In this document: positions 1 to 64,000 of the stretch, piece after piece
Layout: every line of letters begins with the position of its first letter
Numbering within the stretch: the stretch's first letter is position 1
Origin: Escherichia phage KEP4
Length of the DNA stretch: 64,000 nt
Reading direction: 5' to 3' (one strand)
Sequence record: PP047754
Notes under the pieces: model-generated
Database searches by the model: none
What the model was told of the DNA's origin: nothing
Seen by the model: the letters and a program-made list of their open reading frames with translations, nothing else
Position numbers and translations under genes: made by a program

Positions 1-670
1 GACGGTAAATCATGAGCAGGTTGTTCTGGTCAAGCCCCTTAACACCCAGGCGCGCATAATCAGGGATCCAGGCAATAGTGGTGCCGAACTCTTTCGGTGT
101 ATTGCCGATGACCGGATTGGACTTCTTGCTCATGTTGTCTTCAAACAGCTGAGTATAAGACTTCTTGCCGTCACTGGTAGCAACGCGGAACCACTTTGAG
201 AACACGTTGACGAGCGAAGCCCCTTCACCGTTCTGGCCGCCGGACTTCTGGTTGTTGTACTCCTCGTCCTCATCGTTGAAGTTGCTGCCCGCATAGAGAG
301 AGCCAAACAACATCTCAGGGAGCCACTCATTGGTGACGCCATGCTTGACCACAGGGATACCCCCGTTGTCAGAAACGATGATTTGACCGTTCATAGGGGA
401 GACCGTGACGGTGATTTCCGTCAAGCCTTTACCCTCAGGGGTCTTGCTGTGGTCAACACAGTTGGTGATGATTTCATCAAACTGTTTGATCAGCGCAGGG
501 GAGTACTCAAAGTTGTCACGGAAGATGACTTTTTCTTTGGTTGGGTCATATACCCACACCGTCCCCACAGACGAACGGATACTGCCCAGATGACGCTCTG
601 GGCGAAGTAGGATATGCTCTATGTGAGTGAGCTTTTTGTATTTGCGTTCAATATCAATTTTGTTGGACAT
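1..670 (-). CDS. DNA topoisomerase II large subunit, N-terminal GyrB-type ATPase part (T4 gp39-like); partial, continues past window start
   Basis: Reverse-strand reading frame open from ATG at 670 to the window edge (absent from ORF track because no in-window stop). Hand translation MSNKIDIERKYKKLTHIEHILLRPE...VSDNGGIPV...SLYAGSNFND shows GHKL/topo II ATPase-like motifs. Confidence 0.7.
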   Translation of the reverse strand, partial: MSNKIDIERKYKKLTHIEHILLRPERHLGSIRSSVGTVWVYDPTKEKVIFRDNFEYSPALIKQFDEIITNCVDHSKTPEGKGLTEITVTVSPMNGQIIVSDNGGIPVVKHGVTNEWLPEMLFGSLYAGSNFNDEDEEYNNQKSGGQNGEGASLVNVFSKWFRVATSDGKKSYTQLFEDNMSKKSNPVIGNTPKEFGTTIAWIPDYARLGVKGLDQNNLLMIYR

Positions 671-719
671 CGGCCTATCCCGTCAATGGTAAACACACAA
701 GATTATGTATGGGGTTGGC

Positions 720-1298
720 TTATAGACCAAATTTAGTGCGCCACTTTTCAACTTTGTGTTCTATGGCATGTTCTACTTTAACGATCGTGTTGATATGGTT
801 TTGATTATACCCACACGCCAATTTAGCAGTATTGCGTATCAGATTTGAAACCAGGTCCACCATATTATCTTCTGAACGTTGAGGTTGGTTCAGTAAACGA
901 GTGATGCGGCCTTTGTAATGATTAACCATCGCAAGATATTTGTCTATAGTTTCAACACCACTACAGAACCAATAATCCTCCAACGTATGTTGGTTGAGAT
1001 CAGTTGTGTGATTGGCCGTAGCCAAAGCAAACACCATGGAGTCAAAGATTTCTTCTTTGGACATAGACCCATGTTGTTGAACTTGTTGATAATCCACAAC
1101 ATATAATAGATCCAGAGCCGAGATGATAACGTCCGCCACTTCACCGTTCAGGGGTTCGGATGCAGCGATTCCATAAAGCACATCTGATAGTTCACAAGAC
1201 TCTTCCACGAGTTTGCAATATACAAACACAGGAGAACGATTAGGATCGCGCTGGCTGAGTTCATATGATGTGTTGAAGATAGTTTTTAGATAATTCAT
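720..1298 (-). CDS. hypothetical protein; possible MazG-like NTP pyrophosphohydrolase
   Basis: 192-aa ORF; acidic EESCEL ... EVADVIISALDL pattern resembles the EExxE/ExxD metal-binding helices of MazG-type all-alpha NTP-PPases. Function is tentative. Confidence 0.5.
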   Translation of the reverse strand: MNYLKTIFNTSYELSQRDPNRSPVFVYCKLVEESCELSDVLYGIAASEPLNGEVADVIISALDLLYVVDYQQVQQHGSMSKEEIFDSMVFALATANHTTDLNQHTLEDYWFCSGVETIDKYLAMVNHYKGRITRLLNQPQRSEDNMVDLVSNLIRNTAKLACGYNQNHINTIVKVEHAIEHKVEKWRTKFGL

Positions 1299-1795
1299 TT
1301 CAAATATCCTTCTAGACGGAAGCGGTTAATATGCTGTATGATAAAATCCATAGAGTTTTGAAAACTGTATTTCCCCTGATGTTCATAAGCGTGAATCAGG
1401 GGAAGACGGCTGTGGGCCAATTGGAATCTCAACTTGGATGGCATTGTCAGCAATTTTTGACTCGTCGCTGCGATAATGTCTCGTTTAAATTTGGGATCAT
1501 CAGGGGACAATACAACGATGCGTGACTTGGCCAGGGTTTGTCCAAATTGCTTGGCGTCGTTCCCATAAAGACTACGCAAGTCGTCGTGGCGATATTTTAG
1601 CCAATACCAGTAGCCTTCTAACGAATTGAAATTACCATCAACAGTATCCATGGGATGGTATGCAAAATGGGAAAGGAATCTGCCTAGTTCTGTGCGGCTT
1701 CGACTGTATATGTTGTAATGGGTCTTGCCTTCACTATCCGGCGTCATACGTTCTTTTGGAACATTGAGTAATGGGAGCATGATATAGGGTCTCAA
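1295..1795 (-). CDS. hypothetical protein
   Basis: 166-aa ORF, same strand as neighbours, 4-nt overlap with downstream gene (operon-style packing). Confidence 0.55.
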   Translation of the reverse strand: MRPYIMLPLLNVPKERMTPDSEGKTHYNIYSRSRTELGRFLSHFAYHPMDTVDGNFNSLEGYWYWLKYRHDDLRSLYGNDAKQFGQTLAKSRIVVLSPDDPKFKRDIIAATSQKLLTMPSKLRFQLAHSRLPLIHAYEHQGKYSFQNSMDFIIQHINRFRLEGYLK

Positions 1796-2060
1796 ATCAA
1801 AATTGCTGTGTGTAAGTTAAATCAGATCTTTTTGTACGCTTTCAAAGCACTAATAACCGAGACGCCGCCAAATAGAACTAACAATATGAATCGTTCCATC
1901 CTAAAATCAGGAAGGGAAAGCAGTCCCACAAGGCTGTCTAAAGCAATCATGAACGTTACTCCAGTCAGCATACCCAACTTAAAGGAGTTGGAACCTCTCT
2001 TGCAACGTAACATAAATCACCTCCGATTCAAAATGGGGAGTTCTCTCCCCACACAGATAT

Positions 2061-2570
2061 CTAGCCCAGAAACACTACTAAAGTCAAATTTGTGAGACTG
2101 GTCCGAGCATCCTGCAACATTTCACGGGCAGCGGCTAAACGTTTTACATCATGTAGAGTGTCAGAGAACACGATTATGTTAGCCTTATCGATCCTGGTCC
2201 CCATGAAATGGGTGATTGTCGTCGTGCTCTCTTTCTTGTCGACATCAGGGATAAGTAATTCTTCGCCCGTCTGAGGGTTGCGGGAAGGATAGAAGAATGC
2301 ATCACGTTCACGAGAAGTATGGAAGACGCCAAACACATATGCGTCGTTTTCGACCTGAAACTTTTTAGAAAGTAGTTTCTTCAGAGCGGCTGTATGTCCG
2401 GTCTGGCGGAGCATTCTGTAGTAGAGCATGTTGCCGGAGCAAATAGGGTCTATCACTCCCCTAATCTGACGTTCCTTTTGTATCTCATACGCATCTGCCA
2501 CAAGCTGCTGGATCATATCGACATGGGCATTCATGGAGATTTCTATTTTACGTTTGATCATAGATTGCAT
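2061..2570 (-). CDS. hypothetical protein
   Basis: 169-aa ORF in the minus-strand early gene array. Confidence 0.55.
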   Translation of the reverse strand: MQSMIKRKIEISMNAHVDMIQQLVADAYEIQKERQIRGVIDPICSGNMLYYRMLRQTGHTAALKKLLSKKFQVENDAYVFGVFHTSRERDAFFYPSRNPQTGEELLIPDVDKKESTTTITHFMGTRIDKANIIVFSDTLHDVKRLAAAREMLQDARTSLTNLTLVVFLG

Positions 2571-2629
2571 TTGGTATATCCTCAGTTAGGTTCCGCTCAT
2601 GGGGAACGGGTCCATTATACACCCAATGC

Positions 2630-2657
2630 TGGAAATGAAAAAGAGGCCGAAGCCTCT
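2630..2657 (-). terminator. rho-independent terminator (minus strand)
   Basis: Perfect hairpin AGAGGC-CGAA-GCCTCT (2642-2657); on the minus strand it is followed by a U-run (complement of gaaatgaaaaag). Lies just after the stop of 2658..2879. Confidence 0.55.
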
Positions 2658-2879
2658 TTAATCGTCGTATTGGCCTGTCCTGAAATTCCATTTTCGTGCC
2701 TTGGATAAATCCAAATCTTTGAAAATGTTGCCAAAGATCTTTTTAAAATCAGACTCTTCTTCAAGATCTTTTGGTTTTTTGACAGGCTCCTTGACCATAC
2801 CGCCTTCGGGTTTCCCCACATCGGCGGTCGTGGTTGCCGGAGCAGAAGAGTCTTCAAGGAAATCCTGGAAGCTCTTCAT
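2658..2879 (-). CDS. hypothetical small protein (73 aa)
   Basis: Short ORF between two minus-strand genes, followed by the hairpin terminator. Confidence 0.4.
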   Translation of the reverse strand: MKSFQDFLEDSSAPATTTADVGKPEGGMVKEPVKKPKDLEEESDFKKIFGNIFKDLDLSKARKWNFRTGQYDD

Positions 2880-2882
2880 AAA

Positions 2883-3704
2883 TTACACCACAGCCATTTC
2901 ACAACGAGTAGACGTGACAGAATGGCCATCTGCATCAGAAACAACACACCAATATTCGCCTTCATTTGCGGCTTCAACTGCTGTGATAACCAGGTTAGCA
3001 GTGGCGGCGGTGGCATTAGTGCCAGCATCGATAACTGACCCCGCACCCCCAGGAGTATCAGAGAAATGCCACACATAAGTGTATGGAGTTGTACCACCCG
3101 CAGCAACAACACTAAAGGTTCCGTCTTGTCCAGAAGTTACGTCTTTGGTGGCAGGTAAATCAGTCGACAGCGACAGAGCGCCTGCAACTGTAATAACCGT
3201 AGAATCTGTGTGATTCCCTTCAACCGTGACACCATAAACCGTTACAGTTCCTGAAGCCAGCAATTTGAATTTACCACCACCGACATGTACAGCTTTCGTA
3301 ATATCACCAGAATACCAATTAACGCCTTGATATGTGGCATTGGCAGGGGATACCGTCGCTAGCAATTCAACAAATTGTCCGATCTCTCCGCTGGCTGTAG
3401 CTGGAGTAATCACAAGTCCGGTGGTTAAAATGGCATTCGGATCGTGGATTTCATAAGATACTTGAAAGCCGATAGGCTTGGTGGGATCCACTTTGGTGAC
3501 ACCGTCCGCTTGTAAATTGCTCTTGGTGAGCAGAGCGTCAAGACCTTTACATTCGGTCAGGATCTCATCAGGATCTTGGTTGAGGCTGGTCTTTTGCCAA
3601 CCCTTTGCAACACCCGTCACGACATGATTGCGTTCGGTTTCCGGTTTGTTGCGGACAACTTCCGGCGCGACTAATACTGTGATTGTTGGCATGGTTTCCT
3701 CCAC
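2883..3704 (-). CDS. Ig-like (bacterial Ig/BIG-type) domain-containing protein
   Basis: 273-aa ORF rich in Thr/Val/Gly beta-strand repeats; C-terminal ANEGEYWCVVSDADGHSVTS resembles an Ig-fold strand pattern. Confidence 0.55.
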   Translation of the reverse strand: MEETMPTITVLVAPEVVRNKPETERNHVVTGVAKGWQKTSLNQDPDEILTECKGLDALLTKSNLQADGVTKVDPTKPIGFQVSYEIHDPNAILTTGLVITPATASGEIGQFVELLATVSPANATYQGVNWYSGDITKAVHVGGGKFKLLASGTVTVYGVTVEGNHTDSTVITVAGALSLSTDLPATKDVTSGQDGTFSVVAAGGTTPYTYVWHFSDTPGGAGSVIDAGTNATAATANLVITAVEAANEGEYWCVVSDADGHSVTSTRCEMAVV

Positions 3705-4063
3705 TCATCCAAATCGTTGTTCAGAGCCATCATCAGCTCATTATCTGGTTCGTATGAACCGGAACATAAATCATCTCGCCAAACTCCTAACGTCAACAGC
3801 GCTGCTTTAAGACGAGGATGTTGGTTCTTATCCGTTTTCAACACCAACATTCGGCACACGGCTTCGGTTTCAAAGGTATTGAAAAGGATAATCAATTGAT
3901 TGATAAGTACGCGAGGACTTTTCCCTGGCACAAATCTTTTCAATGATTGATTAATTAGCGAAATTCGCTGAATGTCTACCATCAAATCATCTCTTGAGAC
4001 ACCAGGGGTGATATAATGTCTTAGAGCGTACTCCATCAAATTGCTTTCGTCAACGATAGCCAT
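3671..4063 (-). CDS. hypothetical protein
   Basis: 130-aa ORF; start overlaps the end of the upstream gene. Confidence 0.5.
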   Translation of the reverse strand: MAIVDESNLMEYALRHYITPGVSRDDLMVDIQRISLINQSLKRFVPGKSPRVLINQLIILFNTFETEAVCRMLVLKTDKNQHPRLKAALLTLGVWRDDLCSGSYEPDNELMMALNNDLDEWRKPCQQSQY

Positions 4064-4095
4064 ATTGAATTATAATCAGCAGTTATACACTGGGA

Positions 4096-4509
4096 TTATT
4101 TAATCTGCAGTTTTTCAGTCAATTGCGAGATTATTTCATTACGGTCAGTCGCGTCGATACCCAGGGGTTCCGCAAGTGTTTTAAGATCATTGATATCGAG
4201 CAAAAGAAGAACTTCAACTGTAATATCGGTTGATACCACAGTACCTGGTTTCATCGGCTTACCGAATTTATCTAACCCATAACGGCGCAAAGTTCCGGCA
4301 AGTCCGGTGAGTTCCTCTAGAAGCTCCTTAGAGCCGTCTTTGTATTCACACACCCAACCGTAGTCACCAGCGTAGACAATACCGCCGTCGCCGCCCTGAG
4401 GCACGTTATCCACCACGCGTTGCAGATAACTGGGAAGTTTATTTTCTTCCTGTGCAGTGATTTCTTGAATGGTTTGGGTGTTTTCAATTTTCTTTTGTGT
4501 CTTCGCCAT
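4096..4509 (-). CDS. hypothetical protein
   Basis: ORF-track frame 4096..4605 trimmed to the internal Met (MAKTQKK...) at 4509, which has a GGAG Shine-Dalgarno upstream and removes the overlap with 4484..4783. Confidence 0.5.
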   Translation of the reverse strand: MAKTQKKIENTQTIQEITAQEENKLPSYLQRVVDNVPQGGDGGIVYAGDYGWVCEYKDGSKELLEELTGLAGTLRRYGLDKFGKPMKPGTVVSTDITVEVLLLLDINDLKTLAEPLGIDATDRNEIISQLTEKLQIK

Positions 4510-4783
4510 GATCAGTTCTCCTATAGACTGTAATATATTTACCACAACAATTGCAGCAATAAACATGCATGGAATATCCGTCGTCGTTAAAATCACAGCC
4601 GCCACAACGACAAAATAATTTCACGAACTGGTCGCCTATGACTTCTCTAGGAGGAAAATTCCTGAACGAGTATTCTCTGAGTTCACCCTCAAATTGGAAT
4701 GAATCAACAAGGAACTTTGTTTTTCGGCGCAGTGATCCAAATGCCTGTTGCTCATACACGAAGTAAACATCTCTGGTTTCCAT
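4484..4783 (-). CDS. hypothetical Cys-rich small protein (possible zinc ribbon)
   Basis: 99-aa ORF with paired cysteine clusters (CRCGGC ... CCNCCG). Confidence 0.45.
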   Translation of the reverse strand: METRDVYFVYEQQAFGSLRRKTKFLVDSFQFEGELREYSFRNFPPREVIGDQFVKLFCRCGGCDFNDDGYSMHVYCCNCCGKYITVYRRTDHGEDTKEN

Positions 4784-4794
4784 ATCAACCTCAA

Positions 4795-4822
4795 AGAAAA
4801 GGAGGCCGAAGCCCCCTCTTTT
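4795..4822 (-). terminator. hairpin terminator, probably bidirectional
   Basis: GGAGGC-CGAA-GCCCCCTC hairpin flanked by T-runs on both strands (aaagaaaagg ... tcttttatg); sits after the rIIB stop. Confidence 0.5.
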
Positions 4823-4836
4823 ATGTCAGTTCGCGG

Positions 4837-6420
4837 TTACTTGTATAGACCGTCAACATCAATAGATTTATGTTGGCGGTTGTATTCCGTAGTATAGTCA
4901 TCCAACACGAGATATTCACAGCAGCGGATTTTACTAGAACCGTAATCATCAGTGATAGACACGATGTCTTTCGGGTTCAGCTTACAACGCACAACCCGCT
5001 GGCCCAGGCTACCGAAACATTGTTTCAGATACGCCAGAGAACAAACGTGAAGACCATAGGAGCACAGGTCTTTGTTGTTATCGTTCACAAATGAGCGAGC
5101 CATCCGAACAATGGTCCCAGGAGCATTACTAACTTTTCCTGTGCGCTTGTCCATATAATTTCCGCGAACGGATTTGTATAGAATAATGTCGCCATCTTCA
5201 TGAATCTCAATGTCTGAGTATGCCATGAATTCATAGATTCGACCGGACTGAACCAGCGCGGCGCTCGGGTTTTGGAACATTTTGTCCAGGAAACGACCCA
5301 AGCGTTCCAAGTTCGGATAATCGCCTTTTAATGCCAAAGCCAAAATGCGTTTGGCAACGGAAGTTCCGGTGATATCATAGCCACCCCAGCGAACACGATT
5401 GTCTGAAAGGTCAACCATGCCTGTGGTGAATTGTTTGATGGCTTCACGCGGTTTCATCAGAGTGTACGCTGTTTTGACGTCACGATTTTTAATCGCTTCA
5501 ACAATACGGTCATACGCCTGGTGGCTCGTTGTGATCGTTTCCGGTTTACCATCAACCACGATTACGATACTTTCCGGCAAAATCATGATCTGGTGTTCGT
5601 TCAGGAACACAGACAGATCTTTTTCATTAAATGAATTCTGAGTTTGCTTGTCGCCTGTTTCTCCAACAACTGCAACAGTCTTGACCACGAATAATACGGA
5701 TGACAATGCCAGACGAAGTGTACGGCCTAAAATTACATCAAAGTAACCCACGCGCCGACGGGCATCAAGGGAACCGCGCATCGGGTATGTTTCGCCGTCA
5801 TGTTGTACACTGATTACCACGCCATCATTGACTTTGGTAACGCCATCAACCAGTGCTGTCGCCAATTCGGCCAACGGCGAAATATTTTCTTCATTGAAGC
5901 GGCTTGATCGAGTTTCTAACGGTTTCAGTTCTTCGCTTCTGAAAAGTTTGGCCTGAATAGCAGCAGAGCTATCGTAACGCATACAGATAAACACTGTTTG
6001 GTTTTCCAGGAAACGGCCAACATACCATTCTTCGCCTTCAGAATCGACAGACACCGAACCTTCCAGAACTTCATAGGTGTCGGGGATTTTCCCTTCTTCA
6101 GTCAATTCTTTAATTGGCGAAATCACGACCACGTTATTAGATTCTTTGATGATACGAACCATCAGGGCGCGGGCAATTGTTTTGGCACTGACGCCATAAA
6201 CTGATGCCAGAGAAGAATTGCTTTCACCTTTGCTGCTCTTGGTTTGTATTTCTTGAATCTGTTCAGTGGTCAGAGACTTAATCGAAGCTGGATCCACTCC
6301 CAGTTCTTTATCCGACACGCGTTGTATCATTGAGCGCGGTACGCCCAATTCACTGGCTATTGAACTTTGACTTCTGTTCTCATTCAACAGCTTGAGAATA
6401 CGTTTTTCTATAGCATTCAT
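4837..6420 (-). CDS. rIIB: rIIB-like protein
   Basis: 527-aa ORF directly downstream of rIIA. N-terminal helix-turn-helix-like segment and C-terminus (...CSYGLHVCSLAYLKQCFGSLGQRVVRCKLNPKDIVSITDDY...) match my recollection of T4 rIIB. Confidence 0.75.
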   Translation of the reverse strand: MNAIEKRILKLLNENRSQSSIASELGVPRSMIQRVSDKELGVDPASIKSLTTEQIQEIQTKSSKGESNSSLASVYGVSAKTIARALMVRIIKESNNVVVISPIKELTEEGKIPDTYEVLEGSVSVDSEGEEWYVGRFLENQTVFICMRYDSSAAIQAKLFRSEELKPLETRSSRFNEENISPLAELATALVDGVTKVNDGVVISVQHDGETYPMRGSLDARRRVGYFDVILGRTLRLALSSVLFVVKTVAVVGETGDKQTQNSFNEKDLSVFLNEHQIMILPESIVIVVDGKPETITTSHQAYDRIVEAIKNRDVKTAYTLMKPREAIKQFTTGMVDLSDNRVRWGGYDITGTSVAKRILALALKGDYPNLERLGRFLDKMFQNPSAALVQSGRIYEFMAYSDIEIHEDGDIILYKSVRGNYMDKRTGKVSNAPGTIVRMARSFVNDNNKDLCSYGLHVCSLAYLKQCFGSLGQRVVRCKLNPKDIVSITDDYGSSKIRCCEYLVLDDYTTEYNRQHKSIDVDGLYK

Positions 6421-6452
6421 CTTGTAGTTCTCACTGTGGGGTAATGGGGCTA

Positions 6453-9194
6453 TTATGCCCCGAGAATACGTTTTGAAATAGCCTTCACAAATCTAGTGGC
6501 ATCTTCAATCGCGTTGTGTGCCGAAGGCTGATATGTTGACATCATGAATTTCACCAAACGATGACATTCAACTCGGTATCGGTTTTTGGCCTTTTGCTTT
6601 TGAGATATAGTGCTAGTGACCTTTATCTCATCAAATCCTTCAGCAGTTAATTTTTCATTCAATAAATCAACAACTTGAGTTAACTGGTTACAGGCGCGGA
6701 AAAATCTCGTAGTTGAGAAAGGCATTTCTATATGATAATGTAATTCCTCAACAGCCTTGCGGAAATAACCGTACCCCGATCCAGACGGATTTCGTTTGGC
6801 CAGCATACGAACAATCTTCCATTCTTCTTCAGTGATTTGTTGTTTCGCATAACTGATGATTGCTTTTGCCCTGTGTTGATGATGGGCATAGCCATCCGTA
6901 ACTTTTCCATGGGAATCAATCAACAGCTTGGCACCATAATCAATGCGATGAGACATGATGTTTATGCCCTTGCGAAGTTTCAGGAGTTTCTTAGATTCAA
7001 GCGCCTGAAATTCATCTTTATAATGCTCAAGCAACATATCAAACACTGCGTCAATGGGGATGAATACTTCTGGGAATTTCTTCATCATCGGAACAGATTT
7101 ACGACGCGCAAGAACGATTGTTGGATGTGCTCCCAGCAAATCAAACAGGTTTTCGTTTCCATTCTCGCCGAACTTCGTTCTTTCCATCGCTTCACGCAAA
7201 TGTCCAGCCGCGGATTGTCGTAAGGTAATACCATGAATTTTATGGATACCTTCTCGGCCAGATACTTCGATATATACGATCTTTTTGCCCGAATCAATAA
7301 TATCTGAAACGGTTTTTCCATCTAATTCATAAACGCTGTCGAAGTTAAATGAATTGTAATGGAAACTAAACATCCCAGGATCTTTTTCAACGGTCGGGCG
7401 AACATATTCCATTTCATGCATGAAATAGACTTCATCCGGATTGAATAAATCGCCAAAAACCTCGATCAGTTTATCGGCAAAGACCAGGTAGTCCGGCGTT
7501 GTTTCTTGTACACCGATCCATGATTCAAAATAAGACTTCAATTCCTCATGGTTGGTAAATGATTCTTTATGTGCCGCCAGCTGATTCCGATTACTGAAAT
7601 AATTTTCATTCGGTTTGACGACGATAACGACATTGAAGTTATTGCGTGCTGTTTGTATCTTCAGGTTTCGAGCACGATTCGAGTTATCAATAATAACAGC
7701 AATTTTTGATTTAGATTTCAACCAATTTCCGACAGAGTTCACATAAATGCTGTCGTGTACTACACCGTTGTCGTGTACTTCAATTTCGTAAGGACTACCA
7801 ATAGACCGGAAAGGTGCATCCAAAGAGTAATCGCGCACGACGTCCGGCGCTCCGATATAACGGAACGTGCCTTTGTAGAAACGGTTATCTGCAGGAAATT
7901 CTCGCTCCACTAATTTACGGAAACCACTACCGAACATATCAGTCAGCTGAGTCTTTTTCATATACAACATAAGAGGACCCATTGACTCCGCTTGGCGAAG
8001 TTCATACATCTTCGCTTGCATGATATTTTCGGCCACATGCTTGAACACGCGGTTCAGGCTTTCACGAGTGAATTCGTCGTATGACAAGTCTTCGCGTGAA
8101 GGCGGTACATTCAGTTCCCCAAGTTCGAAGAAGGTATAGGAACTCGGGAATTTTTCCAGCACGGTGCATATTTCAGAGTCCAATTGGTCGAGATCTATCG
8201 GGTAAGAAACCCCGCCCATGACAGCATAGTGGATGTTGTCGGAATCTGACTTCGGTTGGATATATGTGTTGCCTACACGGTTTTCGAAGTTGATGTCAGA
8301 CCAACGGAAAGCATAACTGGCGTTTTCAACCTTCGGACGCATTGAAGGTCGCATCACTCGACCCAAACGGACCAACTCTTGTTCAAAGGCGGTAAAACGC
8401 TGATTCTTTACAGGAACTTTAACAGTCAGGCCGTTGAACTCATCAGTGTCCTCCGGTTTAGGATCACGGGTATCTAAATCCTTGGTAATGAGATCCACAG
8501 TTGGGATTCTGTCCGCATTCAGATACATCAGGAAGCGATACAGTTTCCCTTCATAGCGACTTTCTACTGTAAATGAATCAGATACCGCAAATGGGGATTT
8601 AGAACCTAGCCCAAACGCCCCTATTTGCCCGTCGTCGTCCTCTTTTGTACTATGGAAGAGTGTTGTATACAAACCAGGACCACGAATGATCTCGCCATCC
8701 TCAGCGCGGAATACCAGTACCCCATTATAATAACCAGGTGTACCAATAACAGCAGTGCTATCAGGGATTTCGTCTTCCTTCACGACGATATTACCTTCAA
8801 CCAGCACTTCATCTTCACGCGCTGTAATAGGCTCGCCGATGATCATTTCTAATGGAAGACCAACCCCATAATCTTTAATTTCCAGCCAGGGTTCCATAAC
8901 ATCCGGTAAATGTACAACAACAGGAGTTCCCTTGGGGGCAAGATGTTTGCTGTATCGTTGAGGCATAGGAGTGAGAGGAGCATAATGCGATGGCATCCAG
9001 CGTTGTTGGCGATCACGCATATTATGTGAGTCTATACCATTACACAACGTCTCACGCAAAGACGCCGCCTCTTTATATTTGTAGAGACTTGAAAATAATG
9101 TTTCAAATAATTTATCCGTCATCTTGACATTGAATGTCTGTCCGACGATGGTAGAAGAAGAGCGCACGAAATGCTCGGACTTGCGCATTTTCAT
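6453..9194 (-). CDS. rIIA: rIIA-like protein (GHKL/HATPase-type N-terminal domain)
   Basis: 913-aa ORF; N-box-like LRETLCNGIDSH, G1-like DYGVGLP, G2-like GAFGLGSKSPFAV as in T4 rIIA; conserved rIIA-rIIB adjacency. Confidence 0.8.
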   Translation of the reverse strand: MKMRKSEHFVRSSSTIVGQTFNVKMTDKLFETLFSSLYKYKEAASLRETLCNGIDSHNMRDRQQRWMPSHYAPLTPMPQRYSKHLAPKGTPVVVHLPDVMEPWLEIKDYGVGLPLEMIIGEPITAREDEVLVEGNIVVKEDEIPDSTAVIGTPGYYNGVLVFRAEDGEIIRGPGLYTTLFHSTKEDDDGQIGAFGLGSKSPFAVSDSFTVESRYEGKLYRFLMYLNADRIPTVDLITKDLDTRDPKPEDTDEFNGLTVKVPVKNQRFTAFEQELVRLGRVMRPSMRPKVENASYAFRWSDINFENRVGNTYIQPKSDSDNIHYAVMGGVSYPIDLDQLDSEICTVLEKFPSSYTFFELGELNVPPSREDLSYDEFTRESLNRVFKHVAENIMQAKMYELRQAESMGPLMLYMKKTQLTDMFGSGFRKLVEREFPADNRFYKGTFRYIGAPDVVRDYSLDAPFRSIGSPYEIEVHDNGVVHDSIYVNSVGNWLKSKSKIAVIIDNSNRARNLKIQTARNNFNVVIVVKPNENYFSNRNQLAAHKESFTNHEELKSYFESWIGVQETTPDYLVFADKLIEVFGDLFNPDEVYFMHEMEYVRPTVEKDPGMFSFHYNSFNFDSVYELDGKTVSDIIDSGKKIVYIEVSGREGIHKIHGITLRQSAAGHLREAMERTKFGENGNENLFDLLGAHPTIVLARRKSVPMMKKFPEVFIPIDAVFDMLLEHYKDEFQALESKKLLKLRKGINIMSHRIDYGAKLLIDSHGKVTDGYAHHQHRAKAIISYAKQQITEEEWKIVRMLAKRNPSGSGYGYFRKAVEELHYHIEMPFSTTRFFRACNQLTQVVDLLNEKLTAEGFDEIKVTSTISQKQKAKNRYRVECHRLVKFMMSTYQPSAHNAIEDATRFVKAISKRILGA

Positions 9195-9265
9195 AGTATA
9201 GAATTCCTGTTCAGATCAAAGAAGAACACATTATTGGGTAAGGTTATGATACTGGCGGGTGGTTC

Positions 9266-9291
9266 AATAGAAAAGCCTCCAATCGGAGGCT
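9266..9291 (-). terminator. rho-independent terminator (minus strand)
   Basis: Hairpin AGCCTCC-AATC-GGAGGCT followed on the minus strand by TTTTCTATT; directly after the stop of 9302..9655. Confidence 0.5.
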
Positions 9292-9301
9292 TTAATCAGG
9301 A

Positions 9302-9655
9302 TTAACTTCCCTGAACGTTTACAACGGTGGCGTTGAAATTGAATATCGGGTGGGTGGCACCTGGCTCTAACGTCTCTTCCAGATAACCCACAATATTGCG
9401 TGTCACAGATTTCGGCTCTGCGCGGGAAGGCTTCGTTGCGCCGAGGTCAATAATGCTCGAAGTGACTTGTTCAACCTGAGTGTGATTGACAACAAAATGA
9501 TAACGACTACCGAAGGCCGCAACTTCAACTTCTGTTATTTCTAAACCACTCAATTCAGAGCTGTTCAACTGCTTCACATTCAATTGAGAGCGGAGGTGCT
9601 CTACAATATTGCTGTAAACATATTGTGGTGTGATCAGCTGTTCAATAGAACTCAT
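9302..9655 (-). CDS. hypothetical protein
   Basis: 117-aa ORF. Confidence 0.5.
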   Translation of the reverse strand: MSSIEQLITPQYVYSNIVEHLRSQLNVKQLNSSELSGLEITEVEVAAFGSRYHFVVNHTQVEQVTSSIIDLGATKPSRAEPKSVTRNIVGYLEETLEPGATHPIFNFNATVVNVQGS

Positions 9656-9664
9656 GACATATCC

Positions 9665-9958
9665 TCATTTCTTTGGGGGTTTATTGTTACTTAAACGGAT
9701 CACCTCTGCTCGAAGGAAGAGGATTTCATCGGCCATCATTTTACCTTCTTGAAACATAACATGACATCGTGATGATCTGGGTTCACCTTCCGATAATGCG
9801 TGAAGGCGATATTCGGGGATGACATCATTTACGGCGTTTCTTTTTGTTCTTTCCATGGGTCTTGGCCTTTTTAGGACGACTGACGGAAGGACGAGCATGC
9901 CCAGGTTCCCCAGGGGTACACCCTTGTGCATAACGATGATCATCCCAGAGACGACCAT
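9665..9958 (-). CDS. hypothetical protein (conflicts with 9825..10031)
   Basis: 97-aa ORF with no recognisable RBS; overlaps the signal-peptide ORF in another frame, so only one of the two is likely real. Confidence 0.3.
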   Translation of the reverse strand: MVVSGMIIVMHKGVPLGNLGMLVLPSVVLKRPRPMERTKRNAVNDVIPEYRLHALSEGEPRSSRCHVMFQEGKMMADEILFLRAEVIRLSNNKPPKK

Positions 9959-10031
9959 TATGCGTCATATCTTCAGCCATGGCGGACAAAGCAAGGGTTG
10001 CTACAGCCGCAGCAGATAATGGTTTAGACAT
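9825..10031 (-). CDS. small secreted or membrane-targeted basic protein (predicted signal peptide)
   Basis: Start moved to the internal Met (MSKPLSAAAVATLALSAMA-ED...) preceded by AAGGAG at 7-nt spacing; Lys/Arg-rich C-terminus. Confidence 0.4.
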   Translation of the reverse strand: MSKPLSAAAVATLALSAMAEDMTHNGRLWDDHRYAQGCTPGEPGHARPSVSRPKKAKTHGKNKKKRRK

Positions 10032-10470
10032 TTGTTTCTCCTTTTGCTGCATACGACAGAGCTTTTACGATCATAACAGCCAAACCGATAGGATCGTATG
10101 CATTGTCGAATTCTTGTTCTATGTTCTGACGAATTTCATCAGAAGATTGTACTTCAGAGCAGTTCTTACTCTGTCTGCGTTGCTCTTGCTCGACTAGATC
10201 TTTGAACAGAAGGTCTTTGAAAGAATACTCATCGAAGTTTTCAAGATACCGTTGGATGCTTGGTTGTTTTACATCCATCGTTTGACGCAAATTGCTAATA
10301 GTTGAACTTGCCTGTTCGCGGTGTTTGTTCATAACAGCAAAGTTAACGGGCTTGCCCCAAGCATTCATCACTGGATTAGAGCATACTTGGCCAAAGAGAT
10401 CTTGGAAGGCATCATCCATGTGGATCAACGCAGTGGCCAATTCCTCATAAGTCGGTTTTTGAGTAGTCAT
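10024..10470 (-). CDS. hypothetical protein
   Basis: 148-aa ORF; 4-nt overlap with upstream gene. Confidence 0.55.
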   Translation of the reverse strand: MTTQKPTYEELATALIHMDDAFQDLFGQVCSNPVMNAWGKPVNFAVMNKHREQASSTISNLRQTMDVKQPSIQRYLENFDEYSFKDLLFKDLVEQEQRRQSKNCSEVQSSDEIRQNIEQEFDNAYDPIGLAVMIVKALSYAAKGETNV

Positions 10471-10868
10471 TTTCGTTTACTCCGATTTTTATATTTCTTA
10501 GCCTGACGTTTATGTTGGGCGGCTCCATATAGGCGCGGCGGCTTTTGATAACGTTGTGACGCAATTATGTCTCTGTCATCGGCTTCTGCTTCACAATACG
10601 AAATATCTGCCTTCCGTAACTGAGCCACCGCTTGAGATACCAATGTTTTGCGTTCACTTTCTACCAGATCATCACAAATTATCATGCGTTCACCTGGTTC
10701 ACAACGACGTTTAGGAATATCGTCTACACTGATACATTCTACTTCAACACCTTTCAACTTTTCTTGAAGGATAATGGCCATAGTCCGAGCGCCGATTCCT
10801 CCTCCAATAATCGCTATCTTTCTTGGCTTGTCTGTCATGTTCTTGTCCATGAAAAGGGGATAGAGCAA
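10467..10868 (-). CDS. hypothetical protein with N-terminal dinucleotide-binding-like GxGxxG motif
   Basis: 133-aa ORF; KIAIIGGGIGARTMAII resembles a Rossmann beta-alpha-beta start. Confidence 0.5.
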   Translation of the reverse strand: MLYPLFMDKNMTDKPRKIAIIGGGIGARTMAIILQEKLKGVEVECISVDDIPKRRCEPGERMIICDDLVESERKTLVSQAVAQLRKADISYCEAEADDRDIIASQRYQKPPRLYGAAQHKRQAKKYKNRSKRK

Positions 10869-10895
10869 TAATACCCTATCCCCATTTATTGAAGA
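10858..10895 (-). terminator. conserved intergenic hairpin element (terminator-like), copy 1
   Basis: GGGGATAGAG ... CCCTATCCCC stem with AATAATA-type loop; on the minus strand it is flanked by TTCTTCAATAAA upstream and a T-run downstream. Near-identical architecture at 13845..13890. Confidence 0.45.
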
Positions 10896-10899
10896 ATTA

Positions 10900-11322
10900 T
10901 TAGTCTTCCGAACCTACAACCCCACCACGCAGATCCTGTGCTGGCTTACCATCAGGTGCCATGACATAGATGGTATTGATGGTCTCAAACCAAGACAATA
11001 AATCAACTCCTTCAGTGTATGGCGTTACCGGAACAGAAGTTTTGATTTCTTTCTGTTCATCCTTCAAATCCGGATGACTTCCCGATAGGGTTAACCAAGC
11101 GAATCTTCCGTTGGGATAAATAATGCCTTCTTTGAACATTACAATCTTTTTGCGAGGATTATTGGCTTCGCCCAGACACACCACCAAATGATGTATCATT
11201 TCGGGGCGCGTCAACAACGTGTCATCTTTGATAATGCCCTGCTTGACAGCAGAGATTACCACTTCATCCAGTAACGCCTGTTGCTGTTCCAGCGTCAGAG
11301 ATTCGGTTAGTTTCACGCTCAT
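10900..11322 (-). CDS. hypothetical protein
   Basis: ORF-track frame 10900..11391 trimmed to the internal Met (MSVKLTES...) at 11322 to avoid a 65-nt overlap with the upstream gene. Confidence 0.5.
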   Translation of the reverse strand: MSVKLTESLTLEQQQALLDEVVISAVKQGIIKDDTLLTRPEMIHHLVVCLGEANNPRKKIVMFKEGIIYPNGRFAWLTLSGSHPDLKDEQKEIKTSVPVTPYTEGVDLLSWFETINTIYVMAPDGKPAQDLRGGVVGSED

Positions 11323-11326
11323 AAGA

Positions 11327-11896
11327 TCAGCCTTTGAAGTTAATCGGAGTCTGGACACCAGAGTCAAATGCGGCCTGGGTACGGGTGTCACTCACCACCT
11401 GACATGTCTTGTCAAGATCGATACGCGGATATCCAAAGATTCCTGCTATCAGAGAACCAGGGAACTGGCCAAGTTTAGTTTCATAGATCGCACATGCGTC
11501 CAATTTTTTAGTTTGGCTAATGCGGAATTCATCCCGACCTGAGCTGATAACAACCTGAATCTCTTTGTACAAAGATGAATCAAACTGAATATTCTGTTCC
11601 TGAATCCATTGCATTACTGCTTTGGAACCGTCTGCACCATAACGGCCTTGGAAAGTATCTTTGATCACTTCCTTCAAACCGTTTTTGTACATGTCAGGAA
11701 TCTGCGCCGTCTCCTGAACTTTGAGCGTGTAGTTGCTCAGGTGGTTTTCAGAATCTTTGTTGAACTTTTTGACCTGTTGTTCAATGCGGTTGAAATCATT
11801 GAAATAGCTAACCACACTGCCAATCCCAATTACAGCAAATGCTAGAATTGCCAACCCAACGATCCAACCAATTGAAATACCTTTACGTTGTGACAT
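11327..11896 (-). CDS. membrane-anchored protein, LemA-like (tentative)
   Basis: 189-aa ORF with one N-terminal transmembrane helix (ISIGWIVGLAILAFAVIGIGSVV) then a soluble domain; size and topology fit the LemA family. Confidence 0.45.
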   Translation of the reverse strand: MSQRKGISIGWIVGLAILAFAVIGIGSVVSYFNDFNRIEQQVKKFNKDSENHLSNYTLKVQETAQIPDMYKNGLKEVIKDTFQGRYGADGSKAVMQWIQEQNIQFDSSLYKEIQVVISSGRDEFRISQTKKLDACAIYETKLGQFPGSLIAGIFGYPRIDLDKTCQVVSDTRTQAAFDSGVQTPINFKG

Positions 11897-11911
11897 CTTT
11901 ACTTCCTCTTG

Positions 11912-13021
11912 TTAAAACAAACGTTTGTAAGTGCGACCATTGTACTGCATGCGGCCTAATATGAAAACTGCGGTAAATGGGATACATCCAAACAACACGA
12001 CGATAATCACTTCCCAAGTTTTAAGATCTCGCCATTTCAGATATTCCATTTCCTTCATCTCGACTCGGTTGTATCCCTTACTGATATTGACCGCAACTTC
12101 TTGGAACACGGATATGCCCATTGGTTTCCCAGTCAATGAAAGTCCGTTACGAGAATGGAGTTCCATGTTGTTCATGCCGTCGGCAAATGACGTAGACTTA
12201 CCCCAATTAATTTTCATATCCTTTGAAATATCGGTGACTACAATAACATCGTTCTTTTTACCGCCAGACCATGCATATAGAAGTCCCTGAAAATATTCAA
12301 CAGGCTGGCCAGAAGTCACAACCCAAACGATATTAACCTGACGTGAAGCACCTAATGTTTTCAGAGTATTGTTCAGATAATCATTCCAGTAATCAACAGG
12401 AATGTCCATCCCTGACATATTCAGAACACGAGTTACTCGGTAATAATCATACACCCTCGGATATGAAGGGATATGCTCTTTGAACTTCTCGGCGAATTGC
12501 TGGTCAGATTTAGAGAATAATGAATCTTTGTTGCCCAGCACATAATTCATATATGAATGTTCACGTGCCGCAGGTTCCCCGATTTTAACTTGTGCCCAAC
12601 GCGGAGGCTCTGTAGTACCCTGACGATCAATACGGTCAATGCTCAGATCACCGACGGTTGTTAATACGTCCCAATCAACGTCATAAGAGTGCTCATAGCA
12701 TGTGCTGCAATGACGCGTTTGTGTACAAGATCGGTTATTTCCTGAACCAGAGCAAGATGTTGTGTAATAACACATACATTCATAAGAATGTTCACAACCC
12801 ACCTTATTCCGTTGCTTATCAGTTACATATCCATTCAGGATTTCCACGTCCCCAGAACTACCAAGGGAGAAAGCAGCATATAATCCCGACTGGATAAGGC
12901 AAGACAATACGATAACAATGGCCGTGGCGATCAAAGTCTCCTTTGGCTCATGGGTCTTGCGGTGATATATTATAAACAAGATGGCCAAAATTACAGGAAC
13001 CACAAACAGAAGGTAAATCAT
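11912..13021 (-). CDS. membrane protein with Cys-rich extracytoplasmic region
   Basis: 369-aa ORF; N-terminal and C-terminal hydrophobic helices bracket a domain with many cysteines (GCEHSYECMCYYTTSCSGSGNNRSCTQTRHCSTCYEH). Confidence 0.55.
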   Translation of the reverse strand: MIYLLFVVPVILAILFIIYHRKTHEPKETLIATAIVIVLSCLIQSGLYAAFSLGSSGDVEILNGYVTDKQRNKVGCEHSYECMCYYTTSCSGSGNNRSCTQTRHCSTCYEHSYDVDWDVLTTVGDLSIDRIDRQGTTEPPRWAQVKIGEPAAREHSYMNYVLGNKDSLFSKSDQQFAEKFKEHIPSYPRVYDYYRVTRVLNMSGMDIPVDYWNDYLNNTLKTLGASRQVNIVWVVTSGQPVEYFQGLLYAWSGGKKNDVIVVTDISKDMKINWGKSTSFADGMNNMELHSRNGLSLTGKPMGISVFQEVAVNISKGYNRVEMKEMEYLKWRDLKTWEVIIVVLFGCIPFTAVFILGRMQYNGRTYKRLF

Positions 13022-13404
13022 AACACACCATCCACGAGTTGTTCCTTCGTCATACCAAGAAGTTGATTTTTATGCTCAGATTTAGCCCCATTTTTCAACA
13101 ACAGATCCCAACGTTCTTCATGATACTGTGGAGTCATTGCATCGTCAAAAGAAACATGGTGGCGATGCATAATTGTTGCAACGGTATGAAGAACGATTGC
13201 TGTTTCTCTTTTTAAAGCACGTGTATCCGTGATGTGGTCTTCGTATTCGATTCCCATCAAATCGAGTTCTTTTCGGATATATGCTATAGACAAATCACCT
13301 TCAGAATGCAATTTAACAATAGTCGCTTTCTTAGGATGTAACACGCCGTCTGTTTCTTTCATGAACAGATCGTACAAATATTGTTTGTATTCGGGGCGCT
13401 TCAT
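13018..13404 (-). CDS. hypothetical protein
   Basis: 128-aa ORF, 4-nt overlaps on both sides. Confidence 0.5.
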   Translation of the reverse strand: MKRPEYKQYLYDLFMKETDGVLHPKKATIVKLHSEGDLSIAYIRKELDLMGIEYEDHITDTRALKRETAIVLHTVATIMHRHHVSFDDAMTPQYHEERWDLLLKNGAKSEHKNQLLGMTKEQLVDGVL

Positions 13405-13622
13405 CTCGTAATCCCTCCGGCACAGATGATATTCAGTTCACCGCGACGGAAACCGCCTTGCCCACCGTTCAATTTAGTCGGAAGCGTATCTTGAACTTTT
13501 TGTGCGAACTCTTCCGACACTACCAGATGACCCTTTTCTTGTTTCGGGGTAGATTCAAAATAGTCGCCAAATGTCGCTTCCATATCGAGCACAGACATGT
13601 CTTCAATTCGTTGCATTGCCAT
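13401..13622 (-). CDS. hypothetical small protein
   Basis: 73-aa ORF in operon-style packing. Confidence 0.4.
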   Translation of the reverse strand: MAMQRIEDMSVLDMEATFGDYFESTPKQEKGHLVVSEEFAQKVQDTLPTKLNGGQGGFRRGELNIICAGGITR

Positions 13623-13633
13623 GATATAGGACC

Positions 13634-13825
13634 TCAGTATAATTTCGTATAAACTTGTTTAACGCCAATATCGGCAGGAGCTGTGCTCTGCTGCATATTA
13701 TAGAATGCCAAATCTGCTTGTTCTTTGTTTTCAAAATCAACTACAACTGTGTGTACTGATATTGCTTCACCCTGTCCATAAGCATAACAACGGCTGGTGA
13801 CCAATATTTTGTATTGAGGTGTCAT
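13634..13825 (-). CDS. hypothetical small protein
   Basis: 63-aa ORF. Confidence 0.35.
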   Translation of the reverse strand: MTPQYKILVTSRCYAYGQGEAISVHTVVVDFENKEQADLAFYNMQQSTAPADIGVKQVYTKLY

Positions 13826-13844
13826 AAATCAATCCTTGCAAAAA

Positions 13845-13890
13845 GAAAGGGGAACGGGCTAATAATAACCCATTCCCCTTTATTGAAGAA
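13845..13890 (-). terminator. conserved intergenic hairpin element (terminator-like), copy 2
   Basis: AGGGGAACGGG ... CCCATTCCCCT stem with TAATAATAA loop and the same TTTATTGAAGAA flank as the 10858 copy. Confidence 0.45.
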
Positions 13891-13906
13891 CGCAATCGCA
13901 ATCAGA

Positions 13907-14074
13907 TTACTTTTTCTTCAGCTCGTCCAGTTTGGCTTCGATTTGTTCCAGGATGTCTTTACCCTTCTGAACAATCACTTCACCGTCTTGCGCGTGTTTA
14001 CGAAAGACCAGAGCGCCAGCTACGAAGCCGACAACAACGCCAGGAAGCGCGTACACCAACAGATCTTGTAACAT
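13907..14074 (-). CDS. small membrane protein (55 aa)
   Basis: Hand-found ORF below the 60-aa track cutoff: MLQDLLVYALPGVVVGFVAGALVFRKHAQDGEVIVQKGKDILEQIEAKLDELKKK, one transmembrane helix plus a charged tail. Confidence 0.4.
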   Translation of the reverse strand: MLQDLLVYALPGVVVGFVAGALVFRKHAQDGEVIVQKGKDILEQIEAKLDELKKK

Positions 14075-14110
14075 GATAATATCCTCACTTTATAGGTGAG
14101 GATATTTATA

Positions 14111-15346
14111 TCAGCGCTTCAACAAAGACATGAGGTTTACACTGGTCGACTTCGGATTGTCCTCTATCTTTCGGACGGGCATTTTCAGATTAGTGTAAAC
14201 CTCAGATGGTTCCCAACGCGTACCCTGCTGTAAATGCCATATATGTAGAGGAACACCCGTCTCAAAGAACACAGGCATCTTCCACTTCTGGACGCCAGGA
14301 ACGTGCCCTGCAGGAGCTTTTTCGCACAACAGGGTATCTGGTAGCCAGAGTGAACGGGCTTCCCATAATGCCTTACAGGAGTATTCAGGCCAAATACGTT
14401 CCATATAATCGATCTCGTCCCATGTACGCTCGGCGTCCCACCCGATGTAACGGGTATTCTTCAGTCGGAAGAATTTCTTCAGCCAACAAGCACCGGAGGT
14501 CTCAAAGTTCAGACGATTGATAAACGTGATGTGGCCAAACTCTTCAACGCATTCCTGAAACGCTTTCTCAAGGTCGGTTTCGAGTATATCACATTCTTCG
14601 TCTGTAATAGGACAACCGTTGATCTTTTTCTTCCCGTGCTTGGTCACCCAGTCGTCACGGTTTGACAAGAATGCCGCGCCGTTGCGGTTGGACTCGCTGC
14701 CATCGCGGTCACGCAGCATGAACCCAGGGACGTCGATCTCCCACATGTTGCCGAATACCATGTTCAGGGCTTCCAGGAAGTTCCAGGCGCTCAGGCGGCC
14801 AAAGTATTTCCAGGACATCGCCGTGTCCCACAGATTCGTGAATTGGTGGACAGGGATATCCAATTCAAGCATCGGTCGGAATGCTTCCATCTGAGTACGC
14901 CCAGCCAGCCAATCAATGTAGGACTGAACACACGGGATCATCTTCGACTTACGGTAACGGCAATCGGTATCGAAGCGCATACGCTCAAAGTTCAGGTTGT
15001 ACCAATCAGAAAAGCGCTGCATCTCTTCTTTGGACTGAGGAGGCACAGGGAACTCACTGTAGATTGTCCATGGACCGATGGCGTTATAACAGCAGCCCCA
15101 AAGGAACGACATCCAGATCTTGCGCTCGATCTTCTCAAGCTGTGTGATGCCTTCAGTGACTTCGATCGCATAGTCCATCAGACGCATCTGCTGGTTGTGC
15201 TCTTCGGTGTAGGACAGCGCCTCCACCCAAGCCTTGAGCAGGTACATCCGATTCTCAGGCTTGCGATAGTCAACAGCCAGGTCAATCGGGTACTTCCATT
15301 CAGCCGGGGGCGCATAGCCAGTCGGCATTTTAGAAATGTTATTCAT
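14111..15346 (-). CDS. conserved protein of unknown function; candidate DNA-base modification enzyme (tentative)
   Basis: 411-aa Trp/Cys-rich ORF clustered with a P-loop kinase, a HAD hydrolase and the DNA polymerase. No motif-level assignment was possible by eye. Confidence 0.6.
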   Translation of the reverse strand: MNNISKMPTGYAPPAEWKYPIDLAVDYRKPENRMYLLKAWVEALSYTEEHNQQMRLMDYAIEVTEGITQLEKIERKIWMSFLWGCCYNAIGPWTIYSEFPVPPQSKEEMQRFSDWYNLNFERMRFDTDCRYRKSKMIPCVQSYIDWLAGRTQMEAFRPMLELDIPVHQFTNLWDTAMSWKYFGRLSAWNFLEALNMVFGNMWEIDVPGFMLRDRDGSESNRNGAAFLSNRDDWVTKHGKKKINGCPITDEECDILETDLEKAFQECVEEFGHITFINRLNFETSGACWLKKFFRLKNTRYIGWDAERTWDEIDYMERIWPEYSCKALWEARSLWLPDTLLCEKAPAGHVPGVQKWKMPVFFETGVPLHIWHLQQGTRWEPSEVYTNLKMPVRKIEDNPKSTSVNLMSLLKR

Positions 15347-15528
15347 CCGATTTTACTCCCGAGTTCAACACGGAACGCCAGATAGAAGAAAGTGGCGATA
15401 GATACAGGACATATCACCAAGAATGGGCGCTGTTGCACCCCTTCTGTGACCATGACGCCGACCAGCGAAACCGTAAAGATAACGAACATCAACATCATGA
15501 AGATAAAATCAACCTGCTTGATTTTCAT
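15343..15528 (-). CDS. small membrane protein
   Basis: 61-aa ORF, two hydrophobic segments. Confidence 0.4.
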   Translation of the reverse strand: MKIKQVDFIFMMLMFVIFTVSLVGVMVTEGVQQRPFLVICPVSIATFFYLAFRVELGSKIG

Positions 15529-15895
15529 CTTTCACTTCCTCTACAGGAGAAACAACTTCAGGCTCAGCTTCGGGAGCCAGCTGAATTTCTTCGGGGCTTA
15601 CTACGGGCTGTCCCAGAGACCAGATAGGCAGGAAACGACGATCATTCGTCACCAACCAAATTTGCTTGGCGGTTTTCGTCTTTTCGGAAATAAAATGCTG
15701 GGCATTGACTTGGGTACGAGCCAAACCCACCTGACGCCAAGAACCGAAATCCTTAGAAGAAGGATTGGTATTCAGTTGAAATTGTGGGACGATTTTATTC
15801 TGTTCCGGATAGTAACGGACAGCGTTAATCATCTTCGCATCACCACGGTAATCAATAGCAACAGCGACAACGTTGCGTGGAATGAGGATTTTCAT
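15509..15895 (-). CDS. hypothetical protein
   Basis: 128-aa ORF with acidic Pro/Glu-rich C-terminus. Confidence 0.5.
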   Translation of the reverse strand: MKILIPRNVVAVAIDYRGDAKMINAVRYYPEQNKIVPQFQLNTNPSSKDFGSWRQVGLARTQVNAQHFISEKTKTAKQIWLVTNDRRFLPIWSLGQPVVSPEEIQLAPEAEPEVVSPVEEVKDENQAG

Positions 15896-15896
15896 T

Positions 15897-16100
15897 TTAA
15901 TTCCTTTTGAAACTCTGAATTATGTTATAGACGAAAGGCGTTAATAAGATAGCACCCCCCAAATAATATAACGCGTAAACGTTCAATATTTCGGTTGAAT
16001 CCAACTCAACGATGCCCAAATATTTCATGACACCGACGAGCACAGCTGTGATACACATCACCAATCCGACGAACACAAAATATTTAGACATCTGTTTCAT
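15897..16100 (-). CDS. small membrane protein
   Basis: 67-aa ORF with two predicted transmembrane helices. Confidence 0.4.
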   Translation of the reverse strand: MKQMSKYFVFVGLVMCITAVLVGVMKYLGIVELDSTEILNVYALYYLGGAILLTPFVYNIIQSFKRN

Positions 16101-16102
16101 TT

Positions 16103-17008
16103 CTAACCCTTACTCAACAGGCCGAGAAGGGATACAGAGGACTTTGTTACCTCTCCCTTGGCGCTCGCCTTGGTTTTAGATTTGGTCACCTTCTCAGGGA
16201 CTCGATGCGCTAGAGGATCATCCCCACCGACTTCGCGCGTCATTGGGTCAGTTTCACAGAATCCGTAGAAATCTTTGATGTCCAGACCCATGGCGTGAAA
16301 CTCACCACGCATTTGATGATGAATAGCGTTGCCAATCACCCACAAAGGTGCATCAAACGGCATCATGGCTAATTCGCTATCATTTCCTGTTTTGAATTCT
16401 TGAGTGTTTGTAGGCGATTGACGATACAACACGTCTTGCCCGCTGTAGTCATTGACCACCACTTCCCAACCCAGCACCAGCATTTCAGTCTTCGACTTCT
16501 CAAACTCCTTGGAGTAAGATTCGTTGCGTGACCAGCCGGAGTCCCCTGCTTCCTTACCAGAGCGACCACGGATGCGCGCATCATACTGATAGCGGTCTGG
16601 GTATGCAAAATAAAGCAACGCCAGAGATTCAATCGGATAGTTCTTGAACATCCATTCAGGACGCCATTTATCTGACAGCATGAGGGGTTCACCCTCGCAC
16701 ACCAAAGTGTAACCCTGAGCCAGCCAGCCTTTGACCAGATCACGGGCGATATCACCCGAGCCTGTGGCGGCGTGGATGGCGTCCATGGAAGTCCAGGAAG
16801 CCAGACCGGATTTGTTGGACACAGTATACTGGCCGACGAAGATTAACTTCAGCTCTTCGAATTTCAGGCCGAATGGGCGCGTCTTGTCACCAATGGTGTA
16901 GGTGAGTTCAGTAGGCTCCAGCTTAGTGCGGAGCCATTCGATGAACTGGACTACTCTCGTACCCTTGCCCACGCCACTTGTTCCTTTCACTACAATTATT
17001 TTAGCCAT
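16103..17008 (-). CDS. P-loop kinase (NMP-kinase-like Walker A)
   Basis: 301-aa ORF; N-terminal IIVVKGTSGVGKGT matches the GxxGxGKGT P-loop of nucleotide/nucleoside kinases. Confidence 0.65.
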   Translation of the reverse strand: MAKIIVVKGTSGVGKGTRVVQFIEWLRTKLEPTELTYTIGDKTRPFGLKFEELKLIFVGQYTVSNKSGLASWTSMDAIHAATGSGDIARDLVKGWLAQGYTLVCEGEPLMLSDKWRPEWMFKNYPIESLALLYFAYPDRYQYDARIRGRSGKEAGDSGWSRNESYSKEFEKSKTEMLVLGWEVVVNDYSGQDVLYRQSPTNTQEFKTGNDSELAMMPFDAPLWVIGNAIHHQMRGEFHAMGLDIKDFYGFCETDPMTREVGGDDPLAHRVPEKVTKSKTKASAKGEVTKSSVSLLGLLSKG

Positions 17009-17349
17009 TATGCATCTTCCTCAATACGCCAGCTCACACCGCCCAACCAGGGAGACCAGAAAACAGCAACCTGTGGGCGATCGTTTTCTACAAACTTCAC
17101 TTTATACTGGTCGTCGAAGTTATAGAAAATTTCATCGTCATCTGGTGCCATACCGTTTTCTATCAGAACACGCTTTAACTCCAGCGCCGCACCAACGGAA
17201 GTGGGTGTGGTTTGTTTACGAATGAAGTTGTTCACATGGATAATAACGCCATCCATATCGCTATCACCGGAACGCTTGTCTGGGGTTTCCCCAAACTTGG
17301 ATTGTTCTTGCACGATGTCCTCCTCAATGGACGTATTGATAATGGCCAA
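17008..17349 (-). CDS. hypothetical protein
   Basis: 113-aa acidic ORF. Confidence 0.45.
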   Translation of the reverse strand: MAIINTSIEEDIVQEQSKFGETPDKRSGDSDMDGVIIHVNNFIRKQTTPTSVGAALELKRVLIENGMAPDDDEIFYNFDDQYKVKFVENDRPQVAVFWSPWLGGVSWRIEEDA

Positions 17350-18106
17350 TCAGGCGGTTCACCACTTCGACAATATTGCGGTTCAGGAAGTCGAAGTGGT
17401 TCTGGCCTTCGACTGGTTTAATATAAAGCATATCTTCCGAGTTCGAAAGATCCAGTTTTTCATAATTTCCCTGGGGAACAAAGATGACAAAAATATTGTT
17501 CATCGCACAGGGTTCAACGTATTTCGGGTTATCATCAATTAAAACATCACCTGCCAAAAGATGCTTTTCGTCGGTGCTGACAAACCCGTTGAAGATGCCA
17601 GGGAACTTGTCATAGACAAACTGGCGCTTGCTGCGCTCGTGTTCTGGCTCACACTTAGATACTGCGATCAATTCAACATTTTCAAAGTCTTCGAGAAGGA
17701 TCTTCTTCAGATTCACCAGGAACTCGTAAGCGCCTGGAAGCGGGTTCATCTTGGCATACAGGTCCGGCATGCGCCACCAATCCATAGGATCACGTCCTGT
17801 AGGTGAATCCATCCATTGACCAGCAACAAACACACGGCGCGTCAACCATGCTGGGTGAGCGCGTTCCCGCATGAGGATCGCCAAATCACCAGCATGAGCC
17901 ATATAGCACTCTTTGGTGATACGCTGGAAATCATTGGGATAATCATGACAACCCATGTTTTCAGCAGCAGCTTTTGAATTGGAAATATTAAACCAATCCA
18001 CCCAAGGGGAGAGGCTATCAACCAAAGTCAAGTCTACGTCTACCAGGATACGATACATTCCACCGATTTTAGAATTGGCATCATACAGACCAACATGATT
18101 ATTCAT
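17324..18106 (-). CDS. HAD-superfamily hydrolase (possible nucleotidase/phosphatase)
   Basis: ORF-track frame 17324..18166; start placed at the internal Met (18106) with GGAG upstream. Motif I hhhDxDxT present (ILVDVDLTLVD). Confidence 0.55.
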   Translation of the reverse strand: MNNHVGLYDANSKIGGMYRILVDVDLTLVDSLSPWVDWFNISNSKAAAENMGCHDYPNDFQRITKECYMAHAGDLAILMRERAHPAWLTRRVFVAGQWMDSPTGRDPMDWWRMPDLYAKMNPLPGAYEFLVNLKKILLEDFENVELIAVSKCEPEHERSKRQFVYDKFPGIFNGFVSTDEKHLLAGDVLIDDNPKYVEPCAMNNIFVIFVPQGNYEKLDLSNSEDMLYIKPVEGQNHFDFLNRNIVEVVNRLIGHYQYVH

Positions 18107-18443
18107 CAGACTTCTCCACTTGATCATAACCAGTTGCGGTGCATTGCTCTTCTGTGCAATCTGCATACAGAACCACAGAAGATTCCTTCACGTAAGTGGT
18201 ACAGTGATAGGTTTCATCTTCCTGGATGGAATCGTCATAATTGCAAACAGTTTGCAACGGACCAGGAGTGGTGTTATCCAACGCAGCATGTGCCTTGATT
18301 GTGTCTTCCATCTTATTCACCGCTTGCTGATTGGTGAACGTCGGCGCATCGAGGTCAACAGTAGACGCAACGTCCAGAAGGGTAGAGCATGCAGTGGTAG
18401 AGAAAGCCAGAGCACACACCAGAAGAATCTTATTGAGTTTCAT
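18099..18443 (-). CDS. predicted lipoprotein
   Basis: Start placed at MKLNKILLVCALAFSTTAC: signal peptide with lipobox-like STTAC, mature protein Cys-rich and acidic. Confidence 0.5.
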   Translation of the reverse strand: MKLNKILLVCALAFSTTACSTLLDVASTVDLDAPTFTNQQAVNKMEDTIKAHAALDNTTPGPLQTVCNYDDSIQEDETYHCTTYVKESSVVLYADCTEEQCTATGYDQVEKSDE

Positions 18444-18503
18444 AACAATACCTGTTGTCAAAGGGATAACAGGGGGAATTATATCCCCCTTTGGTTTATT
18501 GAA

Positions 18504-21500
18504 TCAACCTTTCTTGCCCATCATGGACAACAGATTAACTCGACGTTTATGAGACCAACCAACCACATCCAAGATAGACTGAATTGGCTCTATAAAGGTC
18601 TTTTCAAACGTGGTGTGGTAATCCACCCATTTATCCAATCCCAATTCTGGAGGAAGGAAGTCAGGGAAGGCTATGCGATCATTCCCCACAGGATTGCCAG
18701 GTTTCAGGTTGATGATTTTAACCTTATCGCCAGATTCGATAGGGGGAAGACCGAGATCTTCGTGCTTATCGATCAGCTTGTTGTACATAATACAAGCCTT
18801 GGCAGCAAAGTGCGTACCGCTGATGTAATTCCCGTTCGCGTCTAACCACTTCTCAATATCGCTTACACCAGATGCCTGAGCGATATCATCCACGGTGAGT
18901 TCCATATATTCCTTTTTGTATCCAGCGATTAATTCCTGAACCTCTGCCTCAGTACCGAGCAGGACTTTCTCATAACATTTAACCAGACGCTCACGACACC
19001 ACTCAGGAGTGGTTGATTTACGCGCTTCCAGACCTTTGAATTTGATCTTTGGCTTCTCATACTTGATGCCTTCGCTATCGTATACTGCCATGCAATACAT
19101 CTTCTTGGCTCGCCATACAGCAGACGATGCGATGACCTCACGTTCCCAGACCATGCGCTGCTCAAACCCGTTCATGGTATTACACAACAACTGCGCCCAT
19201 TCACTGGTTTTTGGCTGGTAATTCTCTTTGATCCATTGGTCAATGTTATCAACGAGTTTGTGATGGTCCTTTTCTTCAGGCCACAATTGCTTGACCAGGC
19301 GTTCAATGCAAATGTAGTTGGAGTCTGTATCACCTGCGATAACAAAATCCTGACCAGTAGTACCACAAAGTTTGTTCAGATAATCATCAGTGTGGCGTTT
19401 GTTCCATTTATTGATCAACTGGCCGGAAGTGGTAATTGCTTCAGCGATGTTGATGTTGAAGTATTCTTTAAACCAGACGTTAGAAATTGCACCATATCCT
19501 GCGTTCATCAAGATCTTCAGACCTTGTTGTAACGTATCTTGGGCAACTCCCAAATCTTCCCACTTGTGCATGACTTCAGTCAGGTGATCAAGGTCGATAT
19601 GCTTGTGTTCTTCATACCATTCAGGATCGTAGAAACGAGACTTCATGGCAGATTCAAGGTGGAAATCACCTTTAGACATTTCCTTACACCAACCAGCCCA
19701 TTGCTCATACTTCAGACCAGTTGCTTTCTCTCCTTTACGGTCAGCGTATATGCCTCGCATAATTTCGGAAAGGAAAGACATCTTCTCATTACTGAAGAAT
19801 TGAACGTTCGGGGTAAACGAAACGTTATATCGACGTAATGTTTCAAAATGGAATTCACCCAGCGCGACCAATTCATCAACAACTTGTATGCGTTCATCAA
19901 TAGCACGCTGCAGCTTGTCGTGAAGATTTTTGAGATGACGGCGCTTGTTCATAGGCGTTGTCATATCATTCATCGCTTTGGTCAATTCTTCACACATGGA
20001 CTCAATGATATCGCGACGTGTGTGCTTGTCAGAAACGATAGTCTCAGGACCAAGGTTGTATTGCTGTATGATGTGGGGATACAGGGAGTTTAAGTCCTCA
20101 GAGAATACCCAGAAATATATCCCTGGTGCAACCTCCATGACATATGCGCCTTCAAAGTCCGTTGGACCATCATATACACGCTGTATTTTAGGGACAATCC
20201 CCTTTTCATAAAGACGATAGTAACACATCGCCAGCCATGGTGCTACAGTCCCAAGACCGTCTTCATAGTTAGATTTGGTGCGATACGCCAATACGAACAT
20301 CAGCTGTATCAAACGCAGCTTTTGTTCTAAACGCCACACGAGTTTGACGTCTTTGATACCATATCGGGTGTGTTTGCAATAATCATTAAAATATAGATCA
20401 TACAATGACTTGCTTTCACTATAATCCAACTTCTTCTCACCGAGTTCACAATAAGCGATCCAATCCAGTGAGTATTTTTCGCGGGTTGTGTACGTGTGTT
20501 TCTTGTAAACTTGCATGTAGTCCATCATAGGACAACCCACGAATTGATAAGAAGTCACGTCGCCTTTACGGTCTTTGATGAAACGTTTCTTGAGTTTGCC
20601 CCAAGGACTGAGGCGCTCTGCCTGAGTTTCACCGAGAACCTGCGTAATACGTTCAACCAAGTACGGGCTATCAAACGTTTCGATGTTCCAGCCAGTCCAA
20701 CCATCAAATTGACGTTCAGACCAATAATCTAAGAAAGCGCGAAGAAGTTCTTGTTCAGTCGTGTATTCTTTGTATTCAACCTCAAGACCACCTATCTCTT
20801 CATCATTTGGATCATATTTGAATTTATGGCGATCCTTAGAACACGGCATACCCCAGACATAGAACTTGTTGGTGTTCATGTCTTGAAGCTGGATGAGCGT
20901 AATAGGGAAGGCGGCATTCATGTTCTGTGTGATCTTACCATTACTATCAATGATAGGGAACTGGTCAGTCACGTTGTTGGAAATAAAGGAACCTGGGAAG
21001 TGCTCTCGAACGAAATCATGGTTGGCCAACACTTGCTTATGGAATCGGCGAACACGCGCCTCGCTCCCCTTAAACGTGTGGGATTCAATCGTCGCGTGAG
21101 GAAATGGGCCTTTAGTCATTTCTCCATCGCGCCACCCAGCCGAGAAAACTTCGATATCCACGTTGGCGATGTGAATATTTGAGTAATCGGGGGTAATCAT
21201 CCCAGGAAAACTATGCGCTATGAATTGATATGCATAATCCGTTTGTCCGTAAACGGCAGCGCCTTCGACCTCCTTATATTCCTCCAGATAGTTGTCGGCG
21301 TCACGCATTGACGCAAATTTTTTAGACACCAACGGTTCATTGAGGAGGCCAATCTTTTCAACTTTGGAATAATCGGCTGTGGGTAAATACAAGGTGGGTT
21401 CGAATTTCTTACGCAACATACGGCGATTGCCGTTGTCGTCTGCAATACGAATCAGAAGGTCGTTACCCTGTCGGGCAACGTTCGTATAGAAAACAGTCAT
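18504..21500 (-). CDS. DNA polymerase, family B (T4 gp43-like)
   Basis: ORF-track frame extends to 21659, but the internal Met MTVFYTNV... at 21500 has a GGAG RBS and avoids overlap with the divergent gene. Exo I-like NVDIEVF and motif C IAGDTDSNYI present. Confidence 0.85.
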   Translation of the reverse strand: MTVFYTNVARQGNDLLIRIADDNGNRRMLRKKFEPTLYLPTADYSKVEKIGLLNEPLVSKKFASMRDADNYLEEYKEVEGAAVYGQTDYAYQFIAHSFPGMITPDYSNIHIANVDIEVFSAGWRDGEMTKGPFPHATIESHTFKGSEARVRRFHKQVLANHDFVREHFPGSFISNNVTDQFPIIDSNGKITQNMNAAFPITLIQLQDMNTNKFYVWGMPCSKDRHKFKYDPNDEEIGGLEVEYKEYTTEQELLRAFLDYWSERQFDGWTGWNIETFDSPYLVERITQVLGETQAERLSPWGKLKKRFIKDRKGDVTSYQFVGCPMMDYMQVYKKHTYTTREKYSLDWIAYCELGEKKLDYSESKSLYDLYFNDYCKHTRYGIKDVKLVWRLEQKLRLIQLMFVLAYRTKSNYEDGLGTVAPWLAMCYYRLYEKGIVPKIQRVYDGPTDFEGAYVMEVAPGIYFWVFSEDLNSLYPHIIQQYNLGPETIVSDKHTRRDIIESMCEELTKAMNDMTTPMNKRRHLKNLHDKLQRAIDERIQVVDELVALGEFHFETLRRYNVSFTPNVQFFSNEKMSFLSEIMRGIYADRKGEKATGLKYEQWAGWCKEMSKGDFHLESAMKSRFYDPEWYEEHKHIDLDHLTEVMHKWEDLGVAQDTLQQGLKILMNAGYGAISNVWFKEYFNINIAEAITTSGQLINKWNKRHTDDYLNKLCGTTGQDFVIAGDTDSNYICIERLVKQLWPEEKDHHKLVDNIDQWIKENYQPKTSEWAQLLCNTMNGFEQRMVWEREVIASSAVWRAKKMYCMAVYDSEGIKYEKPKIKFKGLEARKSTTPEWCRERLVKCYEKVLLGTEAEVQELIAGYKKEYMELTVDDIAQASGVSDIEKWLDANGNYISGTHFAAKACIMYNKLIDKHEDLGLPPIESGDKVKIINLKPGNPVGNDRIAFPDFLPPELGLDKWVDYHTTFEKTFIEPIQSILDVVGWSHKRRVNLLSMMGKKG

Positions 21501-21579
21501 TGTTTGTCTCCGGTTAACCGTGCCGTTAGCACGTCCCCGTAATTTAGCCGAGGAACGTTCAATGACCAAGGAGTTTATT

Positions 21580-22152
21580 ATGGCAATCCCCTTTGTGAGT
21601 ATGATCCCAGGGGCGCTCAAGCAACTCTGGAACCTCGGGACTGATTTGATCCAATACAAGCGGGAAGTTGTTCAGGCCAAACACGATGTCAAGCTAGAGG
21701 CTATCAAGTCCTCCTCAGATTGGGAGCTGTCTAAGATCACCGAAGTCGGCGGGTCTTGGAAAGACGAATTCTGGACTATCGTGTTAGCTGTTCCCGCTAT
21801 CCTCGTCATGACTGCTCCGGTTGTGGAACTAATTCTGTTCCCTGATGAGTATCATAAAGGGGATTTCATCAAAGCAGTAATCGACGGCCTCCAGGCGCTC
21901 GATACCGCACCTGAATGGTATACCTATTCGTTATTGACAGCAATTAGTGCATCATTCGGTATCAAGGGGTATAACCATTACAAAAGCAACAGCCGGAAGG
22001 CGCAAGCTGTGGATGCTCTCAAGCAGTTTGGGGTCAAAGTGGTTAACAAAGATCCCACTGTTGTTACTCAGTCGGGTTCTCCCGATCTTGAGTCTGCTCC
22101 CCCAGCTGGGTCTACTGCGACCTCTGGTGCGTGGCCTGATCTGAAGAAATAA
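21580..22152 (+). CDS. hypothetical membrane protein
   Basis: ORF 21520..22152; start placed at the ATG (MAIPFVSMIP...) preceded by AAGGAG. Contains a hydrophobic helix (WTIVLAVPAILVMTAPVV). Confidence 0.5.
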   Translation: MAIPFVSMIPGALKQLWNLGTDLIQYKREVVQAKHDVKLEAIKSSSDWELSKITEVGGSWKDEFWTIVLAVPAILVMTAPVVELILFPDEYHKGDFIKAVIDGLQALDTAPEWYTYSLLTAISASFGIKGYNHYKSNSRKAQAVDALKQFGVKVVNKDPTVVTQSGSPDLESAPPAGSTATSGAWPDLKK

Positions 22153-22156
22153 GTTA

Positions 22157-22184
22157 GAGGGGAGGAAACTCCCCTTTCTTTTGG
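22157..22184 (+). terminator. rho-independent terminator
   Basis: GGGGAG-GAAA-CTCCCC hairpin followed by TTTCTTTTGG. Confidence 0.65.
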
Positions 22185-22193
22185 TGTTAAGGA

Positions 22194-22406
22194 ATGAAAG
22201 TGGTAAACAAGAGATTGCTCGTCACCCAAGGCGGGGCGACGATAGTGAGAGGAAGGATTTACGAACAGATTCAGCTGGGTGATCATAAGACACGCCTGAC
22301 TGTCAAAGCACCGGACGGCGGATGGCCCACAAAGGTGGTTGTCCCCGACGGCCTCATAGAACGAGGGACAGCAGTGTACAAAGGAGCAGAGTTCAAAATT
22401 TATTAA
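22194..22406 (+). CDS. hypothetical small protein
   Basis: 70-aa ORF after the terminator. Confidence 0.4.
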   Translation: MKVVNKRLLVTQGGATIVRGRIYEQIQLGDHKTRLTVKAPDGGWPTKVVVPDGLIERGTAVYKGAEFKIY

Positions 22407-22501
22407 AATATTTATTGAATAAAGTTTACTTCTTCAATAACTGGCGTATACTTCTAATTGTAGTACGAACAAACAACAATCTGAAGAGAAGGAAATACAT
22501 C

Positions 22502-23059
22502 ATGGCAATCGAAATTATCGCTCAATCCAAATCCGGCAAAACTGTATTGTTCGGCACCGAAGAAGGCCGTGTAATCACCACTTTGGGCACAGTTGACGGC
22601 AGCAACCCCGTAAAAGGCGGTCGCTTCCTGGTTGAGTACGGTTCTCGTGTCGTGATGGTAAGTAAAATTGATGGGCGTGATATCACTGCTCCTCGTCAAG
22701 AATTCTTTGATTCACGTTCTGCCGCCATGCAATTCTTTTTCTTCCAGAAACGTCACGAACTGTTCGTTGAAGCGAAAGACGCAGGTCTGGACGACGCAAC
22801 GGCTGAGCTGATTGCCGAAGGTAAAATGACTCTTGAGACTGCTCTGGGAGACATGGATTACGAAGCCGAAGCGCATTATATTGAATATTCCGCATATCAG
22901 AACGAATGTGAAGATGATCCGGAAGATGATGGATTTGATCCAGATCTTCACGGCGGCGAGGATGACAATACTCCTTCTCTGGAAGTTATCATGGCTGGTG
23001 GTCAGGCCGCTTGGGAATGGCAGAATGAAAAGAACGCATGGTTGGATTCCCGCCTCTAA
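22502..23059 (+). CDS. hypothetical acidic protein
   Basis: ORF 22322..23059 trimmed to the Met (MAIEIIAQSK...) with AAGGAAA RBS; acidic C-terminus. Confidence 0.55.
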   Translation: MAIEIIAQSKSGKTVLFGTEEGRVITTLGTVDGSNPVKGGRFLVEYGSRVVMVSKIDGRDITAPRQEFFDSRSAAMQFFFFQKRHELFVEAKDAGLDDATAELIAEGKMTLETALGDMDYEAEAHYIEYSAYQNECEDDPEDDGFDPDLHGGEDDNTPSLEVIMAGGQAAWEWQNEKNAWLDSRL

Positions 23060-23066
23060 TATGACA

Positions 23067-23084
23067 AAGCCCCTTCGGGGGCTT
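23067..23084 (+). terminator. hairpin terminator (UUCG loop)
   Basis: AAGCCCC-TTCG-GGGGCTT immediately after the stop of 22502..23059; downstream T content is modest. Confidence 0.4.
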
Positions 23085-23107
23085 ACTTTGAACTGAAGGA
23101 CTATATT

Positions 23108-23257
23108 ATGATTTTTATCGTGTGGGTAGTATTCGCATTTCTGGCCATGGCCGACATCGGCAAGTATCACCTAATCCCCAGTGACCTGACTGTCCTGCTG
23201 TACGGTATGGTTTCGTACATCCTGGGTTATGTCCGCGCCCGTCTTCTGTCTGAATGA
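23108..23257 (+). CDS. small membrane protein (49 aa)
   Basis: Hand-found ORF MIFIVWVVFAFLAMADIGKYHLIPSDLTVLLYGMVSYILGYVRARLLSE; upstream context GAAGGACTATATT-ATG is repeated before the next gene. Confidence 0.4.
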   Translation: MIFIVWVVFAFLAMADIGKYHLIPSDLTVLLYGMVSYILGYVRARLLSE

Positions 23258-23268
23258 AGGACTATATC

Positions 23269-23811
23269 ATGAATATACCAAAAACTCCTGTCCGTATTGC
23301 CGTCGAGCCTCTGCTGGTTGATGCTGAGAATGCTGCTGAGCAGTACGCGAACAAAGTCATCAAGAACATAATGGACGATCTGGCATCCAACGGCTGGGAC
23401 GTCGAGAAGTGCGCTCCGTGGCCATCTTCGGTTGGTGTCAAGTTTGGTGATCCAGATTACCAACGAATGAAATCAAAACATGCGCTCTACCGTTCTTTGA
23501 CCCAGGCAGTGAATCCTTCTTACATACCTGGGAAGCCGGATATTGTCAAAGCTGATCCTGAGCGCCATGCTCTGTTTGTCAAAGAAGCACGTCGAAACGC
23601 TGCGATGCAATATGAGTCTTTCATTTGTAAACTGGAAGACAAAATTGGTGGGCACAGCGCGGCTGTGCTGAATGGTTCCCATATATGGGGTTATTCAATC
23701 CTAACCGTGACTACACCAGAGGGGATCGAGCGCTGGAAGACTCAGACGATTATCAATGTGTCCAAGCTGGGCAAACTCTTTAACCAATATCCAACGAGGA
23801 AGGTGAAATGA
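23269..23811 (+). CDS. hypothetical protein
   Basis: ORF 23254..23811; start placed at the second ATG (MNIPKTPV...), which has the same GAAGGACTATAT context as the preceding small gene. Confidence 0.55.
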   Translation: MNIPKTPVRIAVEPLLVDAENAAEQYANKVIKNIMDDLASNGWDVEKCAPWPSSVGVKFGDPDYQRMKSKHALYRSLTQAVNPSYIPGKPDIVKADPERHALFVKEARRNAAMQYESFICKLEDKIGGHSAAVLNGSHIWGYSILTVTTPEGIERWKTQTIINVSKLGKLFNQYPTRKVK

Positions 23812-24182
23812 TGAAAAACTTCGCACAAGAATTACAGACTACGATTGACCAGGCTCAGATTTGGGAAGCCATGGGGATAGTTGAAAAAGCCGTTGATATC
23901 TTTGTTTGCAAAATGAAGAAGCAACTCGTTTCCCAAGCAAATCGCGGAGTTGAAATTGATGACATGGTGTACGCTGTTGGTGGCCACAGGTTTGACGAAA
24001 TATTAACCGCATTTCAACAGGCATATAAGTCTCAAAAATACCCAACAGACAAGCAAGTCGAAAAGTTCAAAACATTGTTGGTGGCGAGTCTTCTGAAGGA
24101 AGGTTTGAAGTTCGAATTACACAAGGATGAAAGAACAGATGTCGTAACAATGAGATTCACAGTACACACAAACGATATCTAA
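23808..24182 (+). CDS. hypothetical protein
   Basis: 124-aa ORF, 4-nt overlap with upstream gene. Confidence 0.5.
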   Translation: MMKNFAQELQTTIDQAQIWEAMGIVEKAVDIFVCKMKKQLVSQANRGVEIDDMVYAVGGHRFDEILTAFQQAYKSQKYPTDKQVEKFKTLLVASLLKEGLKFELHKDERTDVVTMRFTVHTNDI

Positions 24183-24184
24183 AA

Positions 24185-24207
24185 CAAAGGGGCATTAAGC
24201 CCCTTTG
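24185..24207 (+). terminator. bidirectional rho-independent terminator
   Basis: CAAAGGGGC-ATTA-GCCCCTTTG hairpin with T-runs on both sides, between convergent genes 23808..24182 (+) and 24209..24667 (-). Confidence 0.65.
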
Positions 24208-24208
24208 T

Positions 24209-24667
24209 TTATTTCCCATCCCAAAAGTCGTCTTCATCGTCTACTTCATCAAACGCAGAATCCAATTCTTCGTCAGAGTACTCTGGAAGACGACCATTCT
24301 GTTTCAGATATTCAATTTCGTCATCTTCCAATTGAAGATCCGTGGCTATAAACAGCGCCCCTGTTTCTTCATCGTGCTCAATACTGTAAGATGTATATTC
24401 AGCACCCTGGACTGTAATGATGATAGACGTCGGGTCTTCTGGGTCCACATGGGCTTCAAACGGGATACCGTCAATCGGGGCGTCCTCTAAAAATGTAGCA
24501 AGAGCTACGGCGGCGCGGACGACGTCTGTCCCTTGCACGGAAGCATAAATCTCTTCAGCGCCTGTTTCCCCGCGCTCAAAGAATTCAATCGTAGTCCCGT
24601 CTTGAACACCAGTCCAGATAGGCATGTCTGCTGGGGAATCCGCTTCAAATAATTTCGAAATTGGCAT
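24209..24667 (-). CDS. hypothetical highly acidic protein
   Basis: 152-aa ORF, Asp/Glu-rich. Confidence 0.5.
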   Translation of the reverse strand: MPISKLFEADSPADMPIWTGVQDGTTIEFFERGETGAEEIYASVQGTDVVRAAVALATFLEDAPIDGIPFEAHVDPEDPTSIIITVQGAEYTSYSIEHDEETGALFIATDLQLEDDEIEYLKQNGRLPEYSDEELDSAFDEVDDEDDFWDGK

Positions 24668-24702
24668 GGTAATGTCCTCTTGAATAAACCGCTTTGGACT
24701 AT

Positions 24703-25152
24703 TTAGGCTTCTCTGGTCGCCAACCCTGGCTTAAACACCACCATTTCCTCAACGTTATTGGCACTCATAGAGGCTATAGAATCGAACCCTTTGTTGATAA
24801 GTTCTTTCACATTATCATGTATCTTACCAGGCTTTATCCCCAACTCTCGCATTTTATTTTCCCACACCGAAACATTGTTGGAATCTATTACAAGAGTCTT
24901 CTTGGCCTTGACACGAAATGCCATGACAATAGGTTCACCAGATTGACGATAGCGCACGGCATTTTCTGCGTAGATCTGTGCCTTTTCTGGATCCCCCGTC
25001 AGGTAAAACCCAGCACCCATCGTACCAGAGTCAGTCTGGCCAAATTTTTCAAAATCAAAGATATCGAATTCAACATTAGACCCATGATACAAAACGATAT
25101 TCGTAAAATCAGGTAACGTTGATTCGCGATAAAATTCTAGAAAGGTTTTCAT
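24703..25152 (-). CDS. hypothetical protein
   Basis: 149-aa ORF; no confident motif. Confidence 0.5.
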   Translation of the reverse strand: MKTFLEFYRESTLPDFTNIVLYHGSNVEFDIFDFEKFGQTDSGTMGAGFYLTGDPEKAQIYAENAVRYRQSGEPIVMAFRVKAKKTLVIDSNNVSVWENKMRELGIKPGKIHDNVKELINKGFDSIASMSANNVEEMVVFKPGLATREA

Positions 25153-25191
25153 AGATACCCCACACTGGTCGTATGGGGTATTTAGGATGGA

Positions 25192-26385
25192 TTAGCTGGG
25201 GACAAACTCATTCACAGGGACATGTTCAGGTATTGATAATTCAGGACAAGCAGCTTTCATCGCTTCCAGATATGGCTTGCTACCCACGATCCAAAACAAT
25301 GAGTTCTCATTAAGCAATTCTGGTTTGTGTTCCTGTATCCATGTCATCACCTTCCCTTCATAACGAGGATGCAACTCAATATCTCCCCACTGGTAATCCA
25401 TGAGGTCGTTGTAACGAACCCAATTAGTGGTATGAAGATCCCAATGGTGTACCTCAAAGCGAGGAAGCACGATATCCGGCTCGTTCTTTGGCCTGATACC
25501 ACTTAGGAGGCCAGCCAGCGAAACGCTCTTAGAGGCATGCTGAAGATCCTTCTTACCATACACATAATCTGGGTTGTCGTGATAGCGACGAGTGAAATCA
25601 GTTATGTGAGGGAGGTTTGCTTGCTTACCGATAATGCGCAAACGACTTTCAATGAAATCTAATCGGTTAGGTCCAATCCCGATCAGATAGACATTCTTCA
25701 GATTTGGTTTCGGATGCATCGCTAAACCTGTCAGGATACTGGTGCATGAATTACAAGAACCAGCAGGAATGATCAGATCAGTGATATGGTCTGGGATATT
25801 GGCAACCTGCTCGCCACCCAGCATATGGAATCCAGCAATGCGTTCTGGTGAATGAACGGTATGATCCAATGTAATGCCATATTCCAGATAATACGCCTTT
25901 GGATTTAATTGTTCAATGAGTTTCTTACAGCGCGGCTGAATGGTGCTATTGTAACCAGATCCAACAAAGTTGAACTCACTACCAAACCATGCTGACATTG
26001 AAACCATATCATGATTCATGCATGTGGTTGGTTTAGTGGCACCCAGCACAGTGGTTGTCTTGCCGCCGAAATGCCGTGAGACTGCCGTCGCCATAGGGGA
26101 CTGCGGACTACCAACTACAGTACCATGGATAAGATCTGGGGATCCTCCAGCTTTCAGATGCTCCATCATGAGCCAGATGGCCTGGCGGAGTTTGCTGCCA
26201 TTGATCCCCTGCTTGCCATTCATATAGCATGACAAAGGCGCGAAGTAATCTTCACGTTTGAACCAAACCTGCTGATTGGTTTCTGGATTGGCAATAAGTT
26301 CGCACGGGGTGTGTTTGTAGAGATAGTCTTCCCAGTGAACCAGATTACGGTCGAGGGAAAGGGTATCGAAGATGGTTTTGTTCAT
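25192..26385 (-). CDS. PLP-dependent enzyme, fold type II (Trp-synthase-beta/ACC-deaminase-like), tentative
   Basis: 397-aa ORF; candidate PLP-lysine motif NGSKLRQA and a loop IIPAGSCNSCTSILTG resembling the VVCSVTGSTQAG loop of ACC-deaminase/D-cysteine desulfhydrase enzymes. Confidence 0.45.
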   Translation of the reverse strand: MNKTIFDTLSLDRNLVHWEDYLYKHTPCELIANPETNQQVWFKREDYFAPLSCYMNGKQGINGSKLRQAIWLMMEHLKAGGSPDLIHGTVVGSPQSPMATAVSRHFGGKTTTVLGATKPTTCMNHDMVSMSAWFGSEFNFVGSGYNSTIQPRCKKLIEQLNPKAYYLEYGITLDHTVHSPERIAGFHMLGGEQVANIPDHITDLIIPAGSCNSCTSILTGLAMHPKPNLKNVYLIGIGPNRLDFIESRLRIIGKQANLPHITDFTRRYHDNPDYVYGKKDLQHASKSVSLAGLLSGIRPKNEPDIVLPRFEVHHWDLHTTNWVRYNDLMDYQWGDIELHPRYEGKVMTWIQEHKPELLNENSLFWIVGSKPYLEAMKAACPELSIPEHVPVNEFVPS

Positions 26386-26454
26386 TCTATTTCTCCTGTA
26401 GGCATTGGCTTATCATAGCGTATCTACAGGAGTATAGAAAAGGAGAATCTCGGA

Positions 26455-27156
26455 TTACTTCTTGAACAGACGAAGGAACTTCATCATGTTATCCATGAAA
26501 GTCGGCTTCTCGACCTTTTGTTTTACCGGAGCGCCCTGATCATTCAGAACACGACTGGCCGGAGGAGTAGGCGGTGTCGGGATTGAACTGTCATGTTTAA
26601 CAACCGGAGCACCACTGGCCAGAGGAGTTGGCTTCAAAGATTTAATTGCCTGATTCAAATCGGAATTATCCACGACACCCACTTCTTCACCGACCGTAAC
26701 GCATGGTTTGATCAGAACGGATTTCTTAGACTGCTCATACTGATGAGCGATGTCCAGATATTTCTTGCGCTCTGTGTAGAAATCAACATTCTTTACTTTA
26801 CGGCGGCGAGCAGTAGAACTCTCTTCACCATAGAAATCATAACCATTTTTGAATAACCAATTCACGGCTTGCTCAAATGTGTTGAACACCATATACAGAC
26901 CGCGTCGACCATTTACCATGTCGTCTTCGCTGGAATAACCAATGAATACCGCTTGCCCTTTCTTGTTGATATCAAAAGGAGTACACACACCAGTTTCTTC
27001 AAGTGATCGCGGAGCAAGATGCCCGTCCCGATAGATATATGCCGGATACAAGAACTCATTAAGAGTACGTTTGTTCCCTTTGTATGTGTACAGGCGAGCA
27101 AATGGAGGCAGGTCACAAACGACATCGTTGTAATCCCAAATCGTAACATTACGCAT
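26455..27156 (-). CDS. hypothetical protein
   Basis: 233-aa ORF with Pro/Thr-rich linker and basic C-terminus. Confidence 0.5.
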   Translation of the reverse strand: MRNVTIWDYNDVVCDLPPFARLYTYKGNKRTLNEFLYPAYIYRDGHLAPRSLEETGVCTPFDINKKGQAVFIGYSSEDDMVNGRRGLYMVFNTFEQAVNWLFKNGYDFYGEESSTARRRKVKNVDFYTERKKYLDIAHQYEQSKKSVLIKPCVTVGEEVGVVDNSDLNQAIKSLKPTPLASGAPVVKHDSSIPTPPTPPASRVLNDQGAPVKQKVEKPTFMDNMMKFLRLFKK

Positions 27157-27227
27157 GTTGTTTCCTCAAATCAATGAAGGGGTTTATAAACGGTTAAATT
27201 TTAAACCCCTTATTCTCATTGAACAAA

Positions 27228-27746
27228 TCAAATACTAGTCATATAGAGTGGGACAACCTGCTCAGCGATCAACACGACCTCGGTAATGGTAAAGTCACCA
27301 CCATAAGAGTACAGTTTCATTTGCGCTCCGTTGGTCGCCAGGTTCCCATCCTTGTCAACGCTGAAGAATGTAATGAAAGACAAAGTGTCCGGCGGCGGTA
27401 CGCTAGCATCACGACTTCTTGATAACTGGTTCCCCACAGAACCCACAAAATCTAATATCATAGTTCTATTAGAAGTAGACCCAGACCATGATCCGACAAT
27501 ATTAACCTTCACCGGAAGAATAGAATCATAGGGAAACGCATGAAATTTGTGATCTGATAATTTAAAAAACGGGGCTAAACCAGTAGGAGAAGAAGGGTTC
27601 GGAGTCTTCCCATCCAACACAGTTAATAAATCTATTCCAGTTGCCCCAGAAGTTAGCAGTTGTGACAATCCAGAAAATCTGACTTCTGTTTTAATGCGGT
27701 GGGTCTGAAGCATATTCCCCAAATAGGGAGATGTCAAAATAGCCAT
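27228..27746 (-). CDS. hypothetical protein
   Basis: 172-aa ORF. Confidence 0.5.
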   Translation of the reverse strand: MAILTSPYLGNMLQTHRIKTEVRFSGLSQLLTSGATGIDLLTVLDGKTPNPSSPTGLAPFFKLSDHKFHAFPYDSILPVKVNIVGSWSGSTSNRTMILDFVGSVGNQLSRSRDASVPPPDTLSFITFFSVDKDGNLATNGAQMKLYSYGGDFTITEVVLIAEQVVPLYMTSI

Positions 27747-27755
27747 ATCTCCCCC

Positions 27756-27989
27756 TTAAGAAACGATAACTGTCGCATCAGAATTAATTGCCTTAACCCA
27801 ACCCACCGTCGGCGGGGTTAAAACGACCATATTTCCTTGATATATGATATGCGCGTTGTTACCCGTTGGAGCGCTGGGGCTATCACACAGATACACAGAA
27901 CCGTGAGTCACTTGAAGAGTTTTCAAAGATGTTCCGTCTGAGACTTGTGTCCATGTACTTGCGTTTGGTATGATCTTAGCGGTTGCCAT
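27756..27989 (-). CDS. hypothetical small protein
   Basis: 77-aa ORF. Confidence 0.4.
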   Translation of the reverse strand: MATAKIIPNASTWTQVSDGTSLKTLQVTHGSVYLCDSPSAPTGNNAHIIYQGNMVVLTPPTVGWVKAINSDATVIVS

Positions 27990-28034
27990 AATAGACCTCC
28001 TTTACAAGTCAGATCTATTTATTATAGACAAAAA

Positions 28035-28060
28035 GAAGCCCGATCTTCCTGATCGGGCTA
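28035..28060 (-). terminator. rho-independent terminator (minus strand) at the exit of the tRNA island
   Basis: AGCCCGATC-aggaa-GATCGGGCT hairpin followed on the minus strand by TCTTTTTGTC. Confidence 0.5.
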
Positions 28061-28119
28061 TGGTTAAACCATCGTGGGGATGGAAAGACTACTCACAGCA
28101 ATTTCTAGTATTAGGCGTT

Positions 28120-28150
28120 TGGGAGAGTGCGTCGGGAATCGAACCCGAAA
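28120..28150 (-). ncRNA. tRNA-like 3-prime fragment (T-arm plus acceptor strand); 5-prime half not found
   Basis: Reverse complement reads TCGGG-TTCGATT-CCCGA-CGCACTC-T-CCCA, a perfect T-arm, but no complementary acceptor strand or anticodon stem was found nearby. Confidence 0.25.
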
Positions 28151-28283
28151 TCGTCAGGACGTTGAAAGCTATTTGCATTTCACTTGCATATCCTGCGACT
28201 TTCTTAACTTCCTTAACCCCAGATTGTTATGAAGTCGGCATGCACACCTTCTTCATCTTCAGGAAGTCACACTCATTATTCTG

Positions 28284-28370
28284 ATTGCTTCAACTGGATT
28301 CGAACCAGTGACCTCAGGCACCTTGTTCTCTCGAAACTTTCCTGCGCTCTACCACTCGAGCTATGAAGCA
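28284..28370 (-). pseudogene. tRNA-like element without an anticodon stem (probable pseudo-tRNA)
   Basis: Reverse complement has a 7-bp acceptor stem (TGCTTCA/TGAAGCA), canonical D-arm GCTC-GAGTGGTA-GAGC and T-arm ACTGG-TTCGAAT-CCAGT, but a sliding 5-bp/7-nt/5-bp scan of the 35-nt middle segment finds no anticodon stem. Confidence 0.35.
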
Positions 28371-28373
28371 ATT

Positions 28374-28462
28374 TGGCGGAAGGTGAAGGATTCGAACCTT
28401 CGGGGGCTAAAAGCCCCACTCGATTAGCAGTCGAGTCCCTTAAACCTCTCGGGCAACCTTCC
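28374..28462 (-). tRNA. tRNA-Ser (anticodon GCT), type II with long variable arm, CCA encoded
   Basis: Reverse complement folds as GGAAGGT/ACCTTCC acceptor, anticodon stem CTCGA/TCGAG with loop CTGCTAA, variable arm GGGGCTTTTAGCCCCC, T-arm GAAGG-TTCGAAT-CCTTC, discriminator G plus CCA. Confidence 0.8.
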
Positions 28463-29002
28463 AATTTGGAGCGGGAGAGCAGTCAGCTACTGGCCAACCC
28501 CTATGGCTCCCGCGAAATTAGGACGGGCTTCACACCCGATTGTGCATTTGATCTGCCGTAGCCCAACTCCCCGCGCTTATCAGCGCCGATTGGTTAACTG
28601 GCACCAGTGCCTTCTGGTTCGATCTCCTGGAACTTTACAGGCTTCGTGCCCGACCATTTCTGGAAGTTGGGGCATCGTTTCCGATGTGGAGTCACCCCAT
28701 TTTATACACAGCTGGCTGCAACGCTTACTGTGTTTGGTCTACCACCACGTGCTGGGCCACGCTTGAGGACATCGGCCATCCTTCCTCAGCTAATCCACGC
28801 GGTGGTAGATTTTGTATCAGAGTGTCCGGTGTAGCTTTCCGTGAGGTGCGCACTACTGTAGCCTCTACACTCTGAATTTGGTGGGCGTTACTTTCGTCGG
28901 GTTCGGATTCCGTTCGGCTATTGGACGTCGCTCGAGAGAACTTGTCGTTCGCGTACTTCGTGCTTACTTGCTTTCGTTTCACACCCATTGTTTGTCGTCG
29001 GG

Positions 29003-29023
29003 CGGGGGATTCAAACCCCAATC
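29003..29023 (-). ncRNA. tRNA-like T-arm fragment
   Basis: GGGG-TTTGAAT-CCCC motif in reverse complement followed by an acceptor-like strand; no matching 5-prime half. Confidence 0.2.
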
Positions 29024-29130
29024 TTTAGTTTGTGTTTCTTCAAAGCTATCATATGTTCACTTTGAATACTAGACTCCCCTGGACATCAAAACAGAATCTC
29101 TATTCCATCCTGCAAGACCCGACATAATCC

Positions 29131-29206
29131 TGGCGACGATGGCAGGACTTGAACCTGCGACATACGGTTTAACAGACCGCCGTTCTACCGACTGAACTAC
29201 ATCGTC
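29131..29206 (-). tRNA. tRNA-Asn (anticodon GTT), CCA encoded
   Basis: 76-nt cloverleaf: acceptor GACGATG/CATCGTC, D-arm GTTC-AGTCGGTA-GAAC, anticodon stem GCGGT/ACCGT with loop CTGTTAA, T-arm GCAGG-TTCAAGT-CCTGC, discriminator G plus CCA. Confidence 0.85.
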
Positions 29207-29619
29207 ATTTATTCTTACTTTCGTAAACATTCTTTATTTTGCATGAAGACCCAGGGCAGGATCATAACGATCGTAAGTTTTTGGATGAGACCCGTTCTTG
29301 ATGCTCACCATCCGACCTTCCCAACTAGCGCGAATTCTGTTGGAAATCACCACCCAAATATTCTTCATAATATAGAACCCTTCAACTATGTTTATTCGCT
29401 TCGATCGCCCTTAATTGGGCGTCCGCGTCAGCTTTGGTGTCATGTGTCCCAAGAACTTTAGTCTTGGTGTGGTCAAGGACAACCCACTTATCGCCTCGCT
29501 TTTCAACAAACTCAACAATCTCTTTGTTGTCAGTAGCGAGGCCATCCCACTCAGTAAGAAACTCACCGAACGTTTTCATCATACTCACCAATTGTTTATT
29601 GAACAACTGGTTTATTTAG

Positions 29620-29695
29620 TGGTGACCCTGGCTGGACTTGAACCAGCGACCAATCGATTATGAGTCGACTGCTCTAACCACTGAGCTACGGGGCC
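29620..29695 (-). tRNA. tRNA-Met (anticodon CAT; elongator Met or lysidine-Ile type), CCA encoded
   Basis: 76-nt cloverleaf: acceptor GGCCCCG/CAGGGTC (one mismatch, one GU), D-arm GCTC-AGTGGTTA-GAGC, anticodon stem GTCGA/TCGAT with loop CTCATAA, T-arm GCTGG-TTCAAGT-CCAGC. Confidence 0.8.
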
Positions 29696-29758
29696 AAAAT
29701 TTGGCGGGGTCTGAGGATTTTCACCTCACCTGCTGGATTGGCCTCCAGCTGTTCTCTA

Positions 29759-29784
29759 TGAGGATTCGATGCGCGCGCATCGAA
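29759..29784. repeat. perfect 26-nt palindrome
   Basis: GGATTCGATGCGC|GCGCATCGAATCC is an exact reverse-complement palindrome. Confidence 0.6.
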
Positions 29785-30016
29785 TCCCTTAAACTATCGC
29801 CCCATAATTTATTGTGTGACCAACCAAGGTCTCTCAACCCTTTATCCCGTTTGTGCATGATCAGTTCATGCATGCCTGTTTGTGCGCCTCGCGGCAACGC
29901 GCTTCTGTGGGTCTTTGGCTTGCACCGTAGCCTCACCACAGGCGTTTATTTTTCCAGGGCTTTCCACTTGCAAGTCTTGACCATACAGGGATACGGGCTT
30001 GCAAGATCGGGTTGGA

Positions 30017-30096
30017 CACAACTTTGATGGCTCTGGTACTAAAGATCCCGCGTCACCCATAGACATGGTTTATAAAATCCAGAGCCATCAAAGTTG
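30017..30096. repeat. long inverted repeat (about 18-bp perfect stem, about 42-nt loop)
   Basis: CAACTTTGATGGCTCTGG at 30018-30035 is the exact reverse complement of CCAGAGCCATCAAAGTTG at 30078-30095. Confidence 0.55.
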
Positions 30097-30475
30097 CAAC
30101 CAAATGTTACAACTCGCATTCAATGTCTTCGTCACACCGAATACTTGTCCTCTATCGCTCGGACCAAACGAGGCTGGCCGAAGAAACAAAACACCACTCA
30201 ACACTAGAGCAAGGATGTGGTTGATGGCCACGATGTAATGTCTCTATCGAAGAGTGATCACACTTGTCAGATGATCACTGTTTTGCGAACTCGAGAATAC
30301 TGCGCCTGTCTCGGGTTTCCCCTTAGTTCGGCCTCTCATTGTTCGTCCGGTCAGGGAGCTACCCTTGATGACCAGCTTATATTGAGATCTTCGCCAGCGC
30401 CCACCAGTGTCTAGAATGTGTAGGCGTCGAGGTCTGCAAGGCATTGCCCTATTTCATACAACGCTCTCTCAAGTA

Positions 30476-30608
30476 CGCAAATCGAAGTTCTCTGGGCTTA
30501 ACAGGTTCGACCCAACATGTTGTATATCGCCTAACTTACTCATGGGACGGCCACTTCTGTGTACAGACCTTGAGGGTTAAAAGATATACCCAGAGAACTT
30601 CGATTTGC
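30476..30608. repeat. long inverted repeat (20-bp perfect stem, about 93-nt loop)
   Basis: CGCAAATCGAAGTTCTCTGG (30476-30495) and CCAGAGAACTTCGATTTGCG (30589-30608) are exact reverse complements; a second hairpin TGTGGGGG-CAAA-CCCCCCACA follows at 30610-30630. Confidence 0.55.
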
Positions 30609-30894
30609 GTTGTGGGGGCAAACCCCCCACACGGCTACTTCTTTAACAGGGATTGCTAGCCCTGGGGATTCCACTGTTTAAGGCTTTATCCCATAACGCC
30701 CGAGGCGCGTTTTAACTTATTGAAGCTTGCATAACTGCAAACTGATGCGCTGTGAGACACATCTTTGAGGGCACTCAGTGTACAACAGGCTCCGATATTT
30801 CATAGGGCATTACTGCCTCGGATTTAAGTTGCCTTTCTCCTGAAACTCCATACAGTCTCGCGTCTGACGCGGAATGCCCTCAAAGATATGGAGC

Positions 30895-30925
30895 CGTTTT
30901 AGGGAGTCGAACCCAAATGCTTGGC
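30895..30925 (-). ncRNA. tRNA-like T-arm fragment
   Basis: GGG-TTCGACT-CCC in reverse complement; no acceptor complement found. Confidence 0.2.
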
Positions 30926-31016
30926 CAGCGCTGACCTTACATCCCATCTGACTTAGGCAACCCACCTCTGCCTACTCAGGAGCTTATCCCCTTTGGACAG
31001 TCAGATATAACGGCGT

Positions 31017-31045
31017 TGGGATTGGAGGAAGGACTCGAACCTTCT
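31017..31045 (-). ncRNA. tRNA-like 3-prime fragment with encoded CCA
   Basis: Reverse complement GAAGG-TTCGAGT-CCTTC-CTCCAAT-C-CCA; no 5-prime acceptor strand (ATTGGAG) nearby. Confidence 0.25.
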
Positions 31046-31300
31046 CATGTACGCTCCTGATTTCTCAGAAGTAGTCTGCTCCCATCGACCTATTAAGTAC
31101 ACGCTCCGCTCATTGTCGACGGGAGATTATTAATCACACCCTCCCGTCTATTTTAGTGCGCCGAATTTGGTGATGAGGAATCGGAAGACCTCACTGGTGT
31201 ATGGCTATTAAGCTACTGCCAGGAACGTGTTATCATTAGCGATTATTTTTGTGGTCAGTTTCTAAAAACCCGCAAAGTCACGCACAACGAAAACGAAAAC

Positions 31301-31365
31301 CTGTTTGAGTCCTAAACCTACCTGTCTTGGTCTCACATCGCTATGAGTGGCCAGGACTCAAACAG
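31301..31365. repeat. inverted repeat (13-bp perfect stem, about 39-nt loop)
   Basis: CTGTTTGAGTCCT (31301-31313) is the exact reverse complement of AGGACTCAAACAG (31353-31365). Confidence 0.5.
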
Positions 31366-31427
31366 CTTGCCGTTCAGTGAGTTAACTATACTTTGTAACC
31401 CGTTATTGATAAAACCTTTTATTTTTG

Positions 31428-31500
31428 TTGGCGAGGGTGCGGAATCGAACCACACTTCTGAGCGCTACCCCGTGTCATCAATGCACCACCTCACCATCGA
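31428..31500 (-). ncRNA. truncated tRNA-like element
   Basis: Acceptor-like GGTGAGG/CCTCGCC pairing and T-arm TGTGG-TTCGATT-CCGCA, but the body is about 8 nt too short for D plus anticodon arms. Confidence 0.25.
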
Positions 31501-32158
31501 TTTGCCGGAACTTACGCATCCGGCCTCGTCCTGTCGGTGTTCTTCTGAATCCGGGAAGATCAGCAGGAACTATGAATCAAGTTAATTCAACCAACAGGAA
31601 TCCTCTTGTTGCCCTTTGACGCAACATTATGAACCCTCTATGAAGACTCATAATGTTGTCGGCGTGATGGAGATTAGCGCCCCCGACCTCCCCTTATATG
31701 TTGGTGTCGACTTGCCAACGGGGTGCTCTCGTTTTTCTGAGCTAATCACGCTACAACAGGGAGTTTCGTTCTCCGACGGTCAAGTGCGTCCACTGACACC
31801 AGCGAGGTGGCTATTACGCCTCTATTCACACAAGCCCCTGAGACTAGGGGTTAACTGGTTTTGGGCTGCAAACCCGACTCCCACTGTGTTATTTCCCTCA
31901 TGTTTAATACTTTACCGCAGCCCAGCTAATTTGAAAAGTCCTCTCCCCTTTGAGCTACACTGCCCACAGCAGTGCGGACGAACCTTCACTCAAAACCGGA
32001 TGCGCCGAAGTGGGCAACTGTTTACCGGACTGATCGGGTAGACCCAGGAGAGAGCAGGTAATCCCGATCAGGAGGATGAGGAGTAACATCATGTAAAACA
32101 TAGTGTTCCCTCCCTTCCATGCAACTAACTTTACTACAATTATTTATTGAATAAAGCG

Positions 32159-32728
32159 TTATTTTAACACTTCTAACTTCACAACACGACGCAGAAGGTA
32201 AACATATTCGCCAGCAGCTTCATGCGTCATATAATGGGTAGAAGGTGTGGAATGATTGTTCTGGGTTTCTTTTAATCCAACACGTTCTGCCCAACCATTA
32301 ATAGAGTTCCCATAGAAACCGATAATCGCGCCAAAATAAATGCGCTGGCTTTCTGGCTCTAAAACATAGTTGACAGTGAAGCAAATATCAGAACGAATAG
32401 ACTCCAGTTTCATACCAACACGACCTTCGGAGAATTCGTTACGAACATATAAATGACGGAAACGATCGCGCCGCGCTTGTGATGATTCTTCCAATTCTTG
32501 TCGGAGTGAAGAAGTTACGTCAATATTAAATGAAAATGTTGGATTCTGTAAATCGGAACGGGCCAACTCTAACGCAGATTCAACAACGCGACGGAAATTG
32601 ATACTTTTACCTGTCAGGCGTTTCACTTCATCTGTGATTGTTCCAAAAGGGATTTTCGTGGCGCGTTCCCCTTCGTATTTTGCCAATAAAGGAATAATGT
32701 GTTTCATGATTGCTGTGTTAATGTGCAT
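32159..32728 (-). CDS. hypothetical protein
   Basis: 189-aa ORF transcribed divergently from the structural module. Confidence 0.55.
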   Translation of the reverse strand: MHINTAIMKHIIPLLAKYEGERATKIPFGTITDEVKRLTGKSINFRRVVESALELARSDLQNPTFSFNIDVTSSLRQELEESSQARRDRFRHLYVRNEFSEGRVGMKLESIRSDICFTVNYVLEPESQRIYFGAIIGFYGNSINGWAERVGLKETQNNHSTPSTHYMTHEAAGEYVYLLRRVVKLEVLK

Positions 32729-33091
32729 TCCGGAGCCTCACCGAATTGATTAAATGTCTCCATTATTATATTGGAGATACGTTTATTGAATATAAACACA
32801 GGAATGGCCAATAAAATAATGACAGTGATTATTAATAGGTAAAAACTACTTTTCTACAACATCAAGAAACTGTATCTTAACGCGGTGCCCTTCGAGTTGT
32901 GAGTGTTAACGAACAACGAGAAGCAGCCTCCATGGCTGTGGAATGGGACTGCCTGTCAAGGCGGTGTTACGAGCGAGGGCGTCAGCCCCCTCGCGAGTAT
33001 ATTCGAATAAATTAAACGCGCGCGAGCGTTTTGATTCCCGTTGGCTAAATATCTTCAACACCATATTCAAACTCAGGTGATGGAGATTATC
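32729..33091. promoter_or_regulatory. divergent intergenic control region (early-type leftward, late-type rightward)
   Basis: 363-nt gap between divergent genes; TATAAT-like hexamer on the minus strand and the CTAAATATC late-promoter-like motif at 33045-33053. Confidence 0.35.
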
Positions 33092-34873
33092 ATGGCCACG
33101 CAAACAGTTCCTTCACTCGACGTCAGAGCATTTGAATACATTATTAAACAGCGAATGAAAGCTGATCCCACCTTTAAAGATTATGACTTTGAAGGTTCTG
33201 GTCTTAGTGCGATTATTCGTTTGTTGGCATCTGACGCGAACGCCATAGCCTTTATGCAAAACATGCTTAATGGTGAAGGCCATTTGAAGACAGCAAATCA
33301 ACGTTCAAACGTCGGTTTATCTGCTGCATTTCTTTCCTACACGCCTGACAACTATCGGGCAGCATACATGTATGTCAACATCAAAGTTACGCCTTATGAC
33401 GCCAGCACAGCCCCCAATGAGATCATCATGGATCGGCGCGTAATGTTCGTTGGGGCAAAAGACGGCAGTTCCTACAACTTTACTGTTGAGAAACCAGTGT
33501 CGGCAACGTTGACTGCAGACGGTTATTACATGTTCAACAATGTAAAGTTGATACAGGGGAATTGGTTGTACAAGACATATGATGTTGAAGGAAGCGCGAT
33601 TTCAACATATACGATTCCTTCTGGGAATGTCGATATCAATCATATGGTCGTGCAAGTACAAGAATCAGAGTCTTCCGACGTTTCGACGACATATCAACGT
33701 TACAACAGTCCATTTGATCTGAGCCAATATGCCTACCTGTATTTCGTAGAATTGGGTATTGATGGTCTGTATGTGTTTGAATTCGGAGATGGTTATCTTT
33801 CGCGTCGAGTAGAAGATGGGAACGTCATATTCCTTCAATACTTAGAAACTTCTGGTGCTGATGGGAATGATATCACAAGCCTGTCATCAGCGTCATCCAT
33901 AGGCGGGTTTAACCAGGTCGATGTAGAATTGGTTTCCGAACGTAGCGCAGGTGGAGACGATCCGGAATCTATTGAGGACACTAAACGGTTGGCTCCTTTA
34001 GCTTATCAGGCTGATGGTGCTGCGGTTACAGAAACAGATTATGGTGTATTGACTGAAAGGTTATTCTCCAACGTCTCCCGAGCTAAATCATATGGTGGTG
34101 ACACGCTGTCTCCTCCTGATTCTGGCTATGTTTACATCGCTGTTATACCTTCTGTTGGTGAGACACTTTCGGACGCTGAGAAGGCCGATATCGTTGCTGC
34201 TCTGGACAAGTATAATGTGGGATCTATTACCCCCAAAGTGGTAGACTCCGAGATCACATATATCCAAGTCTCAACGACTATATTTTGGGATCCGACTTCT
34301 ACAGTCTACGTTGAAGAACAGATGAAAGTTGTTGTTGGAAACAGTATCGTTAAATGGGGTGAAAATAATCTCGGCGGATTTGACCAATTGTTTGACAAAG
34401 AAATATTGCAGGAAGCAATTACAAAAATGGAGCGTTCTATTAACTCGAATATTACTTCGGTTGGTTATAAACGCCATTTCAAACCCGATTATGGAGTCTT
34501 AGACAGTTTTACATTCAGTTATGGAAGAAGTATCAAACCTGGTTCTGTGAAAATAACGGGGTTCAAACCGCTTCCTGCCGAGGTGGATTTCACTTACTAC
34601 ATGCGCGACAATAATGGCGATTTGAACATGTATAAAGTGAATAACAATGACACGACAAAAGAGTTTTTAGTTCAAAAAACAGGGGTTGTAGATTATGCAA
34701 ATGGGGTTGTAGACCTTCAACAGATCACAGTCTCCAACTATAACCCTGAAGGGGTGACCATAGTCGTGTTACCGGATGGACTGAACCAGAACATACAGGC
34801 TACACAAAACCAAGTATTCAAGATTGGTGATGTGGTTGTTACGCCAGAGGTGCGCTATGTCCAAAGATCTTAA
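33092..34873 (+). CDS. baseplate wedge protein, T4 gp6-like (baseplate J family)
   Basis: ORF 33041..34873; start placed at MATQTVPSL... (GGAG RBS). N-terminal ...KDYDFEGSGLSAIIRLLA... matches the gp6 DYDFEGS signature. Confidence 0.7.
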   Translation: MATQTVPSLDVRAFEYIIKQRMKADPTFKDYDFEGSGLSAIIRLLASDANAIAFMQNMLNGEGHLKTANQRSNVGLSAAFLSYTPDNYRAAYMYVNIKVTPYDASTAPNEIIMDRRVMFVGAKDGSSYNFTVEKPVSATLTADGYYMFNNVKLIQGNWLYKTYDVEGSAISTYTIPSGNVDINHMVVQVQESESSDVSTTYQRYNSPFDLSQYAYLYFVELGIDGLYVFEFGDGYLSRRVEDGNVIFLQYLETSGADGNDITSLSSASSIGGFNQVDVELVSERSAGGDDPESIEDTKRLAPLAYQADGAAVTETDYGVLTERLFSNVSRAKSYGGDTLSPPDSGYVYIAVIPSVGETLSDAEKADIVAALDKYNVGSITPKVVDSEITYIQVSTTIFWDPTSTVYVEEQMKVVVGNSIVKWGENNLGGFDQLFDKEILQEAITKMERSINSNITSVGYKRHFKPDYGVLDSFTFSYGRSIKPGSVKITGFKPLPAEVDFTYYMRDNNGDLNMYKVNNNDTTKEFLVQKTGVVDYANGVVDLQQITVSNYNPEGVTIVVLPDGLNQNIQATQNQVFKIGDVVVTPEVRYVQRS

Positions 34874-35711
34874 TAATGGACACAACGGGGTTAAGTATGA
34901 AACTCCGTTGTTCTACCAGAATGATTTCCCTCTGTTCATAGAATTTATGGACACGTTTTTCAATTGGCTGTATAGACAGCAGGGGTTCACTCAAGAAGAG
35001 ATCTTGGCATATCTGGCAGATACGTCTAGTTGGATGAATCCCGAGAGTGAAGATTCTCCGGTTAAACAGCTGATTGATTTAAAGGCTGACAAGACTCCAG
35101 GCTCAGAGGCCAAGGATTATTTGTCTGATAAATTCTTGGTTCGTACCTTTGAGAACATGATGGCTCTGGATGCCGAAGAACTTTTAGATGCCGACGGAAG
35201 GCCGCTATTGTCAATAGAAGATAAGAACAAACAGATAGATGACTGGTATAATGATTTTGGTTTCCAACGAACTGTTGATAAATCATTTCAGGAATTTGGT
35301 CATTTTATCCCAGTTGGTTCGGATTCTTTGCTGACGGCAACGGGAGACAGGTTCTCAGTTTACATTGAAGGAACGAAACGGAGAACGCTAGATCATCCAC
35401 GTTGGTTGAAACTGTTAAAACATATCTATAAAATCCGCGGAACCAAGAAAGCAATTGAATTGTTCTTTTGGATATATTTTGGTTGTCCAGTCAGTGTCTA
35501 TTTCCCAAAAGAGGAAATAGGCGGTCTGGATGGCAATTTTGAATGTGACGGTATGACAGGGATGCGTGATGACTATTATTATGATGAGTACACTTACGTG
35601 ATAAGAGTCCCAGGCGACGTATCTGATTTCGAAGGCGTATTTGAACGTGTCTTCCGTCAGCATTTCCATCCTGCTGGGTTTACTGTATTCCTAGAAAGTT
35701 CAAGGAGCTAA
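34857..35711 (+). CDS. putative baseplate-associated structural protein
   Basis: ORF 34824..35711; start placed at MSKDLNNG... (GAGGTG RBS), 17-nt overlap with gp6-like gene. Function from position only. Confidence 0.45.
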   Translation: MSKDLNNGHNGVKYETPLFYQNDFPLFIEFMDTFFNWLYRQQGFTQEEILAYLADTSSWMNPESEDSPVKQLIDLKADKTPGSEAKDYLSDKFLVRTFENMMALDAEELLDADGRPLLSIEDKNKQIDDWYNDFGFQRTVDKSFQEFGHFIPVGSDSLLTATGDRFSVYIEGTKRRTLDHPRWLKLLKHIYKIRGTKKAIELFFWIYFGCPVSVYFPKEEIGGLDGNFECDGMTGMRDDYYYDEYTYVIRVPGDVSDFEGVFERVFRQHFHPAGFTVFLESSRS

Positions 35712-35713
35712 AA

Positions 35714-36904
35714 ATGGCCGATTTCCTGAGTCAATATACAGGTCAGCAGATAGATCAGATATTGGGTTCTGTTGACGACAAAGTAAGTAAAAATGACGTT
35801 ATTAACGATTTTGAAGTTAACGACCCATTGTTTCCACCATCTGCTCGCCTGACATATGAGTTGAAAAGATCTGTTGACACAATCAATGATACTCTGGCCA
35901 ACAAAGTTATTCGTACAGATAGTGGTGAACAAACAATCAATGGCAAAAAGACTTTCAATGCGTTGTTGGTGACCAATGGGGGCATACAAGTCCCCGCCGG
36001 AAAATCCGTTTCAATCACAGATGAACCAACGAACTCGACAGATGGTGTTAACCTGAGCATGTTGAGAAAGCATGGCGTCAGTGAAGACACTACCCCGCCT
36101 GGTTCTGGTTTGGCTGGGGAGTTGTTGACATCCGGATATTACAAATTCAATTTGGATTTCACCAGATTGTCTGCGTATACCGGACCAACGTTGCCGACTT
36201 CAGTTCCTGTACAGACAGATTCTGGAGCGCGTTATTGGACAATGACTGCATTTTTTGATGCGTTGTTTGCAGACAACCGATTTAATGGATATGTGACAAC
36301 GACAGCGTATGACGCAGATATGCTGAGTCTAGAGTCTCAAATTAATAACATCAACACGTCGTTGAACGGGAAAGTCAACACCTCGACTTACAACACTAAG
36401 ATGGCGTCGTTGGATTTGAGTATCTCCAATATCAACACGTCTCTGGGTAATAAAGTCGAGGTCAGCACATATAATACGAAGATGACTTCCTTGGACGGCA
36501 GTATCAGTTCTCTCACGACTGGTAAGGTCGATGTATCAACGTATAATGCCAAAATGACCACAATTGATAACAGTTTAGGGAACGCAGTTTATCGCACAAA
36601 AACAAACTTGTCGTCATACACGGTTTCGGCTTCGGGAACGACGGCTCTTCCAGATTTTGATTTGGTGAACCTTTGTCAAATACTGGTAACTGCGCAATGG
36701 GGGACAGGTAACGTTGTTGACACATATCGAGTAACCATAACTCGTGACGGAACGATCAAATCAGAGTTGTTGGTTCAGAAAAGTACGAGTGGTACAGTGA
36801 CGTTCACAGGGTCTGTGGTGGGCGGTAAATTGAGAATTTCCGTTGTTAATGCGAATACAACAACTGCTTGTTCTGTCGATTATTCTATTGCAGCTTCTTT
36901 CTAA
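35714..36904 (+). CDS. tail fibre-like protein with tandem ~20-aa repeats
   Basis: 396-aa ORF; central repeats (NTSLNGKVNTSTYNTKMASLD / NTSLGNKVEVSTYNTKMTSLD / TGKVDVSTYNAKMTTID) typical of fibrous trimeric proteins. Confidence 0.55.
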   Translation: MADFLSQYTGQQIDQILGSVDDKVSKNDVINDFEVNDPLFPPSARLTYELKRSVDTINDTLANKVIRTDSGEQTINGKKTFNALLVTNGGIQVPAGKSVSITDEPTNSTDGVNLSMLRKHGVSEDTTPPGSGLAGELLTSGYYKFNLDFTRLSAYTGPTLPTSVPVQTDSGARYWTMTAFFDALFADNRFNGYVTTTAYDADMLSLESQINNINTSLNGKVNTSTYNTKMASLDLSISNINTSLGNKVEVSTYNTKMTSLDGSISSLTTGKVDVSTYNAKMTTIDNSLGNAVYRTKTNLSSYTVSASGTTALPDFDLVNLCQILVTAQWGTGNVVDTYRVTITRDGTIKSELLVQKSTSGTVTFTGSVVGGKLRISVVNANTTTACSVDYSIAASF

Positions 36905-36950
36905 AACTAAATACCCCTAGATGACATGAATACATTTAGGGGTATTACAA

Positions 36951-39900
36951 ATGGCCAACAAACCAACACAGCCTCTTTTCCCTTTGGGTTTAGAAACTTC
37001 TGAGTCTTCGAACATAAAAGGCTTCAACAACTCCGGCACTATTGAGCATTCCCCTGGTGCCGTAATGACATTTCCTGAAGATACTGAAGTTACAGGTCTT
37101 CCATCTTCTGTGCGTTACAATCCTGATAGTGATGAATTTGAAGGTTATTACGAAAACGGTGGTTGGTTGTCTTTGGGTGGCGGCGGAATACGCTGGGAAA
37201 CGCTCCCTTACGCTCCCTCTAGCAATTTGTTAGAAGGTCGCGGCTATCTCATTAATAATACGACAGGGACTTCTACAGTGGTTCTCCCTTCCCCTACGCG
37301 CGTTGGTGATTCAGTTACAATTTGTGATGCCTATGGGAAATTCGCGACGTATCCATTGACTGTATCTCCAGCGGGAAATAACCTGTACGGCTCCACCGAA
37401 GATATGACGATATCCACCGATAACGTGTCGGCGACTTTCACTTGGTCTGGTGCCGAGCAGGGTTGGGTTGTTACATCTGGTGTTGGCCTCGGCCAAGGTC
37501 GTGTGTACAGTCGTGAGATTTTCACTCAAATTTTAGCATCTGAAACAAGTGCTGTCACTCTCAATACTCCACCAACAATCGTGGACGTGTATGCTGACGG
37601 AAAACGTCTTGCGGAATCCAAATATTCACTAGATGGGAATGTAATCACTTTCGACCCTTCTTTACCTGCCAGCACTGAATTGCAGGTAATAGAATATACT
37701 CCGATTCAGTTGGGCACTGGCGGCGGGGGTTCGGGCGCTTCTGCAATCACCTGGATTTACAATGGCGGATCCGCTATTGGTGGCGAAACCGAAATAACGC
37801 TAGATATCGTTGTAGATGATGTTCCGGCTATTGATATAAACGGGTCTCGTCAGTACAAAAATCTTGGATTCACGTTCGACCCATTGACGAGTAAAATCAC
37901 TCTGACGCAAGAACTGGAACCAGAAGATGAAGTTGTTGTGGTTATAAATGGGACACCAAACATTTATAACCAAATCGATCGTTCTTTACAGGAAGTTGCT
38001 CGCGCCTACAATTTTACAAATGCTCAAGTTATTTTGAGCAACGATTATACTTCTGTTCTGGATAATAAAGTCGTTATTTATGATACGACATCCCAACGTT
38101 CTTGGGGGATTCCATCTGGAATCCCAGCAGGTTCTACAGTGGTTTCCGTCAATGGGGATCAACTGAAGTACAAAAATGGATCAACTGAAACCACTGTTAC
38201 ATTGGTGAGTGTACCAGGTAGTGCAGAGAAATTGAAGAACGATCTGGCTTCAAACTCTGGTTCAGGTATGTTGAAAACTTCTAGAGGTGATACCGTAGAA
38301 GAAGAATTGACTTTCATTAATCAGAATATGGTCGTTCAAATTTCAGATTTCGCGAGTCTTAGAACTTTAGTGCCAGCCACAGCGGGTATCCGAGTCAAAT
38401 TGAAAGGTTATTATTCTGGTTCTGAAATCGGTGGCGGAGAATTCATTTCTGTCGCTGGAGATGCTGTTGATGATGCTGGGATGATTGCTCGAGTGTCAAG
38501 CAGCTTCTATTGGAAGAGAATTATCGACAAACACATTACTCCTGGCATGTATGGCATCAAAGGGAATCTTCCAGAAGATCCGGCAGTGAAACTGAACGCT
38601 ATGTTTACGGCTGCGGCTGCGGCTAACGCTTATGTCTTACTGAACGATGTCGACACTCTGGTCTGTAAAAGCCCTGTCGTGATTCCAGCACATTCATTAG
38701 TGTACGGCAACAAACGAACTATACTGAAACGTGATGCATCGTTGTCATATGCTAATGATTTCTTGACAATTATGAATGATTCATATGTCAAGGGGATCTA
38801 TGTTGATGGTAGCCGTTTAGATTCTCAGACTCCTCTAGAAGCAGTTTTGGTGCGTATCGCTGGGAATGTAACTATCCATAAGAGTGAGATCCGAAACAAT
38901 GCTGGCTATGGCGTTGTTGGTAACGCAGTCCCTGGTATTCGTATCACCAAGAACATTTTTTCCAACTTCGCCAAAGGTTGTGTAGCCATGTTTGGCGACG
39001 GAACAGCGACGAGTGATGATCTGCAAATTAATGATAACAGATTCTTTAACCTGGGCGCGGGAACCATTTATGTTGGCGGTTACTCAAACTTCCTTGTCGA
39101 CAAAAACGTCGGAAGAGGCACTTACGTGGGTTCTCCAGGAAACCGTCTGTATGTTGTGACCAATACTAACGGGACTATCACCCAAAGCGCTGGGCCAGAT
39201 TTTGGGCCATTGAAAACGGGTATGTTCTTTGTATTGCCTGGTGGTTCTGAACATATGATAACGGCGGTCAACAGCCTTACCAGTGTGACAGTAACCCCAC
39301 CACCGCCGTCGAACGCCACAGTTCGTGCAATCGCAGGGACAGGGGATCTTCTGGGCATCCAATCATGCTCCTACGGCACCATCAGCCGTAACAACCTGAC
39401 CGATTGCGTGACTTACGGAACTGGTGGAGGCACGATGGAGGGGAGCACTCTGGGTTGCAATTATGTCACTTGGGAAGACAACTTCATCCGCAACACAGGT
39501 AAGAACGGAATCAACGTCGGGCAATCAGGCGCTGGGGTTGCCACGTGTTCTATCCTGAGGAACACTCTGATACAGGTTGGTAACGGCGGTCAGGGTGTTG
39601 GCCCAGCGTATCTTCTGCCTTGGTTCGATACGCTAGGTATCGCTCTGTATCAGGGAAACCCAGGTTATATGGCGAATATGGACGTCAGTGATAACAACGT
39701 CTCTACATGGTCTGGCGATCTGAATGACGGCGCTGCTTGGTTTGGTATGAGCGGTTGTACGGAAGCCACTGTGACTTGTACAGGCAACAAATCTTCTGGT
39801 TATTCCGACGGCTATGTTCGTGGAGATATATTAGAAGTCACGTTGACAGGTTATGGTACAGGGGCGGCTGCGACTTCATTCGTTAGTGATGGTGAGTCTA

Positions 39901-40124
39901 TACAGATAACCGTTCAAACAGGTACTTCACCAACAGCTTCACCTTATTTTTCAGTGCGGAAGGCGATCCGCACCCGCCATCAACCGATGATAACGGCGCA
40001 GATCGTCACCACAACTGGGAACATGTCTCATTGTTGGGGTATGCAATCTAGTACAGCAGGAAACTGGATGGTGGGTCAGAATACAACTCCTTCGGGGCTT
40101 ACGACATATTACGCAAAAGGGTAA
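36951..40124 (+). CDS. tailspike protein 1 (right-handed parallel beta-helix)
   Basis: 1057-aa ORF; PbH1-type repeats (NNAGYGVVGNAVPGIRITKNIFSNF ... INDNRFFNLGAGTIYVGG); N-terminal module homologous to that of 42756..45536. Confidence 0.7.
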   Translation: MANKPTQPLFPLGLETSESSNIKGFNNSGTIEHSPGAVMTFPEDTEVTGLPSSVRYNPDSDEFEGYYENGGWLSLGGGGIRWETLPYAPSSNLLEGRGYLINNTTGTSTVVLPSPTRVGDSVTICDAYGKFATYPLTVSPAGNNLYGSTEDMTISTDNVSATFTWSGAEQGWVVTSGVGLGQGRVYSREIFTQILASETSAVTLNTPPTIVDVYADGKRLAESKYSLDGNVITFDPSLPASTELQVIEYTPIQLGTGGGGSGASAITWIYNGGSAIGGETEITLDIVVDDVPAIDINGSRQYKNLGFTFDPLTSKITLTQELEPEDEVVVVINGTPNIYNQIDRSLQEVARAYNFTNAQVILSNDYTSVLDNKVVIYDTTSQRSWGIPSGIPAGSTVVSVNGDQLKYKNGSTETTVTLVSVPGSAEKLKNDLASNSGSGMLKTSRGDTVEEELTFINQNMVVQISDFASLRTLVPATAGIRVKLKGYYSGSEIGGGEFISVAGDAVDDAGMIARVSSSFYWKRIIDKHITPGMYGIKGNLPEDPAVKLNAMFTAAAAANAYVLLNDVDTLVCKSPVVIPAHSLVYGNKRTILKRDASLSYANDFLTIMNDSYVKGIYVDGSRLDSQTPLEAVLVRIAGNVTIHKSEIRNNAGYGVVGNAVPGIRITKNIFSNFAKGCVAMFGDGTATSDDLQINDNRFFNLGAGTIYVGGYSNFLVDKNVGRGTYVGSPGNRLYVVTNTNGTITQSAGPDFGPLKTGMFFVLPGGSEHMITAVNSLTSVTVTPPPPSNATVRAIAGTGDLLGIQSCSYGTISRNNLTDCVTYGTGGGTMEGSTLGCNYVTWEDNFIRNTGKNGINVGQSGAGVATCSILRNTLIQVGNGGQGVGPAYLLPWFDTLGIALYQGNPGYMANMDVSDNNVSTWSGDLNDGAAWFGMSGCTEATVTCTGNKSSGYSDGYVRGDILEVTLTGYGTGAAATSFVSDGESIQITVQTGTSPTASPYFSVRKAIRTRHQPMITAQIVTTTGNMSHCWGMQSSTAGNWMVGQNTTPSGLTTYYAKG

Positions 40125-40174
40125 TATTGAATGCCTAAATACCCCATATTGGTCATCCTTTATGGGGTATTATC

Positions 40175-42715
40175 ATGATTTCTCAATTCAATCAACCACG
40201 CGGTTCCACTTCCATAGAAGTTAACAAACAATCTATCGCTCGAAATTTCGGTGTCAAAGAAGACGAAGTCGTTTATTTCACTGTCGGTATTGACCTCAGT
40301 GGATTTAAAGTAATTTATGATGAGTCTACCCAACGGGCTTATTCTCTCCCTTCCGGTATTGTTTCAGGGACAACTGCAATTAGTCTGGATGAAAGAGCTA
40401 TCCTCACTCATTCTTCTGGCTCTGTTGACCTTGGGGAATTAGCAGTAAGCCGCGAAGAATATGTGACTTTACCTGGTTCTTTTAATTTCGGCCATACCAT
40501 TAATGTGAAAAATGAACTTCTTGTTCACGATGATGAAAAATATCGATGGGATGGTTCTTTGCCAAAGGTAGTTGCCGCTGGTTCTACACCCGATAACTCA
40601 GGCGGTGTTGGCACAGGCGCGTGGATACCTGTTGGCATTAATTCTTTGTCTGGCGATGGTGGTTGGTCGCGTATCGGATCAGAATTTGGTAAATCTTTGA
40701 AAGAACATATTCAAAGTCTTCCCAGCTTGTCTGCTGTCAAATATATGACATTTGTTGAATACGCAGCCCTTTTGGCAGGAAACGACACGGTCAATCATGA
40801 CGTTAAAGTTCAGCAAGTTATGGATGAAGCGCATGAATTGAAATGCTCTGTTTATTTTCCAACAGGGCGTTATGTATTTGACACTGCAGTCAACGTTTGG
40901 ACATACGTTCGCGCTGTTTGGGGAGACGGTTCGGCCATTATCACCAGACGTTACGGAAGTCAGTTTAGTTCCCCTGGGGTGATAGATCCGGCGCATGATA
41001 CGCGTAAATTATTCCGAATGATGGGCGGAGCGTTGGGACCGCAGTCTATTCATGGTCTTATTATTGATGGTAATGCGCGTTCATTTACAGTCCCAAAACA
41101 TACTGATTCGGATCAAACTTATCCCAACCAAACTTATTATGGCGATGTTGAACCAGTCGATGTTGGCCCATATGTATTTGGACCGGAAGGAAATACTTCT
41201 GTTCCTGGCGCTTCTTACTATAACCATGATAAGAAAGAATCCGGTCTGACCGTTTTCGATATGGTGTTTAAAGATCAACCTGGTGGTGGTGTCGTAGGTA
41301 ATGGCCAAAACGTCCGTGTGTTTGGAAATCACTTTATGGGTTGGTATGACCATGCTGTGTATATCGCCGGAAGTAACTTTGCCTCGGAAGGAGACGGAAT
41401 TTTGTGTAGTGATATTGTTGTCACTGGTAACGTATTCCGAAATCGTATTAACAATCGAGGCAATGGAGCAGTCAAAGCACGATTTGGTGTTAATCGTTAC
41501 GCAGTTACAGGCAACTCCTTTGATATAGTTGACTATTGCATGGCATTTGAGATGGGTAATGGACCAGCGACTCAACCATTTGGCCAAATTGTTGTGGACG
41601 GCAACGTGTGCACTTCAGATGGTATGTTTATGCAAATCGGGAATGATATTGGGACTGAGTGGTTCTCGACCAATTGGCTCAAATCAATGACTATTACGAA
41701 TAACACAGCACGGTCGTTGGATCGCATTTTCTTGTTAGGGGTTAGCGGATCTTCCAGTTATATTATGGATGGGTTTTCTGTACAAGTGGCCAATAACCGA
41801 TTTTATGCGCCGTCATTTTTGTCCGTGTACACATTCATGACGAATACGGAATGGATGTTGAATAACAATATCGTGGAGATCACAGGAACTGCTATGATCA
41901 CAGGAGTTGATCAATCGAACATCAACAATTCACGGATATATCTTAAAGATAATGTTTTAGGAGTTCTCCGGACTGATGTTCAAGGTTATGCTGCAGTCAG
42001 TAATTTTCAACAAGTTGAAATTTCTAATAATACATTGCGTAATTTGTATTTCCAAATAGGAAGTTATACCACAGATCTGTTTATTAAAGGAAATACTGTT
42101 AACTACACATCTGCATTATCCAGTAAAAACTTGGCGCTCATGTATTCAAGTGCTGGGAATGGTTTGATAACAGCCGATATCAGTGATAATAAGTTTTTCG
42201 GTGGAGTTGGTCGTTGCCAACTTAAATTCAGTAGCAGCGCTTCTCTGGATTGTATTAACAACAAATTCTTTACAACTTCGGCACCGTTTTTGGAATTGCA
42301 TCCGGCTGGTTATACTCCACGTGTCGTTCGTATAAAGGACAATTTAATGCGTGGTGCAGGCGTATTGCTGGCTCCTCTTGCTTCTGGTGTTTCTTTGTCC
42401 GGTGCTGGGAATTATATGGTAATTTCGGGAAACACGTTGATGGCTAATAACCCATCTGCGCCTGAAAATATAACTTTGTATCAGGACACAGGTGCGCAGA
42501 GTTGGGTGGCCCATTATGAAACTATCAGATGTGTTCGAAATGATTTCAAATCTGCGCTGTTGGCGATTAATGCAACAGGGACAGCACAATCTGGTTTGAG
42601 TACTACCAATAAATTCTGGTTCGGGGATAACGCGACGATTAATACCACGGTTGTTTGTACTTATCCTGCTGGCAACAAAGCCAACACCGACATCACCCAG
42701 ACAGTTTCAGTTTAA
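40175..42715 (+). CDS. tailspike protein 2 (parallel beta-helix)
   Basis: 846-aa ORF; N-terminal about 90 aa alignable to 45591..47825; beta-helix repeats (GNHFMGWYDHAVYIAGSNF ... VVTGNVFRNRINNRGNGA). Confidence 0.7.
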   Translation: MISQFNQPRGSTSIEVNKQSIARNFGVKEDEVVYFTVGIDLSGFKVIYDESTQRAYSLPSGIVSGTTAISLDERAILTHSSGSVDLGELAVSREEYVTLPGSFNFGHTINVKNELLVHDDEKYRWDGSLPKVVAAGSTPDNSGGVGTGAWIPVGINSLSGDGGWSRIGSEFGKSLKEHIQSLPSLSAVKYMTFVEYAALLAGNDTVNHDVKVQQVMDEAHELKCSVYFPTGRYVFDTAVNVWTYVRAVWGDGSAIITRRYGSQFSSPGVIDPAHDTRKLFRMMGGALGPQSIHGLIIDGNARSFTVPKHTDSDQTYPNQTYYGDVEPVDVGPYVFGPEGNTSVPGASYYNHDKKESGLTVFDMVFKDQPGGGVVGNGQNVRVFGNHFMGWYDHAVYIAGSNFASEGDGILCSDIVVTGNVFRNRINNRGNGAVKARFGVNRYAVTGNSFDIVDYCMAFEMGNGPATQPFGQIVVDGNVCTSDGMFMQIGNDIGTEWFSTNWLKSMTITNNTARSLDRIFLLGVSGSSSYIMDGFSVQVANNRFYAPSFLSVYTFMTNTEWMLNNNIVEITGTAMITGVDQSNINNSRIYLKDNVLGVLRTDVQGYAAVSNFQQVEISNNTLRNLYFQIGSYTTDLFIKGNTVNYTSALSSKNLALMYSSAGNGLITADISDNKFFGGVGRCQLKFSSSASLDCINNKFFTTSAPFLELHPAGYTPRVVRIKDNLMRGAGVLLAPLASGVSLSGAGNYMVISGNTLMANNPSAPENITLYQDTGAQSWVAHYETIRCVRNDFKSALLAINATGTAQSGLSTTNKFWFGDNATINTTVVCTYPAGNKANTDITQTVSV

Positions 42716-42755
42716 ATTGAATTGAGCCTAAATACCCCATATTGGCAAATCCTTT

Positions 42756-45536
42756 ATGGGGTATTTTCAAATGACCAGAAATGTAGAAGAATTATTCGGC
42801 GGCGTAATCACAGCTCCCCACCAGATTCCTTTCACTTATAAATCAAGTGTCGGTGGAGAAACTTTCTTTTCTCTACCTTTCTATCCTGTCACTGGCGTAG
42901 TCACAATTAACGGCGGCATGCAAGTTCCGTTAGACAACTTCGAGATAGACGGGAATACGTTGAATCTCGGGCGCGCATTGTCCAAAGGCGATGTTGTGTA
43001 TTGCTTATTCGATAAAATTCTTTCACCAGAAGACACTGCCAAAGGCATCCGCATATACAAATTTCAAGCCGTGGGTGGAGAAACTGAATTCACGCCTGAC
43101 TTTACTTCTTATGGTGTACAGTCTCTTTATATCGGTGGCGAATACAAAACTCCTGATATAGAATATTCCTATAACAGCACGACAGGGAAAGTGTCTTTGC
43201 AAACTGCATTGACTGCAGGCGTTTGGGTAGTCGCTGAAATGTCTGTTAAACAACCGAATATCAGTCCGGCGTTTGATCGCAGTATTCAAGAAATTGCCCG
43301 TTCTGCTAATGTGAAAGACTCTGAAGTCATCGTTAGTACGGACACCATATCTTTATTGGATGGGAAGAAAGTTGTTTATGACGTAGCGGCGCAAACCAGT
43401 TATGGCTTACCAACCATTCCTGATGGTTCTGTCATTTCTTCTGTTAGTAATGGGCAACTTACTTATAATCCAGGTAATGTTGTAGTGGATTTGTTACCTT
43501 TAGAAGATTCATTTATTAATGTGATAAACACTCTGGGGCGCAATGATGGTGCCAAGTATATCGGAGAATGCCATTCTGTTGCTGATCTCAGGAATACTGA
43601 ACCCACTATGGATGGACAACGCATTATTCTTAAGCAACACACTGCGGGTACTCTTCTTGGTGGAGGGGTATTCCGTGCGTTAATTGATGGTACAGGAAAG
43701 ACTGATGATAACGGCACTGTGATCAAAACTGTTGGCGGCGCAGCCTGGTTACGTGTTAATGCTGATAGAGTTAACCCATTCATGTTTGGTGCTTTGGGCG
43801 GTTCTAATGATGATACTATTCCAGTACAATCTTGTGTGGACAGTGGTAAGGCCACACAATTAACTGGTGTACATTACGTTAGCAATATCCGGTTAAAATA
43901 TAATACGTCGTCTATTTATGGGTCTGGATTACATTACTCCAGGTTGCATCAGTTGCCTTCTGCTACTGGGAATTGTATTACCATAAAAGATACATGCTCC
44001 CTTATTGTATTAGACTCCTTTGGGGTATATGGCACAGGTGCACAACAAGGCACATCATTTACTGCGGGTACAACAGGTATCTATATAGAAACTCCTTCAG
44101 GTCTCTCAGCCGATTATCCGTTCCACACTACCGCAGACCCAAGACGCGACTTGTGTATTTCTAAGGTCCATATAGCAGGTTTTGATGAATATGGGTTAAA
44201 TATTGATAGTGGTAACTTTAGTGTTACTACAGATTCTCTTTTAGTCAACCACATCAATCAGGTGGGCGTCCGTTGTGCTACTACTGATTGGACTTGGACA
44301 AATATTCAGGTTAATACCTGCGGTAAACAATGTCTGGTTCTTGATGGTTGTGGTAATGGTCGTATTATTGGTGGTAAATTCATTTGGGCTAACTGGCAAC
44401 CTTATGGTACAGTAGGACAGTTCCCAGGCATTACTATTAATAATAGCCAGAATATGGTTATTAATGGTATTGAGGTACAAGATTGTGGCGGGAATGGCAT
44501 TGAGATTAGCGATTCATATTCAATTTCCATGAACGGATTGAACACCAATCGTAACGGCATCAACGCTAACAACACTTTCTACAACATCGTATTTAACAAA
44601 AGTGATGCAGTTATCAACGGATTCGTAGGACTCAATTATGCTGCGAATAGTGGTTCAGGTGCTAACTCTAGTGCAGGCAATTTTCAGTTCCTGTCTAATG
44701 ATTGCAGCGTCACCATTAATGGTGTGGTTGAGACTGGTTATATGGGCATTAACTTTATTGGTGATAACAATATTATCAACCCCACAAATTCCGAACTGAG
44801 CATTAACGGATTGGTTAATTATTCCAAGACTGGTTTGCAAACCATGAACGAGACCCCTACATTTGATGGTGTTAGCACTACACCTGTTTATGTAAGTGTC
44901 CCATCTTCTGTAGGGCAAGTAAATGGTCTGAGACTATCACAAGCCAACAAAGATAAATTACTGTACTCAAGAACAGCAGGTCCAGAAGGTATTACCATGG
45001 CTGCTGTTGTAGTACCTACCATATCTGGAGCTGAAGTATTTAACTTCATGGCCATTGGTTCAGGGTTTAGTGATACATCCAACAGTCTTCATCTTCAATT
45101 AGTTATAGACGCTTCTGGAAAACAAACAATTGCTTTGCTATTGGGGGGCGATGGTACAACCCAAATTTTATCTGGGGATTTACCTAACGACCTTAAACTA
45201 CAAAGTGGTGTGCCATATCATATAGCTATTGGTGCTAAACCTGGATATTTCTGGTGGAGTATTCTTAATATTCAGACGGGTAAGAGAATCAGACGGTCAT
45301 TCCGAGGCGCTTATTTAGCTGTACCATTTAATTCTATATTCGGATTAACTTCTTCATTAACATTCTTCTCGGATAGCAATGCTGGTGGGGATGCCTGTTC
45401 TGGTGTAGGTGCTAAAGTGTATGTTGGTATGTTCTCTTCTGAGAATGATTATGTAGCTTCACGGTACTACAACCTGATTAATCCTGTAGACCCTAATAAG
45501 TTAATTAGTTACCGTATATTGGATTCTTCTATTTAA
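42756..45536 (+). CDS. tailspike protein 3 (parallel beta-helix)
   Basis: 926-aa ORF; shares the FDRSIQEIARSANVKDSEVIVSTD...VVYD... module with tailspike 1; Asn/Gly-rich beta-helix repeats. Confidence 0.7.
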   Translation: MGYFQMTRNVEELFGGVITAPHQIPFTYKSSVGGETFFSLPFYPVTGVVTINGGMQVPLDNFEIDGNTLNLGRALSKGDVVYCLFDKILSPEDTAKGIRIYKFQAVGGETEFTPDFTSYGVQSLYIGGEYKTPDIEYSYNSTTGKVSLQTALTAGVWVVAEMSVKQPNISPAFDRSIQEIARSANVKDSEVIVSTDTISLLDGKKVVYDVAAQTSYGLPTIPDGSVISSVSNGQLTYNPGNVVVDLLPLEDSFINVINTLGRNDGAKYIGECHSVADLRNTEPTMDGQRIILKQHTAGTLLGGGVFRALIDGTGKTDDNGTVIKTVGGAAWLRVNADRVNPFMFGALGGSNDDTIPVQSCVDSGKATQLTGVHYVSNIRLKYNTSSIYGSGLHYSRLHQLPSATGNCITIKDTCSLIVLDSFGVYGTGAQQGTSFTAGTTGIYIETPSGLSADYPFHTTADPRRDLCISKVHIAGFDEYGLNIDSGNFSVTTDSLLVNHINQVGVRCATTDWTWTNIQVNTCGKQCLVLDGCGNGRIIGGKFIWANWQPYGTVGQFPGITINNSQNMVINGIEVQDCGGNGIEISDSYSISMNGLNTNRNGINANNTFYNIVFNKSDAVINGFVGLNYAANSGSGANSSAGNFQFLSNDCSVTINGVVETGYMGINFIGDNNIINPTNSELSINGLVNYSKTGLQTMNETPTFDGVSTTPVYVSVPSSVGQVNGLRLSQANKDKLLYSRTAGPEGITMAAVVVPTISGAEVFNFMAIGSGFSDTSNSLHLQLVIDASGKQTIALLLGGDGTTQILSGDLPNDLKLQSGVPYHIAIGAKPGYFWWSILNIQTGKRIRRSFRGAYLAVPFNSIFGLTSSLTFFSDSNAGGDACSGVGAKVYVGMFSSENDYVASRYYNLINPVDPNKLISYRILDSSI

Positions 45537-45590
45537 AAATATACCCCTCTTCGGAGGGTATTTACTAGAGAAAAACAGGAGATTCTTATT

Positions 45591-47825
45591 ATGAATCCGC
45601 AATTTGCTCAACCAAAAGGTTCTACTTCAAAAGAATCGAATAAAGATAGCATCGCCCGTAAATTTGGGTGCAAAAAGTCGGAAGTCGTTTATGCGAAATC
45701 AGGACAGTCCTTGTCTGGTTATAAGGTTATTTATGACAAGGAAACACAGAGAGCGTATTCCTTGCCTGTAGATATTCCAGCAGGAACCACGGTTATTAGC
45801 CTTAGCGCCAGTGCTCTGCTTGTACACTCTGGGGGTTCTGTAGACCTGGGCGAACTAGCTTCCCAACGCAATGAATATAATGTATTACCTGGTTCTTTTA
45901 CTACTGGTGCAATAGTATCCACAAAGAATGATGTACTTACCCACAATGGTATCCAGTATCGTTGGAATGGTTCATTACCTAAAGTTGTACCTCAGAACTC
46001 TTTACCATCCAGTGATGATAATTGGATTGGCTTGGGTGCTTCTTATCTGAAGGAACAGCTTAACAGTACCAGTGGTGCATCCATGGTAGTACTGGCTAAT
46101 GGCAAAACCATTGAAGAAGAATTTGCCGAAGAAGCTGCATGGCAGAACCAAGAGAATATGGTGAGAACCGTTATTCCTAATGTTTATCACCATATCCGTG
46201 GCGTTCAGCGTCACTCTGGTAAAAACTTAGCATGGTCTGCTCCAGACGTTGCTATTGATAAACTTAACCCTACGGATACCGTCTTCTACCGTATGCCCCA
46301 GATTGTTAAAACTGGTGATGGTACTCTGATGATTTTCTGTAATGAGTTGCATGGTAACAATACAGATATTGGTGCTACTCCAGATCAGCAATGTAATATC
46401 GTTATGAAATACTCCATTGATAATGGGTGGTCTTGGTCGGCTAAGGTAGTGGTAGCTAACTTTGGGGCTACGTATCAGAACGGTGAGATTGCTGCTGTGT
46501 ATAACCCAGCAGATGGTCGGGTATACTGTTACTTTACTTCCTGCAAAGGCCAGTTGGGTTGGGGATACTCACAGCCAGGCAATGACCCTAATACATCATC
46601 CCAGATATATGTTACCTACTGTGATGCGGAAGCTCCTACTATATGGCGTACACCAGCTAACCTTACTGCTACCCTTAAGCCAGCAACGGCAGATTTTATC
46701 TGGACTTCACCAACTAAACCAGTTGTTTTACCGGATGGTAAGATGGCAATGATTGTGTCTACCGTCACTGGTTCACGGGTTGATTCTTTCCTTACCATCA
46801 TGAAGTATGACATTAAGTACAGCATGGACTACGTACTTAGTTCCGAAGAATCTGGTGGGGAAGTCGGACTGAACCTTTTGCCGGATGGTCGTATGGTGAT
46901 GAACTCTCGTGCTTACCACACCACAGACCTTAAAGGGCTTCAGAAATTCTATATCAGTGATCATCAGTTTAAGAACTGGCAGCACTTATCTGATTTAGTT
47001 ACATCGGATAGTAAGGGTGACCTGGTTCCTATTTTTGATGGGGTTAATGGTGTTCTTACTTGGGCGTTTACTTGTGCTAATGGTGTAGGTGATAATTCTA
47101 TTGGTCGTACTAACTACCGAGTATGGATTAGTCGTGACCTAGTTACTTGGGGGTTAGCTCCTACTGGGGATATCAACACAAGTGATTCTGTTGGGTACAT
47201 CGCATCAATGCCTGGTGGTGATGATGGTTATGTAATCTCTACATCTGAATCAGGTGGTTTTGGTGGTATTTGGTTTACTCAATGGAATGCTAAGTATATC
47301 CAGAACAGAAACTACAACCGCTATCACAAAGAGTTGCGAGAATTAGAGTCAGTAGATGAAACAGCAATGCTCGCATCCGGTGCTATTCCTAACTACTCTT
47401 TTTACGTAAACAAAGACTCCAACCTAATTAACTTCAACCGCAACGGTACTCCAGTTAAGATTCAGCAGTTGGGGGTTAGTCAGAATGCTGTTGATAAGTA
47501 CACTACAACTCAGACCCTAGCATCTATTCCTGTAGATGGTGTTGATATTGTATTAGTCACTGGTTCTGGTACTACTCTTACCCTTAGTGGGTTTAGCGGT
47601 GGATATATGGGCCAGCGTGTGACAGTTATCTCTGATTCATCTGGTGGTGGGGTGGTGCTTAAACGTGCTGATACAACATTGCCTACTGTAACGGACAGAT
47701 TCCACTTTAATGTGGCAGGAGCCTTTACTGCTTTGAGGGTAGACTATGCAACTAAGATGATGGCTACTTTAGTTAAGACTCCATCTGGTTGGTTCACGGA
47801 AAGTATTGCTAACGTAACAATCTAA
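45591..47825 (+). CDS. tailspike protein 4 with putative sialidase/BNR-like domain
   Basis: 744-aa ORF; N-terminus homologous to tailspike 2; one canonical Asp-box SIDNGWSW and one degenerate (SRDLVTW). Confidence 0.65.
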   Translation: MNPQFAQPKGSTSKESNKDSIARKFGCKKSEVVYAKSGQSLSGYKVIYDKETQRAYSLPVDIPAGTTVISLSASALLVHSGGSVDLGELASQRNEYNVLPGSFTTGAIVSTKNDVLTHNGIQYRWNGSLPKVVPQNSLPSSDDNWIGLGASYLKEQLNSTSGASMVVLANGKTIEEEFAEEAAWQNQENMVRTVIPNVYHHIRGVQRHSGKNLAWSAPDVAIDKLNPTDTVFYRMPQIVKTGDGTLMIFCNELHGNNTDIGATPDQQCNIVMKYSIDNGWSWSAKVVVANFGATYQNGEIAAVYNPADGRVYCYFTSCKGQLGWGYSQPGNDPNTSSQIYVTYCDAEAPTIWRTPANLTATLKPATADFIWTSPTKPVVLPDGKMAMIVSTVTGSRVDSFLTIMKYDIKYSMDYVLSSEESGGEVGLNLLPDGRMVMNSRAYHTTDLKGLQKFYISDHQFKNWQHLSDLVTSDSKGDLVPIFDGVNGVLTWAFTCANGVGDNSIGRTNYRVWISRDLVTWGLAPTGDINTSDSVGYIASMPGGDDGYVISTSESGGFGGIWFTQWNAKYIQNRNYNRYHKELRELESVDETAMLASGAIPNYSFYVNKDSNLINFNRNGTPVKIQQLGVSQNAVDKYTTTQTLASIPVDGVDIVLVTGSGTTLTLSGFSGGYMGQRVTVISDSSGGGVVLKRADTTLPTVTDRFHFNVAGAFTALRVDYATKMMATLVKTPSGWFTESIANVTI

Positions 47826-47831
47826 AATACA

Positions 47832-47858
47832 AGCCCCCAATAAGGGGGCTTTCTTTTG
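47832..47858 (+). terminator. rho-independent terminator
   Basis: AGCCCCC-AATAA-GGGGGCT hairpin followed by TTCTTTTG, just after the tailspike 4 stop. Confidence 0.7.
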
Positions 47859-47955
47859 CTATGTCTCGTTAACCTGACAGGAACTGGAAGTTCAAAACTA
47901 TCTATTGGCTGTATACTAAATATCTCTATAAAATGGCACTCGATGGAGCATCAAA

Positions 47956-50900
47956 ATGCAATCTACAAATTTAAACCGTCGCCCGTATTGGGATGACTGG
48001 AATCCTGGGAAACGTTTTTCACGGATTCTTTTTCGTCCGATGCCTATCAAGGTTCAGACTCGCGAACTGAATCAGATGCAGACTATTCTTCAGGATCAAA
48101 TTGAAAAACTGGGCAACCATTTGTTCAAAGATGGTTCTATGGTTATCCCTGGCGGTTTGACGATCACTAACGCCGCAGTCTCTTTGAAATTCACTTTGGC
48201 TGGTGGTACTGAATTCACTGATCTGGAAGGTATTTCTGAACTCTACGTTTTGGGGAAAGACAATAACGCCAAAGCGCGTGTGCTGTCTCTTGAACGTGAT
48301 CTGTCTGCTCCTGATACAATGCTGGCTATCCTTGAGATGACTGAAGCGGGTAATGCTGACGGATTCCATGTTAACGATAATCTGTATTTCCAGACTTACG
48401 ACGTGAATGATAATTTCATTCGTATTGGTTATGGGATCGCGGCTGCTGTGACTGGTTCTATCGTTGCTCGTATGACGAAAGGCGTTTACTTCATTCGTGG
48501 GATGTTCCTAGACGTTGATGACGCGACTCTTATCGTTGATAAAACTTCGAACACGTCTTCCCACCGCGTCGGATTTAAAGTCACTGAAACCATCGTGACT
48601 GAATCTGAAGACGAATCCCTTTATTCAAATGCTCAGGGAACGATTAACTCCAAAGCCCCAGGCGCTCATCGTCTTCGAATAGATCTGGTCTTATCTCGAT
48701 TTGATTATGATGCTGTGGTTGAAGACTTTGTTGAACTGGCCAAAGTTCGTGATGGTAAAATCCAGTCTATGGTGACTCAGTCCACCTATAATATTCTGGA
48801 AGACACGTTGGCCCAACGGACGTATGAAACCAACGGCGATTACAACGTTTCAACGCACCAGATCGACATCCGCGAACACCTGAAAGTCAATAACAATGGT
48901 GGTGTATTCAATGCTGCTGATGGCGGCGACGAAAGTAAATTCGTGTCTGTAATGAAACCAGGTATTTCCTATGTTCGCGGTCGCCGTATCGAAAACGTCG
49001 GGGAAGAGTTGGTGATCGTTGATAAGGCGCGGGATACCGATGTCCTGAACAACACCCCTGTTGCGGTGGCCACAGGCAATTATCTGGTCACTAAGAATTC
49101 TAAAGGTGTGCCAGTGATATCCCGCACCGTTCGATACAAATTACTGAATGCTTCAGGCGTTACCCAGGCTACAGCACTTTGTATATCAGCTGAACGTAAT
49201 TCAACAGAATTTCGTCTGTATATGCGCGACCTGGTCGTTACTGGCGATGCATCCACTATCACCAAAGTGTCTTACGAAGAAAGCGGTATCACCATGTTCT
49301 CTGCTGAACTGGAATCCAATCAGTTTAACCAGAGTTCTATGATAGATCTGATCTTCTCTCTTCCGGTATTCGGTGTCAAGACTTTAGCACCAACTGGCTC
49401 CGTGGATATCAACTACACTGTTCTCAGAACGTATAAAGTGACGTTGGACAACAGCGGCGCGGGTTCTATTTCTGCTCCATTGGGATATAGTTTTTCCCCA
49501 GAATTTTCGTTGTACTCTGCAGCGAAATCTGATGGTTCTGAAGCGCAGTTCGATATCTCTGGTTCTTTGTCTTTGACTGGTTCTCCGGTCGGTTCGGCGT
49601 TGCAGATTTCTCTGGGCAGTGGTAATGCTAACCAGTCAATCAATTTGCTGGCGCTGATGATTCGTACCACGGCCACAATCAAAACGAAGACCATCACTGA
49701 AACAACTGAAACAGTGACGTTCACCTCGCAGACTAGCCACCCTTTGGCGAATCACGATGGTTGGAAATTGGTGTCGGTCAAAAACGATACTGGCGCAGAC
49801 GTGACCTCCAGCTTCGTCCTAGATGGCGGACAGCGTGATGCAGGGTATTACAAGTCTAACTTGTTATCCAGCGCTGGAGCAATCTCAGGGACGTATACAG
49901 TGGTGTATCAATACTTCGCCCACAGTTCCGGTGATTTCTTCTCTGCTGATTCGTATACTTCGATGGATTATAAAGATATCCCGAATTATACATCTTCTAC
50001 ATCAGGCGCGGTGTACGGCCTGGCAGATAGTTTGGATTTCCGTCCGAAAATCACCAACGGAACTTCTGACACAGATATGGTTCGTCCAAACACTGCAGTT
50101 ATTCTGGACACAGAATATTATCTGCCGCGTATTGACGCGATTTATCTGGCAGATAACGGTGTGTTTGGTGTGGCTCGTGGCATCAGTTCGAACAATCTGG
50201 CTTCTCCAGCAATCCCAGCGAACGCCATGCGTTTGTATGAATTGTTGATCCCACCGTATACGCCGAATATTGATGATATCCAAATTCGCACTATTGACAA
50301 TCGTCGTTATACGATGCGCGATATCGGTAAACTGGAAACCCGTATTTCCAATGTTGAATACTATACCTCTCTGTCACAGTTGGAATCTTCAGCGATGACA
50401 CAGCAAGTGTTTGACCCCATCACGGGTAATCCTCGTTTCAAAAATGGTATTGCAGCTGATCCGTTCAAAGACTTCCGGTTGATTGATGACTTGTCTGAAG
50501 ATTGGATGGGTTCTATCGATACCGAAAACGGACGTCTGCGCCCGTTTGTACAACAAAACGTTGTTGACATGACTCCGGTTGGCTGGAACAAAGTGATGGA
50601 TGGGATGGTGGTTTGTAATTACACGCCTGAAATCTCAGTGAACCAAGAATATGCGACGACGACGATCAACGTTAACCCGTATGCAGTATTCAACTGGGAA
50701 GGTTTCTTGAAGATTAACCCGACCACGGACTACTGGTTCGAAAACTATTATGTTGCCCCGCGTATTATTAATGAAACGATCAACACCCGTGGTACTGTAC
50801 AAGAAGGTTCAGTGTACGGAACATGGCGGACTGTTTCTGTTTCTGATCGTGTTTGGGAGCCGCATGGTGCTGGTGGTGTGTGGTGGGGATATCGTTACCG

Positions 50901-52794
50901 CACGACTGTTTCTGCCCGTGATGTGACCACATACACATACACAGACAAAACAACCACGACCATGACTGGTGAACAGATTGTGGAGACGCAAGTTATCCCA
51001 TACATGCGCGAGATCGATATTTCTTTCGACGCATCTGGACTGCGACCTTTCACTCGTATGTATGCGTTCTTCTCTGGTCGTGACGTCAATCTGTATTGCA
51101 AACCGAATGGCGGTAATTTCGGTGACCCAATCACCACTGATGCCAATGGTGCTGTTAAAGGTGTATTCCGCGTTCCACAGAACGATACAATCAAGTTCAA
51201 CACAGGTGACAACGTGTTCCGCTTGACAGATAGCCCTGTTGATAGTAAATCTGCGGATGATACACTGACCAATGCAGAAATTGTTCATAAATCTTTCGGC
51301 AAGAAACAAGGTATTCAAAAGACCTTTGTCAACACTCGTGTCTTGGGTTACACTGCCAGCACTCGCACCGAAACTTCTACTTCTGAAGTTGTGGTCGACC
51401 AATGGCGTGATCCGATTGCCCAATCGTTTATGGTGGCGACTAAGATTGGCGGCGAGTATATCGAAGGCGTGGAAGTATTCTTCTCTACCAAATCTCGCGA
51501 TGTACCGATCACTTTGGAAATTCGCGAGATGGAGAATGGCTTACCTTCTCACACAGTCATTACTCGTAAGACTTTGAACCCATCTGAAGTGACGATCTCT
51601 ACAGACTCTTCCGGCGGTACGAAGTTCACCTTTGATTATCCGGTGTATCTGCAAGCATCGACTGAGTTTGCTATCGTTTTGTTGGCGAATACTCAGGATT
51701 ACAACGCGTATATCGCGGAAATGGGCAAGAAAAACCTTCTGTCCAACGAATATATCGCCAAACAACCGTATACAGGGGTGTTCTTCACTTCTTCAAACGG
51801 TTCAACTTGGTCTCCGAACCAAATGGCTGATATGAAATTCCGCATATATCGTTGCAACTTTGCGGCTGGTCAGAACGTTGTAACATTTGATCCGAAGCTC
51901 GGGCCAAAACAACGTCCTCTGGGTCTGAACACTCTCAACTGTGTGAGCGGGTCTTCTGTTGTGACGGTGTTTGCACCTGGTCATGGTTTGGTTGCTGGGA
52001 ACAATGTTACTCTGTCTGAATTGACAGGTGGTTGTGGGTTCACCCCAGAACAACTCAACAAAACATTTACCGTGACAGACGCAAGCTATACTTCATTCAA
52101 GATTGATGTTGGCGCAGCAGCAGACAGCAACGGTCAGATTGGTGGTGACAACGCATCTTTCTTGGGCAATTATCTGGTTGATATGTTCTATGCCAGTGTC
52201 ACCAATTCAGCTCTGGAAGGTTCAATTCTGAAATTGGAATATCGCTATCGCGATGCTACTTCCAATTCTATGTCTGATTGGGCTGAATTTGAAACTGACA
52301 CTGACGTGGCGTTGCCGACTGAAGGGATCTATCGTCAGGTCGGGGATTTCCAGATCCGAGCCACCATGACGCGCAGTGAAAACAACGTGTACACCGCTCC
52401 AATGATTGATGGTGATGACCTGAGCGTAATCTTCAACTCATACGGCGTGGATCCATTTGAAGATGTCTTCAAATATGTGACAAAAGACATCGGATTTGAT
52501 AACCCATGTTCGACTGTGAAGTTGTTCTTTGGTGCAATGCTCCCATCTCAGTCTTCTATGAAGGTGCAGGTGAAACTTCTTAGAGCAGGTCAGGAGATGG
52601 ATAGTGTGGCTTGGGAAGATGTTACTCCAACGTCGCCTCTGGTCAACGACGGTTCTACATTCTTTGAATATGAATACGACAAGACTGTGGCGAGCAATAA
52701 CCCGTTTGTTGGCCTGAAAGTCCGAGCGCTTGTACGGGGGAACCGCGTTGCTCCTCCATCATTCAAAGACTTCCGTCTTATTGCTCTGGCATAA
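47956..52794 (+). CDS. very large virion structural protein (putative baseplate/tail-fibre-associated)
   Basis: 1612-aa ORF with the CTAAATATC motif 32 nt upstream; Thr/Ser/Gly/Asn-rich like fibrous proteins. Function inferred from position between tailspikes and neck genes. Confidence 0.55.
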   Translation: MQSTNLNRRPYWDDWNPGKRFSRILFRPMPIKVQTRELNQMQTILQDQIEKLGNHLFKDGSMVIPGGLTITNAAVSLKFTLAGGTEFTDLEGISELYVLGKDNNAKARVLSLERDLSAPDTMLAILEMTEAGNADGFHVNDNLYFQTYDVNDNFIRIGYGIAAAVTGSIVARMTKGVYFIRGMFLDVDDATLIVDKTSNTSSHRVGFKVTETIVTESEDESLYSNAQGTINSKAPGAHRLRIDLVLSRFDYDAVVEDFVELAKVRDGKIQSMVTQSTYNILEDTLAQRTYETNGDYNVSTHQIDIREHLKVNNNGGVFNAADGGDESKFVSVMKPGISYVRGRRIENVGEELVIVDKARDTDVLNNTPVAVATGNYLVTKNSKGVPVISRTVRYKLLNASGVTQATALCISAERNSTEFRLYMRDLVVTGDASTITKVSYEESGITMFSAELESNQFNQSSMIDLIFSLPVFGVKTLAPTGSVDINYTVLRTYKVTLDNSGAGSISAPLGYSFSPEFSLYSAAKSDGSEAQFDISGSLSLTGSPVGSALQISLGSGNANQSINLLALMIRTTATIKTKTITETTETVTFTSQTSHPLANHDGWKLVSVKNDTGADVTSSFVLDGGQRDAGYYKSNLLSSAGAISGTYTVVYQYFAHSSGDFFSADSYTSMDYKDIPNYTSSTSGAVYGLADSLDFRPKITNGTSDTDMVRPNTAVILDTEYYLPRIDAIYLADNGVFGVARGISSNNLASPAIPANAMRLYELLIPPYTPNIDDIQIRTIDNRRYTMRDIGKLETRISNVEYYTSLSQLESSAMTQQVFDPITGNPRFKNGIAADPFKDFRLIDDLSEDWMGSIDTENGRLRPFVQQNVVDMTPVGWNKVMDGMVVCNYTPEISVNQEYATTTINVNPYAVFNWEGFLKINPTTDYWFENYYVAPRIINETINTRGTVQEGSVYGTWRTVSVSDRVWEPHGAGGVWWGYRYRTTVSARDVTTYTYTDKTTTTMTGEQIVETQVIPYMREIDISFDASGLRPFTRMYAFFSGRDVNLYCKPNGGNFGDPITTDANGAVKGVFRVPQNDTIKFNTGDNVFRLTDSPVDSKSADDTLTNAEIVHKSFGKKQGIQKTFVNTRVLGYTASTRTETSTSEVVVDQWRDPIAQSFMVATKIGGEYIEGVEVFFSTKSRDVPITLEIREMENGLPSHTVITRKTLNPSEVTISTDSSGGTKFTFDYPVYLQASTEFAIVLLANTQDYNAYIAEMGKKNLLSNEYIAKQPYTGVFFTSSNGSTWSPNQMADMKFRIYRCNFAAGQNVVTFDPKLGPKQRPLGLNTLNCVSGSSVVTVFAPGHGLVAGNNVTLSELTGGCGFTPEQLNKTFTVTDASYTSFKIDVGAAADSNGQIGGDNASFLGNYLVDMFYASVTNSALEGSILKLEYRYRDATSNSMSDWAEFETDTDVALPTEGIYRQVGDFQIRATMTRSENNVYTAPMIDGDDLSVIFNSYGVDPFEDVFKYVTKDIGFDNPCSTVKLFFGAMLPSQSSMKVQVKLLRAGQEMDSVAWEDVTPTSPLVNDGSTFFEYEYDKTVASNNPFVGLKVRALVRGNRVAPPSFKDFRLIALA

Positions 52795-52846
52795 ATAGTG
52801 TTGAAAGGTGGGCGTAAAGCCCACCAAACCAATAGAGGATAAAGAT

Positions 52847-53095
52847 ATGCGTGGAATGAAAGTACAGGGGCACGCATCCATGTTGAGAAGCAGTTCTTGT
52901 CCAGGCGCGATCATTTGTACTGATCATGCTGCAGGTATGGCTGCATTGCAAGCCCGTCAACGCAACGAAACCCGTGAAGCCACCATTGTTGAACAATCAA
53001 ACCAGATATCGAATCTGGAGGCGACGATCAAAATGATGGCCGAAAAGTTGGGGATAGAAATCCCCGAAGGAGGTCAGAATGGCGACGCAAGCTGA
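52847..53095 (+). CDS. hypothetical small protein
   Basis: ORF 52808..53095 trimmed to MRGMKVQG... with GAGGA RBS. Confidence 0.4.
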   Translation: MRGMKVQGHASMLRSSSCPGAIICTDHAAGMAALQARQRNETREATIVEQSNQISNLEATIKMMAEKLGIEIPEGGQNGDAS

Positions 53096-53420
53096 AAGAT
53101 CTGGGCTTGATATCCGTGGTATCTTGACTGCTGTCGTGGCTTCTGCATTGGTCTCGGCGGCGTCGTTCCTTTGGTTTATGGGTGGGATGGAAACACGCGT
53201 GAATGTATTGGAGCGAGATTCTAATAAAATGGATCAGGTCCTTCAAAAGGTGAATGACATGAGTGAGCGCATGGCGATCATGAATACAGACCTCGCATAT
53301 GTCAAACAAAATATGGCTGAGTTAAAACTCAATAGCAGCAGCCTATCAGACGATGTCCGCACATTGCGGATTACTGTATCTGATTTGCAGCAACGAGGGA
53401 ATAACAATGGCCGTCAATAA
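53079..53420 (+). CDS. membrane-anchored coiled-coil protein
   Basis: 113-aa ORF with GGAGG RBS; one transmembrane helix (ILTAVVASALVSAASFLWF) then heptad-like sequence. Confidence 0.5.
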   Translation: MATQAERSGLDIRGILTAVVASALVSAASFLWFMGGMETRVNVLERDSNKMDQVLQKVNDMSERMAIMNTDLAYVKQNMAELKLNSSSLSDDVRTLRITVSDLQQRGNNNGRQ

Positions 53421-54159
53421 AATTCGCGACAAGAAATCTTTTATGAACTATGTCTTGCGTAAATTGGGCGCTCCGGTCATCCAAATTAACCTTGACAGTT
53501 CACAAGTAGAAGATGCTGTTGATGATGCTCTACAGAAGTTTTGGGAATATCATCGCGACGGTAGCCAAGATGCGTTCTTCCTGTACCAAGTTAAGCAAGA
53601 AGATATCGACAAGGGTTATATTGAATTCCCAGAAGATATTGACGATGTGATTGAAGTTATCCCTGGACCTCCTATTGAGTCAATTGGAAACTGGGCAACT
53701 CCTCAATGGCAAATGGCCCAAGCCATGCTTGTACCAAAAGCGGCGCTTGTGTCTATTCGTCTCATTGATTACGTTTCCATGCAACAGCGCCTGTCTGATA
53801 TCACAAGCGTCTTGAATGTTCGTCGTAATTTTGTGTACAAGAAGTTCCAGCGACGCCTTTACCCGCAATTTGCTGCCACCATTGATGAAACTCTGGCTTT
53901 CCGTTGTTATCAGAATATCGACCCCGAATCGGAAGAAAACGCTGAAGCATGGAATGACATGTGGTTGAAAGCGTATGCGACTGCATTGGTTAAGCGCCGT
54001 TGGGCAGAGGTGCTTAAGAAGGCAAGAGGCATCCGTCTCCCAGGTGGTATCGAACTGGATGGTGATAGTATGTTCAGTGAGGCCGAGACCGAGATAGAGC
54101 GGTTGGAGGAAGAATTGCGTACTGGTCAGCAATACCCTATCGATTTTATGATGGGATAA
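53407..54159 (+). CDS. neck protein, T4 gp13-like
   Basis: ORF 53353..54159; start placed at MAVNKIRDKK... (GAGGGA RBS). N-terminal YVLRKLGAPVIQINLD resembles the gp13 ...LRRLGAPIINVEL... region as I recall it; T4 13-14-15-16-17-18-19-20 order. Confidence 0.55.
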   Translation: MAVNKIRDKKSFMNYVLRKLGAPVIQINLDSSQVEDAVDDALQKFWEYHRDGSQDAFFLYQVKQEDIDKGYIEFPEDIDDVIEVIPGPPIESIGNWATPQWQMAQAMLVPKAALVSIRLIDYVSMQQRLSDITSVLNVRRNFVYKKFQRRLYPQFAATIDETLAFRCYQNIDPESEENAEAWNDMWLKAYATALVKRRWAEVLKKARGIRLPGGIELDGDSMFSEAETEIERLEEELRTGQQYPIDFMMG

Positions 54160-54163
54160 GAGA

Positions 54164-54181
54164 AGGCGGGATAACCCGCCT
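54164..54181 (+). terminator. bidirectional hairpin terminator
   Basis: AGGCGGG-ATAA-CCCGCCT followed by TTCTTTTTA; also directly downstream of the antisense gene 54188..54400. Confidence 0.6.
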
Positions 54182-54187
54182 TTCTTT

Positions 54188-54400
54188 TTATAACTTGATG
54201 TCGCGTTCGGAAGGATTTGAATTTGCTAGAATATAACCATCAACCACGTTCTTTTCATCCCACCATTCAATAAAATCATTCCCATCTTTGCCTTTAATAA
54301 GACCCACAATGTTATAAGAATTATTTGCGACTTTAGCGTCCACACAGATAATTCTCACACGCCTTCCGTCACGAGTTTCTTTAATATCTTCAACCTTCAT
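54188..54400 (-). CDS. hypothetical small protein encoded antisense within the structural module
   Basis: 70-aa minus-strand ORF in an otherwise plus-strand late operon, flanked by the bidirectional terminator. Confidence 0.4.
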   Translation of the reverse strand: MKVEDIKETRDGRRVRIICVDAKVANNSYNIVGLIKGKDGNDFIEWWDEKNVVDGYILANSNPSERDIKL

Positions 54401-54461
54401 TTATCAATTCCTCAAAAGAATTAATGATTGACTAAATACCTTCAAAATTGAGGGTAAAGTC

Positions 54462-55103
54462 ATGGCTACTTCAAAATATTTCAACTATACAGCACACCAA
54501 GGTACTCAGAAATTAATTGACGACTTGGTGGTCGAGATGATACAACTACGTGGGATTGACGTCAAGTATATTCCACGTTCCATCGTTGAAAAATACCCAA
54601 TTTTAAACGAGGCTGAACATAAATTCGACCAGGCGTTCGATATCGAAGTATACATGCAAGATTACCAAGGCTTTAACACCCAAATGTGGGAGAAGTTTGG
54701 CGGTATTCAATTACAAGATGAAGTGACGTTCACCATTGCTCGTCGCCGTTTTTCGGAAGTGATTGGTAATGGGCCAGGACTTGAGCAGATGCCTCAAGAA
54801 GGTGATTTGATATACCTCCCAATGGCGAACAAGATATTCAAAGTGAATAACCCGAATAACGACGAAGAATTTATGCAATTCGGTAAATGGTACACATATT
54901 CCTTACCGTGCACGTTGTTCCAATATGGTAATGAAGATTTTGATACTGGTGTATCTGAAATTGACGACATCGATAAACGTTTACAAGATCTAGACGGCGA
55001 TGGTGTCTATAAAGATGCCAGTCTACAGACAGATAACCAATTTGCGGACGAAATAGAGAAAGATCTTTCGCCCAATAAAATGAAGATAGACTTCGGGGAA
55101 TAA
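54462..55103 (+). CDS. putative neck protein (gp14 position)
   Basis: 213-aa ORF with CTAAATACC motif 22 nt upstream; assignment by synteny only. Confidence 0.45.
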   Translation: MATSKYFNYTAHQGTQKLIDDLVVEMIQLRGIDVKYIPRSIVEKYPILNEAEHKFDQAFDIEVYMQDYQGFNTQMWEKFGGIQLQDEVTFTIARRRFSEVIGNGPGLEQMPQEGDLIYLPMANKIFKVNNPNNDEEFMQFGKWYTYSLPCTLFQYGNEDFDTGVSEIDDIDKRLQDLDGDGVYKDASLQTDNQFADEIEKDLSPNKMKIDFGE

Positions 55104-55105
55104 TC

Positions 55106-55804
55106 ATGGCCAGACCATTTGAAAAATATTTCTACCATGAATCGTTGTTGAAATACATTCATGTCTTCAACGCTATCATGTCAGATTTAAAAGTCAAAAC
55201 CGAACGTGGCTTGATGGAAATCCCGCTGCATATGGCTATTGGCCGTCGCAATGACCTCAACAGGAACGTGCCAGCCAATATGCTGCCATTTGCGACTATG
55301 TCCTTCGGTCAATTCGAAATTAATAAACAAGTGACCAAGTCGTATCATAATCAGATATCGACTGCAACTGCGCGGTCCAAACAACGAATTCCGATCATTA
55401 TAGATTTTGAATATAACATCAGAACGAAGAAACTGGTCGAAATGCTACAGGTGTTGGAACAAATTTATTCTGTGTTCACTCCTTCTATTGATTGTCAGAT
55501 AAAAGACAACGATACGTTATCTCAAGATCAAAACGTGAAGATTATGTTGACATCCCATACCATTTCCGATAACTGGGAAGGGGATGCCGCTGAATCACCC
55601 CATATAGATTGCACCTTTAATTTTCAATTACATGGGCACATTTATGGCGAAGATTATTGGGTCGATGACGGCTCTGGCGGTGGTGATCCGAACGTTATCA
55701 AAGAGATAATTATTGAAATGTCTAATGATTTGAACACGCCATGGTCGGAACTGCCTGAGTGGTTCCGAGTTGACAAAGATGGCATACATCATCCGGAGGA
55801 TTGA
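55106..55804 (+). CDS. tail completion / sheath stabiliser protein, T4 gp15-like
   Basis: 232-aa ORF immediately upstream of the terminase genes; N-terminal pattern resembles gp15 as recalled; synteny. Confidence 0.5.
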   Translation: MARPFEKYFYHESLLKYIHVFNAIMSDLKVKTERGLMEIPLHMAIGRRNDLNRNVPANMLPFATMSFGQFEINKQVTKSYHNQISTATARSKQRIPIIIDFEYNIRTKKLVEMLQVLEQIYSVFTPSIDCQIKDNDTLSQDQNVKIMLTSHTISDNWEGDAAESPHIDCTFNFQLHGHIYGEDYWVDDGSGGGDPNVIKEIIIEMSNDLNTPWSELPEWFRVDKDGIHHPED

Positions 55805-56487
55805 TCATGAGCAATATGTCAGAAAGGTTACTTGCGACGCTAGACGCGGTGACTGCCAGAGATGAAGTTGGTAAGGAGGCGATGGAAGCCGTCTCTCCAC
55901 GTCCAGGTATTGACTTCGATGAAAAAACGGGCGAGTGGTTTGGTGAACGCCCAGAAGGTTATCAGCCGATTCCAGAACCTCCATCATTGGAAGATATCGC
56001 GTCCAAAGAATCCAAGGTTCCGGAGTTTGCGGATACTGATGCCACAACAGATTACAAGCGGATACGCGACACAACATATGCCATGCAAGAAGCCACGATG
56101 TTCATGATGGGGCAAGCTGCTAAATTAGCTGCATCTACCGAAGCCCCAAGAGCGTTTTCCGTGTTTCGTGAATTGGGCGAACTCATGCGCGGCCTGAACA
56201 AAGACCTGATGGAAAACCAAAAAACCATCAAAGCTGTGACAGGGGATAAAGAACCGCCGACTGATGACACAACCGTGGATGTTACCACTTCACCCGACGG
56301 GACCACAACAGTATCTGTTGGGAAGAAAGCGAGATCTTCGCGCGATTTATTGAAAACGATCGAAGATGCACGCCGCCGCGCTGAAGAACGCGCCCAGGCA
56401 AAAGCCACCCAACAAACCGAAGATGAAATTATCGACGGAGAAACGGTTGACGTGAAGGAAGAAGACGATGGCGTATCAGAAGCGTGA
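55801..56487 (+). CDS. terminase small subunit (gp16-like)
   Basis: 228-aa ORF overlapping the TerL start by 20 nt; central region resembles T4 gp16 as recalled; acidic C-terminus. Confidence 0.6.
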   Translation: MIMSNMSERLLATLDAVTARDEVGKEAMEAVSPRPGIDFDEKTGEWFGERPEGYQPIPEPPSLEDIASKESKVPEFADTDATTDYKRIRDTTYAMQEATMFMMGQAAKLAASTEAPRAFSVFRELGELMRGLNKDLMENQKTIKAVTGDKEPPTDDTTVDVTTSPDGTTTVSVGKKARSSRDLLKTIEDARRRAEERAQAKATQQTEDEIIDGETVDVKEEDDGVSEA

Positions 56488-58678
56488 TATAGAATATGCT
56501 CCGATAAAAACGGGGTTTAAAATCGACGACGTGAAATTGCGTATGGACCAGACGTTCATGCGCAAGCCTTCTGTGCGCGCTCCACGAGTCGAGTTGATGC
56601 TAACAGATGAACAAGAAGACGAATTTGTTGAATGTTCAATGGACGCGCATTACTTCGCTGCCAATTACTATAAGATAACGACAATCGATAAAGGCTTTAT
56701 CCTTTTCGATATGCATGATTATCAGAAACAATTATTTCACGATTTTCAAGATTATCGTTTCAATGCCGTTGTCCAGGCGCGTCAGTCCGGTAAATGCGTC
56801 CGTGGTGATACTCTTGTTTATGTCTATGATACAGTCAGTCAACAAGAGTTGCATCTCACCATAGAAGAGCTTCACAAGCGCTTCGAAGGACCGAACCATG
56901 CTGTGCCACTGAATACCATTGGCAACCACAATAAGTTTGTAGACAGCCGTTTCGGGAAACGATATTTTGTTGAGTCCGACACTGGCTGGGTTCCGGTTAT
57001 TGCCGCTCATAAAACGAAAGAATACGCTGAATACGTGGTCAGGACTGAAACCGGACGCACAATTCATGTCGCAGATGAGCACATGTTCTTCAATGAATAT
57101 GGGCGCGAAGTATTTGCTAAAGACATGGAGGCCGGAGATGCCATAATGACCCAGGAGGGAATAGAATTCATCTCTGAGATCTGGGAGACTGGTGAGTACC
57201 ACCACATGTATGACTTGCAAGTCAAGTCCAGCGATCAACGTTATTACACGAATGGGTTCCTCAGCCATAATACCACGGTCGTGGCTGCGTTTCTTCTTTG
57301 GTATGCGATGTTCCACTCAGACAAAGAAATCGCGGTACTGGCAAACAAAGAGAAACAAGCGATTGAAATTCTTGACCGTATCAGGAAGGCGTATCAGGAC
57401 CTCCCATTCTTCCTTCAGCAGGGTTGTGAGAAGTTTGGTTCTACACTGATAGAGTTTGAGAACGGCTCTAAGATATATGCTTATGCAACGTCTTCGGACT
57501 CTATTCGTGGTCGTTCTGTATCTCTCTTGTACGTGGACGAAGTCGCATTCATCGAAAATGACTTTGAATTTTGGGAATCAACATTCCCAGCGATCGCATC
57601 TGCTGATACTTCACGTTGTATTCTGACCAGTACTCCGAAAGGCCAGCGAGGGTTGTTCTATGATATCGTCACCAAAGCAGACCCGCGCCATCCGCAATAC
57701 AACGACTTCCATCTTACCGAAGTCCCTTGGTACAAGGTTCCGGCGTACACCAAAGACCCTGATTGGGAAACCAAACAACGCGCTCGTCTGGGGGATGCCC
57801 GTTTTGACCAGGAATTTGGAATCAAGTTCCGTGGTTCTGTAGGTTCATTGATACCAGCCAAATGCTTGGATAAAATGACATCCAAGTTATATCGAGAGCC
57901 TAATGAATTCACCAAAATTTACAAGGAATATGACCCGCAACGCATCTACTTCGGGATTGCAGATACGGGGAAAGGTGTTGAAGGAGATTATTCGGTTCTG
58001 ACAATTCTGGATATAACGGAATACCCGCATGTCATAGCGGCCAAGTACAGGAACAATACAATACCTCCGATGATGTATGCATACACGATAGCCGATATGT
58101 GTACTGAATACGGGGAATGCCCTGTCCTTGTAGAAACCAACAACGACGTTGGTGGACAGGTTATTACGATCTTGTATCAAGAAATTGAGTATCCAGAGAT
58201 CATATTCACGTCGACGGATAACAAAGGGACAGGGAAACGGATTGGTGGTCGTAAACCAGAGCCAGGCATTAACACCAACAGGAAAGTGCGATCTATTGGT
58301 TGTGCTAACCTGAAAGCGCTTATTGAGAAAGAAATGTTGGTGATTGAAGATCAAGACACGATAGATGAACTCAGCACATTCGTGTTCCGTGGTGCGCGTT
58401 ATGAAGCAGATGATGGATGTCACGACGACTGCGTTATGCCGTTGGTATTATATTCTTGGGCAGTTAAACAAGAATGGTTCAGTGATCTGACTTCTACCAG
58501 TATTTCTCAAGACATGAGAAATAGAATGTCTTCGACTGAGTCACAACAAGTATTCCCGTTTGGTGGTTTAGTCGTGGGAGACACTCCATCTGGAACTGAG
58601 CATCTCCCTGGGTTCGGTGGTGTTCAAGTCTTCGACGAACGTTCAGGGATGACCATGGATGAGTGGTTTAAGAATTGA
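56468..58678 (+). CDS. terminase large subunit (T4 gp17-like), interrupted by a mini-intein
   Basis: 736-aa ORF. Extein matches gp17 across the ATPase (...VVQARQSGK / TTVVAAFLLWYAMF...GSKIYAYATSSDSIRGRSVSLLYVDEVAFIEN); about 159 extra residues sit between the Lys and Thr of the Walker A GK[TS]. Confidence 0.9.
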   Translation: MAYQKRDIEYAPIKTGFKIDDVKLRMDQTFMRKPSVRAPRVELMLTDEQEDEFVECSMDAHYFAANYYKITTIDKGFILFDMHDYQKQLFHDFQDYRFNAVVQARQSGKCVRGDTLVYVYDTVSQQELHLTIEELHKRFEGPNHAVPLNTIGNHNKFVDSRFGKRYFVESDTGWVPVIAAHKTKEYAEYVVRTETGRTIHVADEHMFFNEYGREVFAKDMEAGDAIMTQEGIEFISEIWETGEYHHMYDLQVKSSDQRYYTNGFLSHNTTVVAAFLLWYAMFHSDKEIAVLANKEKQAIEILDRIRKAYQDLPFFLQQGCEKFGSTLIEFENGSKIYAYATSSDSIRGRSVSLLYVDEVAFIENDFEFWESTFPAIASADTSRCILTSTPKGQRGLFYDIVTKADPRHPQYNDFHLTEVPWYKVPAYTKDPDWETKQRARLGDARFDQEFGIKFRGSVGSLIPAKCLDKMTSKLYREPNEFTKIYKEYDPQRIYFGIADTGKGVEGDYSVLTILDITEYPHVIAAKYRNNTIPPMMYAYTIADMCTEYGECPVLVETNNDVGGQVITILYQEIEYPEIIFTSTDNKGTGKRIGGRKPEPGINTNRKVRSIGCANLKALIEKEMLVIEDQDTIDELSTFVFRGARYEADDGCHDDCVMPLVLYSWAVKQEWFSDLTSTSISQDMRNRMSSTESQQVFPFGGLVVGDTPSGTEHLPGFGGVQVFDERSGMTMDEWFKN
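56795..57271 (+). mobile_element. mini-intein (Hint domain, no endonuclease domain) inside TerL
   Basis: In-frame 477-nt insert starting with Cys (CVRGDTLVYVYD...) and ending ...HHMYDLQVKSSDQRYYTNGFLSHN followed by Thr; block F/G-like ends and a TxxH-like block B (RTIHVADEH). Confidence 0.8.
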
Positions 58679-58730
58679 TCACTAAATATCTTTCAAATTG
58701 AGCGAAACTCTACCGAGAAGGAATGATATT

Positions 58731-60626
58731 ATGGCAACTCAAAGCTTCAGCGTTGCGCCGTCCGTTCAGTGGACTGAGCGTGATGCCACGCTTCAGACGT
58801 CCCCGTCCGTTGTTGTTCAGGGCGCGACCGTCGGCAAATTTCAATGGGGTGAAGTTGAACTTCCAGTGCTGGTGACTGGTGGTGAGACAGGTTTGGTGAA
58901 GAAATTCTTCAAACCCAACGACAGCACCGCGACCGATTTTCTCGTAATCGCGGACTTTTTGTCTTACAGCTCTATGGCATGGGTGACCCGTGTTGTTGGT
59001 CCTCTGGCCAAGAACTCTGTTACCAAAGGTCAGACAGCGATTGCGATCAAAAACAAACTGGATTTTGAAACAGCAAGTCCTTCGGCGTCCATCACTTGGA
59101 CTGGTCGTTATCCAGGTTCCCTGGGTAATGATATTGCTATCAATGTTTGTGATGCTGCTGGGTTCTCAACTTGGGAATTCCGTAATAACTTTGCATACGC
59201 ACCTCAGTCTGGTGAATTCCATGTAGTTGTCGTAGACAAAGTTGGTCGCATTACCGACTCTGCTGGCGCGGTCGGTCAGGTTGACCGTATCTCCGTTTCT
59301 GGTACGGCTACTGCTGCTGGCACCATCAGTGTGGCAGGTGAAGATATCGCATATCTGGATACTGATACTCCAGCCGATTTGGCAACCAAAATCGGCACAG
59401 CGCTAACTTCCCTGACAAGTGTTTATTCTTCTGTTGTCGTGAAGTCCAACACTGTCATCGTGACACATAAAGCTATCGGTCCTCAGGCCGTTACAGCTAT
59501 CGTTCCTGATGATAAAGGACTGACTGCAACAGCCGTAATCACTACTGTTGGCGCTTCTGGTTCCATCATTGAAAAATACGAACTGATGCAGAACACCCAG
59601 GGTTCTAAAAAATCCGATGGCGCGAATGCGTACTTCAAAGACGTGATCAACGATACTTCAAATTGGGTGTATACCTTCGCGAGCGAACTGGTTGCAGGTG
59701 TCGTTGAATTAGAAGGCGGCGTAGACGATTATAACATCAACCGCGTGGCAGCTATCCAAGTCTTGAACAATGCTGAAGCATATGATGCGAAGCCAGTATT
59801 TGCGTACTGTGAAGAACTGATTGAGCAACAAGCATTGATCGACTTATCTACTGAGCGAAAAGATACTGTATCTTTCGTATCCCCGCTCCGTGATACGGTT
59901 GTTGGCAACCGTGGTCGTGAAATGGATGATGTCGTTGCTTGGCGTGAAAGTCTGGTGCGCGACTCCTCCTATTTCTTCATGGACGACAACTGGGCATACG
60001 TGTACGATAAATACAACGATAAGATGCGTTGGATTCCGGCTTGTGGCGGCACCGCAGGTGTTTGGGCGCGAAGCATTGAAATCGCGGGTATCTACAAATC
60101 TCCGGCGTTCCACAACCGTGGTAAATACAACAACTATAATCGAATGGCGTGGTCTGCGTCTTCTGATGAACGTGCTGTGTTGTACCGCAATCAGATCAAC
60201 AGCATCGTAACCTTCTCCAATGAAGGCATCGTCCTGTATGGTGACAAAACTGGCCTGACCCGCCCGTCGGCGTTTGACCGCATCAACGTTCGTGGTCTGT
60301 TCATCATGGCTGAGCAGAACATCGCCGCAATCGCCAAATACTATCTTGGTGAGAACAATGACGCGTTTACACGTGGTCTGTTCAGCAATGCGGTTCGTCC
60401 ATATATTCGCCAGCTGGCGAATATGGGCGCGATTTACGATGGTAAAGTCAAGTGTGATGAAGATAACAACACTGCTGATGTCATTGCGGCAAACCAAATG
60501 GTTGCTGGTATCTGGTTGAAACCGGAATACAGCATAAATTGGGTGTATCTTGACTTTGCTGCAGTTCGACCAGATATGGAGTTCAGCGAAATCGAATCCG
60601 GTGGCGGCATCGTTGCTGCTTCATAA
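58731..60626 (+). CDS. tail sheath protein (T4 gp18-like)
   Basis: ORF 58698..60626; start placed at MATQSFSV... N-terminal GKFQWG and C-terminal DKYNDKMRWIP...VLYGDKTGLTRPSAFDRINVRGLF match the gp18 signatures. Confidence 0.9.
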   Translation: MATQSFSVAPSVQWTERDATLQTSPSVVVQGATVGKFQWGEVELPVLVTGGETGLVKKFFKPNDSTATDFLVIADFLSYSSMAWVTRVVGPLAKNSVTKGQTAIAIKNKLDFETASPSASITWTGRYPGSLGNDIAINVCDAAGFSTWEFRNNFAYAPQSGEFHVVVVDKVGRITDSAGAVGQVDRISVSGTATAAGTISVAGEDIAYLDTDTPADLATKIGTALTSLTSVYSSVVVKSNTVIVTHKAIGPQAVTAIVPDDKGLTATAVITTVGASGSIIEKYELMQNTQGSKKSDGANAYFKDVINDTSNWVYTFASELVAGVVELEGGVDDYNINRVAAIQVLNNAEAYDAKPVFAYCEELIEQQALIDLSTERKDTVSFVSPLRDTVVGNRGREMDDVVAWRESLVRDSSYFFMDDNWAYVYDKYNDKMRWIPACGGTAGVWARSIEIAGIYKSPAFHNRGKYNNYNRMAWSASSDERAVLYRNQINSIVTFSNEGIVLYGDKTGLTRPSAFDRINVRGLFIMAEQNIAAIAKYYLGENNDAFTRGLFSNAVRPYIRQLANMGAIYDGKVKCDEDNNTADVIAANQMVAGIWLKPEYSINWVYLDFAAVRPDMEFSEIESGGGIVAAS

Positions 60627-60634
60627 AATGACCA

Positions 60635-60660
60635 ACCCCGCTTCGGCGGGGTTTTCCTTT
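60635..60660 (+). terminator. rho-independent terminator (UUCG tetraloop)
   Basis: ACCCCGC-TTCG-GCGGGGT followed by TTTCCTTTG, directly after the sheath stop. Confidence 0.7.
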
Positions 60661-60683
60661 GTCTTATTGATTTGAGTTATTGA

Positions 60684-61142
60684 ATGATATACGCATACAA
60701 AATTGAAACGATAACTAATGGAAAGGTCTACATCGGTGTGACCAATCACCCACAACGAAGATATGATCAGCATTTTGCGAATGCTTTTCATCATGGAGTC
60801 CAAAGTGAATTGTATGATGCCATGCGTAAGTATGGAACATCTGGATTTACTTTCGTTGTAATTGCTCAGACCGATGAAGTCCATAAATGGGAATTAGAGA
60901 AGCAACTCATCGCTCAATATAATTCTTATGAGATGGGTTACAACATGAATAAAGGCGGTAATGATGGAAGTCATATGCTGGGTAAAACTGCAGCAAAATT
61001 GACATCTACAGGTGAACACATTGGTCTTGTTTCTCTCATAGATCCCCGTTGGGAATTGTGTGAAATCGAACCCGTTTTAAGCAATGTTGACCACGGATTT
61101 GATTTTTCTTCCATGAAGATTAAAAGATTGACGACTAATTAG
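60684..61142 (+). CDS. GIY-YIG family homing endonuclease (free-standing)
   Basis: 152-aa ORF; N-terminal IYAYKIETITNGKVYIGVT...RRYDQH is a GIY-YIG motif with the conserved Arg; inserted between the sheath and tube genes. Confidence 0.7.
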   Translation: MIYAYKIETITNGKVYIGVTNHPQRRYDQHFANAFHHGVQSELYDAMRKYGTSGFTFVVIAQTDEVHKWELEKQLIAQYNSYEMGYNMNKGGNDGSHMLGKTAAKLTSTGEHIGLVSLIDPRWELCEIEPVLSNVDHGFDFSSMKIKRLTTN

Positions 61143-61172
61143 AATTGTGTACTCTTATTTGGAGATATAAAA

Positions 61173-61706
61173 ATGGCGACAGTCAATGAGTTTCGCGCAG
61201 CCATGTCACGAGGGGGCGGCGTACAACGCCAACACCGCTGGCGTGTGACTGTAAACTTTCCTTCTTTTGTTGCTGGTTCCGACACAATTCGTGACGTGTC
61301 CTTGCTGGCTGTAACCACCAACACCCCAACAGGTCAGCTGGGCGAAATTCTGGTGCCCTGGGGTGGTCGTGAACTTCCGTTCCCAGGGGATCGTCGTTTC
61401 GAAGCGCTTCCTGTGACGTTCATTAACGTGGTGAACAACGCTCCATACAATGCTTTTGAAGTGTGGCAGCAATTCATCAACGGTAGTGAAAACAACCGCG
61501 CCAGCGCGAATCCAGATGATTATTTCCGTGATATCATCATGGAACTTCTGGACGCGAATGACAACGTGACTAAGACATGGACTTTGCAGGGTGGCTGGCC
61601 TCAAAACCTCGGCCAATTGGAACTCGATATGTCGGCAATGGACTCTTACACACAGTTCACTGTCGACTTGCGTTATTTCCAAGCCGTTTCTGACAAGTCA
61701 TTGTAA
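61173..61706 (+). CDS. tail tube protein (T4 gp19-like)
   Basis: 177-aa ORF; C-terminal GWPQNLGQLELDMSAMDSYTQFTVDLRYFQA matches the gp19 LWPTNVGELQLDWDS...FEVTLALDYWE pattern. Confidence 0.85.
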   Translation: MATVNEFRAAMSRGGGVQRQHRWRVTVNFPSFVAGSDTIRDVSLLAVTTNTPTGQLGEILVPWGGRELPFPGDRRFEALPVTFINVVNNAPYNAFEVWQQFINGSENNRASANPDDYFRDIIMELLDANDNVTKTWTLQGGWPQNLGQLELDMSAMDSYTQFTVDLRYFQAVSDKSL

Positions 61707-61773
61707 TGTCCTCGGTGCTGGGGGAATGTTATTCCCCCTCACTAATTACAAGAAAATGTTGAGGACTTAGATC

Positions 61774-63456
61774 ATGGCTGGATACGGCAGAGGGTTCTTC
61801 GGTTTGTTTGGCGGCGGCGGTTTAGTCAATGCCAAAGTCGACACCGATAAGTTAGCCCAAAAACAAGATGAATTGTTGCTCACCAAGGCGACAGTTGTTG
61901 CTCTGGACGATGCTCAAGACGGTTCTATAATCCTTCAGGGCGGTGCAAACACCTACAACTATGTTGGCGTTGAGAGTGAACTTCTCAGCGTTAAAACAGT
62001 TGTGGAAGAATATCAGTCCATGGCTCAACAGCCTGAAATTCGCAAAGCGGTGGACATTATTGTCAATGATGTTGTCACCTGTGAGGAAGATGAAACTCCA
62101 GTGACAGTAAACCTTGACAAAGTTGAAGGGATATCTGATACTGTTAAAGAATCTATCACCGAATGCTTCAAAGAAGTTATGCACTTGATGGACTTTGACA
62201 ATACAGCATATCAGAAGATCCGGAAATGGTATGTTGACGGTCGACAAGCATATCATGTCATCGTTGATCCCACGAATAAAAAAGGCGGGATCAAGAAATT
62301 GGTTATGCTTGATTCTCGTTGCATTCGTCCTGTCTATATCGTTGAGAAGGCGATGCGTGAAGGCGGTATTGAAGCAATAGAATCTGTAACATTGAAGTAT
62401 TATTACAACCCGAATTATAATCGAAACCAATTCACTGGCCAATCTGGTACTTCCCAGAACTTCCAGCCTTCACAGCAAGAACTCGTATTCGATGACGAAA
62501 GCATTGTTTACATCGATAGTGGTGAAGAGCCATTGGCCAATGGTATTGTCCCAGGCCTTTTAAATCCTGCTATCCGTCCGTTGAACAACCTGGTTACGAC
62601 TGAAGATGCGACTGTAATTTATGCCATCACTCGCGCCCCTGAGAAACGCGCATTCTATCTTGACGTCGGTACTCTCGGTAAGAAATCTGCTGAAGAATAC
62701 ATGACCATGATGATGGGTAAATTCAAAAACCGCAACGCATATGACCGCACCACTGGTAAGATAACAGGTAATGCCCATCTTATGGGTATTGCAGAGGATT
62801 ATTGGTTGCCGCGCCGCGAAGGTCAGAATGCTACAGAGATTGCGACTGTTGGGGGTGGGAATCAATTGGGCGAAATGGATCACGTGAACTATTTCCGTGA
62901 AAAACTCTATGATGCTCTAATGATCCCTAAGAGCCGCCTCCAAGAGGAAGGATCTATTAACATTGGGGGTTCTAACCTTGCGGAGATTACACAGGAAGAG
63001 CTGCGCTTCAGCAAGTTCTGTGCTGGGTTACGACGCCGTTACTCCCATTTCTTCATGGAATTCTTGCGCCGCCAGTTAATTTTGAAAGGCGTTACGGATG
63101 AAAAGGATTGGAATGAGAAGATCAAACCGTTTATAAAGTTTGAATTCACATCCGATAGTTACATTCGTGAACAACAAGAAAACGCTATCTTGAATGATCG
63201 TCTGGCTTCATTGAACACTGTTGAGCCATTTGTTGGTTCCATTTTCTCCATAGACTACGTCATGAGAAATGTATTGCGTATGTCTGATGAAGAAGTTAAA
63301 GAACAACAAACGAAGATCGCGGAAGAGAAAAAGAAAGGTCTCTATCCGAAGGTTCAAGCAGATGAAACTGGCAATTATAGCGGTTCAGATGTTAGTCCGT
63401 TGAAGTTTAAACCTGAGACTATCCCATTCTCCGGTTCAACAGACGATAGTATTTAA
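61774..63456 (+). CDS. portal vertex protein (T4 gp20-like)
   Basis: 560-aa ORF; RKWYVDGRQAYHVIVDP and VIYAITRAPEKRAFYLDVGTLGKKSAEEYM...EDYWLPRREGQ match conserved gp20 blocks. Confidence 0.85.
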   Translation: MAGYGRGFFGLFGGGGLVNAKVDTDKLAQKQDELLLTKATVVALDDAQDGSIILQGGANTYNYVGVESELLSVKTVVEEYQSMAQQPEIRKAVDIIVNDVVTCEEDETPVTVNLDKVEGISDTVKESITECFKEVMHLMDFDNTAYQKIRKWYVDGRQAYHVIVDPTNKKGGIKKLVMLDSRCIRPVYIVEKAMREGGIEAIESVTLKYYYNPNYNRNQFTGQSGTSQNFQPSQQELVFDDESIVYIDSGEEPLANGIVPGLLNPAIRPLNNLVTTEDATVIYAITRAPEKRAFYLDVGTLGKKSAEEYMTMMMGKFKNRNAYDRTTGKITGNAHLMGIAEDYWLPRREGQNATEIATVGGGNQLGEMDHVNYFREKLYDALMIPKSRLQEEGSINIGGSNLAEITQEELRFSKFCAGLRRRYSHFFMEFLRRQLILKGVTDEKDWNEKIKPFIKFEFTSDSYIREQQENAILNDRLASLNTVEPFVGSIFSIDYVMRNVLRMSDEEVKEQQTKIAEEKKKGLYPKVQADETGNYSGSDVSPLKFKPETIPFSGSTDDSI

Positions 63457-63497
63457 AGTTCAACTAAATATAGAAAATTAATTCGGAGATCAAAATC

Positions 63498-63668
63498 ATG
63501 AGCGCAATTGATATCGTTCGTGCAGTAATTGACGGTGACACTGAAACTGCTGTTGCAGAATGCAACATGGAACTTGATGCACGTAGTCAAGAACTATTAA
63601 ACCAAGGCACCGCATATGTTCTGGATTCTATCGCAGCTGATATGAATTCAAACAACAACGGCCAGTAA
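63498..63668 (+). CDS. small head-assembly protein (prohead core gp67-like by position)
   Basis: Hand-found 56-aa ORF with GGAG RBS (MSAIDIVRAVIDGDTETAVAECNMELDARSQELLNQGTAYVLDSIAADMNSNNNGQ), directly after the portal gene as gp67 is in T4. Confidence 0.4.
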   Translation: MSAIDIVRAVIDGDTETAVAECNMELDARSQELLNQGTAYVLDSIAADMNSNNNGQ

Positions 63669-63676
63669 GGAGATGC

Positions 63677-63994
63677 ATGATGGAAATCACAGAGATCGCC
63701 ACGTTCGCTGATTTCCTGGCCTCTCGTATGGACGAGCAGCGAGTCATCGATAAAGTGAACGCTCGTGGTAAACGCCGCCGCCGCTTGAAATGTGCCCCTG
63801 GGTTCAAATTGTCGGCTGATGGTTCACGTTGTGAAGTTATGGACGCCAGCGAACGTCGTGTTCGCAAGATCGGCAACCGCAAAGCCCTCCGCTCTAAAAA
63901 GCGTATGGGAATGGGCTATCAACGTAAAATCGAGCGCCGCAAGAAAAAGGCTATGAAGTTCCGCAAAATGATGGGACTGAGTAAGAACAAGTAA
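63677..63994 (+). CDS. basic prohead core/scaffold-like protein (gp68 position)
   Basis: 105-aa ORF with AAGGAG RBS; Lys/Arg-rich C-terminal half. Confidence 0.45.
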   Translation: MMEITEIATFADFLASRMDEQRVIDKVNARGKRRRRLKCAPGFKLSADGSRCEVMDASERRVRKIGNRKALRSKKRMGMGYQRKIERRKKKAMKFRKMMGLSKNK

Positions 63995-64000
63995 GGAGTT

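Follow-up and report, generated by a model that had tools for sequence, protein, structure and literature searches.

A gene for a predicted lipoprotein precursor of 114 aa lies on the minus strand, at 18099-18443, of the 64,000-nt stretch of DNA analysed here (the window), which comes from Escherichia phage KEP4 (PP047754), an SFP10-like Kuttervirus (Ackermannviridae, ViI-like). The reading frame was taken from the ORF list and characterised by Pfam, PHROG and dN/dS analysis. An SD-like AGG(T) lies 7 nt before its ATG, and such an element precedes the ATG in every orthologue examined. The gene and the parts of its product are as follows:

18099-18443, minus strand: CDS of the DUF7292 lipoprotein precursor, 114 aa (ATG 18443-18441, TAA 18101-18099)
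18390-18443, minus strand: signal peptide, residues 1-18 (n-region MKLNK, h-region ILLVCALAF, lipobox S-T-T-A preceding Cys19; PROSITE PS51257)
18387-18389, minus strand: Cys19 codon TGC, the predicted diacylglyceryl-modified first mature residue, with Ser at +2 (invariant column C19 of the family alignment, A1)
18336-18386, minus strand: predicted flexible tether, mature residues 20-36 (low model confidence; indels in A1)
18114-18335, minus strand: predicted folded periplasmic domain, residues 37-110 (helix 38-55 and four antiparallel strands; invariant Cys67, Cys81, Cys96 and Cys101)

The protein matched Pfam DUF7292 (PF23964) over residues 1-113 of 114 (E 2.4e-53; 179.4 bits versus a cut-off of 27) and phrog_3748 (E 3e-64), its only PHROG placement, and the Pfam and PHROG searches returned nothing beyond these two. 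Judged by its profile matches, the lipoprotein is a full-length member of the already catalogued family DUF7292/phrog_3748, and GenBank already labels it 'putative lipoprotein' in phages kage, moki, RC-2014, May and Maynard (kage_192 in MT074476). Our literature searches found no paper naming DUF7292, and nothing on this gene in work on CBA120 or Ackermannviridae lipoproteins. DUF7292 is a strongly conserved core gene of the ViI-like (Ackermannviridae) phages: it is present in 277 phage records, a count equalled, with a nearly identical organism breakdown, by the neighbouring DUF7254. Among 1.84 billion proteins we found just six clusters at 50% identity and no bacterial homologues, and every member whose context was checked lay in a phage-type locus. 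NCBIfam and PADLOC gave no meaningful match. The dN/dS of the lipoprotein gene was 0.07 in the comparison with Dickeya phage RC-2014 and 0.10 in that with Klebsiella phage Magnus, and its evolutionary rate is similar to that of the adjoining enzymes.

The precursor N-terminus, MKLNKILLVCALAFSTTAC, conforms to the PROSITE PS51257 lipobox rule through VCALAFSTTAC, with positive charges at K2 and K5 in the n-region and Cys19 as the predicted acylated residue. Across the window, two of the 676 ORFs that start with Met and have 50 aa or more match this rule, the second being a 53-aa ORF annotated in no record. Of 32 family members, 30 have a rule-conforming lipobox despite variation in the rest of the signal peptide. 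The first-pass annotation was right to call this a lipoprotein with a signal peptide and lipobox. The residue at lipobox position -3 is Thr in the KEP4 protein, which is unusual and would fit an ORF present by chance, or a cytoplasmic protein with an N-terminus that only resembles a signal peptide; we regard this as extremely unlikely, given the classical lipoboxes of orthologues (LSAC, LSGC, LTAC and LAGC among them), the strong purifying selection, the curated Pfam family and the four invariant Cys, and we rejected it.

Asp at position +2 is relevant to the membrane sorting of lipoproteins under the Lol-avoidance rule. Since this residue is S or A, never D, in all lipobox-bearing DUF7292 members, sorting to the outer membrane (OM) is predicted. 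The two most distant members carry an ordinary signal peptide instead of the lipobox and have no lipid anchor, yet keep the domain, which points to the periplasm as the site of action. As first annotated, the mature part is small, acidic and Cys-rich: it comprises 96 aa with a pI of 4.05, has 19 D+E versus 4 K+R, and contains four Cys in addition to Cys19. Every DUF7292 member has these four Cys in its mature part and a pI in the acidic range of 4.0-4.5, and the invariance of these Cys fits an oxidising compartment.

Structure prediction yielded an alpha+beta model with a single helix on a four-stranded sheet. The mean pLDDT, taken in blocks of 10 residues, was 45-51 across residues 1-30, 79 for residues 31-40 and 82-94 across residues 41-110. 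Foldseek against the PDB gave no significant match with this model, and against BFVD it returned solely a DUF7292 member at 69% identity; a sequence-profile search of the PDB gave nothing below E 0.47, and a Pfam search up to E 0.1 gave no cystatin family match (e.g. PF00031). The motif QTVCN at residues 64-68 falls within a predicted strand; the QxVxG motif of cystatins sits in a hairpin loop. Taken together, it is very likely that the DUF7292 product is exported by Sec, processed by SPase II, lipidated at Cys19 and held in the inner leaflet of the OM, from which a tether of ~17 residues would carry an acidic, disulfide-stabilised periplasmic domain with a predicted cystatin-like fold.

The lipoprotein gene is embedded in a run of minus-strand genes for replication and DNA hypermodification, with two short features in the intergenic stretch before it:

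18504-21500, minus strand: family-B DNA polymerase, 998 aa, the upstream neighbour (Pfam DNA_pol_B_exo1 and DNA_pol_B; phrog_262)
18478-18507, minus strand: sigma-70-like promoter match TTGATT-18 nt-TATAAT, 10/12 (consensus scan, a pattern match only; the -35 overlaps the polymerase stop)
18472-18489, minus strand: hairpin GGGGGA-TATAAT-TCCCCC, between the polymerase stop and the lipoprotein start
17324-18106, minus strand: homologue of NT5C-like (HAD) deoxyribonucleotidases, the downstream neighbour (Pfam NT5C, E 8.7e-8; phrog_420)
16103-17008, minus strand: 5-hmdU DNA kinase HMUD2, thymidine hypermodification, a same-strand operon member (Pfam PF18747, E 3.5e-149)
14111-15346, minus strand: amino acid:DNA transferase ADDT, a same-strand operon member (Pfam PF18724, E 2.8e-61)

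The family-B polymerase bears out the earlier statement that the gene adjoins a DNA polymerase gene, and the same gene precedes DUF7292 in all five Ackermannviridae genera that were examined, as well as in metagenomic locus L011. The order polymerase, DUF7292, NT5C-like, DUF7254, HMUD2 is kept in these five genera and three metagenomic loci, and ADDT lies further downstream wherever this could be checked. Exceptions to the tight order are small ORFs, not conserved across the DUF7292 family, inserted in phiMAM1 and in metagenomic loci L009 and L010; in the two metagenomic loci, two such ORFs separate the polymerase and DUF7292 genes. The ATG of the NT5C-like gene overlaps the last lipoprotein codons by 8 nt (ATGAATAA), and an overlap of 4 nt is annotated for the same pair in RC-2014, Magnus and Bue1; we infer that the two genes are translationally coupled. 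The strict synteny prompted us to consider a role in DNA hypermodification, which we rejected because a protein that is exported and disulfide-bonded, as predicted here, cannot act on cytoplasmic DNA.

A hairpin was found at the equivalent place in 7 of 7 orthologous loci, with a stem that differs and a loop that is -10-like, and the whole intergenic stretches of these seven loci, folded individually, locus by locus, gave -17 to -22 kcal/mol. This element may be a terminator, an attenuator or a promoter. The promoter match is identical in Limestonevirus and Taipeivirus; conservation of its -35 does not extend to more distant genera. The T4 late-promoter motif TATAAATA occurred once versus 1.9 times expected by chance, a count that carries no information on timing, and a literature search for an infection transcriptome of Kuttervirus phages found none. 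From its place behind the polymerase and its overlap with the next gene, the lipoprotein would be co-expressed with the replication and DNA-hypermodification genes.

A small predicted OM lipoprotein with Cys might serve the final step of lysis, as an o-spanin or a unimolecular spanin, and Rz1-type o-spanins are likewise small OM lipoproteins with Cys. These differ in having an i-spanin partner and, as is typical of o-spanins, in being Pro-rich and largely unstructured, whereas the DUF7292 domain is confidently folded, its Pro content is 3.1% (2-6% across members), and no i-spanin gene adjoins, overlaps or embeds it at any locus examined. The acidic C-terminus (...GYDQVEKSDE) has no transmembrane domain (TMD), windowed hydropathy staying at or below about 0.5 beyond residue 28, unlike in a T1 gp11-like unimolecular spanin; two orthologues have no lipid anchor, and the gene sits within a replication operon. 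The annotated pair kage_61/62 (phrog_3843) is atypical, with an 'Rz-like spanin' that has no rule-conforming lipobox, so its identification as the true o-spanin of the phage is tentative and the existence of this pair is a weak argument against DUF7292 as a spanin. A genome-wide lipobox scan for a hidden embedded o-spanin gave a 60-aa ORF (kage 103085-103267) with no TMD-bearing partner, which we judged spurious. Overall, we consider a spanin role very unlikely. The first-pass annotation had also decided against an o-spanin, on the ground that no lysis cassette lies nearby; its conclusion holds for the reasons above, while its argument is weak, because the T4 spanin genes likewise lie apart from the holin and endolysin genes.

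A role in the control of lysis is rather unlikely but deserves more weight. The acidic periplasmic domain, with its inhibitor-like predicted fold, might restrain the phage muramidase, or host hydrolases or proteases, until lysis, or might sense secondary adsorption in the manner of T4 RI-like lysis inhibition; the phage endolysin is basic (pI 9.0), and rIIA and rIIB genes are present in the genome. However, no export signal is obvious in the first 40 residues of the endolysin, which would thus meet the lipoprotein only at lysis, the lipoprotein gene lies in a replication operon instead of among late or lysis genes, and its product resembles neither RI nor any known lysozyme inhibitor.

We also considered a manipulation of the host envelope unrelated to other phages, such as the blocking of a stress sensor, or immunity to periplasm-acting bacteriocins or type VI effectors. 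Cystatins and the colicin M immunity protein Cmi work as binders or inhibitors, and the structural match of the predicted model to Cmi (2xgl) is weak and the fold common, with 6% identity to the lipoprotein and no Pfam match; Cmi is anchored in the inner membrane, unlike the predicted OM sorting of DUF7292. Given also the lack of bacterial homologues and of PADLOC or NCBIfam matches noted above, we regard such a role as unlikely.

Phage-encoded lipoproteins may instead shut out later phages by masking a receptor. T5 Llp, a small OM lipoprotein processed by SPase II and bearing disulfide-forming Cys, acts on FhuA from the periplasmic side (PMC9586334). The DUF7292 product, also a small phage-encoded predicted OM lipoprotein with Cys, might similarly bind the periplasmic face of an OM terminal receptor or entry port, excluding later phages and keeping progeny from binding to debris; its ~17-residue tether would hold the domain near the membrane, and a receptor common to the Enterobacterales would be compatible with the broad conservation of the family. 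Mature Llp has ~61 aa versus 96 aa here, the mature domains show no similarity, and hhalign of A1 against T5 Llp aligned 16 columns, all of them signal peptide or lipobox, at a probability of 26%. The T5 llp gene adjoins the receptor-binding gene oad, whereas the DUF7292 gene lies >18 kb from the tailspike genes within the window, inside a replication operon. The link to T5 Llp and Cor-like proteins drawn in the first annotation cannot be upheld as family membership. In addition, two distant orthologues have no membrane tether and are soluble, and we know of no protein secondary receptor for Ackermannviridae, which also counts against masking. DUF7292-bearing phages infect Salmonella, E. coli, Klebsiella, Dickeya, Serratia and Erwinia with differing tailspikes, and conservation across such hosts argues against the masking of a host-specific receptor; together with the enzyme-like evolutionary rate, it is more readily explained by a conserved partner than by a receptor mask in an arms race. 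Masking of the Llp/Cor type is therefore doubtful.

The reading we tentatively favour, by analogy with other phages, is that the DUF7292 protein might act as a stoichiometric periplasmic binder or inhibitor that guards the envelope of the infected cell from a second attack, a superinfection immunity of the Spackle/Imm kind. Protection of the infected cell's envelope is plausible, and the target would be one conserved across the phage family or the Enterobacterales rather than a serotype-specific glycan receptor. Sequence comparisons of DUF7292 with known exclusion proteins showed no similarity, and we know of no demonstration of superinfection exclusion for Ackermannviridae.

One candidate target would be the basic CHAP domain, a peptidoglycan hydrolase found in the gp5-like tail spike in place of the lysozyme. 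The gp5-like spike of Kuttervirus carries such a domain, with a local pI of 9.0-9.4 versus 4.05 for the lipoprotein, and DUF7292 might then be the Ackermannviridae counterpart of Spackle, an OM-tethered inhibitor of cystatin fold directed at the papain-like CHAP hydrolase of incoming phages. We consider this specific pairing unlikely. CHAP-type spikes also occur in phages that have no DUF7292 (ICP1 and phiM9-like phages), and in Klebsiella Ackermannviridae phages CHAP is 96% identical versus 58-69% for DUF7292; since CHAP is both more widespread and better conserved, no specific co-variation backs the pairing, and their co-occurrence is uninformative.

As it stands, the DUF7292 lipoprotein is a well-defined candidate and not a surprise. 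Kuttervirus and other Ackermannviridae phages, widely used and studied against Salmonella, E. coli O157, Klebsiella and Dickeya, carry one invariant exported protein. Were DUF7292 to exclude secondary phages, this would bear on the behaviour of these phages in cocktails and would add a non-homologous solution beside Spackle, Imm and Llp; were it to inhibit CHAP, it would be useful as a reagent, would define a new class of protein inhibitors directed at CHAP and would offer a new route of superinfection exclusion.

The closest parallels to the proposed protection of the envelope are found in T4. Spackle (gp61.3) binds a basic patch on the gp5 lysozyme of the tail spike (PMC7677548). Like the DUF7292 product as predicted, it is a small, exported, disulfide-bonded periplasmic protein encoded among replication genes, and the strongly acidic DUF7292 protein would face a basic CHAP domain in Kuttervirus where T4 has a lysozyme. 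The two differ in that Spackle has an ordinary signal peptide, which is cleaved, and folds as an all-helical bundle, whereas DUF7292 is modelled as alpha+beta and predicted to be a lipoprotein; hhalign between them gave a probability of 1.3%, and the Pfam family T4_Spackle (PF25676) was not matched.

Similarity to T4 imm.1 and imm is one of position. The T4 gene order after the polymerase is 43, imm.1, imm, 42, beta-gt, and both imm.1 and DUF7292 come right after the DNA polymerase gene and before genes for DNA modification, a positional analogy only. Imm.1 (DUF5481) is itself a predicted lipoprotein (LAG|C; N-terminus MKIAILVIALGLAGC) with four further Cys, spaced differently from those of DUF7292, and hhalign between the two gave a probability of 2.4%, confined to the signal peptide. 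Imm is an inner-membrane protein with two TMDs. The Kuttervirus genome has no detectable homologue of Sp, Imm or Imm.1 (for Imm.1, neither tblastn nor phmmer gave a match with E below 0.1 in the whole genome), so an equivalent function, if present, would be carried by unrelated proteins. The parallel could be a coincidence within a conserved replication module; nevertheless, it lends some support, by analogy, to superinfection exclusion in a broad sense, a reasonable candidate function. If DUF7292 were a counterpart of Spackle, then by extension the lipoprotein gene behind the polymerase, imm.1 in T4 and DUF7292 here, would mark a recurrent slot for envelope immunity in T4-related phages.

A 6-kb stretch around the lipoprotein gene has matches in 271 phage records, with 100% identity to the genomes of Salmonella phages SFP10 and kage (genus Kuttervirus, family Ackermannviridae). 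Aligned to the kage genome, the whole window is circularly permuted, covering kage 126288-157658 followed by 1-32664, and departs from kage solely in the tailspike region. Window 38002-42722 and 45574-47905, which form a tailspike module, do not align to kage (flanks 95-96% identical), hence the tailspikes of the window phage differ from those of kage. The features considered here are as follows:

14111-18106, minus strand, thymidine hypermodification cluster
14111-15346, minus strand, amino acid:DNA transferase (ADDT)
15343-15528 and 15897-16100, small predicted membrane proteins interleaved in the cluster
16103-17008, minus strand, 5-hmdU DNA kinase (HMUD2)
17008-17313, minus strand, DUF7254 gene
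17324-18106, minus strand, NT5C-like gene
18099-18443, minus strand, lipoprotein ORF with an ATG start
18471-18507, minus strand, hairpin with a -10-like hexamer in its loop, directly 3' of the DNA polymerase stop codon

The first-pass annotation had described this ORF correctly as encoding an exported lipoprotein with an acidic, Cys-rich mature part. An AGG(T) Shine-Dalgarno-like element lies 7 nt ahead of the ATG, and each of the seven orthologous loci compared also has an SD-like element in front of its ATG; translation is less likely to begin at a TTG located 18 nt upstream. The precursor, MKLNKILLVCALAFSTTAC followed by STLLD..., conforms to the PROSITE lipobox rule with Cys19, as do only 2 of the 676 Met-started window ORFs of at least 50 aa, and the mature protein (96 aa, pI 4.05) carries four further Cys. 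That the gene is an artefact is the least credible reading of all. A second candidate lipoprotein, kage_37 (DUF7424 / phrog_3832, 204 aa), lies outside the window at 5666-6280 of the kage stretch L003, adjoining tail-completion genes; read from the GTG at kage 40319, its N-terminal part (...MIMVLALTSC) satisfies the lipobox rule.

Over its full length the protein belongs to Pfam DUF7292 and PHROG 3748, a narrow family: word-indexed searching of 5.8 billion proteins yielded 23 clusters, and an exhaustive profile search over 1.84 billion representatives only 6. Wherever the genomic context of a member was checked, it proved to be an Ackermannviridae-type locus. A rule-conforming lipobox is present in 30 of 32 members, many with a classical LSAC, LSGC, LTAC or LAGC; residue +2 is S or A without exception, exactly four Cys occupy invariant alignment positions in the mature part of all 32, and the pI is acidic throughout (4.0-4.5). 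P0028 and P0029, the most divergent pair, have an ordinary signal peptide (…VSA/M, …AFA/F) and no lipobox Cys, indicating that the periplasm is the conserved site of action and that the lipid anchor, though common, is not essential. The family is already catalogued, the gene already bears the label "putative lipoprotein" in several GenBank records, and nothing about it is structurally or genomically strange; the main value of the finding is a cheap, well-posed experiment.

By tblastn, the DUF7292 gene was found in 277 records of Salmonella, Klebsiella, Escherichia, Dickeya, Serratia, Shigella, Erwinia and Enterobacter phages, and the neighbouring DUF7254 gene gave the same count with a nearly identical organism breakdown. 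The order DNA polymerase, DUF7292, NT5C-like, DUF7254, 5-hmdU DNA kinase is common to Kuttervirus, Limestonevirus, Taipeivirus, Miltonvirus, Nezavisimistyvirus and three metagenomic loci with anchor-less forms, with amino acid:DNA transferase and rIIA/rIIB farther along; phiMAM1 and the metagenomic loci L009 and L010 carry small extra ORFs. The next gene starts within the last codons of the lipoprotein gene, an overlap of 8 nt in the window and of 4 nt in other genera, suggesting translational coupling. Identity to the window protein is 90% in Dickeya RC-2014, 69% in Klebsiella Magnus, 49% in Erwinia Bue1 and 42% in Serratia phiMAM1, similar to the neighbouring enzymes and below the polymerase, and dN/dS is 0.07-0.10. 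Judged by these comparisons, the gene belongs to the core set and is under purifying selection, unlike a fast-evolving host-range gene. In the RC-2014 locus (L005), HNH and homing endonuclease genes split the polymerase gene into three pieces (896-5938), and the HMUD2 homologue (7532-9025; 497 aa, annotated 'endonuclease') may be a fusion, since its alignment with the window kinase spans only 287 residues.

The hairpin behind the polymerase gene recurs at equivalent intergenic regions of loci L005-L009 and L011. Its sequence is GGGGGA-TATAAT-TCCCCC in the window, GGGGGC-GGTATACTA-GCCCCC in phiMAM1, GTGGGG-TGATAATA-GCCCCAC in Bue1 and GGCTGTA...TAATAT...TACAGCC in metagenomic relatives, pairing being preserved though stems vary, with a TCAATAA motif upstream. 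Its role may be that of a leaky terminator, of a promoter (TTGATT-18-TATAAT, 10/12), or both. Another palindromic hairpin built along similar lines, GGGGAATAACATTCCCCC (61720-61738), has 3 mismatches to the one behind the polymerase gene and falls among the structural genes of the window.

An AlphaFold2 model built on a 24-sequence alignment gave low confidence for the signal peptide and tether (residues 1-36) and a confident domain over residues 41-110 (block-mean pLDDT 82-94), with a helix (38-55) and four strands (63-70, 78-85, 90-96, 101-108). In structural comparisons this common type of fold resembles VirB8-like periplasmic domains and the YpeB PepSY-type domain, though weakly; a Foldseek search of the PDB returned no significant match, and one of BFVD only a family member. 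Such a fold would suit a binding module or an inhibitor, without pinpointing function. We tentatively favour a stoichiometric periplasmic binder of a conserved target that shields the infected envelope from secondary attack: made together with the replication genes, it would be held at the outer membrane by a tether of ~17 residues and probably stabilised by two disulfides. An inhibitor-type fold could also control wall or envelope enzymes, or lysis timing, which we consider unlikely; a periplasmic protein that manipulates the host envelope or confers bacteriocin-type immunity is slightly less likely again.

A spanin is highly improbable: no i-spanin partner was found in any locus examined, the domain is folded and low in Pro (2-6%), the acidic C-terminus has no TMD, and anchor-less orthologues exist, all of which bears out the earlier rejection of an o-spanin. 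Outside the window, kage_61 (229 aa, Cys-rich) and kage_62 (MKIKILLLFLCTFMSSQVLAAP...; L003 24016-25022, phrog_3843) are widely annotated 'i-spanin' / 'Rz-like spanin'. As kage_62, the supposed o-spanin, lacks a lipobox that fits the rule and resembles an ordinary secreted protein, the pair lends no support against the spanin reading, and this atypical Kuttervirus annotation may need re-examination.

The proposal of superinfection exclusion or receptor masking was reasonable in spirit, although membership of Llp/Cor, and likewise of Spackle or Imm.1, fell away in profile comparisons, where only signal peptides align, and receptor masking found no support. That the protein masks a conserved outer-membrane protein in the manner of Llp is unlikely, on a par with enzyme control; in T5, llp adjoins the receptor-binding gene, whereas here the lipoprotein gene is >18 kb from the tailspikes. 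No homologues of T4 Sp, Imm or Imm.1 were detectable in the Kuttervirus genome, so that their role there stands vacant, one lead on function. A P22 gp17 homologue, kage_66 (L003 26867-27187, outside the window; PF17420), is named 'superinfection exclusion gene product 17', and P22 gp17 works against an exclusion system of a prophage and does not itself cause exclusion (PMC9409062).

Two further leads on function come from parallels in T4. Spackle, a small, disulfide-bonded periplasmic protein, binds a basic patch of the gp5 lysozyme (PMC7677548); in the gp5-like central spike of these phages, a CHAP domain (local pI 9.0-9.4) replaces that lysozyme. An acidic periplasmic DUF7292 protein with a putatively cystatin-like fold, facing a basic, papain-like CHAP hydrolase, is an attractive analogy but no more than that. 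Some phages that lack DUF7292 have CHAP spikes too, and conservation is far higher in the CHAP domain than in the lipoprotein; a Spackle-like CHAP inhibitor is a doubtful version of envelope protection, ranking with host-envelope manipulation. CHAP domains like that of kage_100 (L004, another kage stretch, 1828-3453, outside the window), with gp5-type annotations, occur in ICP1, Rhizobium and Sinorhizobium phages. The second parallel is positional. The T4 map runs 43 (polymerase), imm.1, imm (immunity to superinfection), 42, beta-gt, and Imm.1 (DUF5481; T4 locus L012, 4637-5014, minus strand; RefSeq 'iduronate sulfatase'), between gene 43 and imm, begins MKIAILVIALGLAGC, a canonical lipoprotein signal with four further Cys behind, and is a predicted lipoprotein. 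Homology to DUF7292 is not detectable; alike in both phage groups, a small lipoprotein gene stands directly behind the polymerase and ahead of DNA-modification genes.

Follow-up and report, generated by a model that had tools for sequence, protein, structure and literature searches.

A Kuttervirus orthologue of the O-serinyl-thymidine DNA decarboxylase gp226 and a polymerase-tail-like peptide in its predicted disordered loop

Decarboxylation of an amino acid that is already attached to thymidine in DNA has been described for gp226 of Salmonella phage ViI. Lee et al. (NAR 2021, PMC8989533) purified gp226 and found that it converts O-serinyl-thymidine in DNA to 5-(2-aminoethoxy)methyl-dU; when gp226 was omitted from the lysate reconstitution, an intermediate nucleoside of +44 u accumulated. 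Conversion of O-SerT DNA to 5-NeOmdU by gp226 proceeds with the loss of one labelled carbon (PMC8989533; cf. PMC5889632). The purified protein is yellow, contains PLP and absorbs at 410-425 nm, and K92 (ViI numbering) is given as the position of its Schiff-base lysine (PMC8989533). The preceding enzyme, the transferase, uses serine as its substrate, and the carboxylated adduct builds up on the DNA without gp226 (PMC8989533). A C-alpha-glycinyl-thymidine decarboxylase, gp52 of Pseudomonas phage M6, is described in the same paper as homologous and as catalysing the same loss of CO2 from an amino acid that is joined to DNA and keeps its alpha-amine free (PMC8989533), a likeness that we take from that description. 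The substrate of gp52 differs: it is a glycine in C-C linkage, produced by a radical-SAM isomerase. M6 also differs from the phage described below in being a siphovirus in which five genes are tightly clustered.

A DNA-modifying enzyme may also be tethered to the replication machinery: eukaryotic DNMT1, which is unrelated to the phage enzymes, is tethered to PCNA through a PIP box. Among phages, a tether of T4 alpha-glucosyltransferase, likewise a post-replicative DNA-modifying enzyme, to the gp45 clamp was suggested on the basis of in vitro experiments; a 2025 preprint did not reproduce it. The tails of T4 gp43, gp55 and gp33 are interchangeable clamp-binding epitopes, the C-terminal tail of the T4 and RB69 polymerases being such an epitope, and the gp55 epitope still works when it is internal, in gp55-gp33 fusions (PMC2988020).

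We analysed a window of 64,000 nucleotides (the whole stretch of DNA under study) from a Kuttervirus, a genus of ViI-like Ackermannviridae. A description of the window as phage kage wrapped round its ends was considered and rejected; the first 31.4 kb are in register and the rest is offset by 32 bases, and positions in the window are used here only after a direct check. The minus-strand open reading frame at 25192-26385 is genuine, encodes 397 aa from an ATG start and is preceded by the Shine-Dalgarno sequence AGGAGA (26392-26397, minus strand), 7 nt upstream of the ATG. Its product is 93% identical over 394 aa to ViI gp226 (YP_004327553; Vi01_182) and occupies the syntenic position; genomic slot, lysine and partner genes are all the same in the two phages. 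The ViI annotation (424 aa) is 27 residues longer at the N-terminus, an extension that is ruled out here because a stop codon lies 8 codons upstream of the ATG; ViI K92 aligns with K65 (codon at 26191-26193, minus strand), the predicted lysine of the internal aldimine. We conclude that the gene is very probably the Kuttervirus orthologue of gp226, predicted to catalyse the final step of 5-NeOmdU synthesis on polymeric phage DNA, a reading to which we add clamp docking as a proposal of our own. The enzyme is thus already known and is, for practical purposes, gp226 of a sister species.

Judged from sequence and model, the protein is a fold-type-II PLP enzyme of the ACC-deaminase/D-cysteine-desulfhydrase branch, although its Pfam PALP match (PF00291, residues 24-249, E=1.6e-7, 31.4 bits) falls under the 35-bit gathering score; some of its homologues have a precomputed PF00291 hit. 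A confident AlphaFold2 model (pLDDT 90.1, pTM 0.89) was obtained from an alignment of 40 sequences. When it was compared with the PDB by Foldseek, D-cysteine desulfhydrase and ACC deaminase, including 1j0a, were the best matches (probability 1.0, E=2e-10), with a target-normalised TM of 0.63-0.71 against 4d8t, 4d92, 1tzk and 1j0a and a sequence identity to such structures of 14-16%. In the family profile alignment K65 pairs with Lys51 of ACC deaminase 1rqx, SPQ (93-95) with SNQ and HPRYEGK (339-345) with DPVYEGK, and the signature residues of the subfamily (the GxK lysine, the S-N/P-Q loop and P-x-YEGK) are present when 1rqx and 1f2d are aligned to the profile. K65 itself, within NGSKLRQA, is invariant among 40 homologues covering the range of 42-92% identity. 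The original prediction, that a 397-aa protein with the lysine motif NGSKLRQA is a fold-type-II PLP enzyme, was thus borne out for the reading frame, for the motif and, by the agreement of model, Foldseek and signature residues, for the fold; the putative catalytic lysine, whose absence would have counted against the prediction, is present and invariant. Searches with the single sequence gave only chance hits in the PDB, none of them significant, and no match in NCBIfam; relatives in the PDB are reached by profile or fold search only. PHROG 3650, annotated as 'unknown function', covers the protein from end to end (6e-242). The closest folds (for example 1rqx, 4d8t and 1j0a) share the Schiff-base lysine, the S-x-Q loop and P-x-YEGK with the phage enzyme and differ from it in chemistry: their substrates are free amino acids, which undergo ring opening or beta-elimination. 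By orthology the phage enzyme would instead decarboxylate a DNA-bound serine ether, and it must avoid beta-elimination, because this would undo the modification. They differ also in the absence of an additional disordered loop of about 25-45 residues.

Two partner genes of the pathway lie in the window, both on the minus strand: the second 5-hmdU DNA kinase (kinase-2; 16103-17008, PF18747), the orthologue of ViI gp243, and the serine:DNA transferase (AADT; 14111-15346, PF18724), the orthologue of ViI gp247, which are 85% and 92% identical, respectively, to their ViI counterparts. The PF18748 and PF18723 genes sit elsewhere in the genome, outside the window, where a gene of the thymidylate synthase family (hydroxymethylase or thymidylate synthase), a candidate source of 5-hmdU, adjoins the PF18748 kinase. 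A 5-hmdU kinase and/or a transferase is found within 10 kb of the PLP-family gene in 52 of the 57 related loci with adequate flanks. The PLP gene is 3.7 kb from the gene for the family-B DNA polymerase (18504-21500, minus strand) and belongs to a separate six-gene minus-strand unit with a terminator-like hairpin at each end. A consensus scan places these candidate hairpins at 24186-24205 (bidirectional, at the downstream end) and at 28037-28059 (minus strand, upstream, between the unit and a tRNA cluster). Next to the PLP gene lie an ADP-ribosyltransferase-like gene and genes for virion proteins. A sigma-70 promoter scan of the region performed no better than on shuffled sequence, and we therefore claim no promoter. 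Placement of the gene in a replication module, as originally predicted, thus holds for its distance from the polymerase and fails for its gene unit, which is not the polymerase/kinase operon; with this correction, membership in the same pathway as the kinase cluster stands, supported by the PF18747 and PF18724 genes and by the linkage across loci; the lack of such linkage, which would have spoken against the prediction, is thus not observed. The predicted role, a PLP-dependent tailoring of thymidine hypermodification such as decarboxylation of a serine adduct, is upheld because it agrees with the published activity of the 93%-identical gp226.

The sole low-confidence, predicted disordered segment of the model is an insertion loop at residues 280-302 (25480-25548, minus strand); many distant members of the family lack it, as do the ACC deaminase chains in the alignment. 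Within it lies SVSLAGLL (residues 287-294; 25504-25527, minus strand; peptide region HASKSVSLAGLLSGIRPK), a putative docking motif, in which the model shows a short helix at LAGLL. A peptide of the same type ends the family-B DNA polymerase, our reference for the shared peptide (RRVNLLSMMGKKG; C-terminus ...KRRVNLLSMMGKKG, motif at 18519-18539), kinase-2 (C-terminus ...KSSVSLLGLLSKG, motif at 16115-16138), the transferase (C-terminus ...KSTSVNLMSLLKR, motif at 14120-14143) and the gp160 orthologue, and is found at the N-terminus of the gp67-type kinase. Kinase-2, the transferase and the gp160 orthologue carry it at the extreme C-terminus on a flexible linker; the PLP enzyme, of 397 residues, carries it internally. 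In the genome of 157 kb, five real genes match the expression V[SN]L..[LM][LM], where about 0.6 would be expected. Such regular expressions were composed after the data had been seen and are therefore descriptive only, so that we place weight on probe and profile tests.

When the last 12 residues of the polymerase were used as a probe against the C-termini of all open reading frames, the transferase, kinase-2 and the gp160-like protein scored best in four of five lineages. In each of five Ackermannviridae lineages, a profile of the tails, from which the PLP enzyme was excluded, placed the PLP loop first or second among 7,000-24,000 positions; four of these lineages, the enterobacterial ones, are related, and there are therefore two or three independent motif classes rather than five. 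The loop site has the same structural position in all five, while the rest of the loop is free in length and sequence. The peptide differs between phage lineages and yet matches within each genome: in Vibrio phage D503 the tails of the polymerase, kinase-2, transferase and gp160-like protein are all [KR][KR]LW (RKLW type), and the PLP loop reads KTRRLFG. With the full PLP sequence as target, the 12-residue probe hit the loop in the Vibrio phage only; elsewhere a spurious 'GKxG' won, and the Erwinia phage motif was missed because the tail there runs seven residues beyond the motif. In the T4-like Tet/JBP group the within-genome profile put the PLP loop first in one small locus only and third in another, and T4 gp43/gp55 epitopes used as probes in these loci singled out neither tails nor loop. 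This ranking is ambiguous, and we therefore do not claim the loop motif beyond the Ackermannviridae. We found no earlier description of the shared peptide in the searchable literature, and the gp226 paper is silent on it (PMC8989533).

By analogy with T4 gp43, gp55 and gp33, the shared peptide may dock on the sliding clamp. The SVSLAGLL loop would then attach the PLP enzyme to a gp45-type clamp, or to another shared partner in the replisome, and docking would let base modification follow the replication fork. Points against docking are the internal position of the peptide in the PLP enzyme, the failure of the polymerase tail by itself to single out the loop outside the Vibrio phage, and the ambiguous signal in the T4-like group. 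We give even chances to a wider form of this proposal, in which all the ViI-type hypermodification machinery (both kinases, the gp160-type helical protein, the transferase and the decarboxylase) would be clamp clients, each having acquired the docking peptide of the polymerase at its C-terminus, at its N-terminus or, in the decarboxylase, in an inserted surface loop; the peptide would co-evolve with the polymerase tail from one phage lineage to another. As in the T4 and RB69 clamp clients, the polymerase and functionally unrelated proteins of one phage have in common a short hydrophobic peptide, carried on a linker that is flexible and variable; the putative clients here differ from those of T4 and RB69 in being DNA-modification enzymes. 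They differ also in the peptide, which is V[SN]LxxLL with basic residues here and SLDFLF with acidic residues in T4, in another register.

It is possible, though we would not favour it, that the shared peptide is real and serves something other than clamp binding, such as a different common partner (SSB, helicase or a scaffold of modification enzymes) or a localization or turnover signal. The peptide is hydrophobic and basic, whereas the T4 epitope is hydrophobic and acidic. The SLDFL[FY] epitope of gp43/gp55 has no sequence match in the shared peptide, register and charge being different, and a probe made from the T4 epitope misses it. The gp55-like (late sigma-like) and gp33-like late transcription proteins of the phage are without the peptide, and the clamp is a weak match to PF09116 (19.9 bits against a 25-bit cutoff). 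The clamp and clamp loader genes are, however, annotated in the phage, and in a lineage with a beta-clamp-type protein the transferase tail ends in QSLF, which we take to resemble the bacterial beta-clamp motif QL[SD]LF. Furthermore, a precedent is established for just one protein of this group, the family-B polymerase, whose C-terminal tail in T4 and RB69 is the clamp epitope (PMC2988020).

That the likeness of loop and tails is a coincidence, reflecting low-complexity leucine-rich sequence in a variable loop, we consider improbable. An equally good match does occur inside a structural protein of 1,612 aa, where it is probably due to chance, and the regular expressions were post hoc. Against coincidence speak the first or second rank of the loop site in five lineages, its fixed position in an otherwise variable loop and the change of the loop to the RRLF type in exactly the lineage where the tails become RKLW.

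The chemistry would run as shown for ViI and is assigned here by orthology. 5-hmdU would enter the DNA during replication; its hydroxymethyl group would be phosphorylated by 5-hmdU DNA kinase (that at 16103-17008 and another kinase outside the window); and the amino-acid:DNA transferase (14111-15346) would swap the phosphate for serine, attached by the oxygen of its side chain, so that the alpha-amine stays free. In the last step this alpha-amine would displace K65 to form an external aldimine with PLP, CO2 would be lost and the aminoethoxy group would stay on the base.

Two other assignments of the substrate are hardly tenable. One makes the gene an auxiliary enzyme of amino-acid catabolism (threonine ammonia-lyase/dehydratase, D-cysteine desulfhydrase or ACC deaminase) acting on free metabolites, as suggested by the GenBank names 'putative threonine ammonia lyase', 'threonine dehydratase' and 'PLP-dependent lyase/thiolase' and by the closest solved folds. 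The identity to D-cysteine desulfhydrase and ACC deaminase is, however, low, NCBIfam gives no match, and the family stands beside DNA-modification genes in nearly all of the loci compared; the orthologous ViI gp226 acts on DNA-linked serine and is needed for the final modification (PMC8989533). The other, that ethanolamine is made by decarboxylation of free serine (or of a serine nucleotide) ahead of transfer to DNA, was still possible in a 2018 paper (PMC5889632) but is opposed by a transferase that takes serine, by the carboxylated adduct on DNA without gp226 and by the conversion of O-SerT DNA by gp226 (PMC8989533).

With the gene read as a DNA decarboxylase of the gp226 type, the main practical value of the analysis lies in database names to be corrected, namely 'threonine ammonia lyase', 'DNA repair protein', 'hypothetical protein' and the 'unknown function' of PHROG 3650. 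If true, the shared docking peptide would be the first hint of how post-replicative thymidine hypermodification couples physically to replication and would extend the clamp 'tool-belt' idea to phage base-modifying enzymes, for which the disputed T4 alpha-glucosyltransferase/gp45 interaction is the sole comparable phage claim. The peptide sequence would also be an easy marker by which to find more clamp clients and modification genes in phage genomes. Riding on the clamp could explain how enzymes that act in sequence reach their sites fast enough to protect new DNA, and may bear on the modification of only about 40% of thymidines.

The gene for the PLP-dependent enzyme was found where it had been predicted, at 25192-26385 on the minus strand, as an ORF of 397 aa with an ATG start, a good Shine-Dalgarno sequence (AGGAGA) seven bases 5′ of the ATG, and the motif NGSKLRQA, whose lysine is residue 65. 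Pfam PALP aligned with residues 24-249 (E=1.6e-7) at 31.4 bits, below its gathering score of 35 bits, and the functionally unassigned family PHROG 3650 covered the protein end to end; searches of NCBIfam, and of the PDB with the single sequence, gave nothing useful. The AlphaFold2 model, built from a 40-sequence alignment, was confident (pLDDT 90.1, pTM 0.89), and the PDB structures it matched best were those of D-cysteine desulfhydrase and ACC deaminase; among them was 1j0a, which Lee et al. 2021 (PMC8989533) cite as template. K65 was invariant among homologs with identity as low as 42%. In the family profile alignment it paired with Lys51 of ACC deaminase, the Schiff-base lysine of that enzyme, and SPQ and HPRYEGK of the phage protein paired with SNQ and DPVYEGK. 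The original observation is confirmed.

Across this region Salmonella phage kage and STP-4 show 100% identity, and many further Kuttervirus genomes (ViI-like Ackermannviridae) exceed 98%. Records name the gene inconsistently, as 'putative threonine ammonia lyase', 'PLP-dependent lyase/thiolase', 'threonine dehydratase', 'DNA repair protein' or 'hypothetical protein'. In phage ViI the equivalent slot, between a tail-knob-like gene and the polymerase region, holds YP_004327553.1 (Vi01_182, orf00226), to which the enzyme is 93% identical over 394 residues. The ViI gp226 annotation (30539-31813 of its locus, L003) is 27 residues longer at the N-terminus, an extension that is impossible in KEP4 because a stop codon lies 8 codons 5′ of the ATG (26386-26409; the stop-to-stop segment is 405 aa). 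The starts differ by this offset of 27, and therefore the published K92 is K65 here.

The ViI pathway has been characterized. Lysates containing gp67, gp160, gp226, gp243 and gp247 convert 5-hmdU DNA to 5-(2-aminoethoxy)methyl-dU (5-NeOmdU; Lee et al. 2018, PMC5889632). Serine is put onto phosphorylated 5-hmdU by gp247, and when gp226 is omitted, a nucleoside with 44 u of additional mass builds up (Lee et al. 2021, PMC8989533). Purified gp226 is yellow and absorbs at 410-425 nm; acting on O-serinyl-thymidine in DNA it yields 5-NeOmdU, and one labelled carbon is lost (PMC8989533). The role originally proposed, decarboxylation of a serine adduct, is thus the published function of the ortholog; the enzyme is already known, and the earlier interpretation is supported and already published.

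Two of its partners lie in the window on the minus strand: 5-hmdU DNA kinase 2 (16103-17008; 85% identical to gp243, PF18747) and the serine:DNA transferase (14111-15346; 92% identical to gp247, PF18724). The gp160 ortholog, kage_48 (L005 15233-16438, PF18723), and the gp67 ortholog, kage_115 (L006 16635-17297, PF18748), lie outside it, in loci of phage kage. Of 57 related loci, each with at least 3 kb on either side of the PLP gene, 52 have a 5-hmdU kinase gene, the transferase gene or both no more than 10 kb away. Placement in a 'replication module' held only in part: the PLP gene lies 3.7 kb from the DNA polymerase gene but outside the operon of polymerase and kinase. Six minus-strand genes, of which it is the fourth, run from 27989 down to 24209 between terminator-like hairpins (28059-28037 and 24205-24186), and a plus-strand block of 2.6 kb, together with the polymerase gene, separates this unit from kinase 2 and the transferase.

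The upstream neighbour (26455-27156, minus; 233 aa) has a weak NDUS4-like match and is called 'ETC complex subunit' in records; it includes a proline-rich linker, and its C-terminus, which is hydrophobic and basic, reads FMDNMMKFLRLFKK, that of an Erwinia phage homolog FAQRLLGFLSVFRR. The downstream neighbour (24703-25152, minus) matches the ADP-ribosyltransferase family PF18760 (ART-PolyVal; E=2e-10), although several records annotate it as 'putative structural protein'. The kage record places a 135-nt 'tRNA-OTHER' at 29234-29368 (minus), where ARAGORN made no call; its calls in the tRNA cluster were tRNA-Ser, tRNA-Asn and tRNA-Met only.

Comparison of orthologs revealed a similar peptide in three of these proteins: in a loop of the PLP enzyme (ASKSVSLAGLLSGI; 25504-25527, minus) and at the C-termini of kinase 2 (KSSVSLLGLLSKG; 16115-16138, minus) and the transferase (KSTSVNLMSLLKR; 14120-14143, minus). 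Its type is V/I-S/N-L-x-x-L/M-L/M with basic residues around. S[VTI][SN]L..LL had three matches across all six frames of the window, one to each of these genes and none elsewhere, and V[SN]L..[LM][LM] matched five real genes of the whole kage genome vs about 0.6 expected. The two further genes encode the family-B DNA polymerase (18504-21500), which ends in KRRVNLLSMMGKKG (18519-18539, minus), and a 70-aa cysteine-rich hypothetical protein, kage_128 (L006 25130-25342, outside the window), which has no Pfam match and the same tail as the polymerase (DKVNLLSLMSK), and may be a further, overlooked client of whatever partner the polymerase tail has. The gp160 ortholog ends in VRSINLLEKMKK and the gp67 ortholog has the peptide at its extreme N-terminus (MSYSLKGLLKR); therefore all five ViI-type modification proteins and the polymerase carry it. 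In the PLP enzyme it falls within residues 280-302, the one stretch modelled with low confidence and an insertion absent from many distant relatives; LAGLL (290-294) forms a short helix there.

The peptide co-varies between phage lineages, the enterobacterial ones among those compared not being mutually independent. In Vibrio phage D503 the polymerase ends in KKARKLW, kinase 2 in KTKKLW, the transferase in KTRKLW and the gp160-like protein in STKRLW, and the PLP loop reads KTRRLFG. The corresponding peptides, in loci lacking a gp160-like gene, are VNLMAML (polymerase), NSILRHF (kinase 2), NNLLSLF (transferase) and KNLLDIM (PLP loop) in Erwinia phage Bue1; VNLLAMM, SNVLAMM, VNLMSLM and SVSLLGLL in the Klebsiella type; and, with the transferase also not in the locus, VNLLSMM, SNLLAML and TNVMHLL (PLP loop) in the Serratia type. 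Outside the core peptide, the length and sequence of the loop vary freely. Less biased tests were also made. When only the last 12 polymerase residues were compared (BLOSUM62) with the C-termini of every ORF of 80 aa or more, the best were those of the transferase, kinase 2 and gp160-like proteins in 4/5 lineages; the motif escaped the probe in the remaining one, since the polymerase tail there extends seven residues beyond it. A profile built from the tails, excluding the PLP enzyme, ranked the PLP loop 1st or 2nd of 7,000-24,000 positions in each of the five lineages, and in a scan of the whole of kage the loop scored 18.0 vs 16.8 for the next non-carrier. QSINLLALM, inside a 1,612-aa VrlC-like structural protein (47956-52794, plus; residues about 560-570), equals the true tails in profile score and is probably a chance match. 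The sharing of the peptide is itself very unlikely to be coincidental.

A candidate partner is suggested by phage T4, in which the hydrophobic C-termini of gp43 (KASLDFLFG), gp55 (SPSLDFLYEAND) and gp33 are epitopes that bind the clamp and can replace one another; their linkers vary and are probably unstructured, and the gp55 epitope remains functional when internal, in gp55-gp33 fusions (review PMC2988020). The Kuttervirus genome encodes a clamp, whose Pfam match is sub-threshold, and clamp-loader subunits. From these epitopes and genes we infer that the peptide may dock the modification enzymes on the phage sliding clamp, a reading to which we give about an even chance. The Kuttervirus peptide differs from the T4 epitope in register and charge, a T4-epitope probe was uninformative, and in kage neither the late sigma-like protein nor the gp33-like one carries the peptide. 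In T4-like metagenomic phages, an operon for Tet/JBP dioxygenase, PLP enzyme, transferase and P-loop kinase (L010 7873-15394, L012 8631-15860) lies a few kb 5′ of gp45-type clamp and clamp-loader genes. In such phages the dioxygenase and transferase have acidic, hydrophobic tails of the SLExFF type, the tail of a gp55-like sigma is similar, and the signal in the PLP loop is ambiguous. In two loci with a loop-less PLP enzyme (L011 11082-12233; L051) the transferase ends in QSLF, and L011 also has a bacterial beta-clamp-type protein (PF02767). This tail, seen in very few cases, resembles the bacterial beta-clamp-binding motif.

We found nothing in the searchable literature that connects thymidine-hypermodification enzymes with the clamp; the word 'clamp' is absent from Lee et al. 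2021 (PMC8989533), and a 2024 structural paper and a 2024 family review do not mention the sliding clamp. The closest precedent, an interaction of T4 alpha-glucosyltransferase with gp45, was proposed on in vitro evidence, and a 2025 preprint did not reproduce it. The peptide that the modification enzymes share with the polymerase tail is a new, testable lead.

Follow-up and report, generated by a model that had tools for sequence, protein, structure and literature searches.

A stretch of phage DNA that combines intact tRNAs, apparent tRNA fragments and dense inverted repeats raises the question of whether the sequences between the tRNAs are debris or genes for structured RNAs. Such a stretch lies at about 28100-31500 in the window (the whole 64,000-nucleotide sequence analysed), which is from a Kuttervirus (Ackermannviridae), a Salmonella/E. 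coli phage, and is 99.8% identical to pSK20/SFP10. The first-pass annotation had offered three readings, namely recently duplicated or mobile sequence, a large processed non-coding RNA, and decoy tRNA-like RNAs. The second comes nearest, with the addition that the region's stem-closed and tRNA-shaped modules are arrayed in one orientation, from promoter-like sites to a terminator.

Organization of the island

Three of the RNAs in the island are ordinary tRNAs. At least seven more have the shape of a tRNA, and long, near-perfect stems close six or more further modules. These features are co-oriented on one strand, with promoter-like sites upstream and a single strong terminator at the end, and local folding resolves the region into back-to-back closed modules. 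The minus strand from ~32140 to 28037 may thus be read as a polycistronic stable-RNA operon with an intrinsic terminator at its end; this reading, taken jointly with the docking model below, is held with moderate confidence. The features that bound the island, and its protein genes, are as follows.

32139-32167 (-): sigma-70-like promoter candidate at the upstream edge, TTAAAA-17-AATAAT, 9/12 matches (consensus match only)
31955-32101 (-): small hydrophobic ORF, 48 aa, with RBS; phrog_8415 (E 2.5e-33), orf219 in CBA120
29234-29606 (-): two small protein genes between tRNA-Met and tRNA-Asn; phrog_3684 and phrog_6110, annotated in relatives
28037-28059 (-): intrinsic terminator closing the island, a 9-bp GC-rich stem followed by a U-run

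It had been stated that 3.4 kb of this region holds no credible ORF, but PHROG-family ORFs are present within the island: those at 29385-29594 and 29237-29368 match with E about 1e-27. The ORF at 31955-32101 is probably a real gene heading the transcription unit. The coding-free stretches are about 28037-29233 and 29607-31954. The higher GC content that had been claimed is borne out, with a modest difference (0.47-0.50 vs about 0.44).

Judging from their shapes, the tRNA-like ends and the 13-25-bp stems would punctuate the transcript for processing and stabilisation. The tRNA-like ends would be cut by RNase P or RNase Z, while for the stems RNase III action or exonuclease protection is proposed; processing at both would release a set of small stable RNAs.

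tRNAs and tRNA-shaped modules

The three intact minus-strand tRNAs are confirmed; ARAGORN at its default setting calls exactly these three, and they score 56-76 bits in Rfam.

28374-28462 (-): tRNA-Ser(GCU)
29131-29206 (-): tRNA-Asn(GUU)
29620-29695 (-): tRNA-Met(CAU)

A scan for T-arm hairpins (G-C closing pair and at least 4/5 stem pairs) found nine between 28148 and 31454, all on the minus strand and seven of them with 5/5 stem pairs. Only five matches, all with 4/5 stem pairs, occur on both strands of the remaining ~60 kb. Six of the nine lie outside the canonical tRNAs, in agreement with the earlier count of at least five extra loci. These loci had also been said to have no foldable 5' half. 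Every element, however, has an acceptor partner (6-7 of 7 pairs), and the elements fold as acceptor-closed multi-branch RNAs. Since the 5' acceptor strands are present, the supposed half tRNAs are, on the predicted folds, tRNA-shaped RNAs in which other structure stands where the anticodon arm would be. Nor does software at default settings fold them as ordinary tRNAs that had been misparsed; only when the ARAGORN thresholds are relaxed do some of them receive weak calls, as tRNAs or as tRNAs with an intron.

31661-31751 (-): cloverleaf-shaped tRNA-like RNA (predicted fold), acceptor GCGUGAU/AUCACGC, D-arm, two non-canonical arms
31430-31497 (-): mini tRNA-like RNA, 68 nt, acceptor GGUGAGG/CCUCGCC, canonical T-arm, without anticodon arm or encoded CCA
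31013-31085 (-): mini tRNA-like RNA with encoded C-CCA, acceptor AUGGGAG/CUCCAAU, mismatch at 3:70
30889-31023 (-): tRNA-like RNA, ~125-135 nt, encoded U-CCA, acceptor GCCGUU/AACGGC, T-arm, two long inserted arms
28994-29123 (-): tRNA-like RNA, 127 nt, acceptor GUCGGGU/GCCCGAC, T-arm UUUGAAU
28285-28370 (-): tRNA-shaped RNA, 22-nt loop (AAAGUUUCGAGAGAACAAGGUG) in place of the anticodon loop
28125-28274 (-): tRNA-like RNA, 150 nt, acceptor GAGUGUG/CGCACUC, one arm displaying loop AAGGUGUGCAUGCC

The element at 28285-28370 is a fourth match to the Rfam tRNA model (48.7 bits) beside the three intact tRNAs, but with its anticodon loop replaced; HK633 and ZC2 present the same loop motif on another scaffold. 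Acceptor stems and T-arms, the parts of a tRNA that are read by tRNA-processing enzymes, are kept across the tRNA-shaped modules, and the interiors differ. The cloverleaf RNA is kept in six Ackermannviridae loci, where its inner arm covaries (CCCCGUUGG.. vs UCCCGGCGG..). The acceptor and T stems of the 68-nt mini covary in T751 (GGCGAAG/CCUUCGCC), and this mini is missing as a clean indel in L133 and L134; the mini at 31013-31085 is missing in L247. The RNA at 30889-31023 is 95-98% identical between genera, with flanks at 79-86%. The 150-nt RNA has a fold z-score of -3.2 and stems that covary in T751. Its loop AAGGUGUGCAUGCC resembles ssrA nt 37-51.

Stem-closed modules

The dense inverted repeats are also confirmed, the coordinates given earlier being off by a few bases. 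Long inverted repeats are ~15-fold denser in the island than elsewhere in the window: its 4.3 kb hold seven pairs, as against five of at least 13 nt in the other 60 kb. The paired arms and the modules that they close are listed below.

30012-30036/30079-30103: inverted repeat, 25 nt, 88%
30475-30496/30589-30610: inverted repeat, 22 nt, 100%
30758-30781/30867-30890: inverted repeat
31292-31313/31353-31374: inverted repeat
28738-28751/28796-28809: inverted repeat
31622-31632/31648-31658: inverted repeat
29762-29787 (-): perfect palindromic hairpin, 26 nt (inverted-repeat search, local fold)
31528-31599 (-): stem-closed hairpin module, 11-pair closing stem, local fold -24.5 kcal/mol
31292-31374 (-): long hairpin I4 (inverted repeat), abutting the 5' end of the tmRNA-like RNA described below
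30757-30890 (-): stem-closed module I3 (inverted repeat, relatives' alignment), fold -56.6 kcal/mol
30474-30610 (-): stem-closed module I2, 22-bp perfect closing stem
30005-30110 (-): stem-closed module I1, 19-25-bp closing stem
28811-28883 (-): stem-closed module common to an unrelated ~72-kb phage contig, L171 (85.5% identity over 76 nt)
28738-28809 (-): pseudoknot-type module, invariant core (GAUUAGCUGAGGAAGGAUGGCCGAUGUCCUCAAGCGUGGCCCAG) inside a 14-bp closing stem

The repeats are conserved in relatives. Hairpin I4 is kept in six of them with partly compensatory changes, the I2 stem is maintained by compensatory changes in Taipeivirus-type relatives, and the I1 stem shows such changes in L133 and L129. 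The closing stem at 28738-28809 is fully rewritten, yet still complementary, in L190 and L135; its core is also found in L176 and L136. Closing stems are conserved in this way around invariant cores in four other genera. The relatives in which compensatory changes keep the stems belong to other genera, Taipeivirus, Agtrevirus and Limestonevirus among them. The perfect stems therefore did not arise by recent duplication, and the earlier reading of them as recently duplicated or mobile sequence is refuted. Whole modules nonetheless act like exchangeable cassettes.

A tmRNA-like message module

The key module of the island, which the first-pass annotation did not mention, is a ~190-nt RNA on the minus strand (31302-31113), hereafter the tag RNA. 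From its sequence it looks like the message half of a tmRNA joined to an arm able to base-pair with host tmRNA. It has an A/U-rich linker, a GCN resume codon, a 10-codon frame resembling a degradation tag, stop codons in a hairpin and two pseudoknots; it is without a tRNA-like domain.

31385-31412 (-): promoter-like site upstream of the RNA, TTATCA-16-TATAGT
31250-31302 (-): 5' arm, colinear antisense to host ssrA nt ~54-107, with the GUUUUCGU seed twice
31205-31240 (-): tag reading frame, GCU AAU GAU AAC ACG UUC CUG GCA GUA GCU UAA UAG (ANDNTFLAVA and two stops), preceded by linker AAAAAUAAUC
31194-31222 (-): helix-5-like hairpin with the stop codons, covariation CUGG/CCAG vs CUGA/UCAG
31161-31193 (-): pseudoknot A, stem UGAGG/CCUCA, loop CCGA pairing with downstream UCGG
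31119-31160 (-): pseudoknot B, S1 CGCACU/GGUGUG, S2 CGGGAG/CUCCCG, loop AUUAAUAA

The tag frame is exactly 10 codons long in 73/73 unique homologues, with synonymous variation and no indels. The consensus is AN[DE]x..L[AM][AV]A; acidic residues fall at positions 3-4, position 6 is frequently aromatic, and the frame ends in Ala/Val-Ala and an in-frame stop. The same scan also picked up genuine permuted phage tmRNAs in IMG/VR contigs, and these have exactly the resume context of the tag RNA, AUAAAU followed by GCAAACGA; the resume region aligns to Rfam RF04321. ARAGORN calls the tag at a relaxed threshold ('tmRNAp*') and makes no tmRNA call at 31302-31113 by default; the Rfam tmRNA models give 20-25 bits, below the gathering threshold of 47.

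The structure is likewise maintained. Paired cells amount to 93%, vs 37-43% in slid controls, and 14 of 22 pairs show compensatory changes, a value reached by 0/500 shuffles. In pseudoknot A such changes affect 4/4 loop pairs and 3/5 stem pairs. Siphovirus and Felixounavirus homologues have TTGACA-17-TAGATT or TATAGT at the place equivalent to the promoter-like site, and the strand of the tag RNA is fixed by invariant G-U pairs together with these near-consensus promoters.

Members of the family are spread over unrelated phages (Felixounavirus, N4-like, HK620, lambdoid, P1-like and siphoviruses), with at least 465 records in all, and are essentially never annotated; a literature search found no description of the family. 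Other phages have a similar modular layout, in which a promoter is followed by the tag RNA, a hairpin, a tRNA-like scaffold with variable cargo and a terminator. Oversize CCA-ending tRNA-like RNAs also occur in N4-like-size and Felixounavirus contigs.

Complementarity to host tmRNA

The stretch of host tmRNA that the ~50-nt 5' arm complements extends from pseudoknot 1 (its 3' half) up to and including tag codon 6; aligned with the ssrA reverse complement, the arm shows colinear similarity (alignment A4). Every subfamily has exact 8-11-nt complements to ssrA nt 96-107, and lineages keep different pieces of the antisense. In most subfamilies tested the predicted duplexes at ssrA 54-107 reach -42 to -49 kcal/mol, as compared with -19 to -25 for the message region of the tag RNA itself, and the local-alignment scores are matched by 0-5 of 1000 dinucleotide shuffles. 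Against this, two divergent subfamilies score weakly (L176, 50/1000; L172, 15/1000), and RNAduplex energy does not single out the arm within the GC-rich island (z -2.5). Moreover, because the family members are homologous, conservation of the arm does not amount to many independent tests of complementarity. Among the Enterobacterales hosts sampled, a set that does not include Salmonella ssrA, ssrA 54-107 is nearly invariant and therefore gives little power for a test of host-phage covariation. Part of the arm can also pair with the linker of the tag RNA itself, and the L176 type shows one apparent compensatory change there (alignment by eye), so that an intramolecular role is possible.

The most likely interpretation, held jointly with the operon reading above, is that the tag RNA docks on host tmRNA and then replaces or blocks the host tag template. 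The tag RNA would anneal to host tmRNA and bury the host resume codon in the duplex, while its own linker and resume codon would sit about 10 nt from the duplex junction. Stalled ribosomes would still be rescued by the host Ala-tmRNA-SmpB, but the tag added would be the one that the phage encodes; at minimum, host tagging would be blocked. Against this model, we know of no case in which a template supplied in trans has been shown to work in trans-translation.

Alternative interpretations

The same complementarity to ssrA 54-107 would equally serve a pure inhibitor, whose arm only blocks host tmRNA or triggers its cleavage (e.g. by RNase III on the ~45-bp imperfect duplex), the tag being an untranslated leftover or an RNA-level mimic. 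A precedent for phage interference with trans-translation comes from mycobacteriophage DS6A, whose TLD-only tmRNA is reported to act as an inhibitor of host tmRNA (PMC4131195). A leftover, however, would not keep 10 codons, an in-frame stop and a residue pattern in 73 sequences while the nucleotides change, nor would it preserve the resume-codon context of working tmRNAs, and this possibility is considered unlikely. Very unlikely is a self-contained split phage tmRNA, independent of host tmRNA, in which a charged mini (31497-31430 or 31085-31013) would act as the tRNA-like domain of the tag RNA. The order of tRNA-like piece and coding piece is that of permuted tmRNA genes, the minis are sized like known TLD-only tmRNAs (~65 nt, PMC11915505), and EC6-type Felixounaviruses carry a tRNA-like RNA with G3.U70, A73 and CCA, its T-arm 93 nt downstream of the tag RNA. 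The relaxed 'tmRNAp*' call also points this way, but the TLD that it assigns has a 4-bp acceptor and a 9-nt T-loop. G3.U70 is absent from both minis, its place being taken by U3.G70 or C3-G70 in one and by a G3.A70 mismatch in the other. Both are also lost in close relatives that keep the tag RNA, a partner of this kind is lacking in most phages that carry the tag RNA, and there is no complementarity to hold the two pieces together.

Two further explanations reach beyond the tag RNA. The tRNA-shaped modules may be decoys or competitors for host factors that recognise the acceptor/T-arm half, such as tRNA-targeting defence nucleases, CCA-modifying toxins or processing enzymes, which is compatible with any reading of the tag RNA. 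The selective retention of acceptor stems and T-arms with loss of anticodon arms, the CCA encoded by two modules, the gain, loss and exchange of cassettes typical of counter-defence loci, and the oversize tRNA-like RNAs of other phages all suit such a role; the same features are equally explained as processing or stability scaffolds for inserted cargo, and the decoy role is thought rather unlikely. The mosaicism of the region between genera, and the insertion of HNH homing endonuclease genes here in CBA120 and SS3/SS9, would fit a recombination hotspot in which tRNA genes decay and the debris of mobile elements collects, with function limited to the three tRNAs. Random decay, however, would not spare acceptor stems and T-arms, keep 14-22-bp stems by compensatory change or retain invariant module cores common to unrelated phages, nor would a covarying double pseudoknot survive it in 465 or more phage genomes. 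This last explanation is already disfavoured, and its probability is put very low.

Comparison with known systems

GOLLD and ROOL are large phage non-coding RNAs adjoining tRNAs. Like them, the island is a large, ornate, ORF-free RNA locus beside phage tRNA genes, but it is an array of small independent modules rather than one large fold, and an Rfam scan gave no GOLLD or ROOL match at E≤10. T4 species 1 and 2 (rnaD, rnaC) are stable non-tRNA RNAs of the T4 tRNA cluster, co-transcribed and co-processed with the tRNAs; compared by description only, both loci place such RNAs beside phage tRNAs, two in T4 and more than 12 modules here. In the MHV68 tRNA-miRNAs (TMER), MALAT1 mascRNA and engineered tRNA-scaffold expression, a tRNA-like fold processes or stabilises non-tRNA cargo. 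As in the engineered scaffold, the cargo of the island sits where the anticodon arm would be; in contrast to all three, the island belongs to a bacterial virus, and some phage scaffolds swap the D/T-loop contact for Watson-Crick kissing loops.

AgvB/AsxR of EHEC prophages and DicF are prophage anti-sRNAs or phage base-pairing sRNAs. The tag RNA would likewise be a phage small RNA acting on a host RNA by pairing, as proposed here from sequence, and several members are autonomous, 'moron'-like units with their own promoter. The proposed target, however, is tmRNA rather than an sRNA or mRNA, the complementarity extends over ~45 nt rather than a short seed, and the tag RNA adds a translatable-looking template.

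With tmRNA itself (ssrA; standard and circularly permuted two-piece forms; RF00023, RF04321) the tag RNA shares the A/U-rich linker, the GCN resume codon, a short frame with a hydrophobic Ala-rich end, the helix 5 stops and the downstream pseudoknots. It is without the tRNA-like domain, pseudoknot 1 and the 3' CCA, and it has an antisense arm to host tmRNA, which no known tmRNA has. Complete phage-encoded tmRNAs exist, e.g. in OM43 phage Melnitz. TLD-only ('CDS-less') tmRNAs are found in mycobacteriophage DS6A, jakobid mitochondria and some plastids (PMC4131195, PMC11915505). These too are partial tmRNAs, one of them phage-borne, and the minis (65-70 nt) are similar to them in size and shape. 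The tag RNA is, however, their mirror image: they keep the tRNA half, and it keeps the message half.

The tag RNA and its reading frame

In distant BLAST searches with the ORF-free part of the island, only about 31126-31294 gave matches, and these lie in unannotated intergenic DNA of very different phages. Five aligned homologues have a near-consensus sigma-70 promoter (TTGACA-17-TAGATT or TATAGT) just upstream, and a frame GCN AAY GAN ... UAA that resembles the tag of a tmRNA. The corresponding module, referred to as the tag RNA, comprises:

31302-31113, minus strand, tag RNA (tmRNA-like RNA)
31302-31250, minus strand, 5' arm
31240-31205, minus strand, tag frame

The tag is ANDNTFLAVA in the window, compared with ANDENYALAA in E. 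coli. Two pattern scans of IMG/VR and an nhmmer profile gave 95 matches (73 unique sequences), and in all 73 the frame has 10 codons and no indels. Among the other tags are ANEEMYLAVA, ANDDVVLMAA, ANDEQFLAVA, ANDDLMLMAA, ANDNVFLAVA, ANDTEFKAAA, and ANDSEMRMVA. The components of the mRNA-like domain of tmRNA are present, i.e., the linker, a GCN resume codon, a short frame with an Ala-rich hydrophobic end, and stops. The resume context, AUAAAU followed by GCAAACGA, is identical in this family and in the genuine permuted two-piece phage tmRNAs recovered by the same scan. The latter carry tRNA-like parts (GGGGCUG...UUCGAC and ...CUCCACCA), both of which are absent from the tag RNA family. Genuine circularly permuted tmRNA genes occur in L152, L166, L208, L235 (L-numbers denote the homologous loci and contigs compared), and other IMG/VR contigs, with tags that include ANDEKFALAA, ANDEVFALAA, and ANDSEYLVAA.

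None of the Rfam tmRNA models reaches its gathering threshold on the tag RNA: the permuted-tmRNA model RF04321 aligns the resume region with 20-25 bits (threshold 47), RF01850 scores 14-19 bits (threshold 84), and RF00023 10-12 bits (threshold 47). ARAGORN makes no tmRNA call by default; with a relaxed threshold it calls the tag, but pairs it with a non-credible tRNA domain.

Structure of the tag RNA

Four elements were specified in an alignment of 32 sequences (A3), and their pairs were then counted.

Structural elements of the tag RNA in alignment A3
Helix-5-like hairpin: encloses the stop codons
Pseudoknot A: hairpin loop CCGA pairs with a downstream UCGG
Pseudoknot B, stem 1: CGCACU/GGUGUG
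Pseudoknot B, stem 2: freely varying, GCCC/GGGC, CGGGAG/CUCCCG, CCCUGA/UCAGGG, CCCAC/GUGGG

The loop of pseudoknot A also varies (CCAG/CUGG, CCAA/UUGG, UCGA/UCGA, and CUAG/CUAG). In A3, 93% of the cells are paired, versus 37-43% in slid controls; double changes are seen in 14 of the 22 pairs, and the observed values are attained in none of 500 shuffles. That the minus strand is the sense strand follows from two invariant G-U pairs, from the promoters, and from co-orientation with tRNA operons. The plus strand as sense was ruled out by the same pairs and promoters and by its frame, which is not tag-like.

The helix-5-like hairpin and the two 3' pseudoknots have covariation support. Pseudoknot 1 was not found, and the antisense arm described below stands in its place. 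Nor does the module have the tRNA-like domain (TLD) of a tmRNA, as it lacks a flanking acceptor strand. The neighbouring mini tRNA-likes in the window (31497-31430 and 31085-31013, both minus strand) are without G3.U70. A tRNA-like partner as a general rule was rejected, since a G3.U70/ACCA element was seen, among all the homologues, in EC6-type Felixounaviruses alone. In EC6 (L004 ~2345-2430, minus strand) it is a 78-nt tRNA-like RNA not called by ARAGORN, with the acceptor CGGGGCG/CGCCUCG (G3.U70), discriminator A, an encoded CCA, and a T-arm 93 nt downstream of the tag RNA. Judged from these features, it might serve as a partner that accepts alanine, though solely in EC6-type Felixounaviruses.

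Complementarity of the 5' arm to host tmRNA

At the 5' end a single motif is invariant, (UA)GUUUUCGU(C), and it is exactly complementary to nt 96-107 of ssrA, the tmRNA gene, of E. coli K-12, which are the host tag codons 3-6 (GAC GAA AAC UAC). Colinearity with the ssrA reverse complement extends through the remainder of the arm, as seen in alignment A4 of GTTTTCGTCGTTTGCGACTATTTTTTGCGGCTTTTTACGAGGCC (ssrA reverse complement) with GTTTTCGTAAGCGAC-----TTTGCGG-GTTTTTAGAAACTGACC (phage). With RNAduplex, the best duplex falls on ssrA 54-107 in most of the 16 subfamilies (-42 to -49 kcal/mol in the main types); in the three exceptions (L172, L238, and L136) the mapping is partial or to another place. 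The arm against its own message region gives only -19 to -25. In local alignments, 0-5 of 1000 dinucleotide shuffles reach the score of the lambdoid, siphoviral, Kuttervirus, Felixounavirus, and L136 types, and the signal is weaker in two divergent subfamilies, L172 and L176. The complementarity to ssrA is extended, colinear, family-wide, and above background, the family members being homologous, so that conservation of the arm represents non-independent cases. Energy alone does not discriminate within the island, and an RNAduplex scan of every island window against tmRNA does not single out the arm in this GC-rich DNA.

Different types retain different parts of the complementarity. In Felix-type RNAs the segment CUAUUUUGC, which complements ssrA GCAAAAAAUAG, is retained; the lambdoid types have lost it and retain GCGGNCUUUUUA, complementary to ssrA UAAAAAGCCGC. 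The tag RNA's own linker can also pair with part of the arm. The A-N-D codons of the Kuttervirus RNA are GCU AAU GAU, synonymous with GCA AAC GAC of the host, and this choice makes its own message less complementary to its own arm. E. coli, Pantoea, and a third enterobacterium have nearly the same ssrA 54-107, which leaves little power for detecting co-variation between host and phage; one suggestive compensatory position was seen at low power on this near-invariant target (Erwinia phage Snitter versus Pantoea ssrA). GCGAC in the arm had been considered a remnant of the tmRNA D-loop, and this was dropped once the arm was recognised as the ssrA reverse complement.

Comparison of the island with 16S, 23S, and 5S rRNA, RNase P RNA, 6S RNA, and tRNA-Glu of E. 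coli gave only marginal 13-14-nt matches. These include a perfect 14-nt antisense match of 28709-28722 (minus strand) to 23S rRNA 1761-1774 (E 0.07) and a 13-nt antisense match of 30792-30804 (minus strand) to 6S RNA 40-52 (E 0.29), both marginal and possibly due to chance. Two adjacent tRNA-shaped RNAs have loops, AAGGUGUGCAUGCC and GAACAAGGUGCCUG, at 28235-28245 (in 28125-28274, minus strand) and 28315-28347 (in 28285-28370, minus strand), that are sense-like to ssrA nt ~33-51 (CCCAAGGUGCAUGCCGA), a segment immediately 5' of the antisense arm's target. The loop at 28235-28245 is kept in Taipeivirus T751 while its stem covaries.

At the level of sequence comparison, a conserved, structured RNA is established that has a tmRNA-type tag template, no tRNA-like domain, and an arm complementary to ssrA 54-107.

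Distribution and companion elements

With a 222-nt query, the tag RNA family was found in at least 465 of 50,697 phage records. The carriers comprise Ackermannviridae, Felixounavirus, N4-like IME11/EC1-UPM, HK620, Erwinia Drexlerviridae, Vibrio pYD38-A, and Aeromonas phages. The copies are differently placed: inside a tRNA cluster in Felixounavirus; between PR'/qut/tR' and the holin gene in lambdoid HK633; in the C1-controlled tRNA-ban operon in P1-like P7 and SJ46 (tag ANDDLMMAAA); and as a promoter-to-terminator unit of its own, antisense to tail genes, in siphoviruses of Klebsiella, Escherichia, Salmonella, and Cronobacter. Annotation is lacking nearly everywhere, including all of the 154 (of 5426) complete E. 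coli genomes with prophage copies. A pattern scan of species-representative bacterial genomes gave a single match, in Pseudocitrobacter. Therefore, the family is essentially phage- or prophage-borne.

In other phages the tag RNA is followed by junction repeats, GGUAAGAGCAUU ... AGUGCUCUUUCC, forming a hairpin with a variable insert, and then by a tRNA-like scaffold. The scaffold has either true D/T arms or a Watson-Crick kissing-loop version of them, and carries 35-160 nt of variable cargo at the anticodon position. One cargo, CAGG[..GAACAAGGUG]CCUG, recurs in the window as the 22-nt loop of its tRNA-OTHER (28285-28370, minus strand).

Junction repeats of the form CACAACAGGUAAGAGCAUU ... AGUGCUCUUUCCNGUUGUG (stem of ~18 bp) flank 40-85-nt variable inserts between modules, some with T-arms, in lambdoid, siphoviral, and P1-like versions; they are present outside the window, in L003, L091, L096, L118, L250, and others, and resemble 5'/3' splice-site consensus sequences, possibly by coincidence. 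In the kissing-loop scaffold (L005 ~2275-2370 and L003 ~2300-2400, both minus strand; also L091, L096, and L118) the D-loop/T-loop contact is swapped for 5-6 Watson-Crick pairs (GCUGAU / AUCAGC), and the acceptor stem is closed by 8-9 bp. Downstream of the scaffold in Klebsiella phage ZC2 (L005 2199-2257, minus strand) lies a tRNA-Arg(UCU)-like element without a pairing acceptor stem (39 bits with the Rfam tRNA model, positions 8-63).

The surrounding island

Over 28000-32200 the window shares 99.8-99.9% identity with the Salmonella phages vB_SenAc-pSK20 and SFP10; with Escherichia phage CBA120 (Kuttervirus, Ackermannviridae) the figure is 97%. The relatives' annotation of the island holds tRNAs, one 'tRNA-OTHER', and a few hypothetical proteins, and nothing else. 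All the island features discussed here are on the minus strand. The three intact tRNAs of the first-pass annotation are exactly those called by ARAGORN, in agreement with Rfam, and only they have a canonical cloverleaf with a 7-nt anticodon loop:

28374-28462, minus strand, tRNA-Ser (ARAGORN, Rfam)
29131-29206, minus strand, tRNA-Asn (ARAGORN, Rfam)
29620-29695, minus strand, tRNA-Met (ARAGORN, Rfam)

The further T-arm loci reported with them are also borne out. A scan for T-arms (G-C closing pair, at least 4/5 stem pairs) gave nine hairpins in the island (28148-31454, all minus strand), seven with 5/5 pairs, against five matches on both strands of the rest of the 64 kb, each with 4/5. The tRNA-OTHER, whose anticodon loop is replaced by a 22-nt loop, scores 48.7 bits with the Rfam tRNA model under permissive settings, and the other six T-arm elements receive no tRNA call from default ARAGORN or Rfam. 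In its intron and relaxed modes ARAGORN calls tRNA-Pro (15-nt intron), tRNA-Ile (32-nt intron), and tRNA-Ala, Leu, and His; these were rejected as ordinary tRNAs because such introns are, to our knowledge, absent from bacterial tRNAs and the anticodon arms are not credible. With Rfam at E<=10, the interval 27500-32500 gave only tRNA and weak tmRNA matches; neither here nor at the gathering thresholds did GOLLD, ROOL, a group I intron, a Y-RNA-like RNA, or a ribozyme appear.

Two of the first-pass statements do not hold. The T-arm elements were described as half tRNAs lacking a 5' half; each has a 5' acceptor strand 62-150 nt upstream, and they fold as acceptor-closed, multi-branched RNAs. The region was also said to have no credible ORF; three small ORFs within or bordering it match PHROG families (E ~1e-27 to 2.5e-33). 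The 70-aa ORF at 29385-29594 (minus strand), between tRNA-Met and tRNA-Asn, matches phrog_3684 only at positions 118-186 of 262, and may represent, on its own, the C-terminal domain of a larger protein family. HNH homing endonuclease genes, absent from the window, lie beside tRNA-Met in CBA120 (L002 3220-3633) and SS3/SS9, an arrangement that would fit a recombination hotspot in the island.

The inverted repeats are real, the long ones being enriched ~15-fold, with the coordinates first assigned wrong by a few bases. Their perfection had been taken to suggest, as one of several readings, recently duplicated or mobile sequence. Orthologous segments of Taipeivirus T751, Agtrevirus SKML-39, Limestonevirus Ds5CZ, and five IMG/VR Ackermannviridae contigs show instead that the closing stems are maintained across genera via compensatory change. 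Around 28738-28809, the stem strands UCUACCACCGCGUG/CACGUGGUGGUAGA of the window correspond to UCUGGAACCCGGUU/AACCGGGUUCCAGA in L190 and L135, with an invariant 44-nt core; the stems of 30475-30610 (22 bp) and 30012-30103 (19-25 bp) are kept likewise. On this comparative evidence the long stems are judged structural rather than recently duplicated. Overall, the original observation is confirmed in part, and its interpretation has partial support.

The core of 28738-28809 (minus strand), GAUUAGCNGNGGAAGGNNGGCCGAUGNCC...GCGUGGCCCAG, is a probable pseudoknot within variable long stems. It is common to Ackermannviridae and unrelated ~54-72-kb phage contigs (L176 ~2100-2170; L136), and lies immediately upstream of the tag RNA in some contigs.

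Entire modules are gained or lost as clean cassettes among the relatives compared: the mini tRNA-like 31497-31430 is absent from L133 and L134, and 31085-31013 from L247. In Taipeivirus and other Ackermannviridae contigs, a CCA-ending tRNA-like of ~130 nt (31014-30884, minus strand) has 95-98% identity, against 79-86% in its flanks, which suggests recent horizontal exchange or very strong constraint. By local folding, closed modules tile the entire interval, which also contains candidate transcription signals:

32167-32139, minus strand, promoter-like site (consensus match)
31412-31385, minus strand, promoter-like site (consensus match)
28059-28037, minus strand, strong intrinsic terminator (sequence)

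From the kept stems, cassette modules, tiled folds, promoter-like sites, and terminator, 32140-28037 (minus strand) is read as one stable-RNA operon. The substrate shapes of RNase P, RNase Z, and RNase III are well established, and on that basis the tRNA-like ends and long stems would, by their shape, be signals for processing and stability. The tRNA-shaped and stem-closed neighbours of the tag RNA appear best explained as scaffolds for the processing and stability of other cargo RNAs; it is also possible that the tRNA-shaped modules are decoys for host factors that recognise tRNA.

Discussion

Trans-translation by tmRNA-SmpB is the main ribosome-rescue system of bacteria and influences phage growth. 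We know of no phage factor described as acting directly on tmRNA. The region is not an ordinary tRNA cluster: it holds a previously unannotated, widespread phage RNA family with tmRNA-like and anti-tmRNA features, within a natural tRNA-scaffold operon.

In the proposed mechanism, the 5' seed would pair with the single-stranded host tag codons and then zip via the linker into pseudoknot 1, which would anchor the RNA to host tmRNA through ~45 nt of pairing that spans pseudoknot 1, the linker, and tag codons 1-6. The phage linker (9-12 nt versus 11 nt in the host) and resume codon would emerge beside host helix 2, and the phage resume codon and 10-codon template would be substituted for those of the host. 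Host Ala-tmRNA-SmpB would then resume on the phage template, rescuing stalled ribosomes and adding a phage-specified tag. Alternatively, the RNA may purely inhibit tmRNA by pairing. Conservation of the tag at the amino-acid level points to its translation, which favours the template swap over pure inhibition, both being predictions. A joint reading, possible and in our judgement rather doubtful, is that the phage RNA turns host tmRNA into a hetero-bipartite tmRNA with a phage tag, and that the island is a natural tRNA-scaffold system for further effector RNAs, some perhaps addressing tmRNA (loops like ssrA nt 37-51).

If the RNA pairs with tmRNA, with or without supplying a replacement template, it would represent a new kind of host takeover, and a template supplied in trans to tmRNA would be the first case. 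The carriers include classic models (P1/P7, HK620, lambdoid phages, and Felix O1 relatives) as well as N4-like and Vi1-like therapeutic candidates, and the genomes of biocontrol and therapy phages gain one RNA gene and a dozen tRNA-shaped RNAs. The idea is open to direct test with existing phages and E. coli genetics.

The known forms of tmRNA are standard, intron-containing, permuted, and CDS-less (TLD-only), the last including that of mycobacteriophage DS6A, a reported inhibitor of host tmRNA (PMC4131195, PMC11915505). Complete phage tmRNAs are recorded in 402 of 18,146 phage genomes, many of the marine ones being two-piece (PMC9004378). Neither a TLD-less tmRNA-like RNA nor a phage RNA antisense to tmRNA was found in the full-text literature searched, an absence that is not in itself proof of novelty. 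The use of a tRNA-like fold as a scaffold for other RNAs does have a counterpart: the trick of the phage island is the one that was invented for recombinant RNA production.
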